Shown: positions 1 to 64,000 of the stretch, piece by piece
Layout of the letters: every line of letters starts with the position of its first letter
How positions within the stretch are numbered: position 1 is the stretch's first letter
Assembly (NCBI RefSeq): GCF_944389935.1
Contig: NZ_CALXOE010000010.1
Source of the DNA: an uncultured Victivallis sp.
GTDB taxonomy: Bacteria; Verrucomicrobiota; Lentisphaeria; Victivallales; Victivallaceae
DNA: 64,000 nt
Direction: 5' to 3' (one strand)
Made by a program: the position numbers and the translations under genes
The notes under the pieces: model-generated
The model's database searches: none
What the model saw: only the letters and a program-made list of their open reading frames with translations
Told to the model about the DNA's origin: nothing

Positions 1-36
1 GTCTGCGGCAGGGGGAACGTGAGGGAATGGATTGAC

Positions 37-82
37 AAAAAACTTCCCGGCGGGGAATCCCCGTCGGGAAGTTCGTTTTTTT
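37..82. terminator. Bidirectional intrinsic terminator downstream of the secretin pair
   Basis: Stem AACTTCCCGGCGGGG (41-55) / CCCCGTCGGGAAGTT (59-73) with one G-U pair, A-run before and T-run after. Confidence 0.8.
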
Positions 83-85
83 CTC

Positions 86-1711
86 TTAACGCCGATCCGG
101 ATCGAGACCGATCTGATCGAAGCCGTACTCATTTTCATCGATGGATTTGAGACCGAATTCATCGATTTTCCGCTTCGTCTCGGCGGAGAGTTTTTCGATC
201 TCGCCGGAGACCCGGGTTGTGGGAGTTCCGGGCTTGACGGTCAGGACCGCCACGATCCGGCTCTTTTTAACCGTCTCGCTCTCCCCCGAAAAGAGCCACC
301 CGAGCCCGGGGATATCCCCGAGAAACGGAACCTTGCTCACGCTGCGGACCAGGTCGGACTTCTCCAATCCTCCGATGTAGAAGACACTGCCCTTGTTGTT
401 GACCTGCAGCGTTGTCGCCAGCTCGGTCCGGCTGGTGCGCGGAGTCCCGTCGCTGTGGAATCCGAGCAGATTCGTGTTCTCCATCGCAACCCGGACGATC
501 GTCGACTCGCCGTAGACCTCCGGCAGAAGTTCCATCCGGAAACCGAACTCCGCGTTATTGGTTGTGCGCAGCCGGCTCTCTTTCACGGTCGTGACGGTGG
601 TTTCACCGGGTTTGTTCGCAGTCAGCGTCAAAGGCTCGCTCTGTCCCGGAATCGAAATGGTGATCTCGGACGTATCGTTCACGGTTTCCGCAATCTGCGT
701 CTCTCCATCACCGATGACGGGGAAACGGGTCACGCTCTCGATCGTGCCCACCGCCTTGTTCCAGACATTCAGCGTCCCGCTGGTCAACACTTTCGCCTTG
801 CTCTTGCTGACGAGAAAGTCCAGATACTTCGCATTCCACTTCGGATTGAAGTTGATGTAGTTCACATGGGCGTCCTTGACCATTTCCGTCGCGTTGCCGA
901 TCGTTCCGATCAGCGGATCCCATCCGTTCAGATAGGTCGCTCCCGCGGCGAAGAGATCAGCGCCGGGCCCGTTCTTCCACGCCTGGAAATCGACTCCGAG
1001 ATTGCCGTCGTTCTCGCTGTCGATCTCATAGATCGTGTAGGTGAACAGCGCTTCCGAAAGCGGCGTATCGTACTGCGCGAGCAGAGCTTCGATGTTCTTC
1101 TGAGAAATCGGCGTACAGAAGAACAGCAGTGCGTTCATGCCGTTGTCCGGTCGAACAGTGTCCACTCCGTCGAGTTCGACGGCGTCGTCGGCGTGCATGA
1201 TTCCGACCTGTTCAATCAGTTTCGCCAGCGTCGTCGCATCGAAATATTTCGCGTAGTAGACGAAGAAGCGGCGTCCGGCCTGCGCGGAGAGATCGGGTCG
1301 ATCCAGCATCTCCACGACCTGGTCGATGGTCATTCCGTTATCGAGTTTTTCAAAGCGGTACTGCTCCGCCGAGACGATCACCATTCCGGTGCCGTCGACA
1401 TATTTGATCGCTTCGACTTTCGTCTCGTTCGTGTCGATCCGCCGGGACCGGATGGCCGACATCAGGTACGGCCGGATCTCGTAGGGATCGGCGTGCTTGA
1501 GTTTGTACACTTTCGTATAGACATACGGGTCGTTGTTCGTATTGATGAACGTGATTTCGTCGGTCGACTTGTCGATCGACACGTTCAGCTGCGGCTGAAC
1601 CTGGGTCGGCAGCGCCGGCGGAGTCGGGATATCCACGGTTCCCGCACAGAGTTTCCCCGAAACGAGAAACGCGGCGAGAACACCCGATGTAAGTTTCGGA
1701 TTGAAAACCAT
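86..1711 (-). CDS. Secretin-family (type II/III secretion system protein D-like) outer membrane protein, paralog 2
   Basis: Signal-peptide-like N-terminus; N-domain VYKLKHADPYEI; barrel start YTIYEID..NLGVDF; C-terminal IGGLEK..KVPFLGDIPGLGWLF. Start set at ATG 1711 after AAGGAG. Confidence 0.8.
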   Translation of the reverse strand: MVFNPKLTSGVLAAFLVSGKLCAGTVDIPTPPALPTQVQPQLNVSIDKSTDEITFINTNNDPYVYTKVYKLKHADPYEIRPYLMSAIRSRRIDTNETKVEAIKYVDGTGMVIVSAEQYRFEKLDNGMTIDQVVEMLDRPDLSAQAGRRFFVYYAKYFDATTLAKLIEQVGIMHADDAVELDGVDTVRPDNGMNALLFFCTPISQKNIEALLAQYDTPLSEALFTYTIYEIDSENDGNLGVDFQAWKNGPGADLFAAGATYLNGWDPLIGTIGNATEMVKDAHVNYINFNPKWNAKYLDFLVSKSKAKVLTSGTLNVWNKAVGTIESVTRFPVIGDGETQIAETVNDTSEITISIPGQSEPLTLTANKPGETTVTTVKESRLRTTNNAEFGFRMELLPEVYGESTIVRVAMENTNLLGFHSDGTPRTSRTELATTLQVNNKGSVFYIGGLEKSDLVRSVSKVPFLGDIPGLGWLFSGESETVKKSRIVAVLTVKPGTPTTRVSGEIEKLSAETKRKIDEFGLKSIDENEYGFDQIGLDPDRR

Positions 1712-1728
1712 TTGAATCACTCCTTTCC

Positions 1729-3159
1729 TCATTCAGCCTTATTTTCTTTGTTCATTGCGGTCAATGTATCGATCATCTCGCCGGCGGCGGGAGTGGGAAG
1801 ATTCTCCGTCTCAACCGGTTTGGCGGTCATGGTTACAAAGACTCTCAGTTTGCTGTCGACCTTGCTTTCCGAACCGAACAGATACTTCAGCACCGGAATG
1901 CTTCCGAGAAACGGCATGCCGATATACTGTTCGACCATCACATGCTTGTCGAATGCGCCGACGAGTTTCTCCACGCCGGTGTCGAGCGTCAGACTCCCGG
2001 AAAAGCGGTTGCTTTCGATCGAGGCGTTTCCGACATTGTCGACTTCCGCCAGGGAGTTGATCGTCAGACTCCAGTTGCTCATGAGAGTGAGTTTCCCCTC
2101 GGACGGATCGGCGGTGAAGTTGATGGACGGAGCGTAGAACTCGAATTCAAAACTCGACTCCGCCAGCGCACCGATCGCGATGGTCTGATTCTCATCTTTC
2201 ACGATGTTCTGGAATTCCGGGGCAAACGTCAGCCGGAACACCCCTTCCCCGGTGTCGTTCGCCGCCGGATCGAAGCTGTTGATCAGCGTAAGCGATCCGG
2301 ACGACGCGGTCCACGCCTTTCCTTTCTGTGCGAGCATCCGCAGAAAGGTTGCATCGATGTTCGGAGCAACCAGAATGCCGCCGATGCCGTTCACGGAATT
2401 CGGCAGGAAACCGAGAATGCTTTCAAACGCCTCCGGTCCGAGCGAATCGAAATCCGCATGCAGATCCGCGAAGTTGAATCCGGTCGAAAGCAGCTGCGCC
2501 CCGGGTCCGTTCTTCCAGGAGAGATAATCGATTCCGAGTTCACGGAAATCATTATCGCTGACGACGTAAACATCGAACTTCACCTCAAGCTGCGGGACCG
2601 GACGGTCGAGCGTTTTCAGCAAAGAGAGATACGCCTCCCCCTGGGATTTGGAACTCTTGAAATAGAACAGATTGCTCGGGCCATCGTAGAAAGACGCACC
2701 CTCCCCTCCCGCGGAGGTGAACACCTGTTCGAGCGCCTTGTACATCGTTTCGCTGCCGCGATGAACCGGTGCATAGACCCAGCGGCTGATGCCGTCACCC
2801 TCGATGCGCGCCCCGGATTCGTCGACTTTCGGGGATGGATAGTCGAGCGTGGCGATCATCTCGTCGACCCAGGGGAGAAACGTACTCCCGGTGGAGACGA
2901 CGAGAAACTGTTTGCCGCCGCTGGAATAATCGACGCTCTGCACTCGTGACTGGCTGTCGAATCGTTTGACCGCTCCGCGCACAAACGGCATCAGGTCGTG
3001 AGCCCGGACATTTTTGAGTTCATAGACTTTGGTGGTCATGTAGTGCTGATTGCGATCCTCGTTGAATACGATGGTCCGCTGATTGCCCTCTTCCGCGCAG
3101 AGCAGCGCGGGCAGCGTGCACAACAGGGCCGCGAGCTTCCATGGGTTGATGCATTTCAT
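1729..3159 (-). CDS. Secretin-family outer membrane protein, paralog 1
   Basis: Signal peptide; VYELKNVRAHDL N-domain; LEVKFDVYVV..ELGIDY; GMPFLGSIPVLKYLF secretin signature; AGGAGG RBS. Confidence 0.75.
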   Translation of the reverse strand: MKCINPWKLAALLCTLPALLCAEEGNQRTIVFNEDRNQHYMTTKVYELKNVRAHDLMPFVRGAVKRFDSQSRVQSVDYSSGGKQFLVVSTGSTFLPWVDEMIATLDYPSPKVDESGARIEGDGISRWVYAPVHRGSETMYKALEQVFTSAGGEGASFYDGPSNLFYFKSSKSQGEAYLSLLKTLDRPVPQLEVKFDVYVVSDNDFRELGIDYLSWKNGPGAQLLSTGFNFADLHADFDSLGPEAFESILGFLPNSVNGIGGILVAPNIDATFLRMLAQKGKAWTASSGSLTLINSFDPAANDTGEGVFRLTFAPEFQNIVKDENQTIAIGALAESSFEFEFYAPSINFTADPSEGKLTLMSNWSLTINSLAEVDNVGNASIESNRFSGSLTLDTGVEKLVGAFDKHVMVEQYIGMPFLGSIPVLKYLFGSESKVDSKLRVFVTMTAKPVETENLPTPAAGEMIDTLTAMNKENKAE

Positions 3160-3229
3160 TCGGCTACCTCCTGGTTTACGGGTTGACCCAATGGCGCCCG
3201 ATGTCGGACGCCGCGGATATCAATGGTTG

Positions 3230-3246
3230 AGCAGGAAGAATGCCAA
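3230..3246 (-). promoter_or_regulatory. Sigma54-type (-24/-12) promoter of the secretin pair
   Basis: Minus strand TTGGCATTCTTCCTGCT = GG-N10-GC in TGGCA..TGCT context; 16/17 identical to the motif at 14782-14798. Confidence 0.75.
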
Positions 3247-3335
3247 CTTGTAAAAAACGGATGGTTTTCTGCATTTTCCCCCGGAAAACGGCGGCCCGGC
3301 TTCGGATTCCGCTCGAATTCAGGACGTTTCGTGCG

Positions 3336-3375
3336 ACAAAATTGTGTAAGAAAAATCTCCGTTTAACAAAATTGT
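3336..3375. promoter_or_regulatory. Two ACAAAATTGT palindromic sites (candidate enhancer/UAS)
   Basis: ACAAAATTGT at 3336-3345 and 3366-3375, 30 bp apart, ~90-130 bp upstream of the -24 element. Confidence 0.6.
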
Positions 3376-3426
3376 CCTCCCGCAAGCCGGACAGCTTCAA
3401 TGGCTTATCCCGTACATTGCGGGAGG
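3376..3426. other. Stem-loop just downstream of the carboxylase operon (possible terminator or stability hairpin)
   Basis: CCTCCCGCAA (3376-3385) / TTGCGGGAGG (3417-3426); only a weak U-tract on the minus strand. Confidence 0.45.
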
Positions 3427-3438
3427 AGAGAGATACGG

Positions 3439-4272
3439 TCAGAGCTCGGGGAGCAGCATCCGCAGCAGAATCGTGATCATTCCGCCGGGAGTCTCAAGCT
3501 CCTCAAGAATCGTGAAGTGGTTGCGCCCGGCCAGCGTGAACGCGCCGCCGGGAAGTTTCGCCGCCGCCCGATGCCGGGCGAAATCCCAGCTCTGGCGCTG
3601 CAGTTCCGGCAGCTCGTCCGAACCGCAGACCGCGAACAGCGGTTTTTCCGACAGAGGAAGTCGAAGCGGACTCAGGCCGGCGACCTCTTCGGGTTTCAGA
3701 AGAAGTTTATCGTTCAGGCAGCAGAGGCGGATCGGCTCCAGATCGAAGATGCCGCTGATCGCGAGGACACCGGTTACGCCCGGTTCGTCGGCCGCCATGG
3801 CCGCGAGATGCCCGCCCGCCGACCAGCCTGCGACGACGATCCGGGAACGGTCGAATCCGAGAGAATCGGCGTGTTCCCGCAGCCAGCGCAGCGCATCGCG
3901 AATCTCCGTGACGATTCCGGCCAGATTCTGTTCCGGCGCCAGCGTATACCCCGACAGCGCCACCGAAATTCCATGATGCAGCGCCCCCGCCGCCAGAAAC
4001 CGGAACGTCTCCTTGCGCCGCATCTGCCAGTAGCCGCCGTGGATGAACACCAGAAGCGGCGCGCCGGGAGAACCGGCACGGAAAAAATCGATGCGCTGCC
4101 GCTCCCGCGGCCCGAAGCGCAAGTTCAGCTCCCCGGGATATCGCTCCGCCAGCAGACGGCTGCGCGCCTCGAATCCCACGAGAATCCGCGCGCTGTCGGC
4201 GACCGCGCGCGTATTGTCGTAAGCCGCGTCGAGTTCTTCACGGGTCAGGAAATCACGATAGAGCGCTGTCAT
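3439..4272 (-). CDS. Alpha/beta hydrolase, arylformamidase/esterase-like
   Basis: HGGYW oxyanion motif, GWSAGGHL nucleophile elbow, C-terminal GRNHF His; overlaps the end of atzF. Confidence 0.85.
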   Translation of the reverse strand: MTALYRDFLTREELDAAYDNTRAVADSARILVGFEARSRLLAERYPGELNLRFGPRERQRIDFFRAGSPGAPLLVFIHGGYWQMRRKETFRFLAAGALHHGISVALSGYTLAPEQNLAGIVTEIRDALRWLREHADSLGFDRSRIVVAGWSAGGHLAAMAADEPGVTGVLAISGIFDLEPIRLCCLNDKLLLKPEEVAGLSPLRLPLSEKPLFAVCGSDELPELQRQSWDFARHRAAAKLPGGAFTLAGRNHFTILEELETPGGMITILLRMLLPEL

Positions 4273-6007
4273 GGGATGCCTCTCGATGCGATTTCCGTTT
4301 CCGTTCTTTCACCCGGACGCGCCAGTCGGCGACCTCGGAGATGTCCGGCGCATACTCCGCGATGACCGCCTCTCCGATGAATCCCGGCACCCGCCGTCCG
4401 TCCGCCAGCTCCAGGGTGCCGAGCCCGAGCGGAGGGCGGATACCGGCGACAAATTCGGCGAAAGAGTCCGCTTCAAGCTCATAGAGCTCCACATAGCAGG
4501 ATACGCCCCCCCTGCCGGTTCGCAGCAGGGCCGGGCGGGCGCCCCCCTCCTCCAATTCGTACATCCGATAGCATGGAGCGGTTTTCGCGCAGCCGAGAAA
4601 GCGCGCGCCGAGCGCCTCGAGCTCCGGATGCAGCGGCATCCCGGCGAGATGCGCACCGCAGACCGCGATCGGAAACCTCTCCGCACTCCGGAAACGGCGC
4701 GCCGCTTCCAGAAGCCTGTAATCGTCGAACGCTTTCCCCACCAGCGTGATTCCGAAAGGAAGATCTCCGGCGCGATCCGCCGGAACAGCCAGCGCCGAAC
4801 AGTCCAGCAGGTTCATATAATTGGTGTAGTATCCGAGATTGCTGTTGAGCCGGATCGGATCGGCTTCGACCTCGTCGATCCGGTAGATGGTTCCGGCGGT
4901 CGGCGTGAGAATCAGATCCACCGCCGCAAACTGCGCATCCGCCGCCGCCCTGCACTCCTGAAGCCGGTACATCGCCCGGAAAACCTCCGATGGATGCGGC
5001 GTCCGCTCCGGCGTGATGATCGACCGGATCACCGGCAGCACCGAATCCGGATGTGTTTCAATGAACTCCCCGACCGCCGCGTAGCGCTCAAACACCCACG
5101 GCCCCTCGTAAAGCAGCCGTGCCGCCGTCAGAAACGGGGTGAAATCGATCTCCACTTTTTCGCCGCCCGCATCCTGCATTCTCCGCACCGCCCGCCGGAA
5201 CGCCTCCCGGTACTCCTCCCGGCCGAAGAACGCGAGATCCTCCTCACGCGGGACACCGAATTTCCAGTGACGCGGCAGCGGATCACGTTCCGGCAGAACC
5301 CGGCTGTAGGCATCCTCCGGGTCGAAGCGGGCGGTTGTTTCCAGCAGGATTCCGGCATCCTCGAGATTCCGGGCGAAGATCGAAACGCAGTCGAGCGAGC
5401 GGCAGGCCGGCACTACGCCGCGGCAGCTCAGGACTCCCCGGCTCGGCTTGACTCCGACAAGTTCATTGAACGCCGCCGGAACCCGGCCGGAGCCCGCCGT
5501 ATCGGTTCCCAGAGAAAAACTGCACAGATCGTACGCCAGCGCCGCGGCCGATCCGCTGCTCGATCCGCCGGAAACATATCCCGGCGCCAGACGGTTCGGT
5601 GCCGCCCCGTAAGGAGAACGCACGCCGACCAGACCGGTGGCGAACTGATCCATATTCGTCTTGCCGAGCGGAACGGCTCCGGCTTCGATCAGGAGTTCCA
5701 CCACCCGCGCGGAACGCTCCGGCCTGTAGCTGTAGTCCGGACACCCCGCCGTCGTCGGCAGCCCGGCCACATCGATGTTGTCTTTCACGGCAAACGGAAT
5801 CCCGTAAAGCGGAAGTTCCTCCGGCGAAGATGCTTCAAGTCCGGCGAGCCGAACCTCCAGCTGCTCCCGGTCGATCAGAGAAATCCAGATCCCGTCCGGA
5901 GCGGCGGCACATGCGTCGAGCAGTTCCGTAAGGACGCGACGCGGGGTCTTCGACCCGTTTCGATACGCCCGCCTGAGGGCGGCGATCGACAATTCGCAAC
6001 TTCTCAT
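4253..6007 (-). CDS. atzF: Allophanate hydrolase
   Basis: LYGIPFAVKDNIDVAGLPTTAGCP, GGSSSGSA, GTDTAGSGRVPA amidase signature; C-terminal IAVCGAHLAGMPL domain. Confidence 0.95.
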   Translation of the reverse strand: MRSCELSIAALRRAYRNGSKTPRRVLTELLDACAAAPDGIWISLIDREQLEVRLAGLEASSPEELPLYGIPFAVKDNIDVAGLPTTAGCPDYSYRPERSARVVELLIEAGAVPLGKTNMDQFATGLVGVRSPYGAAPNRLAPGYVSGGSSSGSAAALAYDLCSFSLGTDTAGSGRVPAAFNELVGVKPSRGVLSCRGVVPACRSLDCVSIFARNLEDAGILLETTARFDPEDAYSRVLPERDPLPRHWKFGVPREEDLAFFGREEYREAFRRAVRRMQDAGGEKVEIDFTPFLTAARLLYEGPWVFERYAAVGEFIETHPDSVLPVIRSIITPERTPHPSEVFRAMYRLQECRAAADAQFAAVDLILTPTAGTIYRIDEVEADPIRLNSNLGYYTNYMNLLDCSALAVPADRAGDLPFGITLVGKAFDDYRLLEAARRFRSAERFPIAVCGAHLAGMPLHPELEALGARFLGCAKTAPCYRMYELEEGGARPALLRTGRGGVSCYVELYELEADSFAEFVAGIRPPLGLGTLELADGRRVPGFIGEAVIAEYAPDISEVADWRVRVKERKRKSHREASHDSALS

Positions 6008-6031
6008 CGAGTCTCTCTCCTTTCCCTCTGC

Positions 6032-6075
6032 CCGTCCCGCGTCCCGAACCGGACCGGCGTGGAAACGCGGGACGG
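6032..6075. other. Intercistronic stem-loop between uca and atzF
   Basis: CCGTCCCGCGT (6032-6042) / ACGCGGGACGG (6065-6075), 11 bp perfect stem in a 75 bp gap. Confidence 0.55.
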
Positions 6076-6082
6076 ACGAGGT

Positions 6083-9000
6083 TCAATTCGTCTTTACAGC
6101 GAACAGACACTGTCCGCTCTTGACCTCGTTCCCGGCGGCACAGAAGATCCGGACGATTTCGCAGTCGGACTCCGCGGCTACCGGAATTTCGGTTTTCATG
6201 CTCTCGAGCACCGCCAGAATCTCTCCGGCGCGAACTCGTCTGCCGGGCTCGCTGACGTTCAGTTTCCAGAGACTGCCCGCAACCGGCGAGTAAACCCCGC
6301 TCTCACCGGGTTTCAACTCGGCCTCCTCCGCGGGCGCGGCGCTTTCGACCGTATGGCTCTCGAAAGTGAGCTGGCCATTGGCGATCCAGCGCTCTTTCTC
6401 CTCTTCAAAGGCCCGTTTCCGCTTCGTCTCGAAGGCTTCGATGGAAGCGGCGTTCTCCTCGAGGAACTTCTCATATTCCTGAATATCGAACACGCTCTCT
6501 TCCATGCGGATATGGTATTTCCCCGCGATGAAGTCGCGCCGGATTTTCAGCAGTTCATCCGCCTCGACCGGGAAGAACCGGACCTGATCGAAGAATCGGA
6601 GCAGATAAGGTTTGCCCTCCACAAACTCCGGCGTGACGTTGAAGCGGTTCCACATCTGAACCGTCCGTCCGACGAACTGGTAGCCGCCAGGCCCCTCCAT
6701 TCCGTAAACGCACATGTACGCGCCGCCGATGCCGACGGCGTTTTCGGGCGTCCAGGTCCGGGCGGGGTTGTACTTGGTTGTGACCAGACGGCGGAGCGGA
6801 TCCAGCGGCGTCGCCACCGGCGCGCCGAGATAGACGTCTCCGAGACCCATTACGATGTAATTCGCGTCGAACACGATCTTTGCGACCTCCTCGACGGAAT
6901 CGAGCCCGTTGATCCGCCGGATGAATTCGATGTTGTTCGGGCAGCACCAGGGGGCGTCCGGACGAACCGTGCTGACGTACTTCTGAATCGCGAGACGTGT
7001 CGCCGGGTCGTCCCAGCTCAGCGGCAGATAGACCGTGCGGGTCGGAACCGAGCGGATCGTCTCCGTTTTGAGTTTTTCGGCCAGAGCGGCGATCAACTTC
7101 AGGAGCTCCTCCTGCGTCATCTTCGCCGGATCGAAATGAATCTGAATCGAACGGATTCCCGGCGTGATGTCGAGAATCGCCGGCAGGTGCATCTCCTCAA
7201 GTTTGAGCATCCACGCATGCGCCGTAAAGCGGAGTCGCAAATCGATGACCGGCGGTCCGAACTCCAGCAGGAAATTCGCGTCTCCATCCTGACGGCAGAC
7301 GATGCGGGACATCGCGTCCTCACGATGAAACTCCGCCAGAACCGGCGACCCGGAAACCGTGCCGACAGGTTCCGCAACCGGGTGATCCGCCTTTTCCGGG
7401 TGCTCCAGAATCGCCTCGAGCGCCTCGCGACGTTCAGCAGCCTGCGCCGGAGTGACGGGAATGAACTTCACCTTGTCTCCGCTGCGGAGCTGCCCGACTT
7501 TCCAGAGATCCGCCGTGATGATCGTCGCAGGACAGACGAACCCGCCGAGGCTCGGCCCGTCCTTGCCGAGAATCACCGGCATGTCGCCCGTGAAGTCGAT
7601 CGTTCCGACGGCGTAGGCGTTGTCATGCAGATTGGACGGATGCAGTCCGGCCTCTCCGCCGTCCGGACGCGCCCACTTCGGCCGGGGACCGACCAGCCGG
7701 ACGCCGGTACGCGAGGAGTTGTAATGGACCTCCCATTCCGCACGGAAGAACTCCTCGATGTCCTGATCCGTGAAGTAGTCGGGCGCGCCGTGCGGCCCGT
7801 AAAGAACGGCGATCTTCCAGCTGTTCCCGATGGACGGAACGGCACCTGCCGCCGGAGACAGCGGTTCGAAAACCTTCCAGTTGCCGATATGGAGCACGTC
7901 GCCCGCGGCGAGCGCCCTCCCCCCGTGTCCGCCGAAACGGCCGAGCGTAAACGTCGAACGGCTGCCGAGGTACTCCGGCACGTCGATTCCGCCGGCGACG
8001 GCGAAATAACAGCGCTGCCCGCAACGGGTTGTGCCGACTTTGAGCACATCGCCCTTCTTCGCGGCGATCGGCGTGTTCCGGGAGATCTCCGTTCCGTTCA
8101 GTGTCGCCGGAAACTCTCCGCCGGTCAGAGCAAAGAGCGCATCCGTATTGAAGCGGAGCGAGGCGCCCGAAAGCGTCATCTCCAGCCCCGGAGCCTCCGG
8201 CGCGTTTCCGACGATCCGGTTGGCCAGCCGGAAACTGTACGCATCCATCGGCCCCGACGGCGGAACGCCGACCGCCCAGTAACCGAGACGGCCGGGATAA
8301 TCCTGCACCGTGGTCTGCGTTCCCGGGGAGAGAATTTCAAACGTCGGCGCAGAATAGGCATATTCTTTCAGCAGCCAGGTTCCGGCCCGCCCCTCGCGGA
8401 ACGGCGCCATGCCGAGGACGTCGCGCAGCAGCAGAAGATTGGTTTCAAATCCGGCGATCTCGGTCGCCTTGAGCGCTTCTTCCGCCTTGCGGATCACCTC
8501 GGCGCGGTCTCCGCCTTTCACGATGATCTTCGCGAGCAGCGGGTCGTAGAACGCGCTGACTTCAGTTCCGGTCGAAATCCAGGTGTCGCACCGGACGCCC
8601 GCTGGAAACGCCGCGCGCGTGACCAGTCCGCTCGACGGCTGGAAGTTCCGGCCGGGATCCTCCGCGTAAATCCGGAACTCCATGGCCGCCCCCTCGGGAC
8701 GGAAACTCTCCCCCGGCCGGAACGGACTCTCTCCGGCGGCGAGCCTCACCATCCACTCGACCAGATCGATTCCGAACACGGACTCCGTGACGCCGTGCTC
8801 GACCTGCAGCCGCGTATTGACTTCCAGAAAATAGAAACGATCCGCCTCGCTGTCGTATATGAATTCGACGGTTCCGGCAGACCGATAAGCGACCCCCTCC
8901 GCGAGCCGGCGGGCCGCCTCATGAAGCGCGCGCCGGGTCGCGTCCGGCAGATTCGGCGCGGGGGTCTCCTCGATCACTTTCTGGTTGCGCCGCTGGACGG

Positions 9001-9685
9001 AACAGTCGCGTTCGCCGAGAATCGCAACGCCGCCCTTTCCGTCGCCGAAAATCTGCACCTCGACGTGGCGGGCGCGCTCGATGTACTTCTCCAGAAACAG
9101 CCCCGAATCCTTGAAGTTGTTGCGGCTCAGGCGTCCGATCCGTTCAAACCCCTCCGCAAGCTCCTCATCGTTCCGGCAGATGCACATCCCGATTCCGCCG
9201 CCGCCGGCGGTGCTCTTGAGCATCACGGGATAACCGATTTCGGCAGCGGCCCGTTTCGCCGCCTGAACCTCATCCAGAAGTCCGCTCCCGGGGACAAGCG
9301 GAACACTCCAGCGTTCCGCAAGTTCCCGCGCCTTGTGCTTGAGCCCGAAGTCGACGAGCTGCTCCGGCGTCGGGCCGATGAATTCGATCCCGTTCCCGGC
9401 GCAGAGCCGCGCAAAAGAGGCGTTTTCGCTCAGAAAACCGTAACCGGGGTGAATCGCCTGCGCTCCGGTACGGCGGGCGGCGTCAAGAATCGCCTCCACA
9501 TTCAAATAGCTCTCCGCGGCCGATGCGGGGCCGACCCGCACCGCCTCATCCGCCTGCAGGACGTGGGCGGCGGTCGCGTCCGGGTCCGAATAGACGGCGA
9601 CGGACCCCACCCCCATCTTTCTGAGCGTGCGGATGATGCGGCAGGCGATTTCGCCGCGGTTTGCAATCAATACTTTCGTAAACAT
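6083..9685 (-). CDS. uca: Urea carboxylase family protein, probably guanidine-preferring
   Basis: Biotin carboxylase (ANRGEIA, HPGYGFLSEN), carboxyltransferase (GLHPSNLHDNAY, PENAVGIGG, GPGGYQ) and C-terminal biotinyl domain (ESMKTE). Confidence 0.95.
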   Translation of the reverse strand: MFTKVLIANRGEIACRIIRTLRKMGVGSVAVYSDPDATAAHVLQADEAVRVGPASAAESYLNVEAILDAARRTGAQAIHPGYGFLSENASFARLCAGNGIEFIGPTPEQLVDFGLKHKARELAERWSVPLVPGSGLLDEVQAAKRAAAEIGYPVMLKSTAGGGGIGMCICRNDEELAEGFERIGRLSRNNFKDSGLFLEKYIERARHVEVQIFGDGKGGVAILGERDCSVQRRNQKVIEETPAPNLPDATRRALHEAARRLAEGVAYRSAGTVEFIYDSEADRFYFLEVNTRLQVEHGVTESVFGIDLVEWMVRLAAGESPFRPGESFRPEGAAMEFRIYAEDPGRNFQPSSGLVTRAAFPAGVRCDTWISTGTEVSAFYDPLLAKIIVKGGDRAEVIRKAEEALKATEIAGFETNLLLLRDVLGMAPFREGRAGTWLLKEYAYSAPTFEILSPGTQTTVQDYPGRLGYWAVGVPPSGPMDAYSFRLANRIVGNAPEAPGLEMTLSGASLRFNTDALFALTGGEFPATLNGTEISRNTPIAAKKGDVLKVGTTRCGQRCYFAVAGGIDVPEYLGSRSTFTLGRFGGHGGRALAAGDVLHIGNWKVFEPLSPAAGAVPSIGNSWKIAVLYGPHGAPDYFTDQDIEEFFRAEWEVHYNSSRTGVRLVGPRPKWARPDGGEAGLHPSNLHDNAYAVGTIDFTGDMPVILGKDGPSLGGFVCPATIITADLWKVGQLRSGDKVKFIPVTPAQAAERREALEAILEHPEKADHPVAEPVGTVSGSPVLAEFHREDAMSRIVCRQDGDANFLLEFGPPVIDLRLRFTAHAWMLKLEEMHLPAILDITPGIRSIQIHFDPAKMTQEELLKLIAALAEKLKTETIRSVPTRTVYLPLSWDDPATRLAIQKYVSTVRPDAPWCCPNNIEFIRRINGLDSVEEVAKIVFDANYIVMGLGDVYLGAPVATPLDPLRRLVTTKYNPARTWTPENAVGIGGAYMCVYGMEGPGGYQFVGRTVQMWNRFNVTPEFVEGKPYLLRFFDQVRFFPVEADELLKIRRDFIAGKYHIRMEESVFDIQEYEKFLEENAASIEAFETKRKRAFEEEKERWIANGQLTFESHTVESAAPAEEAELKPGESGVYSPVAGSLWKLNVSEPGRRVRAGEILAVLESMKTEIPVAAESDCEIVRIFCAAGNEVKSGQCLFAVKTN

Positions 9686-9694
9686 GATCGTTTG

Positions 9695-10345
9695 TCACTC
9701 CTCTTGATCCCAGATGATCATCTCGACCGGAGTCGGATTGTAATCATTGCAGGGATTGTTCAACTGCGCACAGTTCGAGACGAGAACCAGAACATCCATC
9801 TCCGCAAGCAGATCGACGTACTTTCCGGCACCGGAAATGCCGTCAGCGAATTCCAGATGCCCGCTGTCGTCGAGCAGGACTTTCGTGAAAAAATTCAGAT
9901 TGCAGGTCTGGTCGCGCTTGCTCATCCCCGGCGTCTCCAGAAACTTCCGGACAAAAGTATCGCGGCAGCTGTGCATGTAACGGGTCCGATCGGTGTAACG
10001 GATCGTGTTCCCCTCCGCAGAGCAGCCGCTGCCGAGCGTATCGTGTTCGCCGCAGGTGTCTGCCACCACCCGGAACATGACGTTGTCGTCGTTGGAGCGG
10101 ATTTCTGTTCCAAGTTCGATCAGCGCCTTGCGCTGAGCCGCCAGCGTATTGTTGACGTTGTAGCGCTCGGCCGGGTTGTGCGCATTGTAGAGAAGCATGT
10201 CGACGGACTGGTTGCCGCAGAGATCGATGATCCGCAGGATCTGCCCTTTCTTCACGGTGTGCATCCAGCCGGTTCCGGCCTTGACGGTTTCCGAATAGAC
10301 GGCGGAAGCCCTGTCGCGCGGGATGTCCAACAGCTTATCGTTCAT
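9695..10345 (-). CDS. cgdB: DUF1989 urea carboxylase-associated protein, CgdB-like copy 2
   Basis: GNQSVD..YNA, DTCGEHDTLGSGCS, YMHSCRDTF, VSNCAQLNNPCN. Confidence 0.8.
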   Translation of the reverse strand: MNDKLLDIPRDRASAVYSETVKAGTGWMHTVKKGQILRIIDLCGNQSVDMLLYNAHNPAERYNVNNTLAAQRKALIELGTEIRSNDDNVMFRVVADTCGEHDTLGSGCSAEGNTIRYTDRTRYMHSCRDTFVRKFLETPGMSKRDQTCNLNFFTKVLLDDSGHLEFADGISGAGKYVDLLAEMDVLVLVSNCAQLNNPCNDYNPTPVEMIIWDQEE

Positions 10346-10360
10346 GTTCTTCTCTCCATT

Positions 10361-11005
10361 TCAGTTATCCCAGATGATCATTTTGACCGGCGTCGGATCG
10401 TAGCCGTTGCAGGGATTGTTCAGCTGCGGGCAGTTCGACACCAGAACGATGACGTTCATCATCGCCTGCAGTTCGATGTATTTCCCCGGAGAGGAGATGC
10501 CGTCGGCAAAATTGAGCCGGCCCTCCGCGTCGAGCGGAACGTACATGAAGAAATTCAGATTGTTGACCTGATCGCGTTTGTCCATCCCCGGCGTCGCAAG
10601 CAGTTTGGCCAGAAACGTCTCACGGCAAGCATGCATGTAGCGCGTATGGAACCCGTAACGGATCATATTGCTTTCGCAGGAACAGGCGCTGCCGAGCGTA
10701 TCGTGATCTCCACAGGTGTCGGCCACCACCTTGAGCATGACGTTGTCGTCGTTGGAGCGCAGCTCGGTTCCGAGCCCGACGAGGGCGTTCCGCTGCGCTT
10801 GAACCGTCTGCTGCACGCTGTAACGCTCATAAATGTCATCGGCGTTGTAGAAGATGGTGTCGACCGCCTGATTGCCGTTCACATCGACGATCCGCAGGAC
10901 CTGTCCCTTTTTCACGGTGTGCATCCATCCGTCACCGGCCTTGACGGTTTCGACATAAACGGCATCGGCCTCTTTGCGATTGCTTTCAAGATATTCCGTA
11001 ACCAT
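10361..11005 (-). CDS. cgdB: DUF1989 urea carboxylase-associated protein, CgdB-like copy 1
   Basis: GNQAVD..YNA, DTCGDHDTLGSACSCESN, YMHACRETF, VSNCPQLNNPCN. Confidence 0.85.
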   Translation of the reverse strand: MVTEYLESNRKEADAVYVETVKAGDGWMHTVKKGQVLRIVDVNGNQAVDTIFYNADDIYERYSVQQTVQAQRNALVGLGTELRSNDDNVMLKVVADTCGDHDTLGSACSCESNMIRYGFHTRYMHACRETFLAKLLATPGMDKRDQVNNLNFFMYVPLDAEGRLNFADGISSPGKYIELQAMMNVIVLVSNCPQLNNPCNGYDPTPVKMIIWDN

Positions 11006-11014
11006 GACATCACC

Positions 11015-11746
11015 TCACGCAAGATAAAGTTCAGTTGCAATGAAACCCCGCTCGTTCTCCGGACACCAGGTGAAACAGGGATCCTCTTTTGTGCCGGGTT
11101 CGCAGCGGTAAACCGTCGCCTTGATCGGCTTGCGCGGATATTCGGTCGCGGGAGAAAGCGGATGCATACCGGTATCGAGAATCACCAGCGTATCGATCTC
11201 CGCGCGCAGGTCGACGTAATCGCCGGGTTTGGAGTTGCCCTCGATGAAACTCATGCCACCCTTGTCATCCACAATGACTTTGGAGAAGAAGTTGATGATC
11301 TCCGTGAAGTCGCGTTTGGTCATGCCGTGCTTGCCCAGTTCGACGAGCAGAGAGTCGTAACCGTTCCGGTAGAAGTCGTTGTGCGCCTCCTGATACTCCT
11401 TCTTCCCGAATTTCTTCTCGATGAGGGAGGCGTGGGCGCAGCCGCAGAGCATGTCGTGCCATCCGCAGGTGTCCGCGGGAACGCTCATGAGAATCCGCCC
11501 CATGTCGGAGTAGATGCAGCAATCTTTCGTGAGGCGGCAGATATGTTGAATCTTCAGGGTGTCCCCGAGATTGAACCGTTCCGAGAAATTCGCGGCGTTG
11601 TAGAACATGGCCGAAACGTTTCCGCCGCCCTCGATATCGGTCAGCCGCAGAGCCTGGCCCCGGCGAATGATGCGCGAGTAGTTCCAGCCTCCGGCGATGG
11701 TGGTTTCCGTGATGATCCGATCCGTGATGTCGCTGTTCATAATCAT
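11015..11746 (-). CDS. cgdA: DUF1989 urea carboxylase-associated protein, CgdA-like
   Basis: GGNVSAMFYNA, DTLKIQH, YSDMGRILMS, CGWHD, INFFSKV, HPL motifs typical of the first subunit. Confidence 0.85.
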   Translation of the reverse strand: MIMNSDITDRIITETTIAGGWNYSRIIRRGQALRLTDIEGGGNVSAMFYNAANFSERFNLGDTLKIQHICRLTKDCCIYSDMGRILMSVPADTCGWHDMLCGCAHASLIEKKFGKKEYQEAHNDFYRNGYDSLLVELGKHGMTKRDFTEIINFFSKVIVDDKGGMSFIEGNSKPGDYVDLRAEIDTLVILDTGMHPLSPATEYPRKPIKATVYRCEPGTKEDPCFTWCPENERGFIATELYLA

Positions 11747-11762
11747 ACCTCCTGTTCAGGTT

Positions 11763-12662
11763 TTACAAAAATGTCTTGTCGCCGACCATGTTGACGACTT
11801 TGAATTCACACTCGTCTTCCCGCTTGACGGGGGGACGGATCAACTTGTCGATGTGCTCCCGGGTTGCGAGGAATTCCGGTTCGAGCAGCATCCGCGAACG
11901 GCGCGGCCGCGGGAGCGGAACTTCGATGAGTTCATTGATTTCGCCCGGATTCGCTTTCAGAGCCAGAATGCGGTCGGAGAGATAGACCGCCTCGTCCAGA
12001 TCGTGCGTCACGAAAATGATCGTGATGTCGATGTTCCGCCAGACTTCGAGCAGATAGTTCTGCATCTGAGTCCGGGTCTGCGCGTCGAGCGCCCCGAACG
12101 GTTCGTCCATGAGCAGAACGCGCGGCTGAGGCGCGAGGGCTCTGGCGATCGCCACACGCTGCTGCATGCCTCCGGAAAGCTGTCCGGGATAGTAGTCCGC
12201 ATACCGGGCCAGCCCGATGATGTCCAGCCACTGCAGCGCGATGTTTTCGGCGGTGTCGCGATCCTTGCCGATCGATTCCAGCCCGAACATGACGTTCCGG
12301 CAGACGGTCAGCCAGGGGAAGAGCGTGTACTTCTGAAAGACCATCCCGCGTTCCGCGCCGGGAGCGACGACCGGTTTGCCGTCCAGCAGAATTTCCCCGG
12401 AAGTCGCCGTCTCGAGTCCGGCCAGAATGCGGATCAGCGTCGACTTTCCGCAGCCGGAGGGACCGATGATCGAGAGGAACTCCCGCTGATGGACCTGAAA
12501 CGAAATATCTTTCAGGACAATCTGGTTTTTTCCGCTGGAAGTCGGAAACTCCTTGAAGAGATTCCGGGTTTCCATGATGACCGGGCGGCGAACCAGCCGG
12601 GCGAACCGGTCACGCACCTCGGGACTCATCATTTGTTTGTAATCAGGCAGAGTGCTGTTCAT
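11763..12662 (-). CDS. ABC transporter ATP-binding protein (TauB/SsuB-like)
   Basis: [29 protein letters not shown]; start set at ATG 12662 after AGGAGG. Confidence 0.93.
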
Positions 12663-13749
12663 CTCTTTTCCTCCTCTCCTCTTTGGAAAGAACGATCGAA
12701 AACACCTGGTCGCGGGGACCGAAAATCTCCTCCGCCGCCCGGTAGAAAATCCCCTTGTGCTTGCTCTCCCACGGGAAGATCTGGCGGCCGAACCACGCGA
12801 GGAACATATCGCAGAACAATCCGATGCAGCCGATGATGATGATCGCGGCATACACATTGGAAAAGTCCCGGTATTTCGCCTGCTGGTTGATGAACCAGCT
12901 GATTCCGGAGCTCGTTCCGACGACCTCCGCGACGATCAGATAGGTCCACGCCCATCCGAGCAGAATCCGCATATCCTTGTAGAGCCGCGGGAGAACACTC
13001 GGGATGATGACTTTCATGAGGATTCTTCTCCGGGATGCCCCGAGAGTCTGAGCCGCTTCGATCAACGCGCCGTCCGCGCTGCGGGTGGTATTGGCCACCA
13101 TCGGCAGCTGCTGGAAAAAGGTTCCGATGAAGATGATCGCAATCTTCGGCGCATCGTTGATTCCGAGGATCGCCACGCACAGTGTCGCAAACACCGGCGC
13201 GGGGAAATAACGGAAAAATTCGATGAACGGTTCGATCAGACGCTCGAAAAACGGAAATGTCCCACAGAGAATCCCCAGCGGGACACCGAAGAGCGAAGAG
13301 ATCAGAAATCCGAGAAACACAATCCGGATGCTGTGCCCGATGCTCTCGTGAAACCACGCCTCCCCGTCGCGGCGCGGCGGAGTCAGAAACGCGGTCACCA
13401 GCGACCGGGCAACCTGATGCGGCGCAGGGAGGTAAGCGGGATTCGCCCGCTCCCCCCGCATGATTTTTCCGCCGCTCGAGGCCAGTTCCCGATTTTCCTC
13501 TTCAAACGCGCTGCGCTCGATAAGGTCGCCCGGGGCGCACAGGAAGCTGTCCCCCGCGTCCGTCACCCGAACCAGCGGATGATAGAGAAACGGGACGTAG
13601 CTTACCAGGCACCAGAGCAGGAGCGGCAGTGCGAACGAGAGAAACAGCAGAATATATTCCTGACGTCTGGTTAATTTTTTTCGTATGGCAAAACAGCCAA
13701 CGTTCTGCATTTTCATCATGAACTTCCTCAATCCGGAACCGTGAATCAT
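12643..13749 (-). CDS. ABC transporter permease (TauC/SsuC-like)
   Basis: Hydrophobic helices, EAAQTLGAS loop, [11 protein letters not shown]; ATGA overlap with upstream gene. Confidence 0.92.
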
Positions 13750-14738
13750 TTCTGACGGGACAGATACTCTTTCGTAAAGATCGGCGTGATATGCCGGTTC
13801 ACATCGACGCTTTTCTTATAGATCTTATTCCCGAAGAAGAACTTGTCGACAATTTCCGAAGAACCGTAAATGGAGTCGAATCCCGGCGTTTTACGGAAAC
13901 GGGCCAGCGCCTCCTCGGCGGTGAGAAAACGAGTCCCGTCGATATAGTCTCCATATTTTTTCTCAGAAACCCCGACCCGGTCCGCCATGATTTTGATCGC
14001 TTCCGGCCGGGTTGCCGGATCGTTCAGGAAATCGATGACATCGTACCAGGCGGCAATGACTTTCTTCCATTCATCGCGATGCTTCATCAGACTTTCCGTC
14101 GAAACCGTCAGCACATCGTAGATGATTCCGGGCTCGTCCGCGCTCGTATAGATGGCTTTTGATCCCTTCACGAGTTCAAGCGCGTTGCCCGAGTGCGGCT
14201 GCCAGGCGACCACGGCATCGACCTCGCCGGTCTCGAGGATCTGCGCGGCCTGATGGGTCGGCATATTCACGAGTTCCACGTCCGACTCTTTCAGTCCGTT
14301 TTTCGTAAGAGCATTGATGAGAAGCGCATGACTCAGACAACCGAATTCAACCCCGACCTTTTTGCCCTTGAGTTCCTTGACGGAATTGATTCCGGGGCGG
14401 GCGACGATTTTGTCGTTGCCGTTGCTGTAATCGTTGATGAGGATGATGACGTTCCGCGCGCCGGTCGCATTGAGCACCATCGCGTCGCCGTTGGAGAGTC
14501 CGACCGCATCGATTTTCCCGACGGAAAACGCATCAAGTGAGGGCCCGTACTCGAACCACTCGAGTTTGACCTTGACGCCGTGTTTCTGGAAAAATCCCTT
14601 CTTGTCGGCGATCTCCCAGGCGGTCCAGCCCGGCCAGTCGCTGTATCCGATCCGGAGCGTCGGCTGATCGGCCGCCATCATCACCAGAGGAGCAATGGCA
14701 CTGAGGATTCCAGCTATGACAAATTTAAAACCACTCAT
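13746..14738 (-). CDS. ABC transporter substrate-binding protein (NMT1/SsuA-like, urea carboxylase-associated)
   Basis: Signal peptide, IGYSDWPGW, DYSNGNDKIV, AWQPH; start ATG 14738 after AAGGAGG. Confidence 0.9.
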   Translation of the reverse strand: MSGFKFVIAGILSAIAPLVMMAADQPTLRIGYSDWPGWTAWEIADKKGFFQKHGVKVKLEWFEYGPSLDAFSVGKIDAVGLSNGDAMVLNATGARNVIILINDYSNGNDKIVARPGINSVKELKGKKVGVEFGCLSHALLINALTKNGLKESDVELVNMPTHQAAQILETGEVDAVVAWQPHSGNALELVKGSKAIYTSADEPGIIYDVLTVSTESLMKHRDEWKKVIAAWYDVIDFLNDPATRPEAIKIMADRVGVSEKKYGDYIDGTRFLTAEEALARFRKTPGFDSIYGSSEIVDKFFFGNKIYKKSVDVNRHITPIFTKEYLSRQK

Positions 14739-14781
14739 TTTCAACCTCCTTTTCTCATGAACGGTTGGATGCCCTCTTTGC

Positions 14782-14798
14782 AGCAGGATGAATGCCAA
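14782..14798 (-). promoter_or_regulatory. Sigma54-type (-24/-12) promoter of the guanidine/urea operon
   Basis: Minus strand TTGGCATTCATCCTGCT = GG-N10-GC, ~45 nt upstream of the first start codon. Confidence 0.78.
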
Positions 14799-14844
14799 CC
14801 TTGTTTTTGAGGGGGAACAGGTCGATACAGCCCGATTTTGTTTT

Positions 14845-14886
14845 ACAATTTTGTTCAAACCGGAGATCGCATACGACCAATTTTGT
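14845..14886. promoter_or_regulatory. Two ACAAWWTTGT-type sites (candidate enhancer/UAS)
   Basis: ACAATTTTGT at 14845-14854 and CCAATTTTGT at 14877-14886, 32 bp apart; same motif as 3336-3375. Confidence 0.55.
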
Positions 14887-15233
14887 CTAAACGCCTCCGG
14901 ATTCGATCAACCGGGGAACGGCTCGCTCCGACCGCCGTCGGCGACAGCCGGATCGCGGGCCGAGACCGTGAACGGCCGCATATCGGACCGGGTTTGGTCG
15001 GGCGGAGAATCCGGATATGCCCCCGGCGTTTTCAGAAAGCGGAATTTACATTTTCCGGGATTGCGTTCCGGAAATTCCGGAGGCCGGCCGCCCCGCCTCC
15101 ATTTTCCCGCTTTTCCGCGGTGCCGGGCGAAAAAAGGAAAAAAATCCGCCTCCGGGGGTGAAAAAAAACAAATCTGGTGTATATTATTTCAATTTCCCGT
15201 TTCTAAACAAGCAACTTCGCAAGGAGAACCAAC

Positions 15234-15938
15234 ATGAGTTGTCCGTATCAGTGCTCGCACGAAGTCGAGCAGATGTGCCGCGTCGCCAAAGGCGTCAAAC
15301 ACGGCCCGGCCCCGATTCCCGAGGAGGGGAAGTGGGTCAAATCCAAGCAGATCTCCGATATTTCCGGCCTGACCCACGGCGTGGGCTGGTGCGCTCCCCA
15401 GCAGGGCGCCTGCAAACTCACGCTCAACGTCAAGGACGGCGTCATTCAGGAAGCTCTCGTCGAAACCCTCGGCTGCTCCGGCATGACTCACTCCGCCGCC
15501 ATGGCGTCGGAGATTCTCCCCGGCAAGACCATTCTCGAGGCTCTGAACTCCGACCTCGTCTGCGACGCCATCAACGTCGCCATGCGTGAACTCTTCAAAC
15601 AGATCGTCTACGGCCGTACCCAGACCGCGTTCAGCGAAGGCGGACTGCCCATCGGCGCCGGTCTTGAAGACCTCGGCAAGGGACTTCGTTCCCAGGTCGG
15701 GACCATGTTCTCCACCCTGGAAAAGGGACCGCGTTACCTCGAGATGGCCGAGGGATACGTCCTCGAGCTCGGACTCGACGAGAACAGCGAGATCATCGGC
15801 TACAAGTTCGTCCACCTCGGCAAAATGATGGAAGCCATCCGCAAGGGCGTCGAACCCGCCGAAGCATTCAAGGCCAATGTCAAGAGCTACGGCCGCTTCG
15901 ACGAAGCCGTCAAGAAAATCGACCCGCGCAAAGAATAA
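15234..15938 (+). CDS. NifU/IscU N-terminal-like Fe-S scaffold family protein (GGGtGRT partner)
   Basis: GWCAPQQGACKL, GCSGMTHSAAMA, LVCDAIN Cys pattern; AAGGAG RBS. Confidence 0.85.
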   Translation: MSCPYQCSHEVEQMCRVAKGVKHGPAPIPEEGKWVKSKQISDISGLTHGVGWCAPQQGACKLTLNVKDGVIQEALVETLGCSGMTHSAAMASEILPGKTILEALNSDLVCDAINVAMRELFKQIVYGRTQTAFSEGGLPIGAGLEDLGKGLRSQVGTMFSTLEKGPRYLEMAEGYVLELGLDENSEIIGYKFVHLGKMMEAIRKGVEPAEAFKANVKSYGRFDEAVKKIDPRKE

Positions 15939-15951
15939 GGAGTTCATGACA

Positions 15952-16950
15952 ATGAGCGTGCAATTTGAAGGATACGAGCGCCGGATCGGAAAAATCGAAA
16001 AGGCGCTGAAAGAGTACGGCATCGAGTCCCTCGAGGCCGCCCGCGACCTCTGCCTCTCCAAGGGCGTCGACGTCGACAAGATCGTCCGCGGCGTGCAGCC
16101 GATCGCATTCGAGAACGCCGTCTGGGCTTACACCCTCGGCGCCGCCATCGCCATCAAGAAAGGTTCCAAAGATGCCGCCGAAGCCGCCGAGAACATCGGA
16201 ATCGGTCTCCAGGCGTTCTGCATTCCGGGGTCCGTAGCGGACTCCCGTCAGGTCGGTCTCGGCCACGGCAACCTCGCTGCGATGCTGCTGCGCGAAGAGA
16301 CCAAGTGCTTCTGCTTCCTCGCCGGCCACGAGTCGTTCGCGGCGGCCGAGGGCGCGATCGGCATCGCCAAGACCGCCAACAAAGTCCGCAAGGAGCCGCT
16401 CCGCGTCATCCTGAACGGACTCGGCAAGGATGCCGCCTACATCATCAGCCGCATCAATGGTTTCACCTACGTTGAGACCGAGTATGACTACTACACCGGC
16501 GAACTGAAGATCGTCGAGGAGAAGGCGTTCTCCAACGGGCCGAAAGCGGCGGTCAAGTGCTACGGCGCCGACGACGTCTCCGAGGGTGTTGCGATCATGA
16601 TCAAAGAGGGCGTCGATGTTTCCATCACCGGAAACTCCACGAACCCGACCCGGTTCCAGCATCCGGTCGCCGGCACTTACAAGAAGTGGGCGATCGAGAA
16701 CGGCCGCAAATACTTCAGCGTCGCCTCGGGCGGCGGCACCGGCCGCACGCTGCACCCGGACAACATGGCTGCCGGTCCGGCCTCCTACGGCATGACCGAC
16801 ACGATGGGCCGCATGCACGGCGACGCGCAGTTCGCGGGTTCCTCCAGCGTTCCGGCGCACGTCGAGATGATGGGTCTCATCGGCATGGGCAACAACCCGA
16901 TGGTCGGCGCTTCGGTCGCCGTCGCGGTGGCGGTTTCCCAGGCGAAGTAA
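15952..16950 (+). CDS. GGGtGRT protein (function unknown)
   Basis: Contains ASGGGTGRTLHPD signature; follows the NifU-like gene. Confidence 0.92.
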   Translation: MSVQFEGYERRIGKIEKALKEYGIESLEAARDLCLSKGVDVDKIVRGVQPIAFENAVWAYTLGAAIAIKKGSKDAAEAAENIGIGLQAFCIPGSVADSRQVGLGHGNLAAMLLREETKCFCFLAGHESFAAAEGAIGIAKTANKVRKEPLRVILNGLGKDAAYIISRINGFTYVETEYDYYTGELKIVEEKAFSNGPKAAVKCYGADDVSEGVAIMIKEGVDVSITGNSTNPTRFQHPVAGTYKKWAIENGRKYFSVASGGGTGRTLHPDNMAAGPASYGMTDTMGRMHGDAQFAGSSSVPAHVEMMGLIGMGNNPMVGASVAVAVAVSQAK

Positions 16951-16971
16951 TCGAGCTGTCGCAAATCAAAG

Positions 16972-17009
16972 CGGCGCCCCGTTTCATACGAGCGGGGCGC
17001 CGTTTTTTT
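16972..17009 (+). terminator. Intrinsic terminator
   Basis: CGGCGCCCCG / CGGGGCGCCG stem followed by T7. Confidence 0.9.
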
Positions 17010-17127
17010 GTTTTCCAAAACGTTTTTCAGGGAGGGGGAAGTGCTGTTTCCGGCGTTTCCTCCCGGATTGAATTCGGTTGTCAGATATCGTCGCCGGGAG
17101 CATTCACCGTGCAGCTTATGCGCTTCA

Positions 17128-17158
17128 TTATGCATAACAAAGAGGCAGTTATGCATAG
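17128..17158. promoter_or_regulatory. Paired TTATGCATA palindromes (candidate operator)
   Basis: TTATGCATAA at 17128-17137 and TTATGCATAG at 17149-17158; TATGCATAAC / GTTATGCATA also form a 10 bp inverted repeat. Confidence 0.45.
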
Positions 17159-17196
17159 AAAATTTCAAAATTGACTCGGAACTCCCTGTCCCTCTG

Positions 17197-17225
17197 TTGA
17201 CTTTGCGGCAGAATTTTCCTATAAT
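17197..17225 (+). promoter_or_regulatory. Sigma70-type promoter of the LacI gene
   Basis: TTGACT-N17-TATAAT. Confidence 0.8.
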
Positions 17226-17250
17226 ATAAAGCAAAACAAAGGATGATAGA

Positions 17251-18243
17251 ATGCGCGATTCCATGAAAACCATCACCATGACGGACGTCGCCCGGGAAGC
17301 CGGAGTCTCGCAAAGCACCGTCTCCCGGGTATTGAACAATGTCCCGTCAATCAGCGATGAGACCTGTGAAAATGTCCGCAAAGCGGTTTTGAAGCTCCGC
17401 TATTGTGTCCGGACCGGCGTGAACCGGACGCAGATCGCCTTTCTGATGTGTCCTTTTTCCGAGCAGCAGAACCCTTTTTCGTTTGATTTCTTCAGCAACA
17501 TGCTGCGCGGCGCCCAGGAAGTTGCCGAACAGGAAAAATACGAACTGCTCATCCGGACGCTCCCGGCCGAATGCCGGAAATTGCCGGAAAATTTGAATCT
17601 GGAACAACTTGCGGGAGTGGTTCTGATCAACTCTCCGACCCGGGAAATCATCGCTCTGCTGAATGAGCGGAAGATTCCGGCGGTGGCGGCCGCCGCCGAC
17701 TCGTTCGAGGAGCCATCCGGGATCGATGTGGTCATCAACGACAATCTTTTTTTCGGGCGCAGCGCCTGCCAGTACATGCTTGAGCGCGGGATCGACAATT
17801 TCGGCATCCTGCTGCCGCGCTGCTACACCACTCGGCTTCTCGGGATCGCCCTCGAGATGAAGCGGCATGGCCGGAAAATCGATCTCGAGTCGCTTCCGCT
17901 TCCGGAAAATACGGAGATCGCCGAGATCATCCGGAGTTTCTGCCGTCTCTGGAGTACCCCTCCCCAACCCCGTGGATTGATCGTCCCCTACTATGTGGCA
18001 GCACAGGCGCTGGAACCCATTTTGAACGGTTACGGGCTGCAGGTTCCGAACGACATTGAAATTTTCACCCTGGGATTTCACGAAGAGCAGACTCACTTTC
18101 CCATGGTGCTGCAGTATCCCTGTGAAATCGGACGCAAATCTATTCAGGCCCTGTTGTGGCGGATTCGGAATCCCGAAAGTATCCCGACCACCTACATGGT
18201 GGGCGCCACCCTGGCAAATATACGAACGCCGGTGAAATCATAA
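17251..18243 (+). CDS. LacI-family transcriptional regulator
   Basis: ITMTDVAREAGVSQSTVSRVLN HTH followed by periplasmic-binding-like domain; start could be 17263. Confidence 0.92.
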   Translation: MRDSMKTITMTDVAREAGVSQSTVSRVLNNVPSISDETCENVRKAVLKLRYCVRTGVNRTQIAFLMCPFSEQQNPFSFDFFSNMLRGAQEVAEQEKYELLIRTLPAECRKLPENLNLEQLAGVVLINSPTREIIALLNERKIPAVAAAADSFEEPSGIDVVINDNLFFGRSACQYMLERGIDNFGILLPRCYTTRLLGIALEMKRHGRKIDLESLPLPENTEIAEIIRSFCRLWSTPPQPRGLIVPYYVAAQALEPILNGYGLQVPNDIEIFTLGFHEEQTHFPMVLQYPCEIGRKSIQALLWRIRNPESIPTTYMVGATLANIRTPVKS

Positions 18244-18341
18244 CCGGGTCAGCAGGAATCAGATCGAACATTTGTACAGCATACGTTCCACATTCAAGTG
18301 AATTGAATTAAAATCTAGTTTAAAAAGAAAGAATCTCCACC

Positions 18342-19313
18342 ATGAATCACAATCTTTACAGAAAAGAGAATATTCTCCACCGTTGCGAACGCAATCCGAT
18401 CATCACGCCTCAGAACATCGGTCTCCCCTACCCGGTAGACGCCGTATTCAACTGCGGTCAAACGACTTATCAGGGGAGGACACTGCTGCTGCTTCCGGTC
18501 GCGCCCGCCCACGGGAACGGGAAACCGGCCATGTATGTAGCCACCAGCGAAAACGGCGTGGATTTTGAGGTGGAACCGGAACCGTTCATCACCTCGCTGA
18601 ACGGGCTGGAACCGGATCTCAAGCTCTTCGACGAGTGGCCGATCGATCCGCGGGTCACGCAGATCGGCGAGTGGTACTACATCATCCGGCCGATTCAGCC
18701 CCGCATTGGAACCGCCTGCATCATGGAGCGGACACGCGATTGGAAAAAACGCGAATATCTGGGTTGTGTGGCGCTGCCCTGCAACCGGGTACCCTGTCTG
18801 TTCCCGGAGACATTCAACGGCCAGTACTGTCGAATCGACCGACCTTACAGTTCGCGTGGGGGTGAACTCTGGATCGCCTATTCGCCCGATCTCCTGCATT
18901 GGGGAAATTACAAGCAGCTTGTTGCCGCACCGGTCAACAACATCTGGGCGAAAGAGAAAATCGGGCCGACCGTTCCGCAGAAAACCTCACGCGGCTGGCT
19001 CGAGATTTTCCATGGGGTGAACACCTACGCGGGGGGCAGCCGTTACTGTCTCGGAGCACTCCTGCTCGACCTGGAAAATCCGGAACGGGTTCTGGGCATG
19101 ACCGACGGCTGGATTCTCTCGCCCGATACCGAATACGAATTCATGGGAAACTGTCAGAACACGGTATTCGCCACCGGCTGCATCGTCGACGAGGAGAAAG
19201 ACCTGGTCCGTGTTTATTATGGTGCAGCGGACACCACCATCGCTCTGGCGTCCGGTTCTCTCACCGAACTGTTAGACGCCTGTACTCTGCAGATCGACCA
19301 GGGATCGCGCTGA
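18342..19313 (+). CDS. GH130-family glycoside phosphorylase/mannosidase
   Basis: [43 protein letters not shown]. Confidence 0.88.
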
Positions 19314-19443
19314 GGCGGTGTCCAGGAACATATTATGGAATTCCGGCAGCAAACAACCATTCAGTCAAAGGAGAAGCAAAGTGTCAATCGTATCAGGAAA
19401 CCATTCCGCAATGCACCGTTCGCAAAACACAAGGAGGGAGAGG

Positions 19444-20148
19444 ATGAAACGTTACTTTACACTCATTGAATTATTAGTTGTCATTGCGATCATCGCAATT
19501 CTGGCCTCCATGCTGCTGCCGGCACTCAACCAGGCACGGGCCAGAGGCCGGGCGGCAACCTGCATGAACAACTTGAAAGCGGTTGGAAATGCAAACACAT
19601 TTTACTCCGTCGATTACAACGACTTCGACGTTCGATTCCACGACGGCCAATTTGCGCAGCAATGGGTCTGGAGTGCGCAGTTTCTGCAATATCTTGGCGT
19701 TCAGACGGAAATAAAAAATGACGGGATTCAGGTTTCCAAAGTGAATTGCGTTCCGTTCGACAAACTCTGTCCGGAGAAATTCAGCATGGAGCCCAATGCG
19801 GAAACCGGAAAATACCAGATCTCCTCCTATGCGAAAAATGCTGATGGCCTGAACGACTATCTTGGCAGAAGCAGCGGCAGCAATCCCTGGGAGTTTATCT
19901 ACAAATTCACCCGCGTCAAAAATCCTTCCGCTAAAATTCATCATACGGAGACTTTCAATGATTCCAGCCGGACGGGAATCTGGCAGGTGGTCAGAAAGTA
20001 CGCCCAGTCGCCAACTCTCTATCTGACGGACAACGGCGTACACTTCATCCATTCGAGTCGGGCCAATGTACTTTTCTTCGACGGGCACGTCGTTGCGATG
20101 AGCCAGCCGGAACTGTACCAGGAGGAATTGTGGTATTCCTACCGCTGA
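19444..20148 (+). CDS. Prepilin-type N-terminal cleavage/methylation domain protein with H-X9-DG motif (DUF1559-like)
   Basis: [25 protein letters not shown]-terminus; [15 protein letters not shown]-terminus; alternative in-frame GTG at 19381. Confidence 0.92.
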
Positions 20149-20200
20149 CAGCGCACGAACACGATTCCGCGGACAGACAACTCTGTTCGCGGAGATAAAT

Positions 20201-20234
20201 TAAAACCACCGGCTCGATCGGTGGTTTTATTTTC
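20201..20234. terminator. Bidirectional terminator between convergent genes
   Basis: AAAACCACCG / CGGTGGTTTT inverted repeat. Confidence 0.8.
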
Positions 20235-20250
20235 TTGAATTGCGAATTTT

Positions 20251-21981
20251 TCAACGGCTGTTCCTGCGCCGGTACGAGTGCGGCGGAACACCGTCATACG
20301 TTTGATCCGAACGGTTTACCAGCAGTACGCTCCCGCCGGAATAGGTGATGAGGGCAACGTTTTCCGCCAAAGTCTCATACCGTTCCATGAACTCGAACTG
20401 CAGATCACGCAATTCCCGGTAACGGTCGTACTGTTCCCGGATCCGGCTCACGCACCAGCGCATCTCCTCATCGGTCGCCGCGGTGCAGTCCTGTTCTCCC
20501 ATCCAGTTCACCCCCGAACTCAGGAACTTGGAGTAGAAATAGGCAAATGGCCGACCGCCGTACTCCACCATCCGGAGTTCCGGATCGGGATCATCAGTAC
20601 GGATCGCGGAGTTGACCGTTTCACAGGTCGGATTGTAACTCAGAATTCCATGATAGACCAGAAACCAGAGCGGAATCTTCTCGTCACAGATCGGCGGCAG
20701 CGGCGCGTCCGGCGTGAAAATCGCGTAAAGCACGTAATCCATCTCCGCCGCGCAGAAGTCGAACGGCCCCTCGGAACCGCTCGCACCGATCTCCTCCCGC
20801 GCCAGAGCCATCGTCTTCGCCCGCCAGCGCGCCGCCTCGGTACGAGTCAGCGGGTGCGCCGGATCGTAACAACGCCGGGTCGGAACGATGCTCATCACGT
20901 CGAAATAGTGCATGCCGCGAAAACCGAACGCCTTGAGTTCGCGGAGATCCTGCACGGCATAATGTTCGTAAGCCGCTTTCGGGCAAGGGAAATAGGATTG
21001 TCCCCCTCCCCATCTTCCTCCAGGAACGATCTCACCGTTGCGGTCTTTGATCATATCTTCCCGGCGCCACCGCGAAGCGATGGTATAGGAATCGTAAACA
21101 TTTGTATGGCAACTGATGAGGTATCCGTAAGCGTGCGCTCTGGCGATCACATTCCGCATTCCCTCTTCCCCGCCGAGCAGCGGCTCGACCGGATAGAGAT
21201 CCGGGAAACGTCCGTCGTGCCCGGATTTGTTCCAGCCGACGAGCTGAAACTCCGCATGTTCAATCCCCTGGCGATGAAACTCATCCATGAGTTCGCAGAC
21301 CCGGTCGAACGTCATCGCCACATGTATTGGCGGCTCGTTTTCCGGAGTCTGCTCCAGAACCGGAGGAGGAACCGGTTTCCATGCCAGCCGCAGTCGAACC
21401 AGCGGCCCCTCCGCCATCTCCGCCAGAACCGGGTAACGCCGGCTGCGTTCCCGCAGCGGGACACAATCCTTTTCGAGCCGGTACCGGCGATACCGCCGCG
21501 CCATACCGGAATAATCCGCCTCGCTCCCCTCCAGCGCAAAAAAGCGAAGTTCCAGATCTTCCGGAGCGCCGTCCTCATAGAGGCGGAAACGCGGATACAG
21601 AGAGTATTCCCCGTTCCGACAGGCGGCAATCAGGTCGTAATCGAGCGCCATACCCGTGACCACGGCAAGCAGGCCTCTGCCGTTCCGGACGATCCCGTAA
21701 AGCGGCATCGGATGGCGCGGGAAACACGCCTCAGTGTCAGGTCTCGCGCGAAAGCGGATCAACGCAGAGTGACAGGGATTCCCCTCCTCCCCCATAAACG
21801 TATTCGGGACAACCATATAGCCATCCTCCCCCGCCCGGGCGCAAAACGCATCGTGCCGGATCTCGACGTAGCGGACGCCCGCGGGAATCTCCTCTTTCGC
21901 GAGCCGGAAGTGATTCTCCGGTTCCGGACAGCAGCGCCGTTCGCGGGTACCGTCGGATTTGACCAGATCAATAATCAGCAT
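20251..21981 (-). CDS. Putative glycoside hydrolase, DUF5696/GH101-GH129-like TIM barrel
   Basis: LVGWNKSGHDGRFPDLYP, SCHTNVYDSY, GMHYFDV, SGSEG motifs; start set at ATG 21981 overlapping upstream stop. Confidence 0.55.
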   Translation of the reverse strand: MLIIDLVKSDGTRERRCCPEPENHFRLAKEEIPAGVRYVEIRHDAFCARAGEDGYMVVPNTFMGEEGNPCHSALIRFRARPDTEACFPRHPMPLYGIVRNGRGLLAVVTGMALDYDLIAACRNGEYSLYPRFRLYEDGAPEDLELRFFALEGSEADYSGMARRYRRYRLEKDCVPLRERSRRYPVLAEMAEGPLVRLRLAWKPVPPPVLEQTPENEPPIHVAMTFDRVCELMDEFHRQGIEHAEFQLVGWNKSGHDGRFPDLYPVEPLLGGEEGMRNVIARAHAYGYLISCHTNVYDSYTIASRWRREDMIKDRNGEIVPGGRWGGGQSYFPCPKAAYEHYAVQDLRELKAFGFRGMHYFDVMSIVPTRRCYDPAHPLTRTEAARWRAKTMALAREEIGASGSEGPFDFCAAEMDYVLYAIFTPDAPLPPICDEKIPLWFLVYHGILSYNPTCETVNSAIRTDDPDPELRMVEYGGRPFAYFYSKFLSSGVNWMGEQDCTAATDEEMRWCVSRIREQYDRYRELRDLQFEFMERYETLAENVALITYSGGSVLLVNRSDQTYDGVPPHSYRRRNSR

Positions 21982-23263
21982 ATTCTTTCCTTTCACAAAC
22001 TTTTTCTGCAAGTTTCACCACCGGAAAAGGCGGCAGCAGCGCGAGCAGCCGTTTCGCTTCCCGGAGTTTCTCCGGCTCGTCGCAGACCGTGACGCAGCGA
22101 TCGAAAATCGCAGCGATCTCCGCAAACACTTCCGGCCCGGGCTGTTCTCGCGGCGGCGACTCCCGAAACGCGAGTCGAGGCGCGGAGGCGGCATATCGTG
22201 CCGCCGAGCTCCCGGCAATGCGGCCGAATACGAGCGTCTCAAGCCCCGCATTCCCGCCGAGACGATCGCGCCCGTGAATTCCTCCTGTACACTCGCCCGC
22301 GGCGAAGAGCCCCGGGACACTGGTCGCGCCATCAGGATCGATCTCCAACCCGCCGAGCGTGGTGTGGGGCGCCGGGCGCACGGAAAAGCGCGGCGGCCAC
22401 GGCTGAAACCGTCGGAAGTATTCGGGGTATCGCTCAGCAAAACGCCGCTCATCCACGCCGGAAAAATCGTAAAAAACCTCTCCTCCGCGATCGATTTCCT
22501 GTTGAATCTGCCGCGCAAGCTCCCGTTTCCGGGGCGCGGGGGACAACCGGTCGCCGCGTTCGGTGAGCAGTTCCGCCCCCTCCCGCAGAGCAGTGGTGAT
22601 GACCGGAAATCCGTCCGCCGTGACGGTCGGCTCGAACTGGATGAATCCGACTCCGCGCAACCGTGCGCCGACGCTCATCCCCAGAGTCAAGGCCTCTCCC
22701 CGCAGCTTTTTGCTCCACGTGGAGCGTTTCCAGAGTCCGGCGAAGCCGCCGCCGGCGAGAACAACCGCCCGGGTGGAGATGATTTCACCGGATTCCAGTC
22801 GGGCACCCGCGACGGCGCCGCCATCGGCGGTGAAGAGTTCCGTCACCCGTTCCCGCAGGACGGGCCGCGCCAGACGCTCCATCACCTGTTTTCCCGTGGT
22901 CGTGCCGGAGTGAACCACGCGCGGGAAACTCGTTCCCAGCGCCGGAACCATATCGTAACTCCCGGCAGCGGTGCGGTCGAAAACGATGCCGAGCCGCTCC
23001 AGGCGTTTCAACTCCCGCAACGCGCGGCTGCACAAAACCCGGACCAGTGCCGGATCGGACTCTCCGCCGCCGGAACGGATGGTATCTTCAAACATCCGTT
23101 CCGGCGAATCCGGCTCGTTCGCCGGGGCGGAAAAGCCCATGATCTCCGTCGAGGCGGCACCACCGGCATCCGCCAGTATGACCGAAAGTTCCGGTGGAAC
23201 CTCCGCCGCCGCCGACAGTCCGGCGATTCCCCCGCCGACGATGAGGACGTCACACTTCAGCAT
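21968..23263 (-). CDS. FAD-dependent oxidoreductase, NadB/SdhA/FrdA flavoprotein-like
   Basis: GGGIAGL Rossmann motif, AAGEC.GGIHG..RLGGN, HTTLGG. Confidence 0.8.
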   Translation of the reverse strand: MLKCDVLIVGGGIAGLSAAAEVPPELSVILADAGGAASTEIMGFSAPANEPDSPERMFEDTIRSGGGESDPALVRVLCSRALRELKRLERLGIVFDRTAAGSYDMVPALGTSFPRVVHSGTTTGKQVMERLARPVLRERVTELFTADGGAVAGARLESGEIISTRAVVLAGGGFAGLWKRSTWSKKLRGEALTLGMSVGARLRGVGFIQFEPTVTADGFPVITTALREGAELLTERGDRLSPAPRKRELARQIQQEIDRGGEVFYDFSGVDERRFAERYPEYFRRFQPWPPRFSVRPAPHTTLGGLEIDPDGATSVPGLFAAGECTGGIHGRDRLGGNAGLETLVFGRIAGSSAARYAASAPRLAFRESPPREQPGPEVFAEIAAIFDRCVTVCDEPEKLREAKRLLALLPPFPVVKLAEKVCERKEYADY

Positions 23264-24912
23264 TCCCAGGCCGCTCCCTCGGCCAGCGAACCCGCGTTGC
23301 GGCAGAACAGCCGCAGAAACGGCGGAACTCCGGAGGGATCAAACTGCCAGCTCCAGGTGCGTTTGCGCTCCTCGAGTTCCGACTGCGGCACGCAGAGTTC
23401 CAGTTTCCGTTCCTCGAGATCGATCTCAATCCGGTCTCCGTCATGGACGAGCGCCAGCGGCCCCCCGAGTGCGGCCTCGGGCGAAAGATATCCGATGGAG
23501 AGTCCGCTCGAACCGCCGGAGAACCGTCCGTCGGTCACAATCGCAACGTCCCGGTCGAGACCGCGCCCCTTGAGCTCTTTCTGGAACACGTAAGCGGTCG
23601 TTCCGAACGCGGCCCGCGGCCCCAGATAGCGCAGAACCGCAACATCTCCCGGGCGGATTTCCCCCGAGTTGAGGGCCGCCAATGCCGAATCGAGCGAATC
23701 AAAACAGCGCGCGCGCCCGGTAAACGTCCGGATGTCGCAGGCTCCGGCCTTGATGATCGCCCCGTCCGGCGCGAGCGAGCCGTAAAGCACGTAAAGCGAA
23801 CCATCCTGCCGGACCGGTCGGTCGAGCGGGCGGATCACCTCCGGATCATAGATCGGGCTGTCCGCATAATTTTCCGCCAGAGTCCGGCCGGTCACGGTCA
23901 GGGCTTCTCCATGGAGTTTCGGCATCAGTGTGCGCAGAATCGCCCGCGTTCCTCCCGCCCGGTCGACTTCCTGCAGATGACACGGGCCGCTCGGCGAAGC
24001 CGCGACGATCTGCGGGATCTCGCGGGAGGCACGATCGAACGAGCTCCAGAATTTGCCCGTCAATCCGGCTTCCCGCGCGATCGCCGGCAGGTGCATGATG
24101 AGATTGGTCGAACCCGCCGTCGCCATCGTCAGCGCGATGGCGTTTTCGATCGCTCCGGCAGTGAGAATCCGGCGCGCGGTGATATTCTCCCGCAGCAGTT
24201 CCATGATCCGGAGTCCCGCCCGGTACGCAGTCTGCAGCAGCTCCGATCCGGTCGCCGCCATGCAGCCGTTGCCGGGAAGCGTCATTCCGAGCGCCTCCGC
24301 GGCGAAACACATGCTGTTTGCAGTGGTCATCACGCCGCAGGCACCGCAGGGGGAGTACATGCCGGCGACCTCGCGTTCGGCCTGGGTCCGGTCATATTCG
24401 CCTTTCATGGCTTTGCCGACGTGGTCAGTCAATTCGATGTAGTTCACGCTTCTCCCCTCGAACAGCGGCATCGGCATATATCCGCCCGTGACCATGATGG
24501 TCGGGATATCCAGCCGGGCCGCCGCCATCAGATGGCCCGGCACGATCGAATCGCAGGTGGAGAGCAGCACCATCGCATCGAACATGTTGCTTTCGACGAT
24601 CAGTTCCACCTCATCGGCAATCAGATTCCGGCTCGGGAGTTCGATGTAGCGCGGATTCTTGAGGACCATGCCGTCGCAGACCGCCGAAGTCATGACCTCA
24701 AACGGCAATCCGCCCGCTTCGCGGATGCCCTGTTTGACGCGCTCTGCGAGCGTCCGCAGATGAAGATGGCCGGGATTGTACTCATTCCAGGAGTTCACCA
24801 CCGCGACGATGGGGCGCTGGAACTCCTCCTGAGTGTACCCCATTCCGCGGATGAGTCCCCGGCGGCATTCGCCGGCGACGCCGTAAGGAAGTGCACTTCT
24901 CATCTCTTTCAT
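23257..24912 (-). CDS. IlvD/Edd-family dehydratase with atypical metal-site motif
   Basis: RPIVAVVNSWNEYNPGH, GACGVMTTANSM, GSTN..MHLPAIA, VTDGRFSG; start set at 24912 after GGAGG. Confidence 0.88.
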   Translation of the reverse strand: MKEMRSALPYGVAGECRRGLIRGMGYTQEEFQRPIVAVVNSWNEYNPGHLHLRTLAERVKQGIREAGGLPFEVMTSAVCDGMVLKNPRYIELPSRNLIADEVELIVESNMFDAMVLLSTCDSIVPGHLMAAARLDIPTIMVTGGYMPMPLFEGRSVNYIELTDHVGKAMKGEYDRTQAEREVAGMYSPCGACGVMTTANSMCFAAEALGMTLPGNGCMAATGSELLQTAYRAGLRIMELLRENITARRILTAGAIENAIALTMATAGSTNLIMHLPAIAREAGLTGKFWSSFDRASREIPQIVAASPSGPCHLQEVDRAGGTRAILRTLMPKLHGEALTVTGRTLAENYADSPIYDPEVIRPLDRPVRQDGSLYVLYGSLAPDGAIIKAGACDIRTFTGRARCFDSLDSALAALNSGEIRPGDVAVLRYLGPRAAFGTTAYVFQKELKGRGLDRDVAIVTDGRFSGGSSGLSIGYLSPEAALGGPLALVHDGDRIEIDLEERKLELCVPQSELEERKRTWSWQFDPSGVPPFLRLFCRNAGSLAEGAAWEC

Positions 24913-24913
24913 T

Positions 24914-25705
24914 TCACGCCTCCTCGAGCATGGAGTCGATTCCGCCGAAAATCGACTGGCCGCCATCGATGACGAAAGTCTGCCCGGTGATGAAAGCGGA
25001 TTTCTCCGGATCGGCGAGAAAGAGCATCATCGGAGTCACATCCTCGACCTGACCGAGTCTCCCCAGCGGAATTTTCCGCCGGAATGCAGCCATATCCTCC
25101 GGCGTGTAACGTTCGGAGATTTTGGTCAGAATGAAACCCGGGGCGATGCAGTTCACATTGATTCCATACGGGGCGACCTCCACCGCCAGCGCTTTCGTGA
25201 ACATCTCGAGCCCGGCTTTGGCCGGAGAGTACGGCAGCATCCGGCGTTTGACCCAGGTGATCCGGCCGTGAATCGAGCTCACGTTGATGATCCGCCCCGC
25301 GACCTTCCTCGCAATCATATCCCGCAACGCGATCCGGGAAGTGTAGGCCGCGGCGGAGAGATTCAGTTCGATCTGGCTCTTCCAGTACTCCACCGGCATA
25401 TCGATGAATCCCCCGGCCGGGATTTTCAACGCACCTCCCGCATTGTTGACCAGAACCTCGATTCCGCCGAAGCGCGAGAGAAACGCCTCCACAAGTTTTT
25501 CGCATTCGACGCTGCTGGTCACGTCCGCGCCGAACGCCTCCGCCTCCCCCCCCGCATTCCGGATCTCCTCGACGACCTTTTCCGCTCCGGCAGGATTCCG
25601 GAAATAGTTGACCCCCACCCGGTATCCCTCCCGCGCAAACGCTTTCGCCGTCGCCGCACCGATCCCGTGCGAAGCTCCCGTAATCAGTACTCGTTTCATT
25701 TGCAT
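24914..25705 (-). CDS. Short-chain dehydrogenase/reductase
   Basis: TGASHGIG, NNAG, YSPAK, IAPG motifs. Confidence 0.93.
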   Translation of the reverse strand: MQMKRVLITGASHGIGAATAKAFAREGYRVGVNYFRNPAGAEKVVEEIRNAGGEAEAFGADVTSSVECEKLVEAFLSRFGGIEVLVNNAGGALKIPAGGFIDMPVEYWKSQIELNLSAAAYTSRIALRDMIARKVAGRIINVSSIHGRITWVKRRMLPYSPAKAGLEMFTKALAVEVAPYGINVNCIAPGFILTKISERYTPEDMAAFRRKIPLGRLGQVEDVTPMMLFLADPEKSAFITGQTFVIDGGQSIFGGIDSMLEEA

Positions 25706-25715
25706 CCTCCTGTTT

Positions 25716-25733
25716 TATCGAAATAGATATAAT
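25716..25733. promoter_or_regulatory. TATC-N6-GATA operator candidate, copy upstream of the SDR gene
   Basis: TATCgaaataGATATAAT matches copies at 27.7 kb and 34.5 kb. Confidence 0.5.
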
Positions 25734-25747
25734 AAAAGAAAAAAAGA

Positions 25748-26875
25748 TCAGACAAACTGTTCATAAGCGAGTCTCGCCGCGCCGAGCGCCGACCCGAATT
25801 CCCCCAGAGAGGTGATACCGATCGAGCAGTTGCTCCGTTCCGGCGGCAGAAGAGACTGAAGCTGCCGGAGGGTTTCATTGTAAAGAAATCCGTCCGGCCG
25901 GCTCTGCCCCCCCGTGAAGATCAACGCCTCCGGAGAATAGAGCTGAATCATCGCCGCAATTCCGGCGGCATTGTACTGCGCGGCCTGGATCATCATTCCG
26001 GCGGCATCCGCATCGCCCGCGGCGGCGAACCGGTCGAGAGCCGCCGCATCATGAAGTTCCGGCCGTCCGGGAAACCGCTCCGCGGCGATGGCCGCGAGAT
26101 AATGGCCACCGGAAAACGCCTCGAGACATCCGCGGAAACCGCAGCTGCACAACCGATTGTTCCCGGGAATCAGGATGTGGCCGATATAGCCGACCGGCCG
26201 TTGAGGATGGCTGATGAGCAAATGATGATTCACAACCGCCCCCGATCCGATTCCGACTCCGAGACCGACTGTTACGAGATTCCCGCATCCGCGATTCCGG
26301 CCGAAATGGTACTCCGCCGCGGCGACACCGACCTGCGTGGTCACGGCGAAAACCGGCACCCCGAACCGGGCGGCGATCTCCGCCACCGGCAGATCCGTCC
26401 CGCGTTTCATCCCGAAGTTTCCTCCGGAAACGATGATTCCACGCTCGGAATCGATCACGCCGGAAACGGAGAGCCCGACCGCAACCGGGCGAAACTCCTC
26501 GAGACTCCTGCGGCAGACCCCATCGAGCCATTCCACAAAACGGGCCGGATCGCGAAACCGCTCCGTCGGGCATTTCTCCCGGTGGATCTCCCGGAAATTC
26601 AGGTCGCAGAAGAGAATCCGCGTCGTCTCGGAACCGACGTCGATTCCGCCATACACGATGCTGTCGGCATTGATGCACAGCGGCACGGTCGGCCGCCCCG
26701 GAGCGACGCTCTTCGACTGTCTGGCAAAGACGAGTCCCCGTGCCAGCAGATTCTCCACCGTTTTGTACATGGTTCCCCATGCCAGTCCGGTACGGGCGGC
26801 AATCTCCTTGCGCGACGCTTCTCCGCGCATTTCCCGGATCGCGTCAAGTACTTTTACGTTGTTGGTGTAATGCAT
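25748..26875 (-). CDS. ROK-family transcriptional regulator
   Basis: N-terminal HTH (SRKEIAARTGL), GIDVG, GVGIGSG, CSCGFRGCLE zinc motif. Confidence 0.9.
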   Translation of the reverse strand: MHYTNNVKVLDAIREMRGEASRKEIAARTGLAWGTMYKTVENLLARGLVFARQSKSVAPGRPTVPLCINADSIVYGGIDVGSETTRILFCDLNFREIHREKCPTERFRDPARFVEWLDGVCRRSLEEFRPVAVGLSVSGVIDSERGIIVSGGNFGMKRGTDLPVAEIAARFGVPVFAVTTQVGVAAAEYHFGRNRGCGNLVTVGLGVGIGSGAVVNHHLLISHPQRPVGYIGHILIPGNNRLCSCGFRGCLEAFSGGHYLAAIAAERFPGRPELHDAAALDRFAAAGDADAAGMMIQAAQYNAAGIAAMIQLYSPEALIFTGGQSRPDGFLYNETLRQLQSLLPPERSNCSIGITSLGEFGSALGAARLAYEQFV

Positions 26876-27693
26876 TGCTTCAGATGTTCCCGGACCGTGT
26901 AAAGCGGCAGAAACAGATACTTCGGAACCGTCCCGCCGATTTCCCCGATCAGCCGCACCGCGATCTCCGCCATCGGCAGATCACGGTGCGATTGAATAAA
27001 AGTATCATAAATACGGATGAATTCAAGTGCATCATCGAGAGAATTTCCACCAATATAATCATGACCGGGTACGATATTGCCGATCCGCTCCCGCCGCAGC
27101 CGTTCAATCGATTTCCGATAGGCCGGCAGATCCATGTAAAGGGCACACCCCTGAGCCGTCGTACCGTTCCATTGCAGCGAATCGCCGCTGAGCAGCGTCC
27201 CGCTCTCTTCGTCGAGGTAACAGACGCAGTCGCTGTCGTGTCCGGGCGTGGCGATGACCCGGAGCCGGCCGATCCGGTCGCCGTCCTGAAAAATCCATTC
27301 GGGATCCACGCCCTGCAGAACCGGCGGCGGCGCAGGGCTGTACTCGGGAAACTCGTTCCGAATGCGTCGGCTGCAATCCAGCGGATCCAGCAGTTTGGAG
27401 GCTCCGGACTCGATTACACCGCACTTCACGCCGAGTTCCCGGAGCCGGTGATGCCCGCCGACATGATCTCCATGCGTATGCGTGCAGAGCAGCCAGTCGA
27501 TCTTGTCCACGTTCAGCCCGGCCGACTCGAGCGCCGGTAAAATACAGTCATCCACGGTCGTCCGGTCGGCACCGGAGTCAATCAGCAGATTCTGTCTCCC
27601 GCATACGAGATAGACCCCGCTCCAAACCTGCCCGAACGGAGTCCTCAGCAGGCCGATCCCCGGTGCAATTTTCTCAAAATTTACCCGATTCAT
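26854..27693 (-). CDS. Metallo-beta-lactamase-fold hydrolase
   Basis: HTHGDH, PGHD, SGDSL, PGH metal-binding motifs. Confidence 0.88.
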   Translation of the reverse strand: MNRVNFEKIAPGIGLLRTPFGQVWSGVYLVCGRQNLLIDSGADRTTVDDCILPALESAGLNVDKIDWLLCTHTHGDHVGGHHRLRELGVKCGVIESGASKLLDPLDCSRRIRNEFPEYSPAPPPVLQGVDPEWIFQDGDRIGRLRVIATPGHDSDCVCYLDEESGTLLSGDSLQWNGTTAQGCALYMDLPAYRKSIERLRRERIGNIVPGHDYIGGNSLDDALEFIRIYDTFIQSHRDLPMAEIAVRLIGEIGGTVPKYLFLPLYTVREHLKQCITPTT

Positions 27694-27694
27694 C

Positions 27695-27723
27695 TTGACA
27701 ACTCCCATTTTTCAGAGTATGAT
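27695..27723 (+). promoter_or_regulatory. Sigma70-type promoter of the DUF1116 gene
   Basis: TTGACA-N17-TATGAT. Confidence 0.75.
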
Positions 27724-27724
27724 A

Positions 27725-27755
27725 TACAATAATATCGCTTTAGATATAATTCAAG
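27725..27755 (-). promoter_or_regulatory. Promoter/operator unit for the MBL-ROK-SDR operon
   Basis: Minus strand TTGAAT-N17-TATTGT with TATC-N6-GATA palindrome in the spacer; 25/31 identical to 34483-34513. Confidence 0.65.
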
Positions 27756-27766
27756 GGGGTGTCTCT

Positions 27767-28993
27767 ATGAAAACAGAAAATTCAATCGCGTTCGAGAAAT
27801 TGGTGAGTGCCAGACCGGTACTGATCGGCTGTCGGCGGGCGGGGGAAGTGATTCCGGGATTCCGACGGAATCTGATTCTTCACTCCGGGCCGGAACTGGA
27901 GTTCGGAAAGATGCGGGGACCGCATCGGAAAGGGGTGGTTGGAGCCGCGCTTTACGAGGGCCTGGCCCGAACCGCCTCTGAAGCGGAACAAATGATCGAA
28001 AACGGGGAAATCGAACTTGCGGCCGCCAACGACTGGAATTCCGGAGCACCGGGCAGCGGAATCACCTCGTACTCGATGGCGGTTCTCGTGGTTCGGGAGG
28101 CGAATTCCGGAATCATCGCGACTGCGCCTCCGATCGAGGGCGCGCAGGGCGGCGGACTCGGCGGCTGGGGCGTATACAATGAAGAGGTGAAAACCAATCT
28201 CGACCGGATTGCCGGGAGTTACGCGCCGCTTCTTGACGCCGCACTCGCCGCCATCGGCGGAATCGACGTCGTCGAACTCTTTTCCGCCGGGCTGCAGATG
28301 GGAGACGAGGAACACACGCGCCAGGTCGCTACTGACAACCTGTTCTTTTCCAAAATCTTCAATGGTGTCGACCAGATCGACGCCGCATCGGAGGAGAAAT
28401 TCCGCCTGCTGCGTTTTCTGCAGTCGTGCCGCCGGTTCGTTCACCACGTCGGCTGCGCCTCCGCAGTCGCCTCTTTGAAGTCCGCCTCCGGTGTAGCGGG
28501 CGCGACGCTCGTGACTGCGATGTGCGGCAACGGCGTCGAATTCGGAATCAAAACAAGCGGAACCGGTGAACAGTGGTTCACCGCCCCGGCTCCGGTGTTC
28601 AACGGCCACTACTTTTCGCCGGAAAACGGTCCGGCGGAATCCTCTCCGTGGCTCGGCGACTCGAGCAACGTCGAGGCGTGGGGAGTCGGCGGCATGGCTG
28701 CGGCCGCGGCACCGGCACTGCTCGCCATGCGTGGCGAAACCCTCGAACAGGGCATCGCCCAGTGTCGGGAAATGGCCCGCGTCACCTGCGGCGTGAATCC
28801 GCATTTCGCAATTCCGACTCTCGGAGAGTGCGCTCCGGCGGGGATTCTGCCGGAGCGGGTCGTGGAGACCGGGATCACCCCGAAAATGCACGGAGGAATC
28901 CTCTCCCGCACGACAGGCGGACAAATCGGCATCGGCTACGCGCGCACTCCGCTGGACTGTTTCGGAAAGGCACTCTCATGTTTCGGGCGCTGA
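27767..28993 (+). CDS. DUF1116 (YlbE/YahG-like) protein
   Basis: ILHSGPEL, GAALYEGLA, GLQMGDE.H, NGVEFGI, GDSS.VEA.G.GG, IGIG..R.PL.CF. Confidence 0.8.
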   Translation: MKTENSIAFEKLVSARPVLIGCRRAGEVIPGFRRNLILHSGPELEFGKMRGPHRKGVVGAALYEGLARTASEAEQMIENGEIELAAANDWNSGAPGSGITSYSMAVLVVREANSGIIATAPPIEGAQGGGLGGWGVYNEEVKTNLDRIAGSYAPLLDAALAAIGGIDVVELFSAGLQMGDEEHTRQVATDNLFFSKIFNGVDQIDAASEEKFRLLRFLQSCRRFVHHVGCASAVASLKSASGVAGATLVTAMCGNGVEFGIKTSGTGEQWFTAPAPVFNGHYFSPENGPAESSPWLGDSSNVEAWGVGGMAAAAAPALLAMRGETLEQGIAQCREMARVTCGVNPHFAIPTLGECAPAGILPERVVETGITPKMHGGILSRTTGGQIGIGYARTPLDCFGKALSCFGR

Positions 28994-29553
28994 TCGCTGC
29001 ATTGGACGGAATTCCCTGCGAACCGGGAATTAAGATCCTCCGGGAATTCCGGACCGGAACGCTCTTTCCGGAGATCGGTTGCGCCCGGGTCACGGTCGAG
29101 GCGGGAATCCTCGTCGCACGTGGTGCGTTCCGTGATTTCGACATCTACAGCGATGCCACGGCGAACAATCAGGAACTGTGGAAGCTCGGAGACACTTTTG
29201 AACTGATCTTCGGCGAAGAAGGCCGTCAGGACTATTTCGAGGTTCAAGTCGCACCGAACGGCCCGCAGCTGGAACTCCACATCCCGGATTGTCGCACGTT
29301 TCGCGCCATTCCCCATGCGAAGAAGATCTGCGATATCGGCCTGCAAAGTCGGACCGTGATCCTGTCGGAACAGAATCTGTGGCTTGCAGAACTCAGAATT
29401 CCGCTCCGATCCGTCGGAATCAGCGAAGATCGACTGCGCTACGTCGCCATCCGGCAGAACCACACCCACGGCCGAGAGACGGAAATCACGGCAGGTGCGG
29501 TTTTTCCGGAGACCGCCCATACGCCGGAACTCTGGGAGCGTTATCCGGCATAA
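28978..29553 (+). CDS. Carbohydrate-binding family 9/DOMON-like protein
   Basis: GDTFELIF, DYFEVQVAPNG, WLAELRIPL pattern; overlaps DUF1116 stop. Confidence 0.5.
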   Translation: MFRALIAALDGIPCEPGIKILREFRTGTLFPEIGCARVTVEAGILVARGAFRDFDIYSDATANNQELWKLGDTFELIFGEEGRQDYFEVQVAPNGPQLELHIPDCRTFRAIPHAKKICDIGLQSRTVILSEQNLWLAELRIPLRSVGISEDRLRYVAIRQNHTHGRETEITAGAVFPETAHTPELWERYPA

Positions 29554-29560
29554 GCCTGCC

Positions 29561-29594
29561 TCCGTCCGCGCCGGATTTTTCCGGCGCGGCGGAT
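29561..29594. terminator. Hairpin between convergent genes
   Basis: CCGCGCCGGA / TCCGGCGCGG stem. Confidence 0.55.
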
Positions 29595-29630
29595 CGTCCT
29601 CCCCTCCCCCGCTTTTCCGGACCACTCCGA

Positions 29631-31211
29631 TCACTGACTGGGGAGGAGCCATTCCGGCTCAGTCCCCTGTGCGCCGTACCAGTCGAAACGTTCTTCGCGG
29701 TCGGCGATGAGCCACCGGGCGGGCGCGGGACTCTCCATCCAGTCGAGCGGTTCGACCCGGCTGCCGCCGGAAGCGGCCGTGCGGAAAAGAGCTCTCATCT
29801 CCTCAAGCTCCTGTGCCGACGATATTCCCGGCAGGACCGAGGCGAAGAGCGTCGTGCCGCTTTCCGCGACCAGGCGCGCCCACTGGCGGTTGAACTGCCA
29901 CGGAACACATTCGGTAACGCCCACGCAATCCGGATCGACGTCGAAAAAGGTGCGATGCTGCGCGAGCCGGAACGCGAGGGTGTTGACTCCCATTTTCCGG
30001 GTTCGTTCCCAGACGCGGCCGCTGGTGTCGTCCCCGCTCCTCACGACATGCACCAACCCGGCTCCGAGATGTCCTATGATGTTGCAGCCGAGGATCATCG
30101 CCGTTCCGGCGCCCTCGAGGAGCGCCCGGTAGAAGTCCAAGACGATCTCGGCGGAACTGCGGTCATTTTTCCGGAACGTCCAGTTTCCGGAAGCGGGGAA
30201 TCCCCGCATCTCGAATCCCCATTGCCCGAAAATATCGAACGTCGAAAAATCATGCTTGATCAATTCATATCCGGCTCCGGCCAGACGGGCCATATCGTTC
30301 CGGACCCATTCCAGCACTTCCGGCAGAGAAGGATCCAGATACATGGGATCCCGCAGACTGCGGTACTTTTCCGGCGGGTTCGCCGTTTTCAGCGGCCGGA
30401 ACCAGATTCCGGGCCGCAGGCCGTCGGCCCGGATCGCAGCGGCGAGCTCCCCGAGATCGGCATAACCATCCGCCGTCTGTTCCCACGGCCCCATTCCGCG
30501 ATTGCGTTCCCAGCCGTCGTCGATGACCAGAAACGGCCGGTTCAGCAATCCCCGGGTCAGCGAGGACAGAAGGTCGGCGTCTTTCTTCAGCTGGGCGGAG
30601 GAGGATTTCCCGTAGGCGTAGTACCAGTTGTTGAAACCGTAGACCGGAAACTCCGGCAGCAGAGGGTCGCCGCACATGGTCCGGCAGAACTCCTGAACAT
30701 GCCGGGTGGCGGGCTTGTCCGTGCGAATCGCGATTCCGGTCAGCGTCGCAGCGGCGAGTTCTCTCCTGCCGAGCATGAGCGGCTCGGTCCCGCAGCGCAG
30801 ATCGAGCCAGAGGGTGATCCCCCGCGGGTCGCACTGCCAGGCGGCGAATGCAGCCGGACGCACCCGGACGCCGAACCCGAGAAAAAGCCCCTCGTGAAAC
30901 GCCACAAAGTACCACGGCATCAGCGTCCCGGGATCGGGATGACGCCAGCTCACATCTCCATAAGTCCGTTCCCAGGCATCGCCGCAGACCAGACATTCCG
31001 CCGGCAGTTCGATGTTCCAGCGCAGGCGAATGAAGCGGACACCCGCCCGGCCGCCGGCGACGACCACCTGCAGCCAGCCGTCGGCCGCGCGGAATGAAAG
31101 TTCCACTCCTCCGGCCGCCTGTTCGTTTTTCGGTGCGGCAAACACCTCGGAACCATCTCCGCAGATCACTTCGGCAAAGTCAGGAAGTCGCGGAAAAAGG
31201 ACTTCTTCCAT
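29631..31211 (-). CDS. Alpha-galactosidase-like glycoside hydrolase (clan GH-D, GH27/GH36-like)
   Basis: YGFNNWY, VIDDGW, IKHDF (nucleophile), RSGDD (acid/base); start set at ATG 31211. Confidence 0.75.
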   Translation of the reverse strand: MEEVLFPRLPDFAEVICGDGSEVFAAPKNEQAAGGVELSFRAADGWLQVVVAGGRAGVRFIRLRWNIELPAECLVCGDAWERTYGDVSWRHPDPGTLMPWYFVAFHEGLFLGFGVRVRPAAFAAWQCDPRGITLWLDLRCGTEPLMLGRRELAAATLTGIAIRTDKPATRHVQEFCRTMCGDPLLPEFPVYGFNNWYYAYGKSSSAQLKKDADLLSSLTRGLLNRPFLVIDDGWERNRGMGPWEQTADGYADLGELAAAIRADGLRPGIWFRPLKTANPPEKYRSLRDPMYLDPSLPEVLEWVRNDMARLAGAGYELIKHDFSTFDIFGQWGFEMRGFPASGNWTFRKNDRSSAEIVLDFYRALLEGAGTAMILGCNIIGHLGAGLVHVVRSGDDTSGRVWERTRKMGVNTLAFRLAQHRTFFDVDPDCVGVTECVPWQFNRQWARLVAESGTTLFASVLPGISSAQELEEMRALFRTAASGGSRVEPLDWMESPAPARWLIADREERFDWYGAQGTEPEWLLPSQ

Positions 31212-31339
31212 CTTCGTCTCCAATTCTTTCCAACAGTCAAAACTTTCGATGTGCAACAAAAAAATATCTGCATGACAGCTGACGCGACAGGCCTCGGATC
31301 AATGTATCATGCAGGGGGAAAAGAGTCAAGCGCAGTTTT

Positions 31340-34300
31340 TCACTTGCTACTCGATTCTCCTGATTTTTTCCGAGTTTCCCGCTCATCCGCCGCGCGGGGA
31401 GAGAGAAGCCGGAAAATCTCGCCTGCGACCGGGACCAGCCGGGCACCTTCGACATAGACCGGAGATTCGGTCAGCGGGAGAATGACGATACCGTTCCGAT
31501 CGGCAGTCAGAAGTTTCGTTTCACCCACGACGTCGGTCACCCGAATGGATTTCCCGTTTTCCGCAGTCAGGGCCAGCGGTCGCGGAGGCGTCACATCCGT
31601 TGCGACCCACGGAGCGCGGTGAAATCCCTGCGGGATGATGGCCTCCTGTTCACGCAGGCCGTCTTTCCGACTCCAGAGTACCGCGAATTTGCCGTTGGGT
31701 CCCTTGTCGAACAGCAAACCGCGCGCATCGGGGTCCTCGAATTGCAGATCGCCGAGGAATTCACCGGGATCGAAAAATTTCGCCGCCGTCTGATAAGCCC
31801 AGAGCGGAACTTTCGGCATCCAGTCGCGATGGAACAACCCGAAATGACACTCCCGTTTCCGATCCTGTTTCACATGAGTGCCGATCAGATGCGGCGGTTC
31901 AAAGTCGTTGAACATGTAGAGCATGACGTTCTTCACGTCGGCGGCGACTGCGAGAGCCATCTGGATACAGAGGTCGTCGGCGGTGGTACGCTGATTGTTC
32001 GTCACACCGAAATTCGGACCGCTTGCGCTGTACAATTCACTGATGTACAGCGGCTTGTCTCCGAATTCACGGGTTGCTTCCCGAATGGTTTTCAACGTCC
32101 CGAGGTAACTCCAGTAGGAGTCGTCGTTCTCCGGAGAACGGGTGATCCCGGCAGCGTGGAACGCGAGGTAGTCGAAATCATCCCAGGCCCCTTTTTCGTA
32201 AACAGTCCGCATATAAGGCATGTCGCCGTTGGCGATGGAGAGCCCGGTCAACTTGATCTCCGGGAAATCCCGGTCCCGGACTTCGCGCAGCGCCGAAGCG
32301 TAGAATGCGTACACCTCCGCAAGTTTCGCCTTTCTCTCTCCGCCGGAGAGATTCCATTCGTTGCTGAATTCAAACACTTCCGACCCGGATGCACGGGTAT
32401 TCTTCAGGTTGCCCGCCATAAACTTCTTCACGCTTTCCCGGTTCGCAAGCCAGCTGTTTTCTCCACGGGCATGGCGCAGGACATTGTCCCAGTCTCCGAT
32501 GTTGTTGTGATACCAGGTCCTGATGCCGAGAGAATGCGCAAGCTCCTCGTATCCATAGCATTGACGGACCAGAGAAACGCCGATTCTGCGCATCATCGAC
32601 AAAACCTGCTCCGGCGTCCGCGACTCTGTGACCTGCCCCGGGTTGTTGCGCCAGCCGGTCATCCCGATGCGCGACATCTTTCCCGCCCGGAAACGGTATT
32701 CCGGCAGATACCCCCCGCAGACCCGCCGATAATCACCGGCATATTCGTGCGAAGCGAAAATATCAAAGAATACCGGCCCCGGCCGCGTGATCTCGACGGA
32801 AATCGGGATGGAACACTCCGCCTCAGCTTCGACGATGTTGGACACGGTGTCCTCGCGCAGAATATTTCCGTGAAAGTCATGCACCACATAATGCAGGTCG
32901 ATCCGCTGCCGTTTCCGGAAATAATTCCCGACGTGAGCCTGCAGGCGGTAGGTACCGGGCTCTTTCAGCAACCAGAACGGGTCCGGGGATTCGACCTCCA
33001 TGAGCAGCCGTTCATCTCCTGCCCGCGCCAGGGCCTCGCGGCGGCGCGCCCCCTGATCGGGGCGGACGGAAAACGCAATCGTCCCGGAATAAAAATCCGG
33101 AGCCCAGGGCAATCGCGCCAGATTGACCGCCACCCGGAGTTTGCCGTCCTGCCAGAATTCCGGCCAGGTCGGGCTCTCCCCGCTGACCGCGATAGCGGCG
33201 TGCCCCCGCTCTCCCCCGAATTCAATGACCTGTCCGCGGATTTTTTCCTCTGGCTCGCCGCCGGTTCGATGCAGATAGAACCGTTCCGGTGAGAACCGCG
33301 CCGTCTCCCGGATTCCGGCAGCGGGGATGAAAGGAACCGCGCAGAGATTTTTCCCCCACTCCTGCGGAACCTTTCCGGACGGATAAATCCGCAGTCGCGC
33401 TCCCTCCGGAAAAAGCGTCCACTGCAGCAGGTAGAGTCTCCCGCCCTTCTCATTCAGCGCCTCGACGCCGAACACCTTGCTGCTCGCCCCTTTCACGTCC
33501 GTTGCGGTGGGGATCATACGGTAATCGATCCGCGGCAGTTCAGGATTGTCATCTTCGAGCGCAACGCCGCGAAATTCCGCCGGAAGTTCCGCCCGGCCGG
33601 GCAACTCCGGAACGCCGATCATTCCGAGCGGATGCCACGCCCCGTCGTCATTCCGGAACTCCACACTGGTGAATCCGTCGGCATGGAACGTCAATTTCAT
33701 GCGCTCATTTTCCAGGATCTCGATCTGTCCGCGTTCCCGCGTCCGCAACGCACCGCGATCGACGAATGCGAGGTCGGCAATCTTGAGCACGCCGTGCGTA
33801 TCGTGCCCCGGAATTACTTCAAAGCGGATCTGAACGGGAGGCCGATCGGACTGCAGTCTGATGTTCCCGACTTTCCTCGTTCTGCCGGATTCCAGGTCGG
33901 TCACGCTCAAGTCGAGCAGTCGATCCGTATGAATCAACTCGGCTTTCACACGATACCATGTCTCATCCCGGACGGGGAGATCTCCCGGAAGAAATCCGCC
34001 GGGAACCGTCCGCAAATAACGTCCACCGAGTTCGGCGACGGTTTCCCCGCTCGAATCAAGCAGCGTAATCCGGAATGAATACGGGTTCTTTTCCTTTCCC
34101 CATCCCGGCGGGGAAAATTTGAAATCATAAGAGAGCTCCCAAGCCTCGCTCGGCTCAAACCGCGGAGAACACGCAATGGCGGGATCCCCTGCCCAATCGT
34201 AATCCTGCAACATCAAAACCGCCCGTTTGCCATCCCGCGAAATCCCCGCAGAAGTATAGCGCTCCCCGTTGCGATGTCCGCTGAACGTCCAGCGTTTCGC

Positions 34301-34411
34301 AATTTCCGGAGACTGGAAACTCTCTTTCAGAAGGACTCGTCCCTCATTTGCGCCCGCCGAGACACGGGAGAACATCAGGATACAAAAAACAATCCCCGTC
34401 CAAAACTTCAT
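31340..34411 (-). CDS. Large secreted modular protein with clan GH-A (GH39/GH5-like) catalytic domain
   Basis: Signal peptide; FEFSNEWN acid/base, LAFHAAG, LYISEL nucleophile. Confidence 0.65.
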   Translation of the reverse strand: MKFWTGIVFCILMFSRVSAGANEGRVLLKESFQSPEIAKRWTFSGHRNGERYTSAGISRDGKRAVLMLQDYDWAGDPAIACSPRFEPSEAWELSYDFKFSPPGWGKEKNPYSFRITLLDSSGETVAELGGRYLRTVPGGFLPGDLPVRDETWYRVKAELIHTDRLLDLSVTDLESGRTRKVGNIRLQSDRPPVQIRFEVIPGHDTHGVLKIADLAFVDRGALRTRERGQIEILENERMKLTFHADGFTSVEFRNDDGAWHPLGMIGVPELPGRAELPAEFRGVALEDDNPELPRIDYRMIPTATDVKGASSKVFGVEALNEKGGRLYLLQWTLFPEGARLRIYPSGKVPQEWGKNLCAVPFIPAAGIRETARFSPERFYLHRTGGEPEEKIRGQVIEFGGERGHAAIAVSGESPTWPEFWQDGKLRVAVNLARLPWAPDFYSGTIAFSVRPDQGARRREALARAGDERLLMEVESPDPFWLLKEPGTYRLQAHVGNYFRKRQRIDLHYVVHDFHGNILREDTVSNIVEAEAECSIPISVEITRPGPVFFDIFASHEYAGDYRRVCGGYLPEYRFRAGKMSRIGMTGWRNNPGQVTESRTPEQVLSMMRRIGVSLVRQCYGYEELAHSLGIRTWYHNNIGDWDNVLRHARGENSWLANRESVKKFMAGNLKNTRASGSEVFEFSNEWNLSGGERKAKLAEVYAFYASALREVRDRDFPEIKLTGLSIANGDMPYMRTVYEKGAWDDFDYLAFHAAGITRSPENDDSYWSYLGTLKTIREATREFGDKPLYISELYSASGPNFGVTNNQRTTADDLCIQMALAVAADVKNVMLYMFNDFEPPHLIGTHVKQDRKRECHFGLFHRDWMPKVPLWAYQTAAKFFDPGEFLGDLQFEDPDARGLLFDKGPNGKFAVLWSRKDGLREQEAIIPQGFHRAPWVATDVTPPRPLALTAENGKSIRVTDVVGETKLLTADRNGIVILPLTESPVYVEGARLVPVAGEIFRLLSPRAADERETRKKSGESSSK

Positions 34412-34482
34412 TCAAACCTCCTGCTCCTGTTGCCAATTCGTCGGCACAATCAATTTTCATTGCACTCTTTCACGCGATGATT

Positions 34483-34513
34483 TACAATATTATCACGAGT
34501 GATATAATTCAAG
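34483..34513 (-). promoter_or_regulatory. Promoter/operator unit for the GH-A and GH-D genes
   Basis: Minus strand TTGAAT-N17-TATTGT with TATCAC-GA-GTGATA palindrome in the spacer. Confidence 0.65.
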
Positions 34514-34569
34514 TTGACTTTGAAAAAAAGTAACATAAATTTGACTGGGAGCGGGAGCTCCGGAGGCGC

Positions 34570-35346
34570 TCACTCCGGGATGGAGAGTACAAGCACTCGC
34601 ACGCCACGTTTTCGCAACGCGGCGACGACGGGATGTTTCCGCGGTTCAAAATCGGTGATGAGAAGCGAGATTCTACCGGCGTCAACGCTGCGGCACAGAG
34701 CTTTTCCGCCAAGTTTCGCCGAGTCGGCGACGACAATCAGCCGATCAGAATTCTCCACCATCTTCCGCTGAAGTTCCGCCGCGTCCTCCCGGTTGTCGTA
34801 AAGGAAATCCGCGTCGAGCGCAGTTCCGGAAATGACTGCCGCATCGGCATGGAAATGTTCTATCGTGCGAACAGCCTCCGCCCCGGTCAGAATCTCCGAC
34901 TTCCGGTTGTAAACTCCGCCGGTCAGCTGCAACAACGGCATCGGTTCCCCCGAACCGGTGCAGCTCCATAACAGAGCCAGAGAGTTCGTGATGATCCGCA
35001 ATTCCGGGCGGGCCAGAAAATGACCGAGTTGCGCGGTCGTGGTTCCCCCGTCGATAAATACACATCCGCGCTGCGGCAATTCCGCCGCGACCGCCTCGGC
35101 GAGTTTGCATTTCACTTCGCGCCGCCACCCCTGCCGGAGACCGATCGGAAGTGCCGGATCTCCACGGAAATCCGCGGCCCGGATCCCGCCGTGAAATCGG
35201 CACGCTTCCCCACTCGTCGCCAGGAGCTCGAAATCACGGCGAATGGTCGCTTCACTGACTCCGAAACAGCGGGCGGTTTCGACACTGTTCAGAATCTCTC
35301 CCCGACGCAACAGCCGGATCATTCGTTGGATTCGATCTCGTTTCAT
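34570..35346 (-). CDS. DeoR/GlpR-family transcriptional regulator
   Basis: FGVSEATIRRDFELL HTH, RFHGG, FIDGGTT, ITNSL, VADSAKLG; start set at ATG 35346. Confidence 0.93.
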   Translation of the reverse strand: MKRDRIQRMIRLLRRGEILNSVETARCFGVSEATIRRDFELLATSGEACRFHGGIRAADFRGDPALPIGLRQGWRREVKCKLAEAVAAELPQRGCVFIDGGTTTAQLGHFLARPELRIITNSLALLWSCTGSGEPMPLLQLTGGVYNRKSEILTGAEAVRTIEHFHADAAVISGTALDADFLYDNREDAAELQRKMVENSDRLIVVADSAKLGGKALCRSVDAGRISLLITDFEPRKHPVVAALRKRGVRVLVLSIPE

Positions 35347-35395
35347 ATTGATACTGTAGCGGGAAAGCGACATTTTGCAAGCGGTAAAATGATCG

Positions 35396-35418
35396 AACAA
35401 TCACTTTTTTTGATTGTT
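35396..35418. promoter_or_regulatory. Candidate DeoR operator in divergent intergenic region
   Basis: AACAATCA-N7-TGATTGTT perfect inverted repeat; an extra GATTGTT half-site lies nearby. Confidence 0.55.
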
Positions 35419-35526
35419 TACAAGATTTTTTTCTGATTTTGACCGGTTTCGATTGTTTTCCATTCAGATACAGCTACACTAAAGACGCAGCAGAATCCAT
35501 CCATCAGTAAATCGAAAGGAGAAAGG

Positions 35527-37920
35527 ATGCCGAGATTTTTCAAAGTTGTAGGCCACCGGGGAATGCCGTCACGCTACCCGGAAAACACCCTGCCCTCGTT
35601 CAAAGCCGCCATCGAAGCCGGAGTCGATGCCATTGAATTCGACGTGCATCCGACCTGCGACGGACGGTTGGTGGTGACGCACGACGATACGCTCGAACGA
35701 TGCAGCAACGGCAGCGGTCCGGTTCATGACCGGACTCTGGCGGAACTGCGCAAACTCGATTTCGGCTCGTGGAAAGGAGCTGCGTTCGTCGGAACGCAAA
35801 TACCGGTATTGGAGGAAGTTCTCGATCTCGCATGCGCCATGAGCGATACGCTTGAACTGTTGATCGAACTCAAGGAAGACGATGAACGGTGCGCGCTGGC
35901 CGTGCTTGAGGAGATCACGCGCAGGGGGATTCTTGATCGAGTCGTCATCCTCTCATTCTATGCAAATCTGCTGAAACAACTGCATGAACGGGAACCGCGA
36001 CTGCGTCTGCAGGGATTCCCGCTCAAAGTGTTTGCGCGGCCGGAACAGGATGCGTACGAGTGGCTTTTCCGGCTCTGCCTCTGGCGGCAGGAGATCACCC
36101 GGGAAGAGGTCGATGCGTTTCATGCGCGCGGAATCGAAGTCGATGTCTGTCCGGTGGACAGCGGGGAAGATCTCGAAGCGATCCGGAATCTCGAAGTCGA
36201 TACCGTGACCACCAACGCCGCGGACGTCTTGATGCCGCTTCTGCGGGAATCGGGATTGCGCCCCGCTCCGCTGCCGCGCGAATACACGGCATGGCGACTG
36301 CATGGAAGCGGACTCGACCAGCTGCTGCCGGAACGACTGCCGCTGCCGGAGCCGGCCCCCGGGGAGATCCTGGTGCGCATCGATGCGGTCGGGCTCTGTT
36401 TTTCCGACATCAAAATCATTCGCGCGGGCGCAAATCACCCGAAACTCAACGGCCGGGACCTCCATGCCAATCCGCTTACGCCGGGCCATGAGGCGGTGAT
36501 GACCATCGTCAAAACCGGCAGCGCCGTTCCGCTGCGTTATGCTCCCGGCCAACGATTTCTGATTCAGTGCGACATCTACGTCAACTCCCGCAGCTGCGCC
36601 TACGGTTATGCAATGAACGGCGCCTATGCCCAGTACGGTGTGATCGACGAACGGGTCTGGCGCGGGGAAGGACGCAGTTATCTGCTCGATTTTCCGGAGA
36701 CGCTTTCCTGCGTCGCCACCGCTCTGATCGAACCGTGGAGCTGTGTGCGCGGGTCGTACGGGATCGAGCATCGAAACGCTCCCCGGCCGGGAGGCCGCAC
36801 ATTGATCGGCACCATCACCGGAGCGGACAATGTACTCCGGGCGGGGGAGCTTTTCCGCACTTCGGCTCCCGGCGAAATCGCCGCATTCGGGCTTTCCGAA
36901 GCGACCGTCCGGAGTCTGGAAAAGGAGCTCGGCCGTGAGGTTGCGCGGCTGACCGCGATTCCTGCGGGAGAAGAGTTCGATGACGTCGTCTGCTGGAATG
37001 TGACGGATCCGGGTTTGGCCGAGGCGCTGGCCGGGCTCGCGGGCGCACACGGCATCGTCAATTTTCTCGGAAAAACGCCGTCCCTTCCCTGTCGGATCGA
37101 TGTGGGCGCTCTTCACTACCGGAATCGGTACTATCAGGGTGCGCCCGATGGAGAAATCTCCGCGCTTTACCGCCGGAAGCGGCGAACCGGCCTCCTCGCC
37201 GGCGGCAACGCCTGGTTCATCGGAGGAGCCGGAGCGATGGGGCAGATGCACGTTGAACTGGCAATTTCCGGTCCGGAGAGCCCCTCCCGTATTCTCGTCA
37301 CGGATCTCGATGCGGAGCGGCTCGAACACCTGAAGCGGCAACTTTCCCCGCAGGCTGCGGCGAAAGGGATCGACCTGAAATTTCTGAATCCCGCTGCCAT
37401 CGAACCGGAACGCTTTACAACGGAGCTCCACTCTTTTGCGCCGGAGGGATTCGACGACGCGGTCATTCTTGTTCCGAGTGCGGCACTGGTCGAGGAAGCG
37501 GCCGGATTCCTGCGCGATGGCGCACTGGTCAATGTGTTCGCGGGAATTCCGACCGGCGAGAGCGCCTTGCTCGATCTCGCCGCGATCACCGAACGGGGAA
37601 TCCGCTACACCGGATCGAGCGGCAGCAGTTTCGACGATATGGCCGAAACTTTGCGTCTCGCCGCAGCCGGGGAGTTTCACCCGGAACGCGCTCTCGCGGC
37701 GATCGGCGGGATGAATGCACTGAAAAAGGGATTGGAAGCGGTTGCGGCGGGGCGTTTTCCCGGCAAAACCGCCATTCTCCCGAACTGCCCGGATCTGCCT
37801 TTGACCTCGATTGCCGACCTCGGGAAACTCGATCCCGAACTCGCCGCCACCCTCGATGAGAGCGGCTGCTACACGATCGCGACCGAAGCGGCGCTGATCC
37901 GGAAATGGGGGAAAGCATGA
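35527..37920 (+). CDS. Fusion of glycerophosphodiester phosphodiesterase (GDPD) and zinc-dependent SorE-like sugar-phosphate reductase/dehydrogenase
   Basis: N-terminal GHRG, ENTLPSF, EFDV, HD, ELK; C-terminal DAVGLCFSDIK, PGHE, LIEPWSCV, GGAGAMG. Confidence 0.85.
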   Translation: MPRFFKVVGHRGMPSRYPENTLPSFKAAIEAGVDAIEFDVHPTCDGRLVVTHDDTLERCSNGSGPVHDRTLAELRKLDFGSWKGAAFVGTQIPVLEEVLDLACAMSDTLELLIELKEDDERCALAVLEEITRRGILDRVVILSFYANLLKQLHEREPRLRLQGFPLKVFARPEQDAYEWLFRLCLWRQEITREEVDAFHARGIEVDVCPVDSGEDLEAIRNLEVDTVTTNAADVLMPLLRESGLRPAPLPREYTAWRLHGSGLDQLLPERLPLPEPAPGEILVRIDAVGLCFSDIKIIRAGANHPKLNGRDLHANPLTPGHEAVMTIVKTGSAVPLRYAPGQRFLIQCDIYVNSRSCAYGYAMNGAYAQYGVIDERVWRGEGRSYLLDFPETLSCVATALIEPWSCVRGSYGIEHRNAPRPGGRTLIGTITGADNVLRAGELFRTSAPGEIAAFGLSEATVRSLEKELGREVARLTAIPAGEEFDDVVCWNVTDPGLAEALAGLAGAHGIVNFLGKTPSLPCRIDVGALHYRNRYYQGAPDGEISALYRRKRRTGLLAGGNAWFIGGAGAMGQMHVELAISGPESPSRILVTDLDAERLEHLKRQLSPQAAAKGIDLKFLNPAAIEPERFTTELHSFAPEGFDDAVILVPSAALVEEAAGFLRDGALVNVFAGIPTGESALLDLAAITERGIRYTGSSGSSFDDMAETLRLAAAGEFHPERALAAIGGMNALKKGLEAVAAGRFPGKTAILPNCPDLPLTSIADLGKLDPELAATLDESGCYTIATEAALIRKWGKA

Positions 37921-38855
37921 TGCCGACCTCCCCGGAAATCCTCGTATTCGGCGCCAATCCGGCCTGGCAGAAAACCCTCACATTCCCCCGGCTGACACCC
38001 GGAGCGGTCAATCGAGCCATATCTCTGGACGCCTATGCCGCGGGAAAAGGCGTCAACTTCTGTCGGGCCGCAGCCGGTCACGGGCGCTGTCGAACCCTGC
38101 TGTTCCAATTCAGCGGCGGAGAAAACGGCGCGCGACACGAAGCGGCGTTACGGGACGAGGGGATCTGCTTTCACCGAATCCGCACCGCGGCCGAAACCCG
38201 CTGCTGTCTGACCTGTCTGGACCGGACAACCGGAGAAATGACGGAACTCATCGAACCCTCTTCCCCGGTAACGCCGGAGGAAGCAACGGCTATGACCGCC
38301 GCCTTTTCCCGGAGTCTTGCCGACGCGACCGGCGCAGCCATCGTCGGAAGCCTGCCGGACGGGACGGATCCGAACCTCTATTGCGACATCATCCGACTTA
38401 TCAGGGAGAAAGGAGTTCCGGTCCTTATAGACGCCGCTGCCAATATAGTTCCGGCTCTCGATCTTGCGGAACAGTTTATTCTGAAGATCAACCGCCGGGA
38501 ACTTCAGAATCTGACCGGGGGAACGAGTCCGGCCGCAGCGCTGTCCGCCGCACGGGATCGCTGGCCCGGAGCGATTTTCGTCATAACGGGGGGGCCGGAA
38601 GCCGCATGGCTCGCCGTCGGGGATGAAACATATTGCTGCAAACAGCCGCAGCTTTCGATTCTCTCTCCGCTCGGAGCGGGCGACACCTGTTCGGCAGTAC
38701 TGTTCTCGGAACTGCTCTGCGGAACCCCATTGAAAGAGGCGTTCCGAATCGCGCTCGCGGCGGCCAATGCCAACTGTCTGATTCCGCGAGCGGGAACGTT
38801 CGATCCGGAAACACGCGATGCAATCGCTTCGCGTCTCTTCATCGAACCCTTCTGA
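37917..38855 (+). CDS. PfkB-family kinase (1-phosphofructokinase/tagatose-6-phosphate kinase-like)
   Basis: NPAWQKT, AAGKGVN, GSLP, LKINRREL, SPLGAGD; ATGA overlap. Confidence 0.88.
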   Translation: MMPTSPEILVFGANPAWQKTLTFPRLTPGAVNRAISLDAYAAGKGVNFCRAAAGHGRCRTLLFQFSGGENGARHEAALRDEGICFHRIRTAAETRCCLTCLDRTTGEMTELIEPSSPVTPEEATAMTAAFSRSLADATGAAIVGSLPDGTDPNLYCDIIRLIREKGVPVLIDAAANIVPALDLAEQFILKINRRELQNLTGGTSPAAALSAARDRWPGAIFVITGGPEAAWLAVGDETYCCKQPQLSILSPLGAGDTCSAVLFSELLCGTPLKEAFRIALAAANANCLIPRAGTFDPETRDAIASRLFIEPF

Positions 38856-38865
38856 AACGCAGAAG

Positions 38866-38902
38866 AAAAAACGGCCCTCTCCATCCGGAGAGAGCCGATT
38901 TT
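38866..38902. terminator. Bidirectional terminator between pfkB and fba
   Basis: A-run, CGGC-CTCTCC / GGAGAG-GCCG hairpin, T-run. Confidence 0.7.
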
Positions 38903-38924
38903 CTGATCGCTGAAGATCGATCGC

Positions 38925-39905
38925 TTATTTGTCGTAAGCATGGCCGGCAGAGCCGAGCACTTCGATGTTCTTGCGCTTGTAGAGCTCTTTCAGAGCGGTA
39001 CGGGCCGGGCCGAGATACTTGCGCGGATCGAATTCCTCCGGCTTCTCGTTGAAGACCTTGCGGATCGCGGCGGTCATCGCGAGACGGCCGTCGGAGTCGA
39101 TGTTGATCTTGCAGACCGCGGATTTCGCAGCGGCGCGGAGCTGATCTTCGCCGATGCCGATCGCGTCCTTGAGTTTGCCGCCGTTCTCGTTGATGATCTT
39201 GACCAGATCCTGCGGAACGCTCGAGGAGCCGTGCAGCACGATCGGGAATCCCGGGATGCGCTTTTCGATCTCGGCGAGGATGTCGAGACGGATCTTCGGA
39301 TCGTCGCCCGGCTTGAATTTGTAGGCGCCGTGGCTGGTGCCGATCGCAATCGCGAGGGAGTCGACGCCGGTGCGTTTGACGAAGTCCTCGACCTCTTCCG
39401 GACGGGTGTAGGTGTGCTTTTCCGCCTTGACATCATCCTCGATGCCGGCCAGAACGCCGAGCTCGCCCTCGACGGTGACGTCGAACTTGTGAGCGTATTC
39501 GACGACCTTGCGGGTCTCGATGATGTTCTGTTCATACGGCAGATGGGATCCGTCGATCATGACCGAGGAGAAGCCCATGTCGATGCAGCTCTTGCAGGTC
39601 TCGAAATCCGGACCGTGGTCGAGGTGCAGGCAGATCGGAATGCCCTTGCCGCCGGAAATCTCCTTGGCATATTCGACCGCGCCCTGAGCGAGGTAACGCA
39701 GCAGGGTCTGGTTCGCGTACTCGCGGGCGCCCTTGGAAACCTGCAGAATCACCGGGGATTCGGTTTCGACGCAGGCCTGGATGATCGCCTGGAGCTGTTC
39801 CATGTTGTTGAAGTTGTACGCCGGAATCGCGTAGTGGCCCTTCATCGCCTTGGCGAACATTTCCTTCGTGTTCACCAGGCCGAGATCTTTGTAGCTGACC
39901 GCCAT
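38925..39905 (-). CDS. fba: Class II fructose-1,6-bisphosphate aldolase
   Basis: AYNFNNMEQ, HLDHG, SVMIDGS, VEGELG, AIAIGTSHG, LHGSS, KINIDSD; start ATG 39905. Confidence 0.96.
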   Translation of the reverse strand: MAVSYKDLGLVNTKEMFAKAMKGHYAIPAYNFNNMEQLQAIIQACVETESPVILQVSKGAREYANQTLLRYLAQGAVEYAKEISGGKGIPICLHLDHGPDFETCKSCIDMGFSSVMIDGSHLPYEQNIIETRKVVEYAHKFDVTVEGELGVLAGIEDDVKAEKHTYTRPEEVEDFVKRTGVDSLAIAIGTSHGAYKFKPGDDPKIRLDILAEIEKRIPGFPIVLHGSSSVPQDLVKIINENGGKLKDAIGIGEDQLRAAAKSAVCKINIDSDGRLAMTAAIRKVFNEKPEEFDPRKYLGPARTALKELYKRKNIEVLGSAGHAYDK

Positions 39906-40054
39906 AAAAAGACTCCTTAACTGGTTGTGAATTTCACCGAACAATTTCGGTATTCAATAGGATATAACTTAACTTGTTTGCGGAAAAATGCAAGCCGCGG
40001 AACTCGAAAAATCAGGGTAAAATCAAAATCCCGCCCGATTTTTTTCGCGAACGA

Positions 40055-40083
40055 TTGAAAAAAAACCAATCGGGTATTATAAT
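40055..40083 (+). promoter_or_regulatory. Sigma70-type promoter of the esterase gene
   Basis: TTGAAA-N17-TATAAT. Confidence 0.7.
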
Positions 40084-40131
40084 ATGGGAAATTTGTCCAA
40101 TCCGGAAATCAACAAATCAAGGAGTTGAAGA

Positions 40132-42360
40132 ATGGAAAAAAGGATTCCGCTGTCCGCGGCATTCGCAGCGGCGTTCCTGCTCTCCGGCTGTGTGGCGGAA
40201 AAGCAGGAGTGTCAGAAGCCGATTCCCGAAGAACCTCAGGTGACGATTCCTGCGCAGACCGCTCCCGAGGCTGCCGCCACGGAGCAGGAAAAACCCGGAA
40301 CACCGGACTCCATCCGTGCTCTGTCGATGGCGGAAAAATTCTCGGTCCGCAAGGTGTACGGCGATCACATGGTGCTGCAGCGCCGCTGCCCGATCCGGAT
40401 CTGCGGAACGGCCCCGGCCGGCAAAATGGTCCTCGTCGGAGTCGGCCCGAACAGCGTGCTCGCGACAGCCGGTGAAAACGGCGTCTGGGAAGCGGTACTT
40501 CCGGCGATGGAGGCGGGCGGCCCCTATATGGTCAGCGTCACAGGAGCACCGGGCAGCGAACCGGTCGTGTTCAAAGACGTTCTGATCGGAGACGTCTGGC
40601 TTGCAACCGGCCAGTCCAACATGGAAATGCCCGTTTACAGCAAAGGACGTTTCTGGTCCACCAAGAACGGAAAAGAAGAAGCCGCTCAGGCGAATTATCC
40701 GGAGATCCGCCTCTACAACGCGACGTCGAAAAAATATGTCTCTCCGGGGGTCGTCCAGAGCGAAGTCGTCGGTCCGGGCTGGAAACGCTGTACCCCGGAA
40801 ACAGCCGCACCGTTCAGCGCGGTGGCTTTCTACTTCGGCCGCCAGCTTCAGAAAGACATCGATGTGCCGATCGGCCTCATCAGCGCAAGCTGGGGCGGCA
40901 CGGCGATCCAGCCGTGGATCAGTTACGACGCTTACGCGCGCGCCGGCAGAACCCGCGAACAGCTCACAATCGACCGCATCCTCAAGAACTCGGCGGAACA
41001 CCAGGCGAAATATGAAGCCGCTGCAGCCAAAGCGAAAAAGGCGTTCACCGACTGGGAAAAACGGTTCTACAGCACCTATCAGAAAGAGACGGCGGCCGCG
41101 GCCGACTGGAAGAATCCCGATTATGACGACTCCTCCTGGCAGCGACTCACCGATCTTCAAAACTCGTTTCCGGACGGTGTCGACGGCGTCGGCTGGTATC
41201 GCAAGAGTGTTGATCTCCCCGCAAACTGGGCAGGCAAAACCCTCAAACTCTCCCTCGGCGGCATCGATGACTGCGACGAAACCTATTTCAACGGCGTCAA
41301 GGTCGGAGCGACCGGGACGGACGTCGACAACTACTGGTCGGTCGACCGGAACTACACGGTTCCCGGCAATCTCGTCAAGGCCGGACGCAATGTCATTGCC
41401 GTCCGGGTCAGCGACATGTTCTCCGCGGGCGGACTTCAGGACGAGCCGTCGGCCCGTTTCCTGCAATCCGGGGATCAGAAGATCGGCCTCGGCGGAGAAT
41501 GGCGGTTCCGGCTCGAGTTCGCGGCCGACCTGAAACGCCTCGGCGTCCGCCCGGATCCGCTGGCGCACATGACCACCGATGAACGCCATCCGAGTTTTCC
41601 CGCGACACTTTACAACTCCATGCTTGCGCCGTGGACGGTCTATCCGATCTGCGGGGTACTCTGGTATCAGGGCGAGAGCAACGCCGGCGACCCGAAAGAT
41701 TATATCGAGCTGCAGAAACTTCTGATCTCGGATATGAGAACCCGCTGGAACAACCCGAAGCTGCCGTTCCTCTTCGTCCAGCTCTCCGGCTTTGAGAAGC
41801 ATTCGCCCGACAAACGGCTGCCGGATGACTTCTGGGTCGGACGGGCGCCGGGAGATCCCACCTGGGCAGCTTTCCGCGAGGCACAGGCCGCCACGCTCAG
41901 CGTGCCGTACACCGGCATGGCCGTCTGCATCGACGCGGGCGACCACTCCGATATCCACCCGGCCAACAAACAGGTGGTCGGCTATCGGCTCGCCAAAGAG
42001 GCCGAGCGGATTCACTATGGAAAGAACATCATCTCGGCCGGCCCCTGGTTCCGTTCGATGAAAATCGAGGGCAACAAAGCGATCCTCTCGTTCGACAACG
42101 TCGGCGGCGGCCTCGTCGCCTCCGGCAACAGGGAGGGGAAACTGAACTGCTTTGCCATTGCCGGAAAAGACGGGAAATTCGTCTGGGCCGATGCCGTCAT
42201 CGACGGCGACAAGGTCGTGGTGAGCTCTCCGTCGGTCAAAGAGCCCGCGGCCGTCCGCTACGGCTGGGTCAGCTACGCGGGCAATCTGAATTTCTACAAC
42301 AAGGACGGTTTCCCGGCCTGCCCGTTCCGGACCGACAAACCGGACTACATCACAAAGTAA
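40132..42360 (+). CDS. Sialate O-acetylesterase-family lipoprotein (split SGNH domain with inserted sugar-binding domain)
   Basis: Lipobox LSGC, GQSNME, WYQGESN, DIHPANK, AVRYGW. Confidence 0.88.
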   Translation: MEKRIPLSAAFAAAFLLSGCVAEKQECQKPIPEEPQVTIPAQTAPEAAATEQEKPGTPDSIRALSMAEKFSVRKVYGDHMVLQRRCPIRICGTAPAGKMVLVGVGPNSVLATAGENGVWEAVLPAMEAGGPYMVSVTGAPGSEPVVFKDVLIGDVWLATGQSNMEMPVYSKGRFWSTKNGKEEAAQANYPEIRLYNATSKKYVSPGVVQSEVVGPGWKRCTPETAAPFSAVAFYFGRQLQKDIDVPIGLISASWGGTAIQPWISYDAYARAGRTREQLTIDRILKNSAEHQAKYEAAAAKAKKAFTDWEKRFYSTYQKETAAAADWKNPDYDDSSWQRLTDLQNSFPDGVDGVGWYRKSVDLPANWAGKTLKLSLGGIDDCDETYFNGVKVGATGTDVDNYWSVDRNYTVPGNLVKAGRNVIAVRVSDMFSAGGLQDEPSARFLQSGDQKIGLGGEWRFRLEFAADLKRLGVRPDPLAHMTTDERHPSFPATLYNSMLAPWTVYPICGVLWYQGESNAGDPKDYIELQKLLISDMRTRWNNPKLPFLFVQLSGFEKHSPDKRLPDDFWVGRAPGDPTWAAFREAQAATLSVPYTGMAVCIDAGDHSDIHPANKQVVGYRLAKEAERIHYGKNIISAGPWFRSMKIEGNKAILSFDNVGGGLVASGNREGKLNCFAIAGKDGKFVWADAVIDGDKVVVSSPSVKEPAAVRYGWVSYAGNLNFYNKDGFPACPFRTDKPDYITK

Positions 42361-42375
42361 ACAAAAAAATCAATC

Positions 42376-42407
42376 GGGGGGACGGCGGCGAGTCGTCCCC
42401 TCTTTTT
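42376..42407 (+). terminator. Intrinsic terminator
   Basis: GGGGACGGC / GTCGTCCCC stem then TCTTTTT. Confidence 0.7.
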
Positions 42408-42430
42408 CAATCAATCAGAAAGGACACACC

Positions 42431-43396
42431 ATGTTGATCGATATGCCATTGGCTGAAATGAAGAGCTATCTCGGCAGCTCTCCGCGCCCGGAGGATTTTG
42501 ACCGTTACTGGGCGGACTCTCTCGCCGAACTTGAGGCGACGCCACCGGAACTGGAACTGACGCCGGCGAAGTTCCAGGCTCCGAACGCCGAATGCTTCGA
42601 TCTGCGGTTCACAGGAACGGGCGGAGCGCGGGTTTACGCCAAATTGCTGCGTCCGGTGAAAACGGCGGGGAAACATCCGGCGGTTGTGCAGTTTCACGGA
42701 TACTCCGGCAATTCCGGGGACTGGAGCGACAAGCTCAGTTACGTCAACGCCGGCTTCACAGTGGCGTCTCTCGATGTGCGCGGCCAGGGCGGACTTTCGC
42801 AGGATGTGACGCCGGTTACCGGGACAACGCTGCGCGGACACATCATCCGCGGCGTGGATGATCCCGATCCGAAGAAACTGCTGTTCCGCAATATCTATCT
42901 CGATACGGTGCGGCTGACCCGCCTGGTCATGGCGATGGACGATGTTGACGAAACGCGGGTCGGCGCGATGGGCGGATCGCAGGGAGGCGGCCTCACGCTC
43001 GCCTGTGCCGGACTCGTTCCGGAACTGAACCGGGCTTGTGCCGTGTATCCGTTTCTGTCGGACTACCGGCGGGTCTGGAACATGGATCTGGCCAAGGCGG
43101 CATACGAAGAACTGCAGTATTATTTCCGTCAGTTCGACCCGACGCACGCACATGAAGAGGAGTTTTTCCAGCGGCTCGGCTACATCGATGTGCAGAATCT
43201 TGCGCCGCGCATCCGCTGCCGGATTCTGATGGTCACGGGACTCATGGATACGGTCTGCCCGCCGTCGACCCAGTTTGCGGCGTACAACAAGATCACTTCG
43301 TCGAAAGAACAGGTGTTCTACCCGGACTTCGGCCACGAGTGGCTGCCCGGCAGCAGCGACCTCATATTCCAATACATGATGGAGATGCTGCAGTAA
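42431..43396 (+). CDS. Acetyl xylan esterase / cephalosporin C deacetylase (CE7)
   Basis: FHGYSG, DVRGQGG, GGSQGG, DTVCPPSTQFA, FGHE. Confidence 0.93.
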   Translation: MLIDMPLAEMKSYLGSSPRPEDFDRYWADSLAELEATPPELELTPAKFQAPNAECFDLRFTGTGGARVYAKLLRPVKTAGKHPAVVQFHGYSGNSGDWSDKLSYVNAGFTVASLDVRGQGGLSQDVTPVTGTTLRGHIIRGVDDPDPKKLLFRNIYLDTVRLTRLVMAMDDVDETRVGAMGGSQGGGLTLACAGLVPELNRACAVYPFLSDYRRVWNMDLAKAAYEELQYYFRQFDPTHAHEEEFFQRLGYIDVQNLAPRIRCRILMVTGLMDTVCPPSTQFAAYNKITSSKEQVFYPDFGHEWLPGSSDLIFQYMMEMLQ

Positions 43397-43397
43397 A

Positions 43398-43742
43398 ATG
43401 GCGGAATCAGATTGCACGAAAAAGCTCTCGAAAGAGGAACTCGAGTCGATGCCGTTTGAACAGGCATTGGAAAAACTCGAAGCCCTCGTCGCCAAAATGG
43501 AGACAGGACGGCTTCCGCTCGAAGAACTCATGCAGAACTTCGAGGCCGGAAGCGAACTCGCCCGGGCCTGCCGCGCAAAACTCGACAAACTCGAGCGGAA
43601 AATCGAACTTCTGACCCGCGACGACGGCGGCGATGGCGTATGGACCGACTTCGAGTCGGATGTTCCCTCCCCCGTCCGGAACGCGCCGGAGCCTCCTCCT
43701 GCCGCCGCCGAACCGCCGGCGGCAGAGGAGCTGCCTTTCTAA
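43398..43742 (+). CDS. xseB: Exodeoxyribonuclease VII small subunit
   Basis: FEQALEKLEALVAKME.G.LPLEE....FE.G..L...C...L...E.KI; Pro/Ala-rich tail. Confidence 0.88.
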   Translation: MAESDCTKKLSKEELESMPFEQALEKLEALVAKMETGRLPLEELMQNFEAGSELARACRAKLDKLERKIELLTRDDGGDGVWTDFESDVPSPVRNAPEPPPAAAEPPAAEELPF

Positions 43743-44524
43743 CGCAGCCCGACAGCGATGGCGGAGATCAGTGCGACGGCCTCATCCGCGCCACGGTCGA
43801 GCAGAGTCCCGACCATGGCGCTGCCGACGACAACGGCATCGGCGTGCGCGGAGACCTCTTTCGCCATCTCGGGCGTGGAGATGCCGAATCCGGCAGCCAC
43901 GGGGAGACGACACGCCCGCCGGGCTGCTTCGAGTTCCGCGGCGAGTTCGGGAGGAAGCGAGCTGCGTACTCCGGTGACGCCGCGGACCGTGATGCAGTAG
44001 ACGAAACCACCGCACCCCTCGGCAATCCGCGCGGCGCGTTCCGGCGATGTCGCCGGAGAAACGAGCGGAATGAAGTCGAGTCCGTACGTTTCACAGACGG
44101 GCATGAATTCGCCTCGCTCCTCCATCGGCAGATCTACGACAAGCACGCCGTCGATGCCGGCTTTTTTAAGCGCTCCGCCGAGCCGGTCGAGCCCGTAATG
44201 GAACAGCACATTGTAGTAGGAAAAAAGCACGAGCGGCGTCTCCGGATGAGCAGCCCGGATCCGGGTTGCGATCTCCAGAATTTTCGGCAGCGTGGTGCCG
44301 GCTTTCAATGCGACCTGACCGGCCCGCTGGATGACCGGCCCGTCGGCCATCGGGTCGGAAAAGGGAACACCGAGTTCGATCATGTCCGCACCGGCATCGA
44401 TCAGACGATCGATGAGAACTTCACTCTCCTCCGGAGTGGGACAGCCGACGGTGGCGTAAACGACGAGCGCGCTGCGCTTTTCCGCGCGGCAACGGTTCAG
44501 GCAAAGGTTGATACGCGATTCCAT
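43739..44524 (-). CDS. trpA: Tryptophan synthase alpha chain
   Basis: IELGVPFSDPMADGPVIQ, GVTG, GFGIS. Confidence 0.97.
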   Translation of the reverse strand: MESRINLCLNRCRAEKRSALVVYATVGCPTPEESEVLIDRLIDAGADMIELGVPFSDPMADGPVIQRAGQVALKAGTTLPKILEIATRIRAAHPETPLVLFSYYNVLFHYGLDRLGGALKKAGIDGVLVVDLPMEERGEFMPVCETYGLDFIPLVSPATSPERAARIAEGCGGFVYCITVRGVTGVRSSLPPELAAELEAARRACRLPVAAGFGISTPEMAKEVSAHADAVVVGSAMVGTLLDRGADEAVALISAIAVGLR

Positions 44525-44527
44525 GAT

Positions 44528-45706
44528 TCAGTTCTCCCGGCTTTTCTTGTATTTTGCAATGTTGTCCATGTCTTTGTCGCCGCGTCCGGAGAGGCAGACG
44601 ATGATCGACTCTTCCGGGGAATAATTCTTCGCGGCTTTGAACGCCTGAGCGAGCGCATGGCTCGACTCGAGAGCGGGGATGATCCCCTCGAGACGCGAGA
44701 GCGTATCGAAGGCGGCAACCGCCTCATCGTCGTTGATCGCGACATACTTCACTCTCCCCGAATCCGCGAGGAAACTGTGTTCCGGCCCGACGCCGGGGTA
44801 ATCGAGCCCCGCGGAAACGGAATACGCTTCGACGATCTGCCCGTCCGGGGTCTGGAGCAGATAGGTTTTGCATCCGTGGAGCACCCCGACACTGCCGCCG
44901 CCGATGCTGGCGGCATGTTTTCCGGTTTCGATTCCCATTCCACCGGCCTCGACGCCGGTGAGCTTCACCTCGGGATCGTCGAGGAAAGCGGAGAACATCC
45001 CGATCGCGTTGCTGCCGCCGCCGACACAGGCGAGAACCTCCGCCGGAAGTCGGCCGCGCTTTTCGAGAATCTGGCGGCGGCTCTCCGTCCCGATAACCGA
45101 TTGGAAATAGCGGACCATCGCCGGATACGGGTGCGGCCCGGCCACGGTGCCGATCACATAAAACGTGTTTTCGGCGGTGGCGACCCAGTTGCGGATCGCC
45201 TCGTTCATCGCGTCTTTCAGCGTGGCGGACCCGGAATCGACGGAGATGACCCTCGCCCCGAGTGTTTTCATACGCTCGACGTTCGGAGCCTGCCGGGCGA
45301 TGTCGACGGCACCCATGTAGACGTCGCACTCCATGCCGAAGAGTGCCGCCACGGTGGCGGTTCCGACTCCGTGCATTCCGGCGCCGGTCTCGGCGATGAG
45401 CCGGGTTTTTCCCATGCGGCGCGCGAGCAGCGCCTGGCCGATGGTGTTGTTGACCTTATGGGCACCGGTGTGGTTCAAATCCTCGCGTTTCAGATAGATA
45501 CGTGCTCCGCCGATCGATTCGGAGAGCCGTTTTGCATAGTAGAGCGGCGACTCCCGCCCGACGTAATCGGTGAGAAGATACCGGTATTCCTCCTGAAACG
45601 CGGGATCATCCTGCGCTTTCAGGAACTCCCGTTCGAGTTCGATCAGGGTCGGCATGAGGGTTTCGGCGATGTACTGACCGCCATAAATTCCATAATGAGA
45701 GTTCAT
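44528..45706 (-). CDS. trpB: Tryptophan synthase beta chain
   Basis: [44 protein letters not shown]; start ATG 45706. Confidence 0.98.
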
Positions 45707-46272
45707 GATTTCGCTTCCTTGATAAAAAGTTGAATTTTTTCTGCTGATTTGATTCCGGGGGAGAGCTCGACACCGCCGGCGACATCGACGCCCCACGGAT
45801 TGACCTGCCGGACCGCTTCGGCGACATTCCCGGGAGAAAGTCCCCCGGCAAGCAGGATCTCGTACCGTTCCGCCGCGCGCGCCGCGAGACGCCAGTCGCA
45901 GCATTGCCCCGAGCCGCCGCGCTCGGAGTCGACGACAAAATGTCCGACCCGGTATCGGGCGAACTCCGCGGGCGCCGCCGAAGCCGGAAGCGCTTTCCAG
46001 CTCCGTTCGCCATCTGCGAGATCCGGCGGTTCATGACCATGAAACTGAATGATATCGAACAACTTCCGAATTTCTGAGAGCTCATCTTCCGTCGGGTCGG
46101 CGACCACGGCAACGCTTTTGACTTCCGCAGGCAGATCCGCAACGAGTGCGCGACGCCGTTCCGGCGGCACAAACCGCTTCGATTCCGGAACGAGCACGAA
46201 CCCGAGGTAGTCCGCTCCGGCGGCGACGGCGGATTCGACATCTTCGCGGCGGGTCAGCCCGCAAATCTTCAC
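45703..46272 (-). CDS. trpF: Phosphoribosylanthranilate isomerase
   Basis: [25 protein letters not shown]; GTG start overlapping trpC stop. Confidence 0.95.
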
Positions 46273-47048
46273 TTTGACAGGAGTTCGCACAGTTTCTCCC
46301 CCGGATGTTCGGCGCGCATCAGAGTTTCACCAATCAGAAACGCCTTTGCACCAAGTTGTTGCAATTTCTGTAAATCCGCCGCGCAACGGATCGCGCTCTC
46401 GGCGACGGCAATTTTCCCCGCCGGAATCCGTCCGATCAGCGCACCCGCAAGATCGAGACTCGTCTCGAACGTCGAGAGGTTGCGGGCATTCACTCCGACG
46501 ATCGTCGCCCCATTTTCAAGCAGCATCGCAAGTTCCTCTTCCGTATGGGCCTCGCAGAGGACATCGAGTCCGAGCGAATGCGCAAATGCGTGCAGCCGCC
46601 GGAATTCCGGGGCGGAGAGCATCGCCGCGATCAGCAAAACAGCGTCAGCACCAGAGGCCCGCGCCTCGAGAATCTGATACTCGTCATAGATGAACTCCTT
46701 GCGCAGCAATGGAATGCGAACGCACGCACGCGCCCGTTCCAGATTTTCGAGCGATCCGGAGAAAAAGTTGCGCTCGGTCAGCACGGAGAGCGCCGCCGCT
46801 CCGGCAGCTTCCAGTTCCGGCGCGAGCGTCTCAATGTCGAGATGGGGGCGGATCACCCCTTTCGAGGGAGAGGCGCTTTTGAGTTCCGCAATCACCCGCG
46901 CGCCGGGCTGCCGCAATGCCGCCTCAAATCCGAGCGTCGCCGGGAGCGTTTCGATCCGCATTTCGAGCCGGGAGGCAGGAATGCGTTTCTTCTTATCCGC
47001 CAGATCAATGCGGCTCTTCGCAACAATGGTTTCAAGCACCCGCTCCAT
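46269..47048 (-). CDS. trpC: Indole-3-glycerol phosphate synthase
   Basis: IAELKSASPSKG, SVLTE, LRKEFI, GVNARNL, LIGETLM; start ATG 47048. Confidence 0.96.
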   Translation of the reverse strand: MERVLETIVAKSRIDLADKKKRIPASRLEMRIETLPATLGFEAALRQPGARVIAELKSASPSKGVIRPHLDIETLAPELEAAGAAALSVLTERNFFSGSLENLERARACVRIPLLRKEFIYDEYQILEARASGADAVLLIAAMLSAPEFRRLHAFAHSLGLDVLCEAHTEEELAMLLENGATIVGVNARNLSTFETSLDLAGALIGRIPAGKIAVAESAIRCAADLQKLQQLGAKAFLIGETLMRAEHPGEKLCELLSK

Positions 47049-48054
47049 GGCTCGCCTCAATGAGTTGTTCGAGTTTCCGCAATGCCGCACCGGAGTCGAT
47101 CGAGCGTCCAGCCAGAGCAATGCCATCTTTCAGAGTCGGAGCCGCGCCGGCGACGTAAATGGTCGCCCCCGCATTCAGCAGCACGGAGGCGCGCGCTCCC
47201 CCCTGGTTCGTGCCGTCCAGCACCGAGCGGAGGGTCAGGGCGTTTTCCTCCGGCGTGCCGCCGACAATTTCCGCCGGGTCGTAACTCTCTCCGATCAGCA
47301 GTTCCGGCAGAAGTTCGCTCGTGCGGATCTCGCCGTCACGCAGTTCAGAAACGCGGGTCGGCCCGCAGCAGCTGATTTCGTCGATTCCCTCCATGCCGTG
47401 CACGACCAGCGCGTGACGGACACCGAGTTCCAGCAGCGCCGAGGCGAAGAGTTCCGTCAATTCCGGAGCATAGACTCCGAGCACAATCGCTTTCGCCCCG
47501 GCCGGATTGCACAGGGGGCCAAGCATGTTGAACACCGTGCGAATCCGCAATTCACGCCGGATCACCGCCACATTCGCGAGAACCGGATGAAGCTTTGCCG
47601 CGTAGAGAAATCCGATTCCGTTTTCGACGATCGCCTGTTCGATGACCGGAATCGGCGCGTCGAGGTTGTAGCCGAGCGCCGCAAGCACATCGGCCGAACC
47701 GCAGCGGCTCGAAGCGGCGCGATTGCCGTGTTTGGCGACCGTCACTCCCGCTCCGGCAGCGACGAACGCGCTCGTGGTTGAAATGTTGAAACTGTTCGAG
47801 CCGTCACCGCCCGTGCCAACTACGTCGACGACCTCCCGCTGCCCGCAATCGATGAACGCCGCCGAGCGCCGCAGCATGCGGGCCGCCCCGACCAGTTCGG
47901 AGCAGGAGACCCCTTTCATGCGCAATGCCGCGAGAAACGCGCCGATCTGCGAATGCGATACCTCACCGCCCGTGACGATCCGCAGCGCCGCCTCCATTTC
48001 AGATGGAGTTAAATCTTTTCGCTGAAAGAGTTTATCAAGATATCGAGATAACAT
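47032..48054 (-). CDS. trpD: Anthranilate phosphoribosyltransferase
   Basis: DVVGTGGDG, FNISTT, KHGNR..SS..GSAD, RTVFNMLGPL.NP. Confidence 0.97.
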   Translation of the reverse strand: MLSRYLDKLFQRKDLTPSEMEAALRIVTGGEVSHSQIGAFLAALRMKGVSCSELVGAARMLRRSAAFIDCGQREVVDVVGTGGDGSNSFNISTTSAFVAAGAGVTVAKHGNRAASSRCGSADVLAALGYNLDAPIPVIEQAIVENGIGFLYAAKLHPVLANVAVIRRELRIRTVFNMLGPLCNPAGAKAIVLGVYAPELTELFASALLELGVRHALVVHGMEGIDEISCCGPTRVSELRDGEIRTSELLPELLIGESYDPAEIVGGTPEENALTLRSVLDGTNQGGARASVLLNAGATIYVAGAAPTLKDGIALAGRSIDSGAALRKLEQLIEASHGAGA

Positions 48055-48057
48055 TTC

Positions 48058-48651
48058 TCACCTCCTGCCGCGCCGGTATCCGGCCGCAAGTTCAAGAAAA
48101 TTCGCGAGCTGCCGTTTGCCGGTCGTCGTCAAAATCGACTCGGGATGGTATTGAATTCCCTCCACCGGCAACGTCCGATGGCGAATACCCATGACCTCGC
48201 CATCCTCGCTGCGCGCCGTGATCTCGAGTTCCGGCGGGAGCGTATCCGCGTCCAGTGCGAGAGAGTGGTATCGAACCACTTTCACCACCGCCGGAAGATT
48301 CTTGAACAACCCCTTCCCGTCATGCGTGATCTCGGAGATTTTTCCGTGCATGATGCTTTTGGCATTCCCGAGTTTCATGCCGAACGCCTCGCCGATCGCC
48401 TGATGTCCGAGGCAGACGCCGAGCAGCGGGATTCCCGCCTCGACCGCCTGCGGAATCAACTCCGGCATGATCCCGGCCGCCTCAGGTCTGCCCGGGCCGG
48501 GCGAGAGAACGATCGCTTCCGGGCGCATCGCAAGCGCCTCGGCCGGAGTGAGCGCATTGTTGCGGCGCACCTCGACCTCCGCGCCGAGCTGCTGGAAATA
48601 CTGCACGAGATTGTACGTGAACGAATCGAAATTATCAATCATCAGAATCAT
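48058..48651 (-). CDS. trpG: Anthranilate synthase component II (glutamine amidotransferase)
   Basis: IDNFDSFTYNL, SPGPG, GVCLGHQ, RYHSL, QYHPES; start ATG 48651. Confidence 0.96.
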   Translation of the reverse strand: MILMIDNFDSFTYNLVQYFQQLGAEVEVRRNNALTPAEALAMRPEAIVLSPGPGRPEAAGIMPELIPQAVEAGIPLLGVCLGHQAIGEAFGMKLGNAKSIMHGKISEITHDGKGLFKNLPAVVKVVRYHSLALDADTLPPELEITARSEDGEVMGIRHRTLPVEGIQYHPESILTTTGKRQLANFLELAAGYRRGRR

Positions 48652-48671
48652 GATGTCACCTTTCCTTCCTG

Positions 48672-50141
48672 TCAAAGTTCGAGGTTCGCGGCTGCGAGCC
48701 GGATCGATTTCAGCATGGCGGCAGCCTTGTTGCAGGTCTCCTGATATTCCGTGGCGGGATCGGAGTCGAAGACGATTCCCGCTCCGGCCTGAATCTCCAT
48801 CCTGCCGCCGTCCAGGATGATCGTGCGGATCGTAATCGCCAGATCCATGTTCCCGGTATAACTGAAGTAACCGACCGCCCCGCCATAGAGCCCGCGGGGA
48901 GCCGGTTCGAGGTCGCGGATGATCTCCATCGCCCGGATCTTCGGCGCACCGGAGAGCGTCCCGGCCGGGAATGCCGAGCGTACGAGATCAAATGCGTCGC
49001 AGCCGTCCTGCAGCAGCGCCTCGACCGTCGTCACCAGGTGCATCACGTGCGAATAGCGCTCGACCGTCATGAAGTCCTTGACCTGAACGCTGCCCGGGAG
49101 CGCGACCCGGCCGAGATCGTTGCGGGCGAGATCGACCAGCATCAGATGTTCGGCACGCTCTTTTTCGTCACGCAACAGCTCGTCCGAGAGCGCCATATCC
49201 TCCTCCCGGTTCCGACCGCGCGGCCGGGTTCCGGCGATCGGACGCAGAATCGCATTGCCGTTGTCGAGTTTGCAGAGCGTCTCCGGCGAGGAGCCGATCA
49301 GAATTCTCCCCCCGATCTTCAAATAAAATGTGTACGGCGAGGGATTCACCATCCGCAGCGCCCGGTAGAGCTGGAGCGGCGGGATGGTATTCTCCGCCGT
49401 AAATTTCTGTGAAAGAACAACCTGGATGATGTCGCCATCGTAAATGTGTTTGCGCGCTTTCCTCACCATCTCCATATACGCCTCGCGCCCGCAGTTCGAG
49501 ACGAGCTCCGGCGCCTCCGCGCAGGTCGAACGGCGGATGACCGGCGGCTGACGCAACCGTTCCGCCAATGCGGAGATCCGGGCCGCCGCGTGATCGTAGG
49601 CGTCCCGGAGCGTTTTGAACTCATCCGGGCGTACACAGACGCAGAGCATCATCGTATGCTTCACGTTGTCGAAAAGGATCGTTTCATCCGTGATGAGCAT
49701 CGCACTGGTCGGACCGGTAAGCCCCGGCTTCGGTTCAGGCAGGGTCTCGAACTCCCGCACCGTCTCGTAGCCGAGATATCCGACCGCGCCGCCGAACAGC
49801 GGCGGAAGTCCCGGCACCGTCGCGGGGCGAATTCCCCGCAGCACGCCGCGCAACGCCATAAACGGACCGTCCGGCATCTCCAGTTTCCGGCGTCCCGATG
49901 CGTCCTCCAGGTACGCCTGTCCGTTCTCCACGGTAAAAACGCCGCGCGGATTCAATCCGAGAAACGAGTAACGGCCGAACCGTTCCCCCGCCTCGACACT
50001 CTCGAGCAGAAAGACGTTTTCATCATCCGCAAGGCGGGCGAGCACCGACACCGGCGTCTCCAGATCCGCAATGAGCGTCTCCACCACCGGAATGAGGTTC
50101 GCACCTTTCGCCAACTCCTTGAATTCCTCAAATTTCAACAT
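48672..50141 (-). CDS. trpE: Anthranilate synthase component I
   Basis: FLLESVE, NPSPY, SSPE, PIAGT, EHLMLVDLARND, PAGTLSGAPK. Confidence 0.97.
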   Translation of the reverse strand: MLKFEEFKELAKGANLIPVVETLIADLETPVSVLARLADDENVFLLESVEAGERFGRYSFLGLNPRGVFTVENGQAYLEDASGRRKLEMPDGPFMALRGVLRGIRPATVPGLPPLFGGAVGYLGYETVREFETLPEPKPGLTGPTSAMLITDETILFDNVKHTMMLCVCVRPDEFKTLRDAYDHAAARISALAERLRQPPVIRRSTCAEAPELVSNCGREAYMEMVRKARKHIYDGDIIQVVLSQKFTAENTIPPLQLYRALRMVNPSPYTFYLKIGGRILIGSSPETLCKLDNGNAILRPIAGTRPRGRNREEDMALSDELLRDEKERAEHLMLVDLARNDLGRVALPGSVQVKDFMTVERYSHVMHLVTTVEALLQDGCDAFDLVRSAFPAGTLSGAPKIRAMEIIRDLEPAPRGLYGGAVGYFSYTGNMDLAITIRTIILDGGRMEIQAGAGIVFDSDPATEYQETCNKAAAMLKSIRLAAANLEL

Positions 50142-50185
50142 TTCGGATTCCTCTTTTTATCTCTGAATTTCTGAAATTTCGACAC

Positions 50186-50224
50186 AAAAAAAGCGGGCCC
50201 GTAATCCTAATCGATCGGACCCGC
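50186..50224 (-). terminator. trp attenuator terminator
   Basis: Minus strand GCGGGUCCG / CGGGCCCGC stem followed by U7, upstream of trpE. Confidence 0.85.
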
Positions 50225-50298
50225 CATCACCGGAACAGTTCGTCAAAACGCCGGAAGATATGCTATTTCAAAATCTGCTTCATCCTGACACTCCGGCT

Positions 50299-50382
50299 TC
50301 AACGCACGCAAAGAACAGCCATGGCGGGCTCACGCCACTGCCATCGCCAACCTTTGACAAGCTTGTATGCCGGATGATTCAA
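50299..50382 (-). CDS. trpL: trp operon leader peptide (27 aa, TTG start): MNHPAYKLVKGWRWQWREPAMAVLCVR
   Basis: AGAGG RBS 7 nt before TTG; three TGG codons in W-R-W-Q-W; absent from the ORF track. Confidence 0.85.
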   Translation of the reverse strand: MNHPAYKLVKGWRWQWREPAMAVLCVR

Positions 50383-50736
50383 GATAAAACCTCTGTTTTT
50401 GATTTCAACGTTTAAATATGGCATAAAAAAACCAAAATGCAAATCGAAATCAAACTTTTTTTTCAATTTTTTCGTTCCAACCGGTAACGACCCGGAGAAC
50501 GGCCGTAAAGCTCGCGAAACCGGCGGATGAAATAGACCTCACTCGAAAACCCGCAATGCAGCGCGACCGCTGCGGACGCGGCGAAATCCTGCTCGCAAGG
50601 TTCTCCGAACAGGATGTCGAAGCGGGAGAATTCATCACGCCCGGCAGCTTCCTGCGCAGCATCGTCAGCGCTTTCCCCGTGAAAAAGTAGAAGAAAAAAC
50701 GGTCTCGGGCAGGAAATCCGAACAATTCGGGGTTAT

Positions 50737-50748
50737 ATTGTATACAAT
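50737..50748. promoter_or_regulatory. Perfect palindrome ATTGTATACAAT upstream of the MATE gene (candidate operator)
   Basis: 12 bp self-complementary sequence overlapping TATATT/TACAAT -10-like hexamers. Confidence 0.4.
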
Positions 50749-50797
50749 CACCCGGGAACGGTCTCCTGCGTGATTGTATTTTTTTCAGGAGATTTCC

Positions 50798-52180
50798 ATG
50801 CGATCACAAACCGAAAAACTCGGCACGGATCCGGTCATGCCGCTGCTGCTTCGCCTCGCCCTGCCCTCGATGGCCGGACTCATCATCGGAAACTTGTACG
50901 TCATCGTCGACCGCATGTTCGTCGGCAACTATGTCGGGGCAACCGGTCTGGCGGCGATGAATGCGGCCATGCCGATCTCGATGATCATCTTCGCGATTTC
51001 GATCCTGATCGGCCGCGGGACAGCCGTGCTCTACTCGATCGAACTCGGCAAGAAAAATTACGAGGAAGCTCAGAAGTTCTTCGGCATGTCGATGCTGATC
51101 TATCTCGTTGCATCCGCTGTCATCACCACGGCGGGACTGCTCTTTCTCGACCCGCTGCTGCATCTGTTCGGGATTCCGCCTGAAGCGCTGCCTTACGGAC
51201 GCAGCTATCTCTCCGTCTCGCTCTACGGCACGATCTTCGTGATGCTCGGATTCCAGAACAACCTGATCCGCGGCGAAGGCTACTCGGGGCTCGCGATGTG
51301 GACGCAGGTGATCGGCGCGGTGATGAACGTCGGGCTCGACTGGCTCTTCGTGGCGGTATTCTCATGGGGCATGGCCGGCGCGGCCTGGGCGACCGTCATC
51401 GCGCAGGGAGCCTCGGCGCTCTGGGTCATGTGCTTCTTCCGATCGCACCGGAGCATCTCGAAACTCGACTTCCGGACGTTCCGTTTCTACGGGAAAGAGT
51501 ATCTCTGGAGAATCCTCTACAACGGCTGTTCGCCGTTCGCGATCAACGTCGCGGGCAGCGTCATCTGGACCGTTCAGAACCACATGCTGCTCAAACACGG
51601 CAGTCTGCTGGCGATGTCCGCTTTCGGGGTGATTCTGACCGTGAACCAGTTGCTCATGGGTCTTGTGTTCGGAGTCTGCATGGGCATGCAGCCGCTGGTC
51701 GGATACAACACCGGCGCAAGGAAATTTCATCGCGTGCTCAAAAGTTTCTACTGCTCGATCCTGCTGGCGGCACTCTTTGCCCTGATTCCGTACTTCTGCG
51801 TCCAGATCTTCGCACACCCGATCTTCGCGCTCTTCGTCGGGGCGGATGAAACCGAACTGCTCAACATCGGCGTCTACTCGATGCGCCGGTTCCTGCTGCT
51901 GCTGCCGATCGGATGCGGCAGCATTCTCATTTCGCAATATTTCCAGAGCATCGGCAAAGCGCCGGTCGCGCTTTTCATCGCGATGACCCGGCAGCTGGTC
52001 TTCCAGATTCCGCTGATTCTGCTGCTGCCTCTCATCTGGGGATATGACGGAGTGCTTTTCTCGGGGCCGCTCGGGGACGCGATCGCTTTCATCCTCGCGT
52101 TCTTCATCATGAGGCGGGAAATTGTGAAACTCAAAAAACAAGAGCGTGTCGAAGACGCCGCGGAACAGGCCGCCGCCTGA
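50798..52180 (+). CDS. MATE-family efflux transporter (MepA-like)
   Basis: LALPSMAG, LYVIVDRMFVG, NVGLDWLF, GMAGAAWATVIAQ; ~12 hydrophobic segments; start ATG 50798. Confidence 0.93.
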   Translation: MRSQTEKLGTDPVMPLLLRLALPSMAGLIIGNLYVIVDRMFVGNYVGATGLAAMNAAMPISMIIFAISILIGRGTAVLYSIELGKKNYEEAQKFFGMSMLIYLVASAVITTAGLLFLDPLLHLFGIPPEALPYGRSYLSVSLYGTIFVMLGFQNNLIRGEGYSGLAMWTQVIGAVMNVGLDWLFVAVFSWGMAGAAWATVIAQGASALWVMCFFRSHRSISKLDFRTFRFYGKEYLWRILYNGCSPFAINVAGSVIWTVQNHMLLKHGSLLAMSAFGVILTVNQLLMGLVFGVCMGMQPLVGYNTGARKFHRVLKSFYCSILLAALFALIPYFCVQIFAHPIFALFVGADETELLNIGVYSMRRFLLLLPIGCGSILISQYFQSIGKAPVALFIAMTRQLVFQIPLILLLPLIWGYDGVLFSGPLGDAIAFILAFFIMRREIVKLKKQERVEDAAEQAAA

Positions 52181-52185
52181 AAACA

Positions 52186-52222
52186 CCGGGGAGGCACTTC
52201 CATTCCGAACGCTCCTCCCCGG
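52186..52222. terminator. Possible hairpin between convergent genes
   Basis: CCGGGGAGG / CCTCCCCGG with long loop and no clear U-tract. Confidence 0.35.
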
Positions 52223-52274
52223 CTCTCGACTTCGGCGGAAGTCCCGGCGCAACGGTCGCGGATGCCGACCGACG

Positions 52275-53126
52275 TCACCCGCGACTGGTGGAGACCGTAT
52301 AGCGGACCGAGATTCCGGCAGGCAGTTCGCGGCCGGTCGATTCCGGAATCGTCATCTCAAACGAGTCGAACTCCCCTCCCCGGCCGCACGCCTCCACGAG
52401 CAGCCGCTCGAGCACGAGACAGGAGAATCCCGGCGAGTGGCACGAAAGAATCACCGTGAACGGACGCCCCGGTTCGCGCAGCTGATTGCAGACGTTCAGC
52501 AGTTTCGGCAGATCCTCCTCGATCTTCCAGACCTGACCGCTCGAACCGCGCCCGAATGTCGGCGGATCAAGTGCAATCAGGTTATAACGGCTGCCGCGCC
52601 GCAACTCGCGCTGCGTGAATTTATTCACGTCATCCGCAATCCAGCGGATCGCAGGGGGAATTTGCGGATTGAGCGTCAGATTCTCCTTCCCCCACTCGAT
52701 CATGCCGCGGGAAGCGTCGAGATGGCAGACCGACGCCCCGGTCGAAGCCATCGCCATCGAACCGACCCCGGAGTAACCGAAAAGATTCAACGCCTTTGCC
52801 CCCTCCCTCAGTCCGGAAGCCGGAGAGCGGAAAAAATCCCAGTTGCGGAACTGCTCCGCAAAAAAACCGAGGTGCCCGAACCCGGTCGGTTTGATCTTCA
52901 GCGCAAAGCCGCCCCATTCCGCAACCCACGATTCCGGCAGTTTCCGCCGGAAACTCCAGTGGCCGCCGCCGGAACTGTCCCGGGTGAACACCGCATCGCC
53001 GGCTTCCCATTCGCGGTGAGGCAGGCCGGGCCGCCAGAACGCATTCAGAGCCGGCCGCACAAGCCGGAACTCGCCGACCTGTTCGAGTTTCTGCAAATTC
53101 CCGCTGTCGAGCAATTCGTACTTCAT
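52275..53126 (-). CDS. Class I SAM-dependent methyltransferase (RlmI/RlmK-like)
   Basis: YELLDSG..QKLEQVG, HLGFFAEQ, LNLFGYSG, LDPPTFG. Confidence 0.85.
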   Translation of the reverse strand: MKYELLDSGNLQKLEQVGEFRLVRPALNAFWRPGLPHREWEAGDAVFTRDSSGGGHWSFRRKLPESWVAEWGGFALKIKPTGFGHLGFFAEQFRNWDFFRSPASGLREGAKALNLFGYSGVGSMAMASTGASVCHLDASRGMIEWGKENLTLNPQIPPAIRWIADDVNKFTQRELRRGSRYNLIALDPPTFGRGSSGQVWKIEEDLPKLLNVCNQLREPGRPFTVILSCHSPGFSCLVLERLLVEACGRGGEFDSFEMTIPESTGRELPAGISVRYTVSTSRG

Positions 53127-54310
53127 TTTTCCTCCGCGCGGTAAACGATCTGTCCGTTGCAGACGGTCAGCAGAGGCCGGTTGGTGCGGCGCTCGTAAAT
53201 CGCCAGATCAGCACGGTGAGTCGGCATGAGAGTCCCGCGATCATCCAGGTGGAACGCATTCGCCGGATTGCAGGTCACCGCGGATGCCGCCTGAAGTTCC
53301 GTCAGGTGGCCGCCGTTCATCAAGCTGTGCCAGCCGGTATCGAGCATCGTGGTGGTCCCGGCCAGAATTCCCTGCTCCGTCTGCGAGTAGCCGTCCCGGA
53401 CGCGGATCATCGACGGACCGATCCGATATTCGCCGTTCGGCATCCCGGCCGCCATCGTGCAGTCGCTGATGCCGACGAGTTTCGACGAGGTTTTGCACCG
53501 GCGCGCCAGATCCACCATCCGCGGGTTGATGTGACGCCCGTCGATGATGAGTTCAACCGTGACCCGGTCATCCGTCAACGCGATTCCCGGCAACCCCATC
53601 GCCCGCTGATGCAGCGGCGGCATTCCGTTGAACAAATGGGTGCAGTGCGATGCTCCCGCATCGATCGCCCGCAGAGTCTGTTCCTCGTTCGCGATGCTGT
53701 GACCCATCGACGGCTTCACGCCGTATTCCAGCAGCAGCTCCACAAGTTCAGTCGCATGTTCGAGCTCCGGCGCGAATGTCATGACTTTCACGAGCCCGTT
53801 CCCCGCTTCGATGAGTTCGCGGGCAAACCCGAGATCGACCGGCACGATCGACTCCTCTTCCTGCGCTCCGCGTTTGGCCGGGTTGATGAACGGCCCCTCC
53901 AGATTGATCCCGGCCGCATCCGCTCCGGGGAGCTCCCGCTCCATCACCGCGGCCAGTCGGCGCAGATTCGTCAGCATAACCTCGCGCGGTGCCGCAACCA
54001 CCGTCGGAAAAAACGAAGTGACCCCCCGTTCCGCCAGCAGCCGGCTCATCGATTCGATCGGCTGCGGCGAAAGATCCACCGAAGAGGCATCGAATCCCCC
54101 CGCCCCGTGAATGTGCGTATCGATGAATCCCGGTGTCAAATAGGCATCCATGAATTCATACACTTCCAATTCCGACTCCATCGAAAACGCGGAAATTCCG
54201 CCGACCGCCAGAATCCGGTCGTTTTCGCACAGAACCGCCCCGTTTTCAATGCGACGCTCCGGAGTAATCAGGTAATCGACATGAAACAGCCTGCGCACCC
54301 GGTTTTTCAT
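53123..54310 (-). CDS. nagA: N-acetylglucosamine-6-phosphate deacetylase
   Basis: PGFIDTHIHG, NLEGPFIN, TFAPE, GHS, HLFNGM, IIDG.H, SD; start set at ATG 54310. Confidence 0.9.
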   Translation of the reverse strand: MKNRVRRLFHVDYLITPERRIENGAVLCENDRILAVGGISAFSMESELEVYEFMDAYLTPGFIDTHIHGAGGFDASSVDLSPQPIESMSRLLAERGVTSFFPTVVAAPREVMLTNLRRLAAVMERELPGADAAGINLEGPFINPAKRGAQEEESIVPVDLGFARELIEAGNGLVKVMTFAPELEHATELVELLLEYGVKPSMGHSIANEEQTLRAIDAGASHCTHLFNGMPPLHQRAMGLPGIALTDDRVTVELIIDGRHINPRMVDLARRCKTSSKLVGISDCTMAAGMPNGEYRIGPSMIRVRDGYSQTEQGILAGTTTMLDTGWHSLMNGGHLTELQAASAVTCNPANAFHLDDRGTLMPTHRADLAIYERRTNRPLLTVCNGQIVYRAEEK

Positions 54311-54351
54311 AGCATCCATCCTCTCATCATTTTCATCCGCGGCGCATCCCG

Positions 54352-55683
54352 TCACGGTTCGCGCATCGATTCGTCGAGCGATTTGATGAGCGGATGAATC
54401 AAATATTCGATGATCCGCCGTTCGCCGACTTTGATCTCAGCCTGACACTCCATACCGGGAATCAGCCGGAAATCTTCCCTCACATTGCGCAGATGCCCGG
54501 AAAGCGTAATGCGTGCACGATAGTAGGTTCTGGCCGATCCCGGTTCCCCCTGCTGTTTTTCAAACGAGTCCTCGGAGATCGTCCGGACCACGCCGTCGAG
54601 CGTTCCATGTTTCTGGAACGGAAATGAATTGAGCTTCACCCGGACCTCCGAACCGATATGAACCTTGCCGATATCCTGCGGCCGGATTTCCGCCTCAAGC
54701 TCGATCTCGCTGTCGAGCGGCACGAGCGTGATGAGCGCCTCCGCCTCCCGCACCGCCGAACCGACCGGAAAACTCGCGATCTCATGCACCATCGCATTGC
54801 ACGGCGCCCGCAGAACGTCGTAGGTCAGCTGCGCCTGACTCTTGTCGTACTGCTTCTGTGTGCTGGTCAGTTCACGCTGCACACTGACCAGCTCCGTCGA
54901 AATGCTGTTGCGCCACTCCTCGATGTAGGAGTTTTTGCTCGCAATCGCGGTCTGTTCCTGATGCTGCTGCTCCACGAGCGAATTCCGCAGATTGATGACC
55001 GACGCCTCCAGCTCCATGCGCTGAATCTGAATTTCGAGCGTCTCTTTCAGCGAAACGGTGTTTTTCTCCTGCAGCTCCGTGAACATGAGTTCGATCCGCT
55101 TGATCGCCTCGAGCTGCTCCTCCTGCTTGGCCAGACTCTCGCTGGTCGTGTGCTGCGACGCCTGAATCTGCTTGATGCTCTGATCGTAATAACGGATCTT
55201 CTCTTCGTAGAACTTCTGGCGCTGATCGTAGATCGCTTTCTGCCAGACCTGATCCTCATTCTGCGGATCGGAGACCTCGTACTTCAGATGCTTGAACTCC
55301 GCCAGCAGCCGGTCGACCTGCGCCCCGAGCGTGGAGAGTTCCGAGGCGAGGCGCTCGGCTTCCGCGACGTTCATGACCGGGTCGAACGTGAACAGAATCT
55401 GGTCTTTCTTGACCACTTCGCCCACTTTCACATCGATGCTTTTAATGACGGTCCGCTCCAGCGGCTTCATCACAATGTTCGGACTGTCCGTCACGAGTTT
55501 GCCCTCGGCGGTGACGACCATGTCGACCTTTCCGAACGTCGCCCAGATGACCGCCCCGATCATGAAGAGAGCGGCACTCCAGATTCCGTAGCGTGCCCAC
55601 CACGGAAGTCGCTCATGCTTGATCTCCAGAGCATCAGGCTGAAATTCGATCGCCTTGCGGCAGAGTTTTTCATTTTCACTCAT
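54352..55683 (-). CDS. Type I secretion membrane fusion protein (HlyD family)
   Basis: Single N-terminal TM, long coiled coil, QDIGKV, FPFQKHG, PGMECQAEIKVG.R.IIEYL. Confidence 0.95.
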   Translation of the reverse strand: MSENEKLCRKAIEFQPDALEIKHERLPWWARYGIWSAALFMIGAVIWATFGKVDMVVTAEGKLVTDSPNIVMKPLERTVIKSIDVKVGEVVKKDQILFTFDPVMNVAEAERLASELSTLGAQVDRLLAEFKHLKYEVSDPQNEDQVWQKAIYDQRQKFYEEKIRYYDQSIKQIQASQHTTSESLAKQEEQLEAIKRIELMFTELQEKNTVSLKETLEIQIQRMELEASVINLRNSLVEQQHQEQTAIASKNSYIEEWRNSISTELVSVQRELTSTQKQYDKSQAQLTYDVLRAPCNAMVHEIASFPVGSAVREAEALITLVPLDSEIELEAEIRPQDIGKVHIGSEVRVKLNSFPFQKHGTLDGVVRTISEDSFEKQQGEPGSARTYYRARITLSGHLRNVREDFRLIPGMECQAEIKVGERRIIEYLIHPLIKSLDESMREP

Positions 55684-58247
55684 TTGCTCAGATTCCTTTC
55701 CATCTGCTGATGCCAGAAGTCGCGGTAGATGCCGTCATGCGTGAGAAGTTCGCGGTGCGGCGCAAAGTCGGTCTTGACTCCCTTGTCCATCACCAGAATC
55801 CGGTCCGCCCCGCTCACGATGCTGAGCCGGTGCGAGATGATCAGAACCGTCCTCCCTTTCGCAATCGCGGAGAGATTCTCCTGAATCACGTTCTCGCTCT
55901 CCGGGTCGAGTGCGCTGGTCGCCTCGTCGAAAATCAGAATCGACGGATTCGTCAGCAGTGCCCGCGCGATCGCCAGGCGCTGCTTCTGTCCGCCGGAGAG
56001 GTTCGAGGCATTCTCTTCCAGCATCGTGTCATACCCCTTGGGCAGATTCGAGACAAATTCATGCGCTCCCGCGAGACGCGCGGCGAAGATGATCTCCTCA
56101 AGCGTCGCATTGCGCTTGGTCAGGCAGATGTTGTCCCGCACGGTCCCGTTGAAGAAATAATTCTCCTGCAGCACCACGCCGATGCTCGAACGCAGATGCG
56201 CCTTGTCGATCTCGCGCAGATCGATGCCGTCGATTTTAATCAATCCCGACTGAACCGGATACAGCCCCTGCAGCAGTTTCGTCAGCGTCGTCTTGCCGGA
56301 TCCGGAACGCCCGACGATGCCGATCGTCGAACCGCTCGGCACGTCGAGATTGAAGTTCTTGATGACCTGCGGAGTGTCCGGACGGTATTGGAACGTCACG
56401 TTCTCAAACGAGATATTTCCCCGCAGCGGATTGCGTACGCCGCCCCCCGCCGGTTCGACCGGCGTATTCATGACCACGCCGAGCATCCGCACCGACAGAG
56501 CCACCTGCTGATATTCGTGAATCAACCCCACGAGCCGGACGAGCGGCCCGGTGACCCGGCCGGCAAGCATCTGAAACGCGATGAGTGCGCCGATGCTCAT
56601 CTCATGCTTGAAAACCAGCAGCGCGCCGAGCCAGATCACCGAGACCGTCATAAGCATCTCCAGCGCCTGGCTGATCGTCCGCGCCGTCATCGAAATTTTT
56701 CCGACCCGGAAATAGGATTTGATCGCATACGCCGTCGAGTCGTTCCATGCTTTCTCTTCGACCGGTTCGATCGCCAGCGACTTCACCGTCCGGATGCCGT
56801 GGATCGATTCGACCAGCATGCTCTGGCGTTTCCCCTCCGCCTGATAAAGCTCGTTCAACCGGCTCTGGAACGGCTTGATGAGAAGCGCAATGACCAGCGC
56901 CATCAACACCGAGTAACCGAGCACCACCAGCGTAAGTTCCACACTGTAAAGCAGCAGAAACGGAATGAACACCACCAGGCTGAAAAGCTCCAGCACCGTG
57001 AAGAAGAGGTTCCCCGAGAGAAACCCGCGGATCTTCTCGGTCTGCTGCATATGCTTGAGCAGGACACCGGAGGGCACCCGCTCGAAAAATTCGATCGGCA
57101 GCCGCATGAGGTGTTTGAATGTTTTGGTCGCGGTCGAGATGTCGATCTTGTTCGTCGCAAACAAGAGCAGATAGTTGCGCAGATACTCGAGGCACGCATT
57201 GAAGAGAATCGCCGCGACGATGCCGACGCCGAGCACGTTCAACGTCTGATACGTATTGTTGACCAGCACCTTGTCGACGACGATCTGGAAGAACAACGGC
57301 GTGATGAGCGCGATCGCATTGATCATCAGCACGGCCATCGCAATCTGCCCGAAGAGCCCCTTGAGCTTCAGAAATTCCGGGATGAACCAGCGCAGCCCGA
57401 ACGGCTGCTCCTCGTCCGCGAGCTTGTAAACCCGCTTGATGAGCAGCGCTTTCCCGGCGGAGATCTCCTCAAACTCCTCCCGCTTCAGGAACTGGAACTG
57501 CTGACCCGGATGATCGGCCTGAAACGCCGGATCGACCAGCACCACCTGATCGTATTCGTTCCCCTCCTCCTCAACGTGGCGGATTCCGCAGATCACGTGA
57601 TAGGAGCCGTCTTTCTTCATGCCGAGAAACGGAAACGCCTTCCCCATGCGGGCGAGATCTTTCCATTTCAGCTTGATCCGCCTGGTTTTGAGATTGTTTT
57701 CGGAAGCGATTTCAACCAGTTGCCGAACAGAAACCTCCCCCTCGCCCACGGCGTAATCATGCAGCAGCCTCCGGATATCCAGCGGGATATTGTGGTGCCG
57801 CCCGATCGCGGTCAGTCCGAAAAGCGAACTGTGCTTGCGGTTGTCCACCGCCTGAAGCTGCCGGAAAATCAACACCGGCCCCTTGAGCTTCTCTTTCAGC
57901 TGAGAGACCGGGACGCTGATCAGCGGACTCTTCCCCTTGACCAGCGGATCGTAAAGAGTGATCGCTTCCCCCTTGATCTGCTTCAGATTCACCGCGCAGA
58001 CCCAGTTCCCATTCTCAAGCTCAAGGAGCGCCGGTCCCTGATAGGTATCCACCAGTTCCGCGACGTCCTTGTGAATCTCCGGCTCGAGCTGAAGTCCGGC
58101 CGCAAGCGCCTGAAGCCCCCGGGCCGGACTCTCTTCAAACTGAGCTTTCAATTCCGGAGAGAGCAGCGCATCGAAATTGATGTCGCGCTTCAGGTTTGCA
58201 GCCAGATTGCGCAGACACGCAATCCCGCTGGTGACAGATACATCCAC
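55680..58247 (-). CDS. Type I secretion ABC transporter (HlyB family) with two tandem C39-like domains
   Basis: FGLRWFIPE, PLFFQIVVDKVL, GRSGSGKTT, LSGGQKQR, DEATSALD; unusually long N-terminus. Confidence 0.93.
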   Translation of the reverse strand: MDVSVTSGIACLRNLAANLKRDINFDALLSPELKAQFEESPARGLQALAAGLQLEPEIHKDVAELVDTYQGPALLELENGNWVCAVNLKQIKGEAITLYDPLVKGKSPLISVPVSQLKEKLKGPVLIFRQLQAVDNRKHSSLFGLTAIGRHHNIPLDIRRLLHDYAVGEGEVSVRQLVEIASENNLKTRRIKLKWKDLARMGKAFPFLGMKKDGSYHVICGIRHVEEEGNEYDQVVLVDPAFQADHPGQQFQFLKREEFEEISAGKALLIKRVYKLADEEQPFGLRWFIPEFLKLKGLFGQIAMAVLMINAIALITPLFFQIVVDKVLVNNTYQTLNVLGVGIVAAILFNACLEYLRNYLLLFATNKIDISTATKTFKHLMRLPIEFFERVPSGVLLKHMQQTEKIRGFLSGNLFFTVLELFSLVVFIPFLLLYSVELTLVVLGYSVLMALVIALLIKPFQSRLNELYQAEGKRQSMLVESIHGIRTVKSLAIEPVEEKAWNDSTAYAIKSYFRVGKISMTARTISQALEMLMTVSVIWLGALLVFKHEMSIGALIAFQMLAGRVTGPLVRLVGLIHEYQQVALSVRMLGVVMNTPVEPAGGGVRNPLRGNISFENVTFQYRPDTPQVIKNFNLDVPSGSTIGIVGRSGSGKTTLTKLLQGLYPVQSGLIKIDGIDLREIDKAHLRSSIGVVLQENYFFNGTVRDNICLTKRNATLEEIIFAARLAGAHEFVSNLPKGYDTMLEENASNLSGGQKQRLAIARALLTNPSILIFDEATSALDPESENVIQENLSAIAKGRTVLIISHRLSIVSGADRILVMDKGVKTDFAPHRELLTHDGIYRDFWHQQMERNLSK

Positions 58248-58344
58248 GAAATATCCCCTTTCCTGACAAGGTTGTTATTCATTCAAAACCGAATCTCTCT
58301 CCACCGAAAAACAAACGACTGACCACACCTCAGTCGGCTCCGGA

Positions 58345-58689
58345 CTACCGCTCTCCGGAGGCGAGCGCCCTGACTCCGGCTTCGCGTCCGGGAAACAGCG
58401 CGAACAAAGTCAAAAAACCGCTGATGTCGAAAATCTCCTCAACCTCCTCGCGAAGAGAACACAGACCCAGTGCAACAGCCTGAGTCCGCGCCCGTTTTGC
58501 CAGCATCAGAAACACCCGCAGTCCAGCACTGCTCACATACTCAACCTCCGCGAGATCGATCAGGAATCCGATGCTGTGTTCAAGTTCCGCGGTCAATTCC
58601 TGCTCGGCTGCCGGCGAAGTCGCCGAATCAAGTCTCCCGGACAGCACGGCAATCGTCACACCGTTTTCATGCTGAAATTCGATTTTCAT
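58345..58689 (-). CDS. STAS-domain anti-sigma factor antagonist
   Basis: LSGRLD, DLAEVEYVSSAGLRVFL. Confidence 0.92.
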   Translation of the reverse strand: MKIEFQHENGVTIAVLSGRLDSATSPAAEQELTAELEHSIGFLIDLAEVEYVSSAGLRVFLMLAKRARTQAVALGLCSLREEVEEIFDISGFLTLFALFPGREAGVRALASGER

Positions 58690-58695
58690 TTCCGG

Positions 58696-59112
58696 TCACT
58701 CCCCTCTGCCGATCCGGAGCGTCAAGACATTCCGCCCCTCCTCCCGGCGATACTCCATGGAACGCACCATGCTCCGGACGAGGTAAACCCCCACTCCGCC
58801 GATATCACGCTCTTCGACGTCCCCGGTCGGAGGCGGGTCTGCCGTCATCGGGTTGAACGGCTTTCCGTCATCCCGCAGCGTCAGCGTCACCTCGGAAGCG
58901 TCAAATCCGATTCCGATCTCAATGATCCGCTCCCCGGGAACATCGTATCCGTAACGGATGATGTTGCCCGCCATCTCTTCCAGCGCAAGGTCGAGCGTAT
59001 ACCGCGATTTCCCGTCGAGCTGAAGATATTCAGGCAGCTGACGGATCTCCGCTGCGAGCAGCATGAGCTTATCGATTTCATTCGGCAGTTTGAACAGAAA
59101 ATTCCGACCCAT
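58696..59112 (-). CDS. Anti-sigma regulatory factor (RsbW-like HATPase)
   Basis: LALEEMAGNIIRYG, LRDDGKPFNP, IGGVGVYLV; start ATG 59112. Confidence 0.9.
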   Translation of the reverse strand: MGRNFLFKLPNEIDKLMLLAAEIRQLPEYLQLDGKSRYTLDLALEEMAGNIIRYGYDVPGERIIEIGIGFDASEVTLTLRDDGKPFNPMTADPPPTGDVEERDIGGVGVYLVRSMVRSMEYRREEGRNVLTLRIGRGE

Positions 59113-59188
59113 ATCGTTTCTCCCCTCCGAACTTGTCACACATTTGAGCCGGATTCCGGCCGGTATCCGAATCATCCATCCCGCCGCA

Positions 59189-59797
59189 TCAACTGCGCAG
59201 AATGTTCTTGATCCCCTCGAAAATAATCTGGGACGCCAGCGCGGCCAGAAACAAACCGGTCAGCTTGCTCAGAATATTCAACCCTTTGCGCTTGAGCAAC
59301 TTTTCCAGTTTATTTGAAAAAAAGAGCAGTGCTCCCAGCGCAAACACCGCGAAAATGATTCCGAGAATCTCGGCGATGCGCACCTCCGTCGACGGCGCAC
59401 CGGCCCCCATCACCAGCAGAGTTCCGACCGTTCCTGGACCGACCGTGTAAGGGATTGCCAGCGGAACGACCGATATGTCGCCATCGTCATTCGACTGCCG
59501 CACCCCGGTCGGGATTCCACTGCCCCTGACAACCTCGATGCCGCTGAGCAGAAGCACGATACCGGACCCGATCCGGAACGCATCGAGCGTAATTCCCAGA
59601 TAACGGAAAATCTGCTCGCCGAAAAGATAGAGCACCATCGCAATGACAAGGACCGCAATCGTCGTCCGGGCCGCCAGTTTGCGACGGGAGATCTCCTCCT
59701 CCCCGCGCGTCAGCGTCACGTACACCGACAACACGAAAAACGGCGTCAGAAGAAAAAAGATCTTGACAAACACCCCGATGATCGCACTGACAGTCAT
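59189..59797 (-). CDS. MarC-family membrane protein
   Basis: GITLDAFRIGSG, VPLAIP..VGPG, KLTGLFLAALA. Confidence 0.92.
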   Translation of the reverse strand: MTVSAIIGVFVKIFFLLTPFFVLSVYVTLTRGEEEISRRKLAARTTIAVLVIAMVLYLFGEQIFRYLGITLDAFRIGSGIVLLLSGIEVVRGSGIPTGVRQSNDDGDISVVPLAIPYTVGPGTVGTLLVMGAGAPSTEVRIAEILGIIFAVFALGALLFFSNKLEKLLKRKGLNILSKLTGLFLAALASQIIFEGIKNILRS

Positions 59798-59818
59798 CGC
59801 CCCGGCCTCTGCCTCCGT

Positions 59819-60328
59819 CTAGCGGTTCTTCAGTTCTTCCTGAAGTTCCCGGTCCGTCTTCAGGACCTGCTCCGTCTGCTTCCGGCGGAACGCTTTGAGC
59901 TTTTCAGCCAAATCCGCATCCGAAAGCGCCAGAATCGATACCGCGTAAAGAGCCGCATTTTTCCCGCCGGCTTTGCCGACCGTCACCGCCGCCACCGGAA
60001 TCCCCGGCGGCATCTGGACGATCGAAAAGAGCGCATCCAGCCCGTTGAACGGCTCCGACGCAATCGGGATGCCGATCACCGGCAAAGTCGTATGCGCGGC
60101 GACCACTCCGCCGAGATGCGCGGCCATCCCGGCCGCACAGATCACGACCTTGAATCCGTTCGCCTCCGCATTCGCCGCAAATTCGGCCGCTTCCGTCGGC
60201 GTCCGATGCGCCGACAGAGCGTGCGCCTCGTACCCGATCCCGAACTCCTCGAAAATCTTGAACGCGCCCTCCACGACAGGGAGGTCGCTCCTGCTGCCCA
60301 TCAGAACAGCAACAACCGGCTTGCCCAT
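59819..60328 (-). CDS. purE: N5-carboxyaminoimidazole ribonucleotide mutase
   Basis: MGSRSD, SAHRTP, AGMAAHLGG, PVIGIP, VQMPPGIPVA. Confidence 0.97.
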   Translation of the reverse strand: MGKPVVAVLMGSRSDLPVVEGAFKIFEEFGIGYEAHALSAHRTPTEAAEFAANAEANGFKVVICAAGMAAHLGGVVAAHTTLPVIGIPIASEPFNGLDALFSIVQMPPGIPVAAVTVGKAGGKNAALYAVSILALSDADLAEKLKAFRRKQTEQVLKTDRELQEELKNR

Positions 60329-60340
60329 GCTGCCGTCCCC

Positions 60341-60652
60341 TTACGCTTCGCTTTCGGTTTTCTCGTCCGCGGGTTTCTCGTCCGCGGGTTTCTCGTCCGC
60401 GGTTTTGTCATTCTCGGCGCCGAGAGTCGGCAGCGGGGAAGTGTTCTCTCCCGGTGTGCCGAACTCATAACTCAGCAATCCCTCGGCAATCTCGAGCAGC
60501 GCCCAGTCGAGGTAATTCTCAGAGTCGCATTTGATCATCGGACGGGCGCCGAGAGCCAGCTGCTTGGCGCGCTTCGCAGCGACGACCGAAAGAATCTGCG
60601 GATCCGGAATCATCTTCTTCGCACGCGCCAGATAGGCATTGTTCATACTCAT
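60341..60652 (-). CDS. rpoZ: RNA polymerase omega subunit with acidic repeat tail
   Basis: LSVVAAKRAKQL..G, ALLEIAEG. Confidence 0.85.
   Translation of the reverse strand: MSMNNAYLARAKKMIPDPQILSVVAAKRAKQLALGARPMIKCDSENYLDWALLEIAEGLLSYEFGTPGENTSPLPTLGAENDKTADEKPADEKPADEKTESEA
60359..60402. repeat. 15 bp tandem repeat, three copies (encodes ADEKP/T)
   Basis: TTTCTCGTCCGCGGG x2 plus TTTCTCGTCCGCGG. Confidence 0.9.
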
Positions 60653-60740
60653 AATTTGTGCATCCTCTTTAAATATCGCAAGCGAAACGCCCGTTTTCCG
60701 GGGCGTTCCGCCGCGATGGGTTCCACTTTTTTCGCGAATA

Positions 60741-62456
60741 TCAGTAATCGATGATATCGCGGTTGTTGTCGATCAGCGTCACGTCGCCGGACATGACACG
60801 CATAAAGCGCTTCTCGAACTCCGGAATCGCGTCAAGCACCCAGCGTTCCGCGATTGCGGCGCGCTCTTCGCACTTCATCGCATCACGCAGCAGCAGCAGC
60901 CCGACAAAGATGTAGGTCTCCATCTCCACGAGGCTGCGCGCCATGAGATCGTGATATGCCTGATCCTTTTTCCCGGAGACGAACGCCACAGCCTGAAGCT
61001 GCCGCTCGTACAACTCCATGACCTTGTCGCGCAGACGGGCGAGCTTGCCCTGGAAATCCAGCGAAGCGAGCTCCTTGATCCGCACGTCATTGTCGCGCTG
61101 GATCACGCCGCCGATCGCGGCGACGACCTGAAGCTGCGTCGTACCCTCGTAGATATTCGTGATACGCGCATCACGGTAGAAACGCTCGACGTTGAAGTCT
61201 TTCATGTAACCGGTGCCGCCGTGGATCTGAATCGCATCGTAGGTCACCTGGTTCGCCATTTCGGTCGCGAGCGCCTTGCACATCGGCGTCAGAACGGCGG
61301 CAACCTTGTTGTAATACTTCTGCTTCGCGCGATCCTCGGCCGTGGCTTCGCCGCGTTCGACCAGATCGTTGTATCCGTTGCGCAGGTCGACCGAACGGGT
61401 CGTCTCATACAGCAGCGCACGCGCCGCCGTGAGCTTGACCTTCATGCTCGAAAGCATGTCGTAAATCGCCGGGAACTGGTCGATCGACTTCTTGAACTGC
61501 ATACGCTCCGAGGCGTACTTCCGCGCCTCGCGGTAGGCCGCTTCCGCGATGCCGACCGCCTGGCCGCTGATCGCGACGCGCGCGCCGTTCATCAGACTCA
61601 TCACGTATTTGATGAGTCCGAAACGGCGCTTGCCGCAGAGCTGCGCCGGAACATCGTTGTACTGCAGTTCGCAGGTCGCGACGCCGTGGATGCCGAGCTT
61701 GTGCTCGATGCGGCGGACGACGAGCTGCGGGCACTTCTCGGCGATGAACATCGACAACCCGCGGCCGTCGGTCGTTCCCTCCTCCGAACGGGCCAGAACC
61801 AGGTGCACCTGCGCGCAGCCGTTCGTGATGAACCGCTTCATGCCGTTCAGATACCACTGCCCGGTCTTCTCATCCTGCCAGGCGCGCAGCCGGACCGACT
61901 GCAAATCGGAGCCGAAATCCGGCTCGGTCAGGTCCATCGAACCGTCGAACTCGCCCGAGGCGAAGCCCGGCAGATATTTCTGCTTCTGCTCTTCCGAGCC
62001 GAAGAAGCTGATCGTCTCGGCAATGTCCTGCAGACCGAAGATGTTCTGCAGCGAACCGTCGGCGCGGGAGACCATCTCGGTCATCATCGTATAGACCGAA
62101 ACCGGGAAGTTCAGACCGCCGAAGCGATGTTCGAGCATCACGCCCATCACGCCCGCCTGTTCCAGATCTTTCAGGTTCTGGACCGTCAGCGGATGATAGG
62201 TGACTTTGCCGTTCTCGAAGTGCGGGCCCTCTTCATCGACCGTGCGGCTGCGCGGCTCGATCCGGTCGCCGCAGATTTCGCCGACGATTTCAAGCACGCG
62301 GTTGTAGTTGTCGAGCGCATCCTCGAACGAGGTCGGCGCGTTGTCGAACTCCTGCGCATATTTGTAGTTCTGCTCGCGCAGAGCTGCGACTTCGGTCAGG
62401 TCGAGATTTTTCAGCGTGAAGACCAGATCGCTGTTGTCTTTGTAAAAGTTAGCCAT
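60741..62456 (-). CDS. ETF-associated acyl-CoA dehydrogenase family protein
   Basis: MDLTEPDFGSDL, KRFITNG, KLGIHG..TCEL, QIHGG.GY, RDARITNIYEGTTQLQ. Confidence 0.93.
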   Translation of the reverse strand: MANFYKDNSDLVFTLKNLDLTEVAALREQNYKYAQEFDNAPTSFEDALDNYNRVLEIVGEICGDRIEPRSRTVDEEGPHFENGKVTYHPLTVQNLKDLEQAGVMGVMLEHRFGGLNFPVSVYTMMTEMVSRADGSLQNIFGLQDIAETISFFGSEEQKQKYLPGFASGEFDGSMDLTEPDFGSDLQSVRLRAWQDEKTGQWYLNGMKRFITNGCAQVHLVLARSEEGTTDGRGLSMFIAEKCPQLVVRRIEHKLGIHGVATCELQYNDVPAQLCGKRRFGLIKYVMSLMNGARVAISGQAVGIAEAAYREARKYASERMQFKKSIDQFPAIYDMLSSMKVKLTAARALLYETTRSVDLRNGYNDLVERGEATAEDRAKQKYYNKVAAVLTPMCKALATEMANQVTYDAIQIHGGTGYMKDFNVERFYRDARITNIYEGTTQLQVVAAIGGVIQRDNDVRIKELASLDFQGKLARLRDKVMELYERQLQAVAFVSGKKDQAYHDLMARSLVEMETYIFVGLLLLRDAMKCEERAAIAERWVLDAIPEFEKRFMRVMSGDVTLIDNNRDIIDY

Positions 62457-62474
62457 GATTGGAATCCACCCCTC

Positions 62475-63497
62475 TTACGCTTTGGCCTTGAAGGCTTTGA
62501 TCATTTGCGGAATCACGGTATTCAGGTCGCCCACGATCGCATAGTGGGCGGTGCTGAAGATCGGCGCGCCCGGATCGGTGTTGATCGCGATGATCTTCTT
62601 CGACTCTTTCATACCCGCAACGTGCTGAATCGATCCGGAGATGCCGCAGGCGATGTACAGACGCGGACGCACGGTCACGCCGGTCTGACCGACCTGGTGA
62701 TCGTGATCGATCCACCCTGCGTCAACCGCCGCGCGCGAAGCGCCGACTTCGGCGCCGAGCGCCTCCGCGAGCTTGTAAATCAGCGAGAAATTCTCCTTGC
62801 TGCCGACGCCGTAGCCGCCGGCGACGATGATCTGCGCCCCCTTGAGATCGACCTCCTTGTCAGCGCGGACGCGCTCGAGGACTTTCACGACGGTCTCGAC
62901 ATCGGAGAGCGCGGGCTTGACTTTCACGAGTTTGCCTTTGCGGGTCGGGTCGGGTGCGTCCATCTTCATGACGCCCTCGCGCACGGTGACCATCTGCGGA
63001 TCGTCCCAGGTGTTCACGATCGTCGCGATGATGTTGCCGCCGAATGCGGGACGAATCTGCATGAGCTTGTTCTTGTAGCTCTTGTTGTTCTTCTTGTCCT
63101 CAAAGTCATCGATCTTGAGGTCCGTGCAGTCGGCAGTCAGGCCGCCGAGCTTCTCGGAGGCGACGCGCGGCGCAAGTTCGCGCCCTTTCAGCGTCGCGCC
63201 GAAGAGCAGAATGTTCGGTTTGTGCTCTTTCACCAGATCGACGATTGCCCGTGCATACGGCAGAACAGTGAACGGCTCAAGCCGCTCATCCTCAACGAGA
63301 TAGACCGTGTCGCACCCGTAGCTGTACAACGTTTCGACACAGTGCCCCACTTTGTCGCCGAGCAGCAGCGCCTCGGTTTTGACGCCGAGTTTGGCGGCGA
63401 GTTCGCGGCCCTTGCAGACAAGCTCAAGACTCACATCGGCGATTTTCCCGGCTTCCTGCTCGATGAAAATCCAGACATTTCCAATTTTTTCAGACAT
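62475..63497 (-). CDS. etfA: Electron transfer flavoprotein alpha subunit
   Basis: GLTADCT, RPAFGG, GASRAAVD, QVGQTG, GISG..QH..GM, AIN.D..API. Confidence 0.96.
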   Translation of the reverse strand: MSEKIGNVWIFIEQEAGKIADVSLELVCKGRELAAKLGVKTEALLLGDKVGHCVETLYSYGCDTVYLVEDERLEPFTVLPYARAIVDLVKEHKPNILLFGATLKGRELAPRVASEKLGGLTADCTDLKIDDFEDKKNNKSYKNKLMQIRPAFGGNIIATIVNTWDDPQMVTVREGVMKMDAPDPTRKGKLVKVKPALSDVETVVKVLERVRADKEVDLKGAQIIVAGGYGVGSKENFSLIYKLAEALGAEVGASRAAVDAGWIDHDHQVGQTGVTVRPRLYIACGISGSIQHVAGMKESKKIIAINTDPGAPIFSTAHYAIVGDLNTVIPQMIKAFKAKA

Positions 63498-63504
63498 GAT
63501 GCGC

Positions 63505-64000
63505 TTACCCCAGAGTGTGATCGCTGATGAGTTCGTGAATCAGAAGGCTGATGCCCTCGTCGGTCGCGGGAACGCTCTTGGCTTCGCTCGCAGTGAGCAC
63601 AACGCTCATGACGTTCTTCACCTTGGTCGGAGAACCGGGGAAACCGATCCGCCCCGGATCCGCGTCGATATCCTTCGCGGAAAATTCCCGGATGAGCAGT
63701 CCGTTCTTCTCGAGTTTCTTAAGTTCCTCATCCTGTTCAGCGCCGTCGGTGTAGTTCGCGTTTGCATGCAGCTTCGCGACTTCGGAAACGGTTTTCGCGC
63801 GCTTGAACTTCATGAGTCTCTTCGCGTTCATCGGGCGTGGATCGTTCGCGTCGATCACGGTCAGCAGCGCCGGAGTCGGGCTCTCAAGCACTTCATAGCC
63901 GCCCTCGATCGCACGGCGGACGACGACTTTGCCCGGCTCGAGGCTGCGAACCTCTTCCACATAGCAGAGCTGCGGAATCTTCAGCTTCTCCGCAATCTGC
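63505..64000 (-). CDS. etfB: Electron transfer flavoprotein beta subunit (5' end beyond the window)
   Basis: PQLCYVEE, PALLTV, G..GSPTKV; directly upstream of etfA. Confidence 0.9.
   Translation of the reverse strand, partial: QIAEKLKIPQLCYVEEVRSLEPGKVVVRRAIEGGYEVLESPTPALLTVIDANDPRPMNAKRLMKFKRAKTVSEVAKLHANANYTDGAEQDEELKKLEKNGLLIREFSAKDIDADPGRIGFPGSPTKVKNVMSVVLTASEAKSVPATDEGISLLIHELISDHTLG

What the first reader, a model, noticed from the sequence alone, without database searches (positions are those of the whole stretch)
20251..29553. Undescribed catabolic pathway: MBL-ROK-SDR-dehydratase-FAD oxidoreductase-hydrolase, divergent from DUF1116-CBM9
Seen: six overlapping or closely spaced minus-strand genes share a divergent control region with DUF1116 and a CBM9-like gene. 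The ROK sensor has YIGH and TTQV where the family usually has EIGH and ENDA. Established: SDR, lactonase and IlvD/Edd dehydratase form the core of non-phosphorylative oxidative sugar pathways. Inference: a glycoside is hydrolysed, oxidised, delactonised (MBL) and dehydrated. Atypical residues in three proteins plus DUF1116 suggest an unusual, possibly N-containing or modified, sugar.
Basis: partly seen in the sequence, partly recalled or inferred. Interest (0 to 1): 0.68.

Follow-up and report, generated by a model that had tools for sequence, protein, structure and literature searches.

The report
Conserved undescribed sugar-acid operon with DUF1116
A gut Lentisphaeria bacterium carries a tightly packed, regulator-controlled operon, shared with about 80 other anaerobe species, that most likely burns an unusual galactose-type (possibly amino or N-acetyl) sugar through an oxidised sugar-acid route containing three enzymes whose chemistry has never been described.

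Summary
Six minus-strand genes (MBL hydrolase, ROK regulator, SDR, IlvD/Edd paralogue, short FAD_binding_2 protein, DUF5696) overlap or abut. They are divergent from AllG/DUF1116 plus a small unclassified ORF. The "CBM9" label has no support, and ORF 29289-31097(+) is a shadow of a minus-strand GH36-like gene.

SDR-IlvD*-FAD2 with MBL and AllG recurs in 56-73 of 80 loci from Lentisphaerota, Verrucomicrobiota, Kiritimatiellota, Planctomycetota and Bacillota. It often sits beside mutarotase, KDG/KDGal kinase and KDPG aldolase, so it is one sugar-catabolic unit.

Three enzymes depart from their families:
- IlvD* lacks two of four "universal" Mg2+ ligands.
- FAD2 has an invariant Glu where FrdA/NadB have His, and no catalytic Arg.
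- AllG here has no AllF/AllH partners anywhere in the genome.

Other lineages add FdrA, AllH and an acetate-kinase homologue. DUF5696 is a GH129-like alpha-galacto-type glycosidase with its catalytic residues intact.

Best reading: a ROK-controlled oxidative, De Ley-Doudoroff-like route for a modified galactose-type sugar, with two unassigned steps. The substrate is unproven. The scan had already noted the Firmicute form of this cassette on other DNA. I found no paper describing it.

The parts
20201..20229 (.). Bidirectional intrinsic-terminator-like hairpin (12-bp stem). It closes the minus-strand operon and the convergent pilin-like gene.
20251..21981 (-). DUF5696 protein, a cytoplasmic GH129-like retaining alpha-galacto-type glycosidase. 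The likely start is the ATG at 21981, preceded by AGGAAAG. The ORF extends to the TTG at 22011.
   Evidence: Pfam DUF5696 at 1.8e-38. phmmer to NagBb 5wzn at 3.6e-17, with equivalents of D435, E478 and W398 aligned. These residues are invariant in 11 homologues. AlphaFold model pLDDT 82; Foldseek top hit is NagBb at E 1e-29 and TM 0.70, followed by ZgGH129, GH36 GalN-ase, GH101 and GH36. Start codon.
21968..23263 (-). FAD2: a 431-aa FAD_binding_2 flavoprotein related to NadB/FrdA. It has QFEPT in place of QFHPT, no conserved catalytic Arg and no detected C-terminal domain.
23257..24912 (-). IlvD*: an IlvD/Edd-family paralogue (551 aa from the ATG at 24912). It has CDS for CDK and FGTTA for GPGMxEM. 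The Fe-S cysteines and the catalytic Ser (FSGG) are kept.
   Evidence: The canonical IlvD lies elsewhere in the genome. Mg2+ ligand roles from PMC5770437.
24914..25705 (-). Classical SDR with TGxxxGxG, NNAG and YxxxK. It is nearest to glucose 1-dehydrogenase and FabG types.
25716..25733 (.). Operator-like palindrome TATC-N6-GATA(TAAT), lying between ROK and SDR.
25748..26875 (-). ROK-family regulator with an N-terminal winged helix. The Zn motif is kept. The sugar-site residues read YIGH and TTQ.
26854..27708 (-). MBL-fold hydrolase with a complete HxHxDH, H, D, H metal site. It is the putative lactonase.
27709..27766 (.). Divergent control region. It holds the operator TATC-N6-GATA at 27733-27746. 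Plus-strand promoter-like sites span 27695-27750.
27767..28993 (+). AllG/DUF1116 protein (408 aa from the ATG, with GGGGG upstream). It is a singleton in a genome that has no AllF/FdrA and no AllH.
28978..29553 (+). It overlaps the AllG stop by 16 nt. In sister genomes a mutarotase occupies this position.
29631..31259 (-). A 542-aa cytoplasmic GH36-like protein (weak matches only), second gene of a unit that has the same operator upstream.
31340..34411 (-). A 1023-aa secreted protein of unknown family. Its N-terminus reads like a signal peptide (my reading of the sequence; no predictor was run).
34491..34504 (.). Third operator copy. The extended match to the 27.7-kb copy runs about 34481-34513, upstream of the 1023-aa gene.

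Best explanation
This is a ROK-repressed catabolic regulon for a galacto-configured, probably C2-modified (amino or N-acyl) aldose.

Shown:
- The gene identities.
- Tight translational coupling between the operon genes.
- A shared operator in front of MBL-ROK/AllG, of SDR-IlvD*-FAD2-DUF5696 and of the secreted-protein/GH36-like unit.
- Conservation of MBL-SDR-IlvD*-FAD2-AllG across five phyla.
- A GH129-like fold with intact catalytic residues in DUF5696.
- Loss of two Mg2+ ligands in IlvD*, and an altered active site in FAD2.
- Absence of AllF and AllH from this genome.
- A KDG/KDGal-type kinase and a KDPGal aldolase encoded elsewhere in the genome.

Inferred pathway:
1. A glycoside is imported and cleaved by DUF5696 and/or the GH36-like enzyme.
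2. The SDR oxidises the free aldose at C1.
3. The MBL hydrolase opens the lactone.
4. IlvD* eliminates the C3 hydroxyl from an aldonate whose C2 substituent is not a plain hydroxyl. This would explain the loss of the Mg2+ site.
5. FAD2 and AllG process the resulting 2-substituted enoate or imine to 2-keto-3-deoxy-galactonate.
6. The kinase and aldolase on contig C39 convert that product to pyruvate and glyceraldehyde-3-phosphate.

In lineages that also carry FdrA, AllH and an acetate-kinase homologue, the AllG step is probably phosphorolytic and yields ATP. In this genome it is probably hydrolytic. The ROK protein, whose pocket has lost two acidic residues, probably senses an anionic intermediate.
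For: - Gene identities.
- Coupling and terminator.
- Operator: 5 core matches against 0.21 expected. At one substitution the extended motif hits 11 strand-placements genome-wide: the three window promoter sites, two sites at the start of contig C56 before GH-like genes, and four other sites not examined further.
- Conservation in 80 loci found with IlvD*: FAD2 in 73, SDR in 73, MBL in 56, AllG in 56.
- Mutarotase, PfkB and Eda occur inside the operon in many loci. The kinase is nearest to the KDG/KDGal kinase models. The aldolase on C39 scores above the KDPGal-aldolase cut-off, 235 against 207 bits.
- IlvD*: CDS and FGTTA are conserved in at least 90-95% of the 81 sequences, and a canonical IlvD is present on C22. 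According to PMC5770437, the four Mg2+ ligands, including KCX130 and Glu463, are fully conserved in the family.
- FAD2: Glu is invariant in 73/73, the Arg is not conserved, and one His and one Arg are kept.
- DUF5696.
- AllG: its only characterised relative is a subunit of AllFGH, which cleaves an N-acyl bond by phosphorolysis and feeds a kinase (PMC11326118).
- The Ack homologue linked to the cassette scores above the ackA cut-off.
- No FdrA or AllH in a genome that is 99.7% complete.
Against:
- The SDR and the MBL protein are generic. The MBL's nearest solved relatives are LACTB2 and thioesterases, not lactonases.
- I cannot assign a necessary reaction to FAD2 in any scheme.
- DUF5696 is present in only about 8 of the 80 loci, so its specificity need not define the substrate of the cassette.
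- Neighbouring glycosidases and transporters differ between lineages: GH2, heparinase-like, SSF, EamA, ABC.
- The genome has two NagA genes, so a canonical amino-sugar route exists at least in part.
- No transporter lies in the operon.
Confidence: 0.55

Rival explanations
1. Ordinary De Ley-Doudoroff or non-phosphorylative catabolism of an unmodified sugar such as D-galactose. SDR, MBL lactonase and IlvD-type dehydratase would do all the work. FAD2 and AllG would be unrelated or accessory.
For: SDR, lactonase, IlvD/Edd dehydratase, kinase and aldolase together form exactly the known scheme. The SDR is nearest to glucose 1-dehydrogenases. A KDPGal aldolase and a KDG/KDGal-like kinase are present. 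The glycosidases are alpha-galactosidase-like.
Against: FAD2 directly follows IlvD* in 73 of 81 loci, and AllG is present in 56, across five phyla. IlvD* has lost two Mg2+ ligands described as universal. It is 56-80% identical across phyla but only 40% identical to the housekeeping IlvD. That pattern points to a distinct, constrained function.
Confidence: 0.15
2. An anaerobic sulfo-Entner-Doudoroff-like route for sulfoquinovose or another anionic 6-substituted sugar. SDR, lactonase, IlvD-type dehydratase and aldolase parallel the Pseudomonas sulfo-ED pathway. FAD2 and AllG would act on the C3 sulfonate product.
For: The ROK pocket has lost two acidic residues, which suits an anionic effector. 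Hosts are mostly herbivore gut, rumen and digester anaerobes. The glycosidase is alpha-retaining.
Against: No sulfonate exporter, sulfolactaldehyde dehydrogenase or reductase, or desulfonating enzyme appears among the conserved neighbours. The linked kinase is KDG/KDGal-like, which needs a free 6-OH. The nearest relatives of DUF5696 act on GalNAc, GalN, Gal and anhydro-Gal, not on glucose-configured sugars.
Confidence: 0.07
3. Not sugar catabolism. The core (IlvD*, FAD2, AllG, MBL, SDR) degrades a small N-containing or dicarboxylic acid, for example a ureide or a hydroxy-amino acid. The glycosidase and regulator are recruited neighbours.
For: AllG's only known role is in ureide (oxalurate) breakdown. 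FAD2 is nearest to L-aspartate oxidase. IlvD-type enzymes also act on short dihydroxy acids.
Against: Mutarotase, KDG/KDGal kinase and KDPG aldolase are in-operon in many lineages. The regulators are sugar-type (ROK, LacI, AraC, IclR). No ureide or purine genes are nearby.
Confidence: 0.1

Closest known systems
Oxidative sugar pathways of the De Ley-Doudoroff / Weimberg-Dahms type, e.g. Caulobacter XylB (SDR), XylC (lactonase), XylD (IlvD/Edd), and DgoK/DgoA for galactonate
   Same: An SDR, a metal hydrolase and an IlvD/Edd-family enzyme sit in one operon. A 2-keto-3-deoxy-acid kinase and a KDPGal-type aldolase complete the route.
   Different: Two additional universal members, FAD2 and AllG, have no counterpart. 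The dehydratase lacks KCX and the second Glu of the Mg2+ site. The hosts are strict anaerobes. The lactonase candidate is MBL-fold rather than SMP30 or amidohydrolase.
E. coli AllFGH oxamate carbamoyltransferase with carbamate kinase AllK (PMC11326118)
   Same: The AllG/DUF1116 domain matches at 5e-53. In Clostridia and Opitutales the cassette also carries FdrA/AllF and AllH homologues next to a kinase.
   Different: This genome has no AllF and no AllH. Where a kinase is present, it belongs to the acetate/propionate family, not the carbamate kinase family. The context is sugar acids, not ureides. AllGs without FdrA sit on long branches.
GH129 alpha-N-acetylgalactosaminidase NagBb of Bifidobacterium bifidum (PDB 5WZN)
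   Same: It is the best sequence and fold match to the DUF5696 protein. Equivalents of Asp435, Glu478 and the Trp398 platform are conserved. Asp435 is named as catalytic in PMC5698469 and Trp398 in PMC8106489. Glu478 is from my memory of Sato et al. 2017.
   Different: Identity is only 18-20%. The protein belongs to the Pfam family DUF5696. The Ca2+ and N-acetyl recognition residues were not checked, and the substrate is unknown.
Zobellia galactanivorans 3,6-anhydro-D-galactose route (DagB GH129-like, DauA-D; PMC5698469)
   Same: A GH129-like exo-alpha-glycosidase feeds an oxidise, then eliminate, then KDGal, then kinase, then aldolase sequence.
   Different: That route uses an aldehyde dehydrogenase and an enolase-superfamily cycloisomerase. 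It has no lactonase, mutarotase, flavoprotein or DUF1116. The presence of mutarotase and MBL here argues against an anhydro sugar.

Membership tests
IlvD/Edd dehydratase family | ILVD_EDD_N and ILV_EDD_C domains | tested here: met
   E-values 6.6e-105 and 3.7e-55
IlvD/Edd dehydratase family | Four conserved Mg2+ ligands (Glu/Asp, Asp, carbamylated Lys of CDK, Glu of GPGMxEM), per PMC5770437 | tested here: not met
   CDK is replaced by CDS and GPGMxEM by FGTTA, conserved in at least 90-95% of 81 family members. The Asp residues are kept.
IlvD/Edd dehydratase family | Fe-S cysteines and the catalytic Ser of the DGRxSG motif | tested here: met
   The Cys of CDS, the Cys of GxC..MTTANSM and the CDG Cys are conserved, as is TDGRFSGG.
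Dihydroxy-acid dehydratase or named sugar-acid dehydratase equivalogs (NCBIfam) | Score above the curated cut-off | tested here: not met
   The best score is 544.5 against a cut-off of 644 (PRK00911). All eight models fall below their cut-offs.
L-aspartate oxidase / fumarate reductase flavoproteins | FAD_binding_2 domain | tested here: met
   E-value 2.2e-41
L-aspartate oxidase / fumarate reductase flavoproteins | Active-site His of QFHPT and the catalytic Arg (FrdA H232 and R287; numbering from memory) | tested here: not met
   Glu occupies the His position in 73/73 sequences. The Arg position is Y, H, F or N in most. NadB models score 210 against a cut-off of 528.
Oxamate carbamoyltransferase AllFGH | AllG (PF06545) subunit | tested here: met
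   E-value 5.3e-53. There is one copy in the genome. The PDB relative 3clq is uncharacterised.
Oxamate carbamoyltransferase AllFGH | AllF/FdrA and AllH partner subunits. All three genes are required for activity in E. coli (PMC11326118). | tested here: not met
   No PF11392 hit and no FdrA homologue in a genome 99.7% complete.
ROK family regulators | ROK domain, N-terminal wHTH and the Zn motif GHx(9-11)CxCGxxGCxE | tested here: met
ROK family regulators | Sugar-contact residues: the Glu of ExGH and the Asn-Asp of the NDAN segment (family consensus recalled from memory) | tested here: not met
   The residues read YIGH (25/25) and TTQ (20-23/25).
GH129 (alpha-N-acetylgalactosaminidase) | Homology and fold, with the catalytic Asp/Glu pair and the Trp platform | tested here: met
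GH129 (alpha-N-acetylgalactosaminidase) | Hydrolysis of alpha-GalNAc glycosides | not testable with these tools
   An enzyme assay is needed. Identity is only about 19%.
CBM9 | Match to a CBM9 profile or a CBM9 beta-sandwich fold | tested here: inconclusive
   No Pfam hit at E<=5. The model is all-beta but has pLDDT 48, so it was not searched.
MBL-fold hydrolases | HxHxDH plus downstream His, Asp and His metal ligands | tested here: met
   HTHGDH, PGHD, SGDS and PGHD are read in the sequence. Pfam E-value 1.6e-18.
Classical SDR | TGxxxGxG, NNAG and the S...YxxxK triad | tested here: met
   Pfam

The most novel reading that the evidence does not exclude
The cassette encodes an undescribed oxidative route for N-acetylhexosamine, probably GalNAc released by the GH129-like enzyme.

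Proposed steps:
1. The sugar is oxidised to N-acetyl-aminoaldonate.
2. The Mg-site-less IlvD* eliminates water to give a 2-acetamido-2-enoate. This compound has the same outline as oxalurate, with acetyl in place of carbamoyl and C=C in place of C=O.
3. The DUF1116 enzyme removes the acetyl group. In this genome that step would be hydrolytic. In Clostridia and Opitutales, where FdrA, AllH and an acetate kinase are present, it would be phosphorolytic, yielding acetyl phosphate and then ATP.
4. The released enamine collapses to 2-keto-3-deoxy-galactonate plus ammonia.

If correct, this would be a new way to conserve energy from an amide bond and a new reaction type for both the IlvD/Edd and AllG families.
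Probability: 0.15. Interest if true: 0.85.

Novelty: new variant of a known kind. Interest (0 to 1): 0.62.

Why it matters
Gut, rumen and digester anaerobes from five phyla keep this cassette. One Victivallales version was indexed in 235 blocks of the public assembly collection. Even so, three of its enzymes cannot be assigned a reaction.

Solving it would:
- give a function to DUF1116 outside ureide metabolism;
- show what an IlvD/Edd enzyme does without its 'universal' Mg2+ site;
- assign a reaction to a NadB-like flavoprotein with a Glu-for-His active site;
- identify a carbon source, possibly host- or cell-wall-derived amino sugars, used by poorly known gut Lentisphaerota and Oscillospiraceae.

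In the fuller versions it may also reveal a new substrate-level phosphorylation step.

Tried and rejected
- The window's own IlvD* is not on record in the look-up of encoding contigs.
- Literature searches gave nothing relevant: DUF1116, DUF5696, FdrA+IlvD+NadB+MBL, N-acetylhexosaminates, 2-haloacrylate hydratase. One search was wasted on the ambiguous term 'AllG'.
- 'PGH instead of PCN' in IlvD* is rejected as an anomaly. The canonical IlvD of the same genome also has PGH.
- The CBM9-like ORF has no Pfam hit, shows no similarity to the mutarotase that occupies its slot in sister genomes, and gave a poor model. I did not run a fold search on it.
- The contexts of DUF5696 paralogues in sister genomes (GDPD, FGGY kinase, AraC, GH10) did not reveal the substrate.
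- The NagA/NagB check was inconclusive: two NagA genes and no PF01182 match.
- 3,6-anhydro-D-galactose was considered because ZgGH129 is the second-best fold match. I set it aside because a mutarotase and a lactonase candidate are conserved.
- Sulfoquinovose was considered and ranked low because no sulfonate-handling genes are present.
- Phosphorolysis of the lactone as the ATP-yielding step was rejected on energetic grounds (my estimate from memory). A lactonase candidate is also present.
- The 1023-aa secreted protein has no detectable relatives in Pfam, NCBIfam or PDB sequences.

Full report
ANATOMY

The window comes from a Lentisphaeria/Victivallales genome: 3.64 Mb, 98 contigs, 99.7% complete.

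Pfam and NCBIfam confirm six minus-strand genes between 20251 and 27708:
- DUF5696
- a 431-aa FAD_binding_2 protein (FAD2)
- an IlvD/Edd protein (IlvD*)
- a classical SDR
- a ROK regulator with a winged-helix N-terminus
- an MBL-fold hydrolase

The plus-strand gene at 27767-28993 is AllG, the current Pfam name of DUF1116.

The junctions are tight:
- MBL and ROK overlap by 22 nt.
- IlvD* begins at the ATG at 24912, one base after the SDR stop and behind GAGGAGG.
- FAD2 overlaps IlvD* by 7 nt.
- The ATG of DUF5696 (21981) lies inside the last codons of FAD2.
- A 12-bp bidirectional hairpin at 20201-20229 ends the unit.

Only 58 bp separate the MBL and AllG start codons.

The 191-aa ORF at 28978-29553 overlaps the AllG stop. 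It is conserved in a few relatives. It matches no Pfam family even at E<=5, and its model is unreliable (pLDDT 48). 'CBM9-like' therefore remains a guess.

The long plus-strand ORF 29289-31097 is a compositional shadow. The real gene is 29631-31259 on the minus strand. It is weakly GH36-like and follows a 1023-aa protein of unknown family whose N-terminus reads like a signal peptide.

CO-REGULATION

The palindrome TATC-N6-GATA occurs five times in the window against 0.21 expected. Three copies share extended flanks. They lie in the MBL/AllG divergent region (27733), between ROK and SDR (25716), and upstream of the 1023-aa gene (34491).

With one substitution allowed, the extended motif gives 11 strand-placements in the whole genome. 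These are:
- the three window sites;
- two sites at the start of contig C56, upstream of a pilin-like gene, a weak GH42-like gene and a weak GH76/GH127-like gene;
- four other sites that I did not examine further.

This fits one regulon, presumably under the ROK protein. Binding itself is inferred. An earlier first-reader note (e1-5282469) pointed to this repeat, and I checked it here.

CONSERVATION

A genome-collection scan with IlvD* returned 80 loci at 55-80% identity. They come from Lentisphaerota (including the cultured Oligosphaera ethanolica), Verrucomicrobiota/Opitutales, Kiritimatiellota, Planctomycetota and Bacillota (Oscillospiraceae, Lachnospiraceae, Anaerovibrio).

tblastn and unbiased ORF clustering, counted over 81 loci including the window, gave:

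| Gene | Loci |
|---|---|
| FAD2, directly after IlvD* | 73 |
| SDR, directly before IlvD* | 73 |
| MBL | 56 |
| AllG | 56 |

Many of the misses are contig ends.

Architectures:
- Victivallales: [mutarotase<]AllG< | MBL>ROK>SDR>[DUF5696>]IlvD*>FAD2>
- Opitutales/Planctomycetes: PfkB<AllH<[Ack<]AllG<FdrA< | MBL>ROK>SDR>IlvD*>FAD2>
- Clostridia: LacI< MBL>SDR>IlvD*>FAD2>FdrA>AllG>Ack>AllH>, usually with Eda, PfkB and mutarotase
- Kiritimatiellae-type: Eda>PfkB>SDR>IlvD*>FAD2>MBL>AllG>

Called genes with Pfam labels in public records agree with these layouts.

The cassette is accessory and patchy. The DUF5696 search found it in two other genomes of the same genus. The FAD2 orthologue was found in only 9 of 301 sampled genomes of the phylum, and in none of eight other genomes sampled from the genus.

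The refutation criterion 'not conserved together' therefore fails. The genes form one unit. The frequent in-operon mutarotase, KDG/KDGal-type kinase and KDPG-type aldolase mark it as aldose catabolism ending in a 2-keto-3-deoxy-hexonate.

In this genome the kinase and an aldolase lie on contig C39 under an IclR regulator. The aldolase scores above the NCBIfam cut-off for 2-dehydro-3-deoxy-6-phosphogalactonate aldolase, 235 against 207 bits.

THE ATYPICAL ENZYMES

(a) IlvD* is a paralogue. A canonical IlvD lies on contig C22, only 40% identical.
- Across 81 IlvD* sequences, CDK is replaced by CDS and GPGMxEM by FGTTA.
- The cluster cysteines and the catalytic Ser motif TDGRFSGG are kept.
- The D-xylonate dehydratase structure paper states that Glu92, Asp129, carbamylated Lys130 and Glu463 bind Mg2+ and are fully conserved in the family (PMC5770437). 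IlvD* has lost the last two.
- It stays below every NCBIfam cut-off.
- The 'PGH' feature is not atypical.

(b) FAD2 is nearest to L-aspartate oxidase and FrdA.
- It carries an invariant Glu in QFEPT where those enzymes have His.
- The catalytic Arg position is Y, H, F or N in most members.
- One His and one Arg of the carboxylate site are invariant.
- It is therefore not a fumarate reductase or an aspartate oxidase. It probably still binds a carboxylate.

(c) AllG. Its only characterised relative is a subunit of E. coli AllFGH. That enzyme phosphorolyses oxalurate to carbamoyl phosphate and oxamate and needs all three genes (PMC11326118).
- This genome has no AllF/FdrA and no AllH.
- In the AllG tree, FdrA-less proteins form at least three separate groups, all on long branches.
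- The Victivallales clade keeps 83 of the 158 positions that are near-invariant in FdrA-linked AllGs. These include many polar ones: the MGDxHTRQ segment, GDS..E and HGG.
- The protein is thus probably still functional but works without its partners.

(d) ROK. YIGH is invariant, TTQ is nearly so, and the Zn motif is intact. Two acidic sugar-contact residues of the family consensus (from memory) are gone. That would suit an anionic effector; this is an inference.

THE HYDROLASE

The DUF5696 protein has no obvious signal sequence. [quoted passage not shown]

In the alignment, Asp435, Glu478 and Trp398 of NagBb match D371, E414 and W334, numbered from the TTG at 22011. These residues are invariant in 11 homologues. 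Asp435 is named as catalytic in PMC5698469 and Trp398 as the stacking platform in PMC8106489. Glu478 is from my memory of the original structure paper.

A model with pLDDT 82 matches, in this order:
1. NagBb (E 1e-29, TM 0.70)
2. the Zobellia 3,6-anhydro-D-galactosidase
3. the Flavonifractor GH36 galactosaminidase
4. GH101 enzymes
5. GH36 alpha-galactosidases

All of these are alpha-galacto-type glycosidases. Together with the GH36-like neighbour and the KDPGal aldolase, this points to a galacto-configured sugar. It remains a hint only, because DUF5696 accompanies the cassette in just about eight loci.

MECHANISM

Shown: the parts list, their coupling, their conservation and the altered active sites.

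Inferred: release of an aldose by DUF5696 and/or the GH36-like enzyme; C1 oxidation by the SDR; lactone opening by the MBL protein; elimination by IlvD*; two unassigned steps by FAD2 and AllG; then KDGal kinase and aldolase.

The substrate is probably not a plain aldonate, for three reasons:
- IlvD* has lost the site that binds the carboxylate and 2-hydroxyl through Mg2+.
- AllG relatives cleave N-acyl bonds.
- In other lineages the AllFGH-like trio sits beside a kinase that passes the acetate/propionate kinase cut-off.

My most specific proposal is an N-acetyl-aminoaldonate. Dehydration would give a 2-acetamido-2-enoate, which resembles oxalurate. The acetyl group would leave as acetate here, or as acetyl phosphate where FdrA, AllH and Ack are present. 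The enamine would then collapse to KDGal and ammonia.

I give this proposal about 15%. I cannot give FAD2 a necessary role in it. No paper in the library describes catabolism of N-acetylhexosaminates.

RIVALS

- A plain De Ley-Doudoroff pathway with passenger genes (0.15)
- A non-sugar acid or ureide pathway (0.10)
- A sulfoquinovose-type route (0.07)

The evidence for and against each is in the rival entries.

PREVIOUS NOTES OF THIS SCAN

The Firmicute form of the cassette (FdrA/DUF1116/DUF2877 plus acetate kinase within a sugar-acid operon) was reported before on other DNA (e1-4374068, e1-3865176, e1-3229698). I reached the same architecture independently from this window.

New in this report:
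- the reduced PVC form with a stand-alone AllG
- the ROK regulon
- the GH129-like glycosidase
- the family-wide active-site changes
- a cultured carrier

VERDICT

This is an undescribed variant of oxidative sugar catabolism with three enzymes of unknown chemistry, and the substrate is unproven.

Noticed in passing
window 29289-31097 (+) versus 29631-31259 (-): The 602-aa plus-strand ORF is an Arg/Pro/Gly-rich shadow. The real gene is the 542-aa minus-strand protein with a DDGW segment and weak GH36/melibiase similarity.
   Followed up: partly
G000 contig C56:100-240 (L117): Two further copies of the TATC-N6-GATATAAT operator precede a pilin-like DUF1559 gene, a weak GH42-like gene and a weak GH76/GH127-like gene. 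They are probably part of the same regulon.
   Followed up: partly
L013:6060-8745, and window 20251-22011 with 35527-37920: A DUF5696 orthologue in a sister genome sits divergently next to a GDPD phosphodiesterase. In the window, a GDPD-dehydrogenase fusion lies 13 kb away. This recurring glycosidase-GDPD neighbourhood could point to glycosyl-glycerol or teichoic-acid-type substrates.
   Followed up: no
Oligosphaera ethanolica DSM 24202 record: L042, L123, L124: This cultured strain carries the cassette without an adjacent AllG. It also has a detached FdrA-AllG-Ack module and a second complete paralogous cassette (ROK-FAD2-FdrA-AllG-SDR-MBL...IlvD*). That suggests a family of related pathways and offers an experimental host.
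   Followed up: partly
G000 contig C39:31187-33795 (L118): A KDG/KDGal-like kinase and a KDPGal aldolase are divergent from an IclR regulator. The promoter region carries the palindrome ATGAGAATGCATTCTCAT, so this unit has a different control from the ROK operator.
   Followed up: no
window 53153-54274 (-) and G000 contig C40: There are two NagA (GlcNAc-6-P deacetylase) genes above cut-off, but the genome has no match to the NagB/Glucosamine_iso family.
   Followed up: no
AllG tree: AllG proteins that have lost the FdrA neighbour lie on markedly longer branches in at least three separate groups. Three cysteines near-invariant in FdrA-linked AllGs are replaced in the Victivallales clade.
   Followed up: partly
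window 17251-20148: The LacI-GH130-pilin-like unit upstream is a separate, convergent transcription unit. It shares the bidirectional terminator at 20201-20229.
   Followed up: no

Follow-up and report, generated by a model that had tools for sequence, protein, structure and literature searches.

Characterised GDPDs release sn-glycerol-3-phosphate (G3P) plus a free alcohol. Alcohol-phosphates are dehydrogenated by the FAD-dependent enzymes GlpD of the E. coli glp regulon (GlpQ/UgpQ, GlpD, GlpR) and EryB, the polyol-phosphate dehydrogenase of the Brucella erythritol pathway. GlpR proteins belong to the DeoR family and sense G3P. SorE, GatD, and TarJ are polyol or polyol-phosphate dehydrogenases of the zinc MDR superfamily. 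The phosphodiesterase AccF of the Agrobacterium agrocinopine (acc) system is presumably a GDPD-family protein. In the acc system, a cytoplasmic phosphodiesterase releases a sugar phosphate, and this sugar phosphate is the effector of the DeoR-family repressor AccR (PMC4526662). In the E. coli kinase Pfk-2, R29 and R90 bind the 6-phosphate (PMC6429617).

The window analysed here is a 64,000-nucleotide stretch from an uncultured Victivallis sp., a member of the Lentisphaeria of gut or sediment type (assembly GCF_944389935.1, contig NZ_CALXOE010000010.1). It carries a gene in which a GDPD is fused to a zinc MDR, with a PfkB-family kinase gene downstream and a divergent DeoR-family repressor gene upstream. 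All features listed in the initial annotation were found where it had placed them. The coordinates are shown in Table 1.

Table 1. Features of the cassette and its immediate surroundings (positions in the window).
Feature	Position	Strand	Basis or remark
DeoR-family repressor gene	34570..35346	-	likely start ATG 35346; ORF open to TTG at 35400
Perfect palindrome AACAATCA-N7-TGATTGTT, candidate DeoR operator	35396..35418	.	sequence scan
Third half-site GATTGTT	35451..35457	.	same CGATTGTTTTCC kept in the second copy on contig C55
Fusion ORF	35527-37920	+	797 aa; GDPD-MDR
GDPD domain (aa 10-233)	35554..36225	+	Pfam, Foldseek, catalytic residues, dN/dS
MDR catalytic (GroES-like) domain, aa 256-404	36292..36738	+	Pfam ADH_N; zinc ligands C291, H321, E322, E402
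Inserted alpha/beta domain, aa 405-565	36739..37221	+	degenerate second Rossmann-like domain; glycine-rich motif absent
True NAD-binding Rossmann domain and MDR C-terminal part, including stop codon	37222..37920	+	GGAGAMG 566-572; Asp593, end of beta-2
PfkB-family kinase gene, FruK/LacC/Pfk-2 clade	37917..38855	+	Pfam PfkB; ATGA-coupled to fusion gene
GC-rich hairpin between convergent pfkB and fba, bidirectional terminator	38872..38897	.	11 pairs, 8 GC, T-run
Class II fructose-bisphosphate aldolase (fba), context only	38925..39905	-	NF005481 625 bits vs. cut-off 511

Conservation of the Fusion Gene and Its GDPD Domain

The fusion gene was read as one continuous ORF without internal stops, with the GDPD domain first and the zinc MDR after it. 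Full-length orthologues of the fusion protein formed about 28 protein clusters (clustered at 90% identity; NCBI, JGI, ENA, and Logan assemblies). These clusters shared 52–99% identity and came from independent assemblies. The fusion was present in 5 of the 301 genomes sampled from the phylum. The dN/dS values were 0.11–0.19 in every segment of the fusion, indicating purifying selection throughout, and the AF2 model of the whole protein had a pLDDT of 92. The fusion gene is real and conserved but rare. A literature search found no paper describing the GDPD-MDR architecture, in agreement with the initial annotation, whose author knew of no description; the searches for the fusion and for SorE returned nothing relevant.

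The GDPD domain matched the full PF03009 profile (1–243) with an E-value of 1e-34 and 121 bits against a cut-off of 23.6. The TIM-barrel fold was confirmed by Foldseek with 2pz0 (TM 0.91, rmsd 2.8 Å), and UgpQ was the best NCBIfam match. H10, R11, E19, N20, E37, D39, H52, E114, and K116 aligned with the catalytic motifs of solved GDPDs (2pz0 and GlpQ), which bears out the earlier description of the GDPD motifs as intact. From E19 to K116, these residues were invariant in 20 fused orthologues; H10 and R11 were kept in every orthologue row spanning them, and one row (P0013) lacked the N-terminus. The dN/dS of the GDPD part was 0.12. Since the catalytic HRG begins at residue 10 and leaves no space for a signal peptide, the fusion protein is cytoplasmic.

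Domain Structure and Family of the MDR Part

The zinc MDR motifs recognised in the initial annotation, GLCFSD (C291), GHE (320–322), and GGAGAMG, were readable in the translation. ADH_N matched aa 278–376 (E 1e-11, 45 bits against a Pfam cut-off of 23.5). The zinc ligands and GGAGAMG were invariant in 69 family members, and the catalytic domain had no structural-zinc lobe. The best matches of the MDR family profile were sorbitol dehydrogenase and ketose reductase. ADH_zinc_N was found at 588–713 with 24.2 bits, under the Pfam cut-off of 31.8, and D593 lined up with the Asp that specifies NAD in sheep sorbitol dehydrogenase. No NCBIfam model reached its equivalog cut-off for the MDR.

The layout of the MDR part differed from the standard one, in which a single Rossmann domain comes straight after the catalytic domain and the enzyme has about 340–360 aa in all. 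The MDR part was about 180 aa longer than a normal MDR, owing to an extra domain of about 160–180 aa that separates the catalytic domain from the Rossmann fold. Modelled alone by AF2, this insert had a pLDDT of 89, and its dN/dS was 0.19. Its only Foldseek matches were coenzyme domains of MDR enzymes, and these were weak (E about 4e-4, TM about 0.5); the insert was seen in no solved MDR in the structure search. The extra domain had been overlooked in the initial annotation.

These results place the MDR part in a distinct "long MDR" family, whose members have about 550 aa, and show it to be a divergent zinc enzyme that is NAD-type and resembles polyol dehydrogenases. The family comprised 288 representatives at 50% identity and occurred in several phyla. 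As to the SorE-like label of the initial annotation, two relatives (P0091 and P0142) were labelled sorbose-1-phosphate reductase only by automatic JGI annotation. In other relatives, the fusion partners or neighbours were class II (adducin-type) aldolases, SDRs, or GlpD, including fusions with the aldolase (P0131 and others) and with GlpD (P0240). In the triad aldolase_II-MDR-SDR, no kinase gene was called alongside in the loci read. Within MDR clade A, fused and unfused forms interleaved. With their residues intact and under selection, both domains of the fusion protein look active.

Probable Substrate Class of the PfkB Kinase

The start codon ATG of pfkB at 37917 overlaps the stop codon TGA of the fusion gene at 37918–37920, which gives the ATGA coupling described earlier. 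The same coupling recurred in two further loci (L002 and L016). The kinase scored 160.9 bits with TIGR03168, under its cut-off of 216.4, and 150.7 bits with TIGR03828, under its cut-off of 292; its match to rfaE domain I was weak (27 bits, compared with 161 for 1-PFK). The PDB matches were all phosphosugar kinases (LacC, FruK, or Pfk-2). In the alignment of nine cassette-kinase orthologues with E. coli Pfk-2, the Pfk-2 residues R29, R90, G253, G255, and D256 were invariant, and the sugar-binding D14 of Pfk-2 was replaced by Gln in all cassette kinases. The corresponding positions in the kinase of this locus are R37 and R99 for the two arginines and Q22 for D14. An anionic substrate, namely a phosphosugar, is favoured for the kinase. 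The phosphosugar-kinase clade and the retained phosphate-binding arginines are consistent with the order polyol-phosphate, ketose-phosphate, bisphosphate proposed in the initial annotation.

Regulation, Mobility, and Neighbourhood of the Cassette

The repressor matched HTH_DeoR and DeoRC, both over the Pfam cut-offs. Its best NCBIfam matches were the GlpR(Halo), AgaR, and SrlR types, all under cut-off. In all fused loci examined, deoR and the fusion gene were divergently oriented. The candidate operator was the only perfect copy of its sequence in the 3.64-Mb genome. In the paralogous cassette the corresponding position held AACATTCA-N7-TGAATGTT, so that the two arms had changed symmetrically and in a compensating way, and the half-site was common to three other loci (L001, L006, and L015). 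The regulon search with the operator found no further good copies in the genome, only the two cassettes; the operator therefore points to no transporter or extra enzyme. From the ATGA coupling, the divergent deoR, and the kept operator, DeoR, fusion, and PfkB are one regulated unit, as the initial annotation had proposed.

The second copy of the cassette in this genome lies on contig C55 (G000:C55). Exactly its DeoR-fusion-PfkB segment (4281 bp) matched the counterpart in another species (G133) at 98.7% DNA identity. The flanks of the C55 cassette were 76–79% identical to G133, and the syntenic window was 82% identical. The best reading of DeoR-fusion-PfkB is a self-contained, repressor-controlled, laterally mobile cassette. 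A mis-binned contig of a G133-like strain was rejected as the origin of the C55 copy, both flanks being either 76–79% identical to G133 or absent there.

PfkB was the most constant partner of the clade-A MDRs, even without GDPD; two fused loci (L001 and L024) had no PfkB. In the sister operons L006 and L015, which have the same type of DeoR control, a GmhB-like HAD phosphatase (168 bits against a cut-off of 178) occupied the GDPD slot immediately before the MDR. The HAD-type operon was adjoined by a gene for an SSF symporter of neutral solutes; no transporter was linked to the cassette. Three loci (L021, L002, and L023) shared a GH5-like family of about 700–1090 aa beside the cassette. Large neighbour proteins were rejected as a conserved partner, as the 1023-aa P0005 of the window was unrelated to that family, and they give only a general glycan-degradation context.

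The initial annotation had also drawn on the neighbouring fba gene. The gene is present beside the cassette, but its adjacency is no evidence for the pathway: fba is the sole class II aldolase gene of the genome, which has no other PF01116 member, and it is convergent with pfkB and lies behind the terminator. For the same reasons, fba is a housekeeping gene outside the operon and was rejected as a member of the pathway locus. Neither co-transcription with the cassette nor a pathway-specific paralogue was found, and of the loci compared, the syntenic one of G133 was the only other in which fba adjoined the cassette.

Proposed Pathway

The cassette would catabolise a small imported phosphodiester and probably feeds a phosphodiester-linked sugar alcohol into glycolysis. 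The preferred route leads from a diester through an alcohol-phosphate, a keto-phosphate, and a bisphosphate to an aldolase; it is put forward tentatively, at somewhat less than an even chance. The GDPD would cleave the diester to a polyol phosphate with a glycerol-3-phosphate-like end (CHOH-CH2-O-P). With NAD+, the fused dehydrogenase would then oxidise the hydroxyl beside the carbon that bears the phosphate, and the product would be of the ketose-1-phosphate type; this chemistry would be that of SorE in reverse and that of G3P conversion to DHAP. Phosphorylation of the opposite end by the coupled kinase would yield a ketose bisphosphate, and the housekeeping class II aldolase would split it. 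A phosphorylated intermediate would release the DeoR repressor from the palindrome.

The candidate diesters are either polyol-phosphate polymer fragments taken up by the cell or compounds of the glycerophospho type. Teichoic-acid or capsule fragments had been suggested as the substrate. Because the fusion protein is cytoplasmic, such polymers could serve only after import as small fragments, which weakens the suggestion.

The partners of long MDRs elsewhere (GDPD, adducin-type aldolase, GlpD, and the triad) all handle G3P- or DHAP-type ends, which favours the preferred route. Contig C42 of this genome carries a separate GDPD gene with a gene for a GpsA-like G3P dehydrogenase immediately after it; by analogy, this pair may follow the same logic of a diesterase and then a dehydrogenase of the released alcohol-phosphate. 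Several points weigh against the route. Characterised GDPDs yield G3P and a free alcohol, and this GDPD clade is not known to release a longer polyol phosphate. The HAD in the GDPD slot of the sister operons suggests a free alcohol as the dehydrogenase substrate, and two fused loci lack PfkB. The sub-cut-off 1-PFK score, the Gln at the position of Pfk-2 Asp14, and the lack of a linked transporter count on the same side, and the aldolase-MDR fusions could mean that the MDR acts on an aldehyde freed by the aldolase.

Alternative Explanations

In a free-alcohol route, the GDPD would turn glycerophospho-X into G3P and free X (a polyol, glycerol, or a sugar), the MDR would convert X to a ketose, and PfkB would phosphorylate the ketose; the HAD of the sister operon would make free X from X-phosphate. 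This is a serious rival because of the canonical GDPD chemistry, to which the UgpQ match conforms, and because of the phosphatase replacing the GDPD under the same type of DeoR control, with the neutral-solute symporter adjoining. The interleaving of fused and unfused MDRs in clade A also fits. The genome has no GlpK and no GlpD, so that free glycerol would need another route. The kinase argues in the opposite direction: phosphosugars are the substrates of every characterised member of its clade, and all nine orthologues keep the two arginines with which Pfk-2 binds phosphate. Dephosphorylation followed by re-phosphorylation would also waste ATP, and the class II aldolase fusions and triads, alongside which no kinase was called in the loci read, argue for phosphorylated substrates of the MDR relatives. 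The free-alcohol route is rated rather unlikely.

Plain use of glycerophosphodiesters is very unlikely, although its chemistry is the simplest. The GDPD would yield G3P, the long MDR would be a new NAD-dependent G3P dehydrogenase forming DHAP, and PfkB would serve the alcohol moiety or be unrelated. DHAP needs no kinase, whereas PfkB shows translational coupling to the fusion and is the clade-A MDRs' most constant partner even where GDPD is lacking; L001 and L024, which carry the fusion without PfkB, fit this explanation. The long MDR-GlpD fusion P0240, the GDPD and GpsA-like pair on C42, and the sensing of G3P by GlpR proteins also agree with it. On the other hand, the genome already has GpsA in addition to the GDPD-linked GpsA-like gene.

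Remodelling of heptose or another sugar phosphate is highly improbable. Here a heptose or sedoheptulose phosphate would be attacked by the long MDR at its glycero-type end, phosphates would be shuttled by PfkB and the GmhB-like phosphatase as in ADP-heptose synthesis, and the GDPD would trim phosphodiester-linked heptose. A vertically inherited MDR paralogue does adjoin an outer-membrane barrel gene and HldD (TIGR02197, over cut-off) in many genomes, the HAD of the sister operons is GmhB-like, and the HldE kinase domain is itself a PfkB-family member. Against this, the cassette kinase resembles rfaE domain I far less than 1-PFK, the genome has separate GmhA, HldE-kinase, and GmhB genes, and the DeoR control and glycan-degradation neighbourhoods point to catabolism. 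The B-type MDR was also considered as a stand-in for a missing heptose or G3P enzyme and was rejected, as canonical GmhA, HldE-kinase, GmhB, and GpsA are present. For an inositol route, the IolM match was weak (39.5 bits against 450), and the kinase was not IolC-like.

That the fusion is an artefact or decayed (an assembly join or a dead GDPD remnant), two of the three possibilities by which the initial annotation could have failed, has practically no probability and is effectively refuted: no supporting point was found, full-length orthologues come from many independent assemblies, the ORF has no internal stops, and the GDPD catalytic residues are conserved under the low dN/dS of that domain.

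Significance and Comparison with Known Systems

Phosphodiester-linked polyols and sugars (teichoic acids, many capsules, and glycerophospho-decorated glycans) hold much of the carbon and phosphorus available in guts, rumens, and sediments as a large pool, and the use of polyols from this pool by non-Firmicute degraders is poorly known. The cassette is a compact, transferable three-gene candidate for such use. The long MDR brought to light here is a widespread structural variant of the zinc dehydrogenase family, and its recurring fusions (GDPD, class II aldolase, SDR, and GlpD) are concrete clues to its chemistry that can be tested. In practice, new polyol-phosphate enzyme activities could be gained, and several hundred clusters that now bear the label 'alcohol dehydrogenase catalytic domain-containing protein' could be annotated better.

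A broader interpretation is rather doubtful. The long MDRs would be an unrecognised dehydrogenase class that turns glycerol-3-phosphate-like ends of polyol phosphates into DHAP-like ketose-1-phosphate ends. The GDPD fusions of Lentisphaeria would then be a new cytoplasmic route from phosphodiester-linked polyols (teichoic-acid- or capsule-type fragments) to glycolytic bisphosphates. In Armatimonadota and Chloroflexota, the long MDRs that adjoin class II aldolases and SDRs or are fused to them would form a second, kinase-free route.

Under the preferred route from diester to bisphosphate, the cassette would share with the Agrobacterium acc system (AccF phosphodiesterase, AccG phosphatase, AccR) the cutting of an imported sugar phosphodiester in the cytoplasm and a sugar phosphate as the effector of a DeoR-family protein (PMC4526662). 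The acc system differs in having no dehydrogenase or kinase and in carrying its own ABC importer.

The GDPD domain has the same fold as UgpQ and the solved GDPDs (T. tengcongensis 2pz0 and B. subtilis GlpQ 5t9b) and shares their catalytic His/Arg/Glu/Asp/His/Glu/Lys set; a signal peptide is absent in UgpQ as well. Unlike the solved GDPDs, it carries a fused dehydrogenase. Its identity with the closest solved structure is only 33%, and the usual W-T-V-D/N strand motif reads C/V-P-V-D/N.

The MDR part shares the Cys-His-Glu(-Glu) catalytic zinc site of polyol and polyol-phosphate dehydrogenases (sorbitol dehydrogenase 1pl6/3qe3). Like the sorbitol dehydrogenase type, it has no structural zinc and has NAD-type Rossmann motifs. 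The sequence likeness to zinc polyol MDRs is mainly limited to the GroES-like domain, and the inserted degenerate Rossmann-like domain brings the enzyme to about 550 aa, whereas usual zinc MDRs have 340–410. The proposed conversion of a 2-hydroxy-1-phosphate to a 2-keto-1-phosphate would be the SorE reaction in reverse.

FruK, LacC, and E. coli Pfk-2 are the best family and PDB matches of the cassette kinase. It shares the GXGD catalytic Asp and both phosphate-binding arginines with Pfk-2, and differs from Pfk-2 in the change of the sugar-binding Asp14 to Gln and from the 1-PFK subfamily in scoring under the curated cut-off.

With the glp regulon and the EryB pathway, the cassette would have in common a diesterase followed by dehydrogenation of an alcohol-phosphate beside the phosphate, under a repressor that senses a sugar phosphate. 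The dehydrogenation is catalysed there by FAD-dependent GlpD or EryB and would be catalysed here by a zinc MDR; in this cassette the two steps are fused, and a putative bisphosphate-forming kinase follows.

Organization of the cassette

The four-gene layout, the ATGA coupling, the palindrome and the protein motifs named in the initial annotation were all found at their window coordinates. The candidate operator was present as a single perfect copy across the 3.64-Mb genome. A second complete cassette (DeoR, GDPD-MDR fusion and PfkB genes) was located on contig C55 of the same genome. The C55 operator was AACATTCA-N7-TGAATGTT, with both arms altered symmetrically and the same distance to the start codon. 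Directly downstream of the DeoR gene, a secreted protein of 1023 aa, for which Pfam gave no match, was encoded in a separate transcription unit. This protein was unrelated to the GH5-like large proteins flanking the cassette in loci L021, L002 and L023.

Coordinates of the features in the window and in the compared loci
Feature	Location	Strand	Details
1023-aa secreted protein	window 31340-34411	-	
DeoR-family regulator	window 34570-35346/35400	-	HTH_DeoR and DeoRC
Candidate operator palindrome	window 35396-35418		AACAATCA-N7-TGATTGTT
Third half-site	window 35451-35457		
Fusion ORF	window 35527-37920	+	797 aa
PfkB kinase	window 37917-38855	+	start overlaps fusion stop as ATGA
Strong hairpin	window 38872-38897		between pfkB and fba
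Class II fructose-bisphosphate aldolase (fba)	window 38925-39905	-	convergent with pfkB
Second cassette	G000:C55:10688-14967 (L012:7689-11968)		
Repeated segment	L012:2024-2160; L012:15334-15494		about 100-130 bp
Separate GDPD and long MDR genes	G002:C1, L018:8115-10882		
Third long-MDR paralogue	G000:C5:105450-109868 (L013:4230-10868)		no GDPD
Stand-alone GDPD gene pair	G000:C42:29739-32067 (L014:7740-10068)		
Aldolase_II-long MDR-SDR triads	L062:8001-11277; L063:4160-7517; L065:7222-10594; L056:5908-9788		aldolase 259 aa, SDR 264 aa

The fba gene scored 625 bits against an equivalog cut-off of 511 for housekeeping class II FBP aldolase, and it was the only PF01116 gene of the 99.7%-complete genome. 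Among the loci compared, fba adjoined the cassette only here and at the syntenic locus of G133, a genome of another species. The adjacency of fba had been used as support for a pathway. Since this sole housekeeping copy is convergent and separated from pfkB by a hairpin, its position was ruled out as evidence. Though not part of the cassette, fba may cleave the final pathway product.

Transfer of the cassette

The two cassettes of the window genome had 79% DNA identity, and their fusion proteins were 83% identical. From the DeoR stop to the PfkB stop (4281 bp), the C55 cassette had 98.7% DNA identity with the cassette beside fba in G133, while its flanks had 76–79% or no match; the window and G133 were 82% identical over the syntenic 10.4 kb. 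The genes around the C55 cassette were GH20, rhamnosidase and pectate-lyase-like genes. The drop in identity at its borders thus points to a recent between-species transfer of exactly the DeoR, fusion and PfkB genes into this locus. That exactly these three genes moved together argues well for their functional self-sufficiency. The C55 locus also held a repeated segment encoding an N-terminal methylation/pilin-like motif, with at least 40 match sites in G133, a sign of the large family of pilin-like (DUF1559) genes in these bacteria.

Reality of the fusion and its GDPD half

GDPD was assigned to residues 10–233 by Pfam (E 1e-34). An AlphaFold2 model based on 69 sequences had a pLDDT of 92 and a pTM of 0.73, and its residues 1–240 matched GDPD structures in Foldseek (2pz0, TM 0.91). 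The catalytic set lined up with solved GDPDs: E19, N20, E37, D39, H52, E114 and K116 were listed as invariant across 20 fused orthologues, and H10 and R11 were kept in each row covering them, the N-terminus being missing from one row. The catalytic HRG begins at residue 10 without a signal peptide, so the fusion enzyme is cytoplasmic. Between the two copies in the window genome, dN/dS was lowest in the Rossmann part (0.11) and the GDPD part (0.12), followed by the catalytic MDR part (0.14) and the insert (0.19).

Among 5.8 billion clustered proteins, about 28 full-length clusters (793–807 aa, 52–99% identical) were recovered, drawn from NCBI, JGI, ENA and Logan assemblies. The sole source-given name on full-length fusions was Lentisphaeria; stand-alone relatives were named Victivallales and the like. 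Of the 150 best matches listed from a 50%-identity library (1.84 billion representatives), just one spanned both domains. The fusion occurred in 5 of 301 genomes sampled across the phylum (four of the window's genus, one of another family of the same order). The fusion is genuine and rare, with purifying selection on all of its segments.

In genome G002, a separate GDPD gene (57% identical) and a long MDR gene shared a one-base overlap. This pair had no nearby DeoR or PfkB gene, and its branch in the tree was long; it is possibly a split or pre-fusion state.

The dehydrogenase half

Pfam placed ADH_N at residues 278–376 (E 1e-11) and a weak ADH_zinc_N at residues 588–713 (24 bits, below cut-off). 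The motifs GLCFSD, GHE and GGAGAMG were present. No NCBIfam model was matched at equivalog level, the best being IolM (39.5 bits; cut-off 450). Beyond GDPD, the model matched ordinary zinc MDRs (4ejm, TM 0.81), and about 180 extra residues had a counterpart in no solved MDR in Foldseek. The insert (residues 405–565) had a pLDDT of 89 when modelled alone. Since its sole structural matches were MDR coenzyme domains (weak, E about 4e-4, TM about 0.5) and it has no glycine-rich loop, the modelled insert looks like a degenerate Rossmann duplicate ahead of the true Rossmann site (GGAGAMG, 566–572).

The zinc ligands C291, H321, E322 and E402 were of polyol-dehydrogenase type, and the structural-zinc lobe was absent. 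The best matches of the family profile were sorbitol dehydrogenase and ketose reductase, and Asp593 lined up with the Asp that specifies NAD in the former. From the zinc ligands, the sorbitol dehydrogenase matches and Asp593, we infer an NAD+-linked oxidative role.

The long MDR family

Stand-alone homologues of about 550 aa were common in Lentisphaerota and Kiritimatiellota and present in Armatimonadota and Chloroflexota; 288 representatives were found at E <= 1e-30 in the 50%-identity library. A maximum-likelihood tree was built from 52 members with gene neighbours. Clade A (support 100/99) contained every regulator- and kinase-linked form. GDPD-fused forms had DeoR and PfkB in the window, C55, G133, G091, G052 and L002, and DeoR without PfkB in L001 and L024. 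Unfused forms lay at an esterase operon end with PfkB (L016), beside GH2 and GDSL esterase genes (L026), or, in L006 and L015, behind a GmhB-like HAD phosphatase in loci that also carried DeoR, PfkB, an SSF symporter and an IMPase-family gene. Because the fused forms were paraphyletic inside clade A, the fusion would be either ancestral with two losses or replacements, or of more than one origin.

Clade B tracked taxonomy; in its clusters the MDR is followed by a roughly 900-aa outer-membrane beta-barrel, then HldD and RsmB. The window genome had one such copy, on contig C5 (47% identical, vertically conserved cluster), with an 899-aa barrel (weak CT351-family match), the ADP-heptose 6-epimerase HldD and RsmB. 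A PlsC-type acyltransferase often lay upstream of such clusters.

Fusion partners of other long MDRs were a class II adducin-type aldolase (P0131, P0277, P0278), an SDR (P0153, P0326, P0368 and at least eight further clusters) and, in the representative library, a GlpD-type FAD glycerol-3-phosphate dehydrogenase (DAO and DAO_C; P0240, 1137 aa) or a sulfatase (P0170, 921 aa). The triad aldolase_II-long MDR-SDR appeared in four independent contexts (L056, L062, L063/64, L065), with no kinase gene called beside it in the loci read. Armatimonadota and other phyla had the triad in three arrangements: with an aldolase-MDR fusion, with an MDR-SDR fusion or as separate genes. The compounds handled by GDPD, GlpD and class II adducin-type aldolases share a CH2-O-P end, next to which C2 carries a hydroxyl or carbonyl (G3P- or DHAP-like ends); the fusions are thus a hint to the chemistry of the long MDR.

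Contig C42 of the window genome carried a GDPD gene on its own, with 44% identity to the domain of the fusion; the next gene, which overlaps it, encodes a divergent GpsA-like NAD-dependent G3P dehydrogenase. The two genes appear to make up a route leading from a glycerophosphodiester to DHAP, and they repeat the diesterase-then-dehydrogenase logic of the fusion in unfused form. GlpK and GlpD had no match in the window genome.

The kinase and the proposed pathway

The cassette kinase scored best against 1-phosphofructokinase / hexose-phosphate kinase models, although it fell short of both cut-offs (161 and 151 bits); ribokinase, fructokinase and KDG-kinase models scored far lower. Its PDB matches were all LacC, FruK or Pfk-2. 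In E. coli Pfk-2, Arg90 and Arg29 hold the 6-phosphate of F6P, and Asp14 binds the sugar hydroxyls (PMC6429617). R29, T89-R90 and the GXGD Asp256 were invariant in an alignment of E. coli Pfk-2 with five cassette kinases, the Asp14 position being Gln (NPAWQ) in the latter; the same residues were kept in nine orthologues. Because the phosphate arginines are kept while Asp14 is replaced, the sugar bound by the kinase is probably phosphorylated, or anionic at the least, and other than F6P, F1P and T6P.

The steps of the initial annotation remain the best-supported reading, with its fba argument dropped and its substrate left general; we hold this reading tentatively, at a little under an even chance. 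A small phosphodiester would be imported and the GDPD domain would release an alcohol-phosphate. The fused NAD-dependent long MDR would oxidise the hydroxyl beside the phosphorylated carbon, the coupled kinase would make a bisphosphate, and the housekeeping aldolase would cleave it. A phosphorylated intermediate would induce the operon through DeoR. In the main rival, which is rather unlikely, GDPD acts canonically to give G3P and a free alcohol, on which the MDR and kinase act. That route accounts for the phosphatase in place of GDPD in L006 and L015, but sits poorly with the conserved phosphate site of the kinase. A plain G3P-to-DHAP function is improbable, and a heptose-phosphate link, hinted at by the HldD and GmhB-like neighbours, is marginally more so.

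Comparison with known systems

The superfamilies of all the parts are already known and the pathway logic is familiar. The fusion is not known to have been described, and a literature search on the GDPD-MDR architecture and the long MDR family found no paper; database names for both were generic or automatic. The new elements are the joining of GDPD to the MDR, the pseudo-Rossmann insert, the three-gene cassette with its mobility, and the pattern of fusions across the family. A functional precedent for the cassette comes from the acc system of Agrobacterium, where the sugar phosphate released by a cytoplasmic diesterase acts as effector for a repressor of the DeoR family (PMC4526662).
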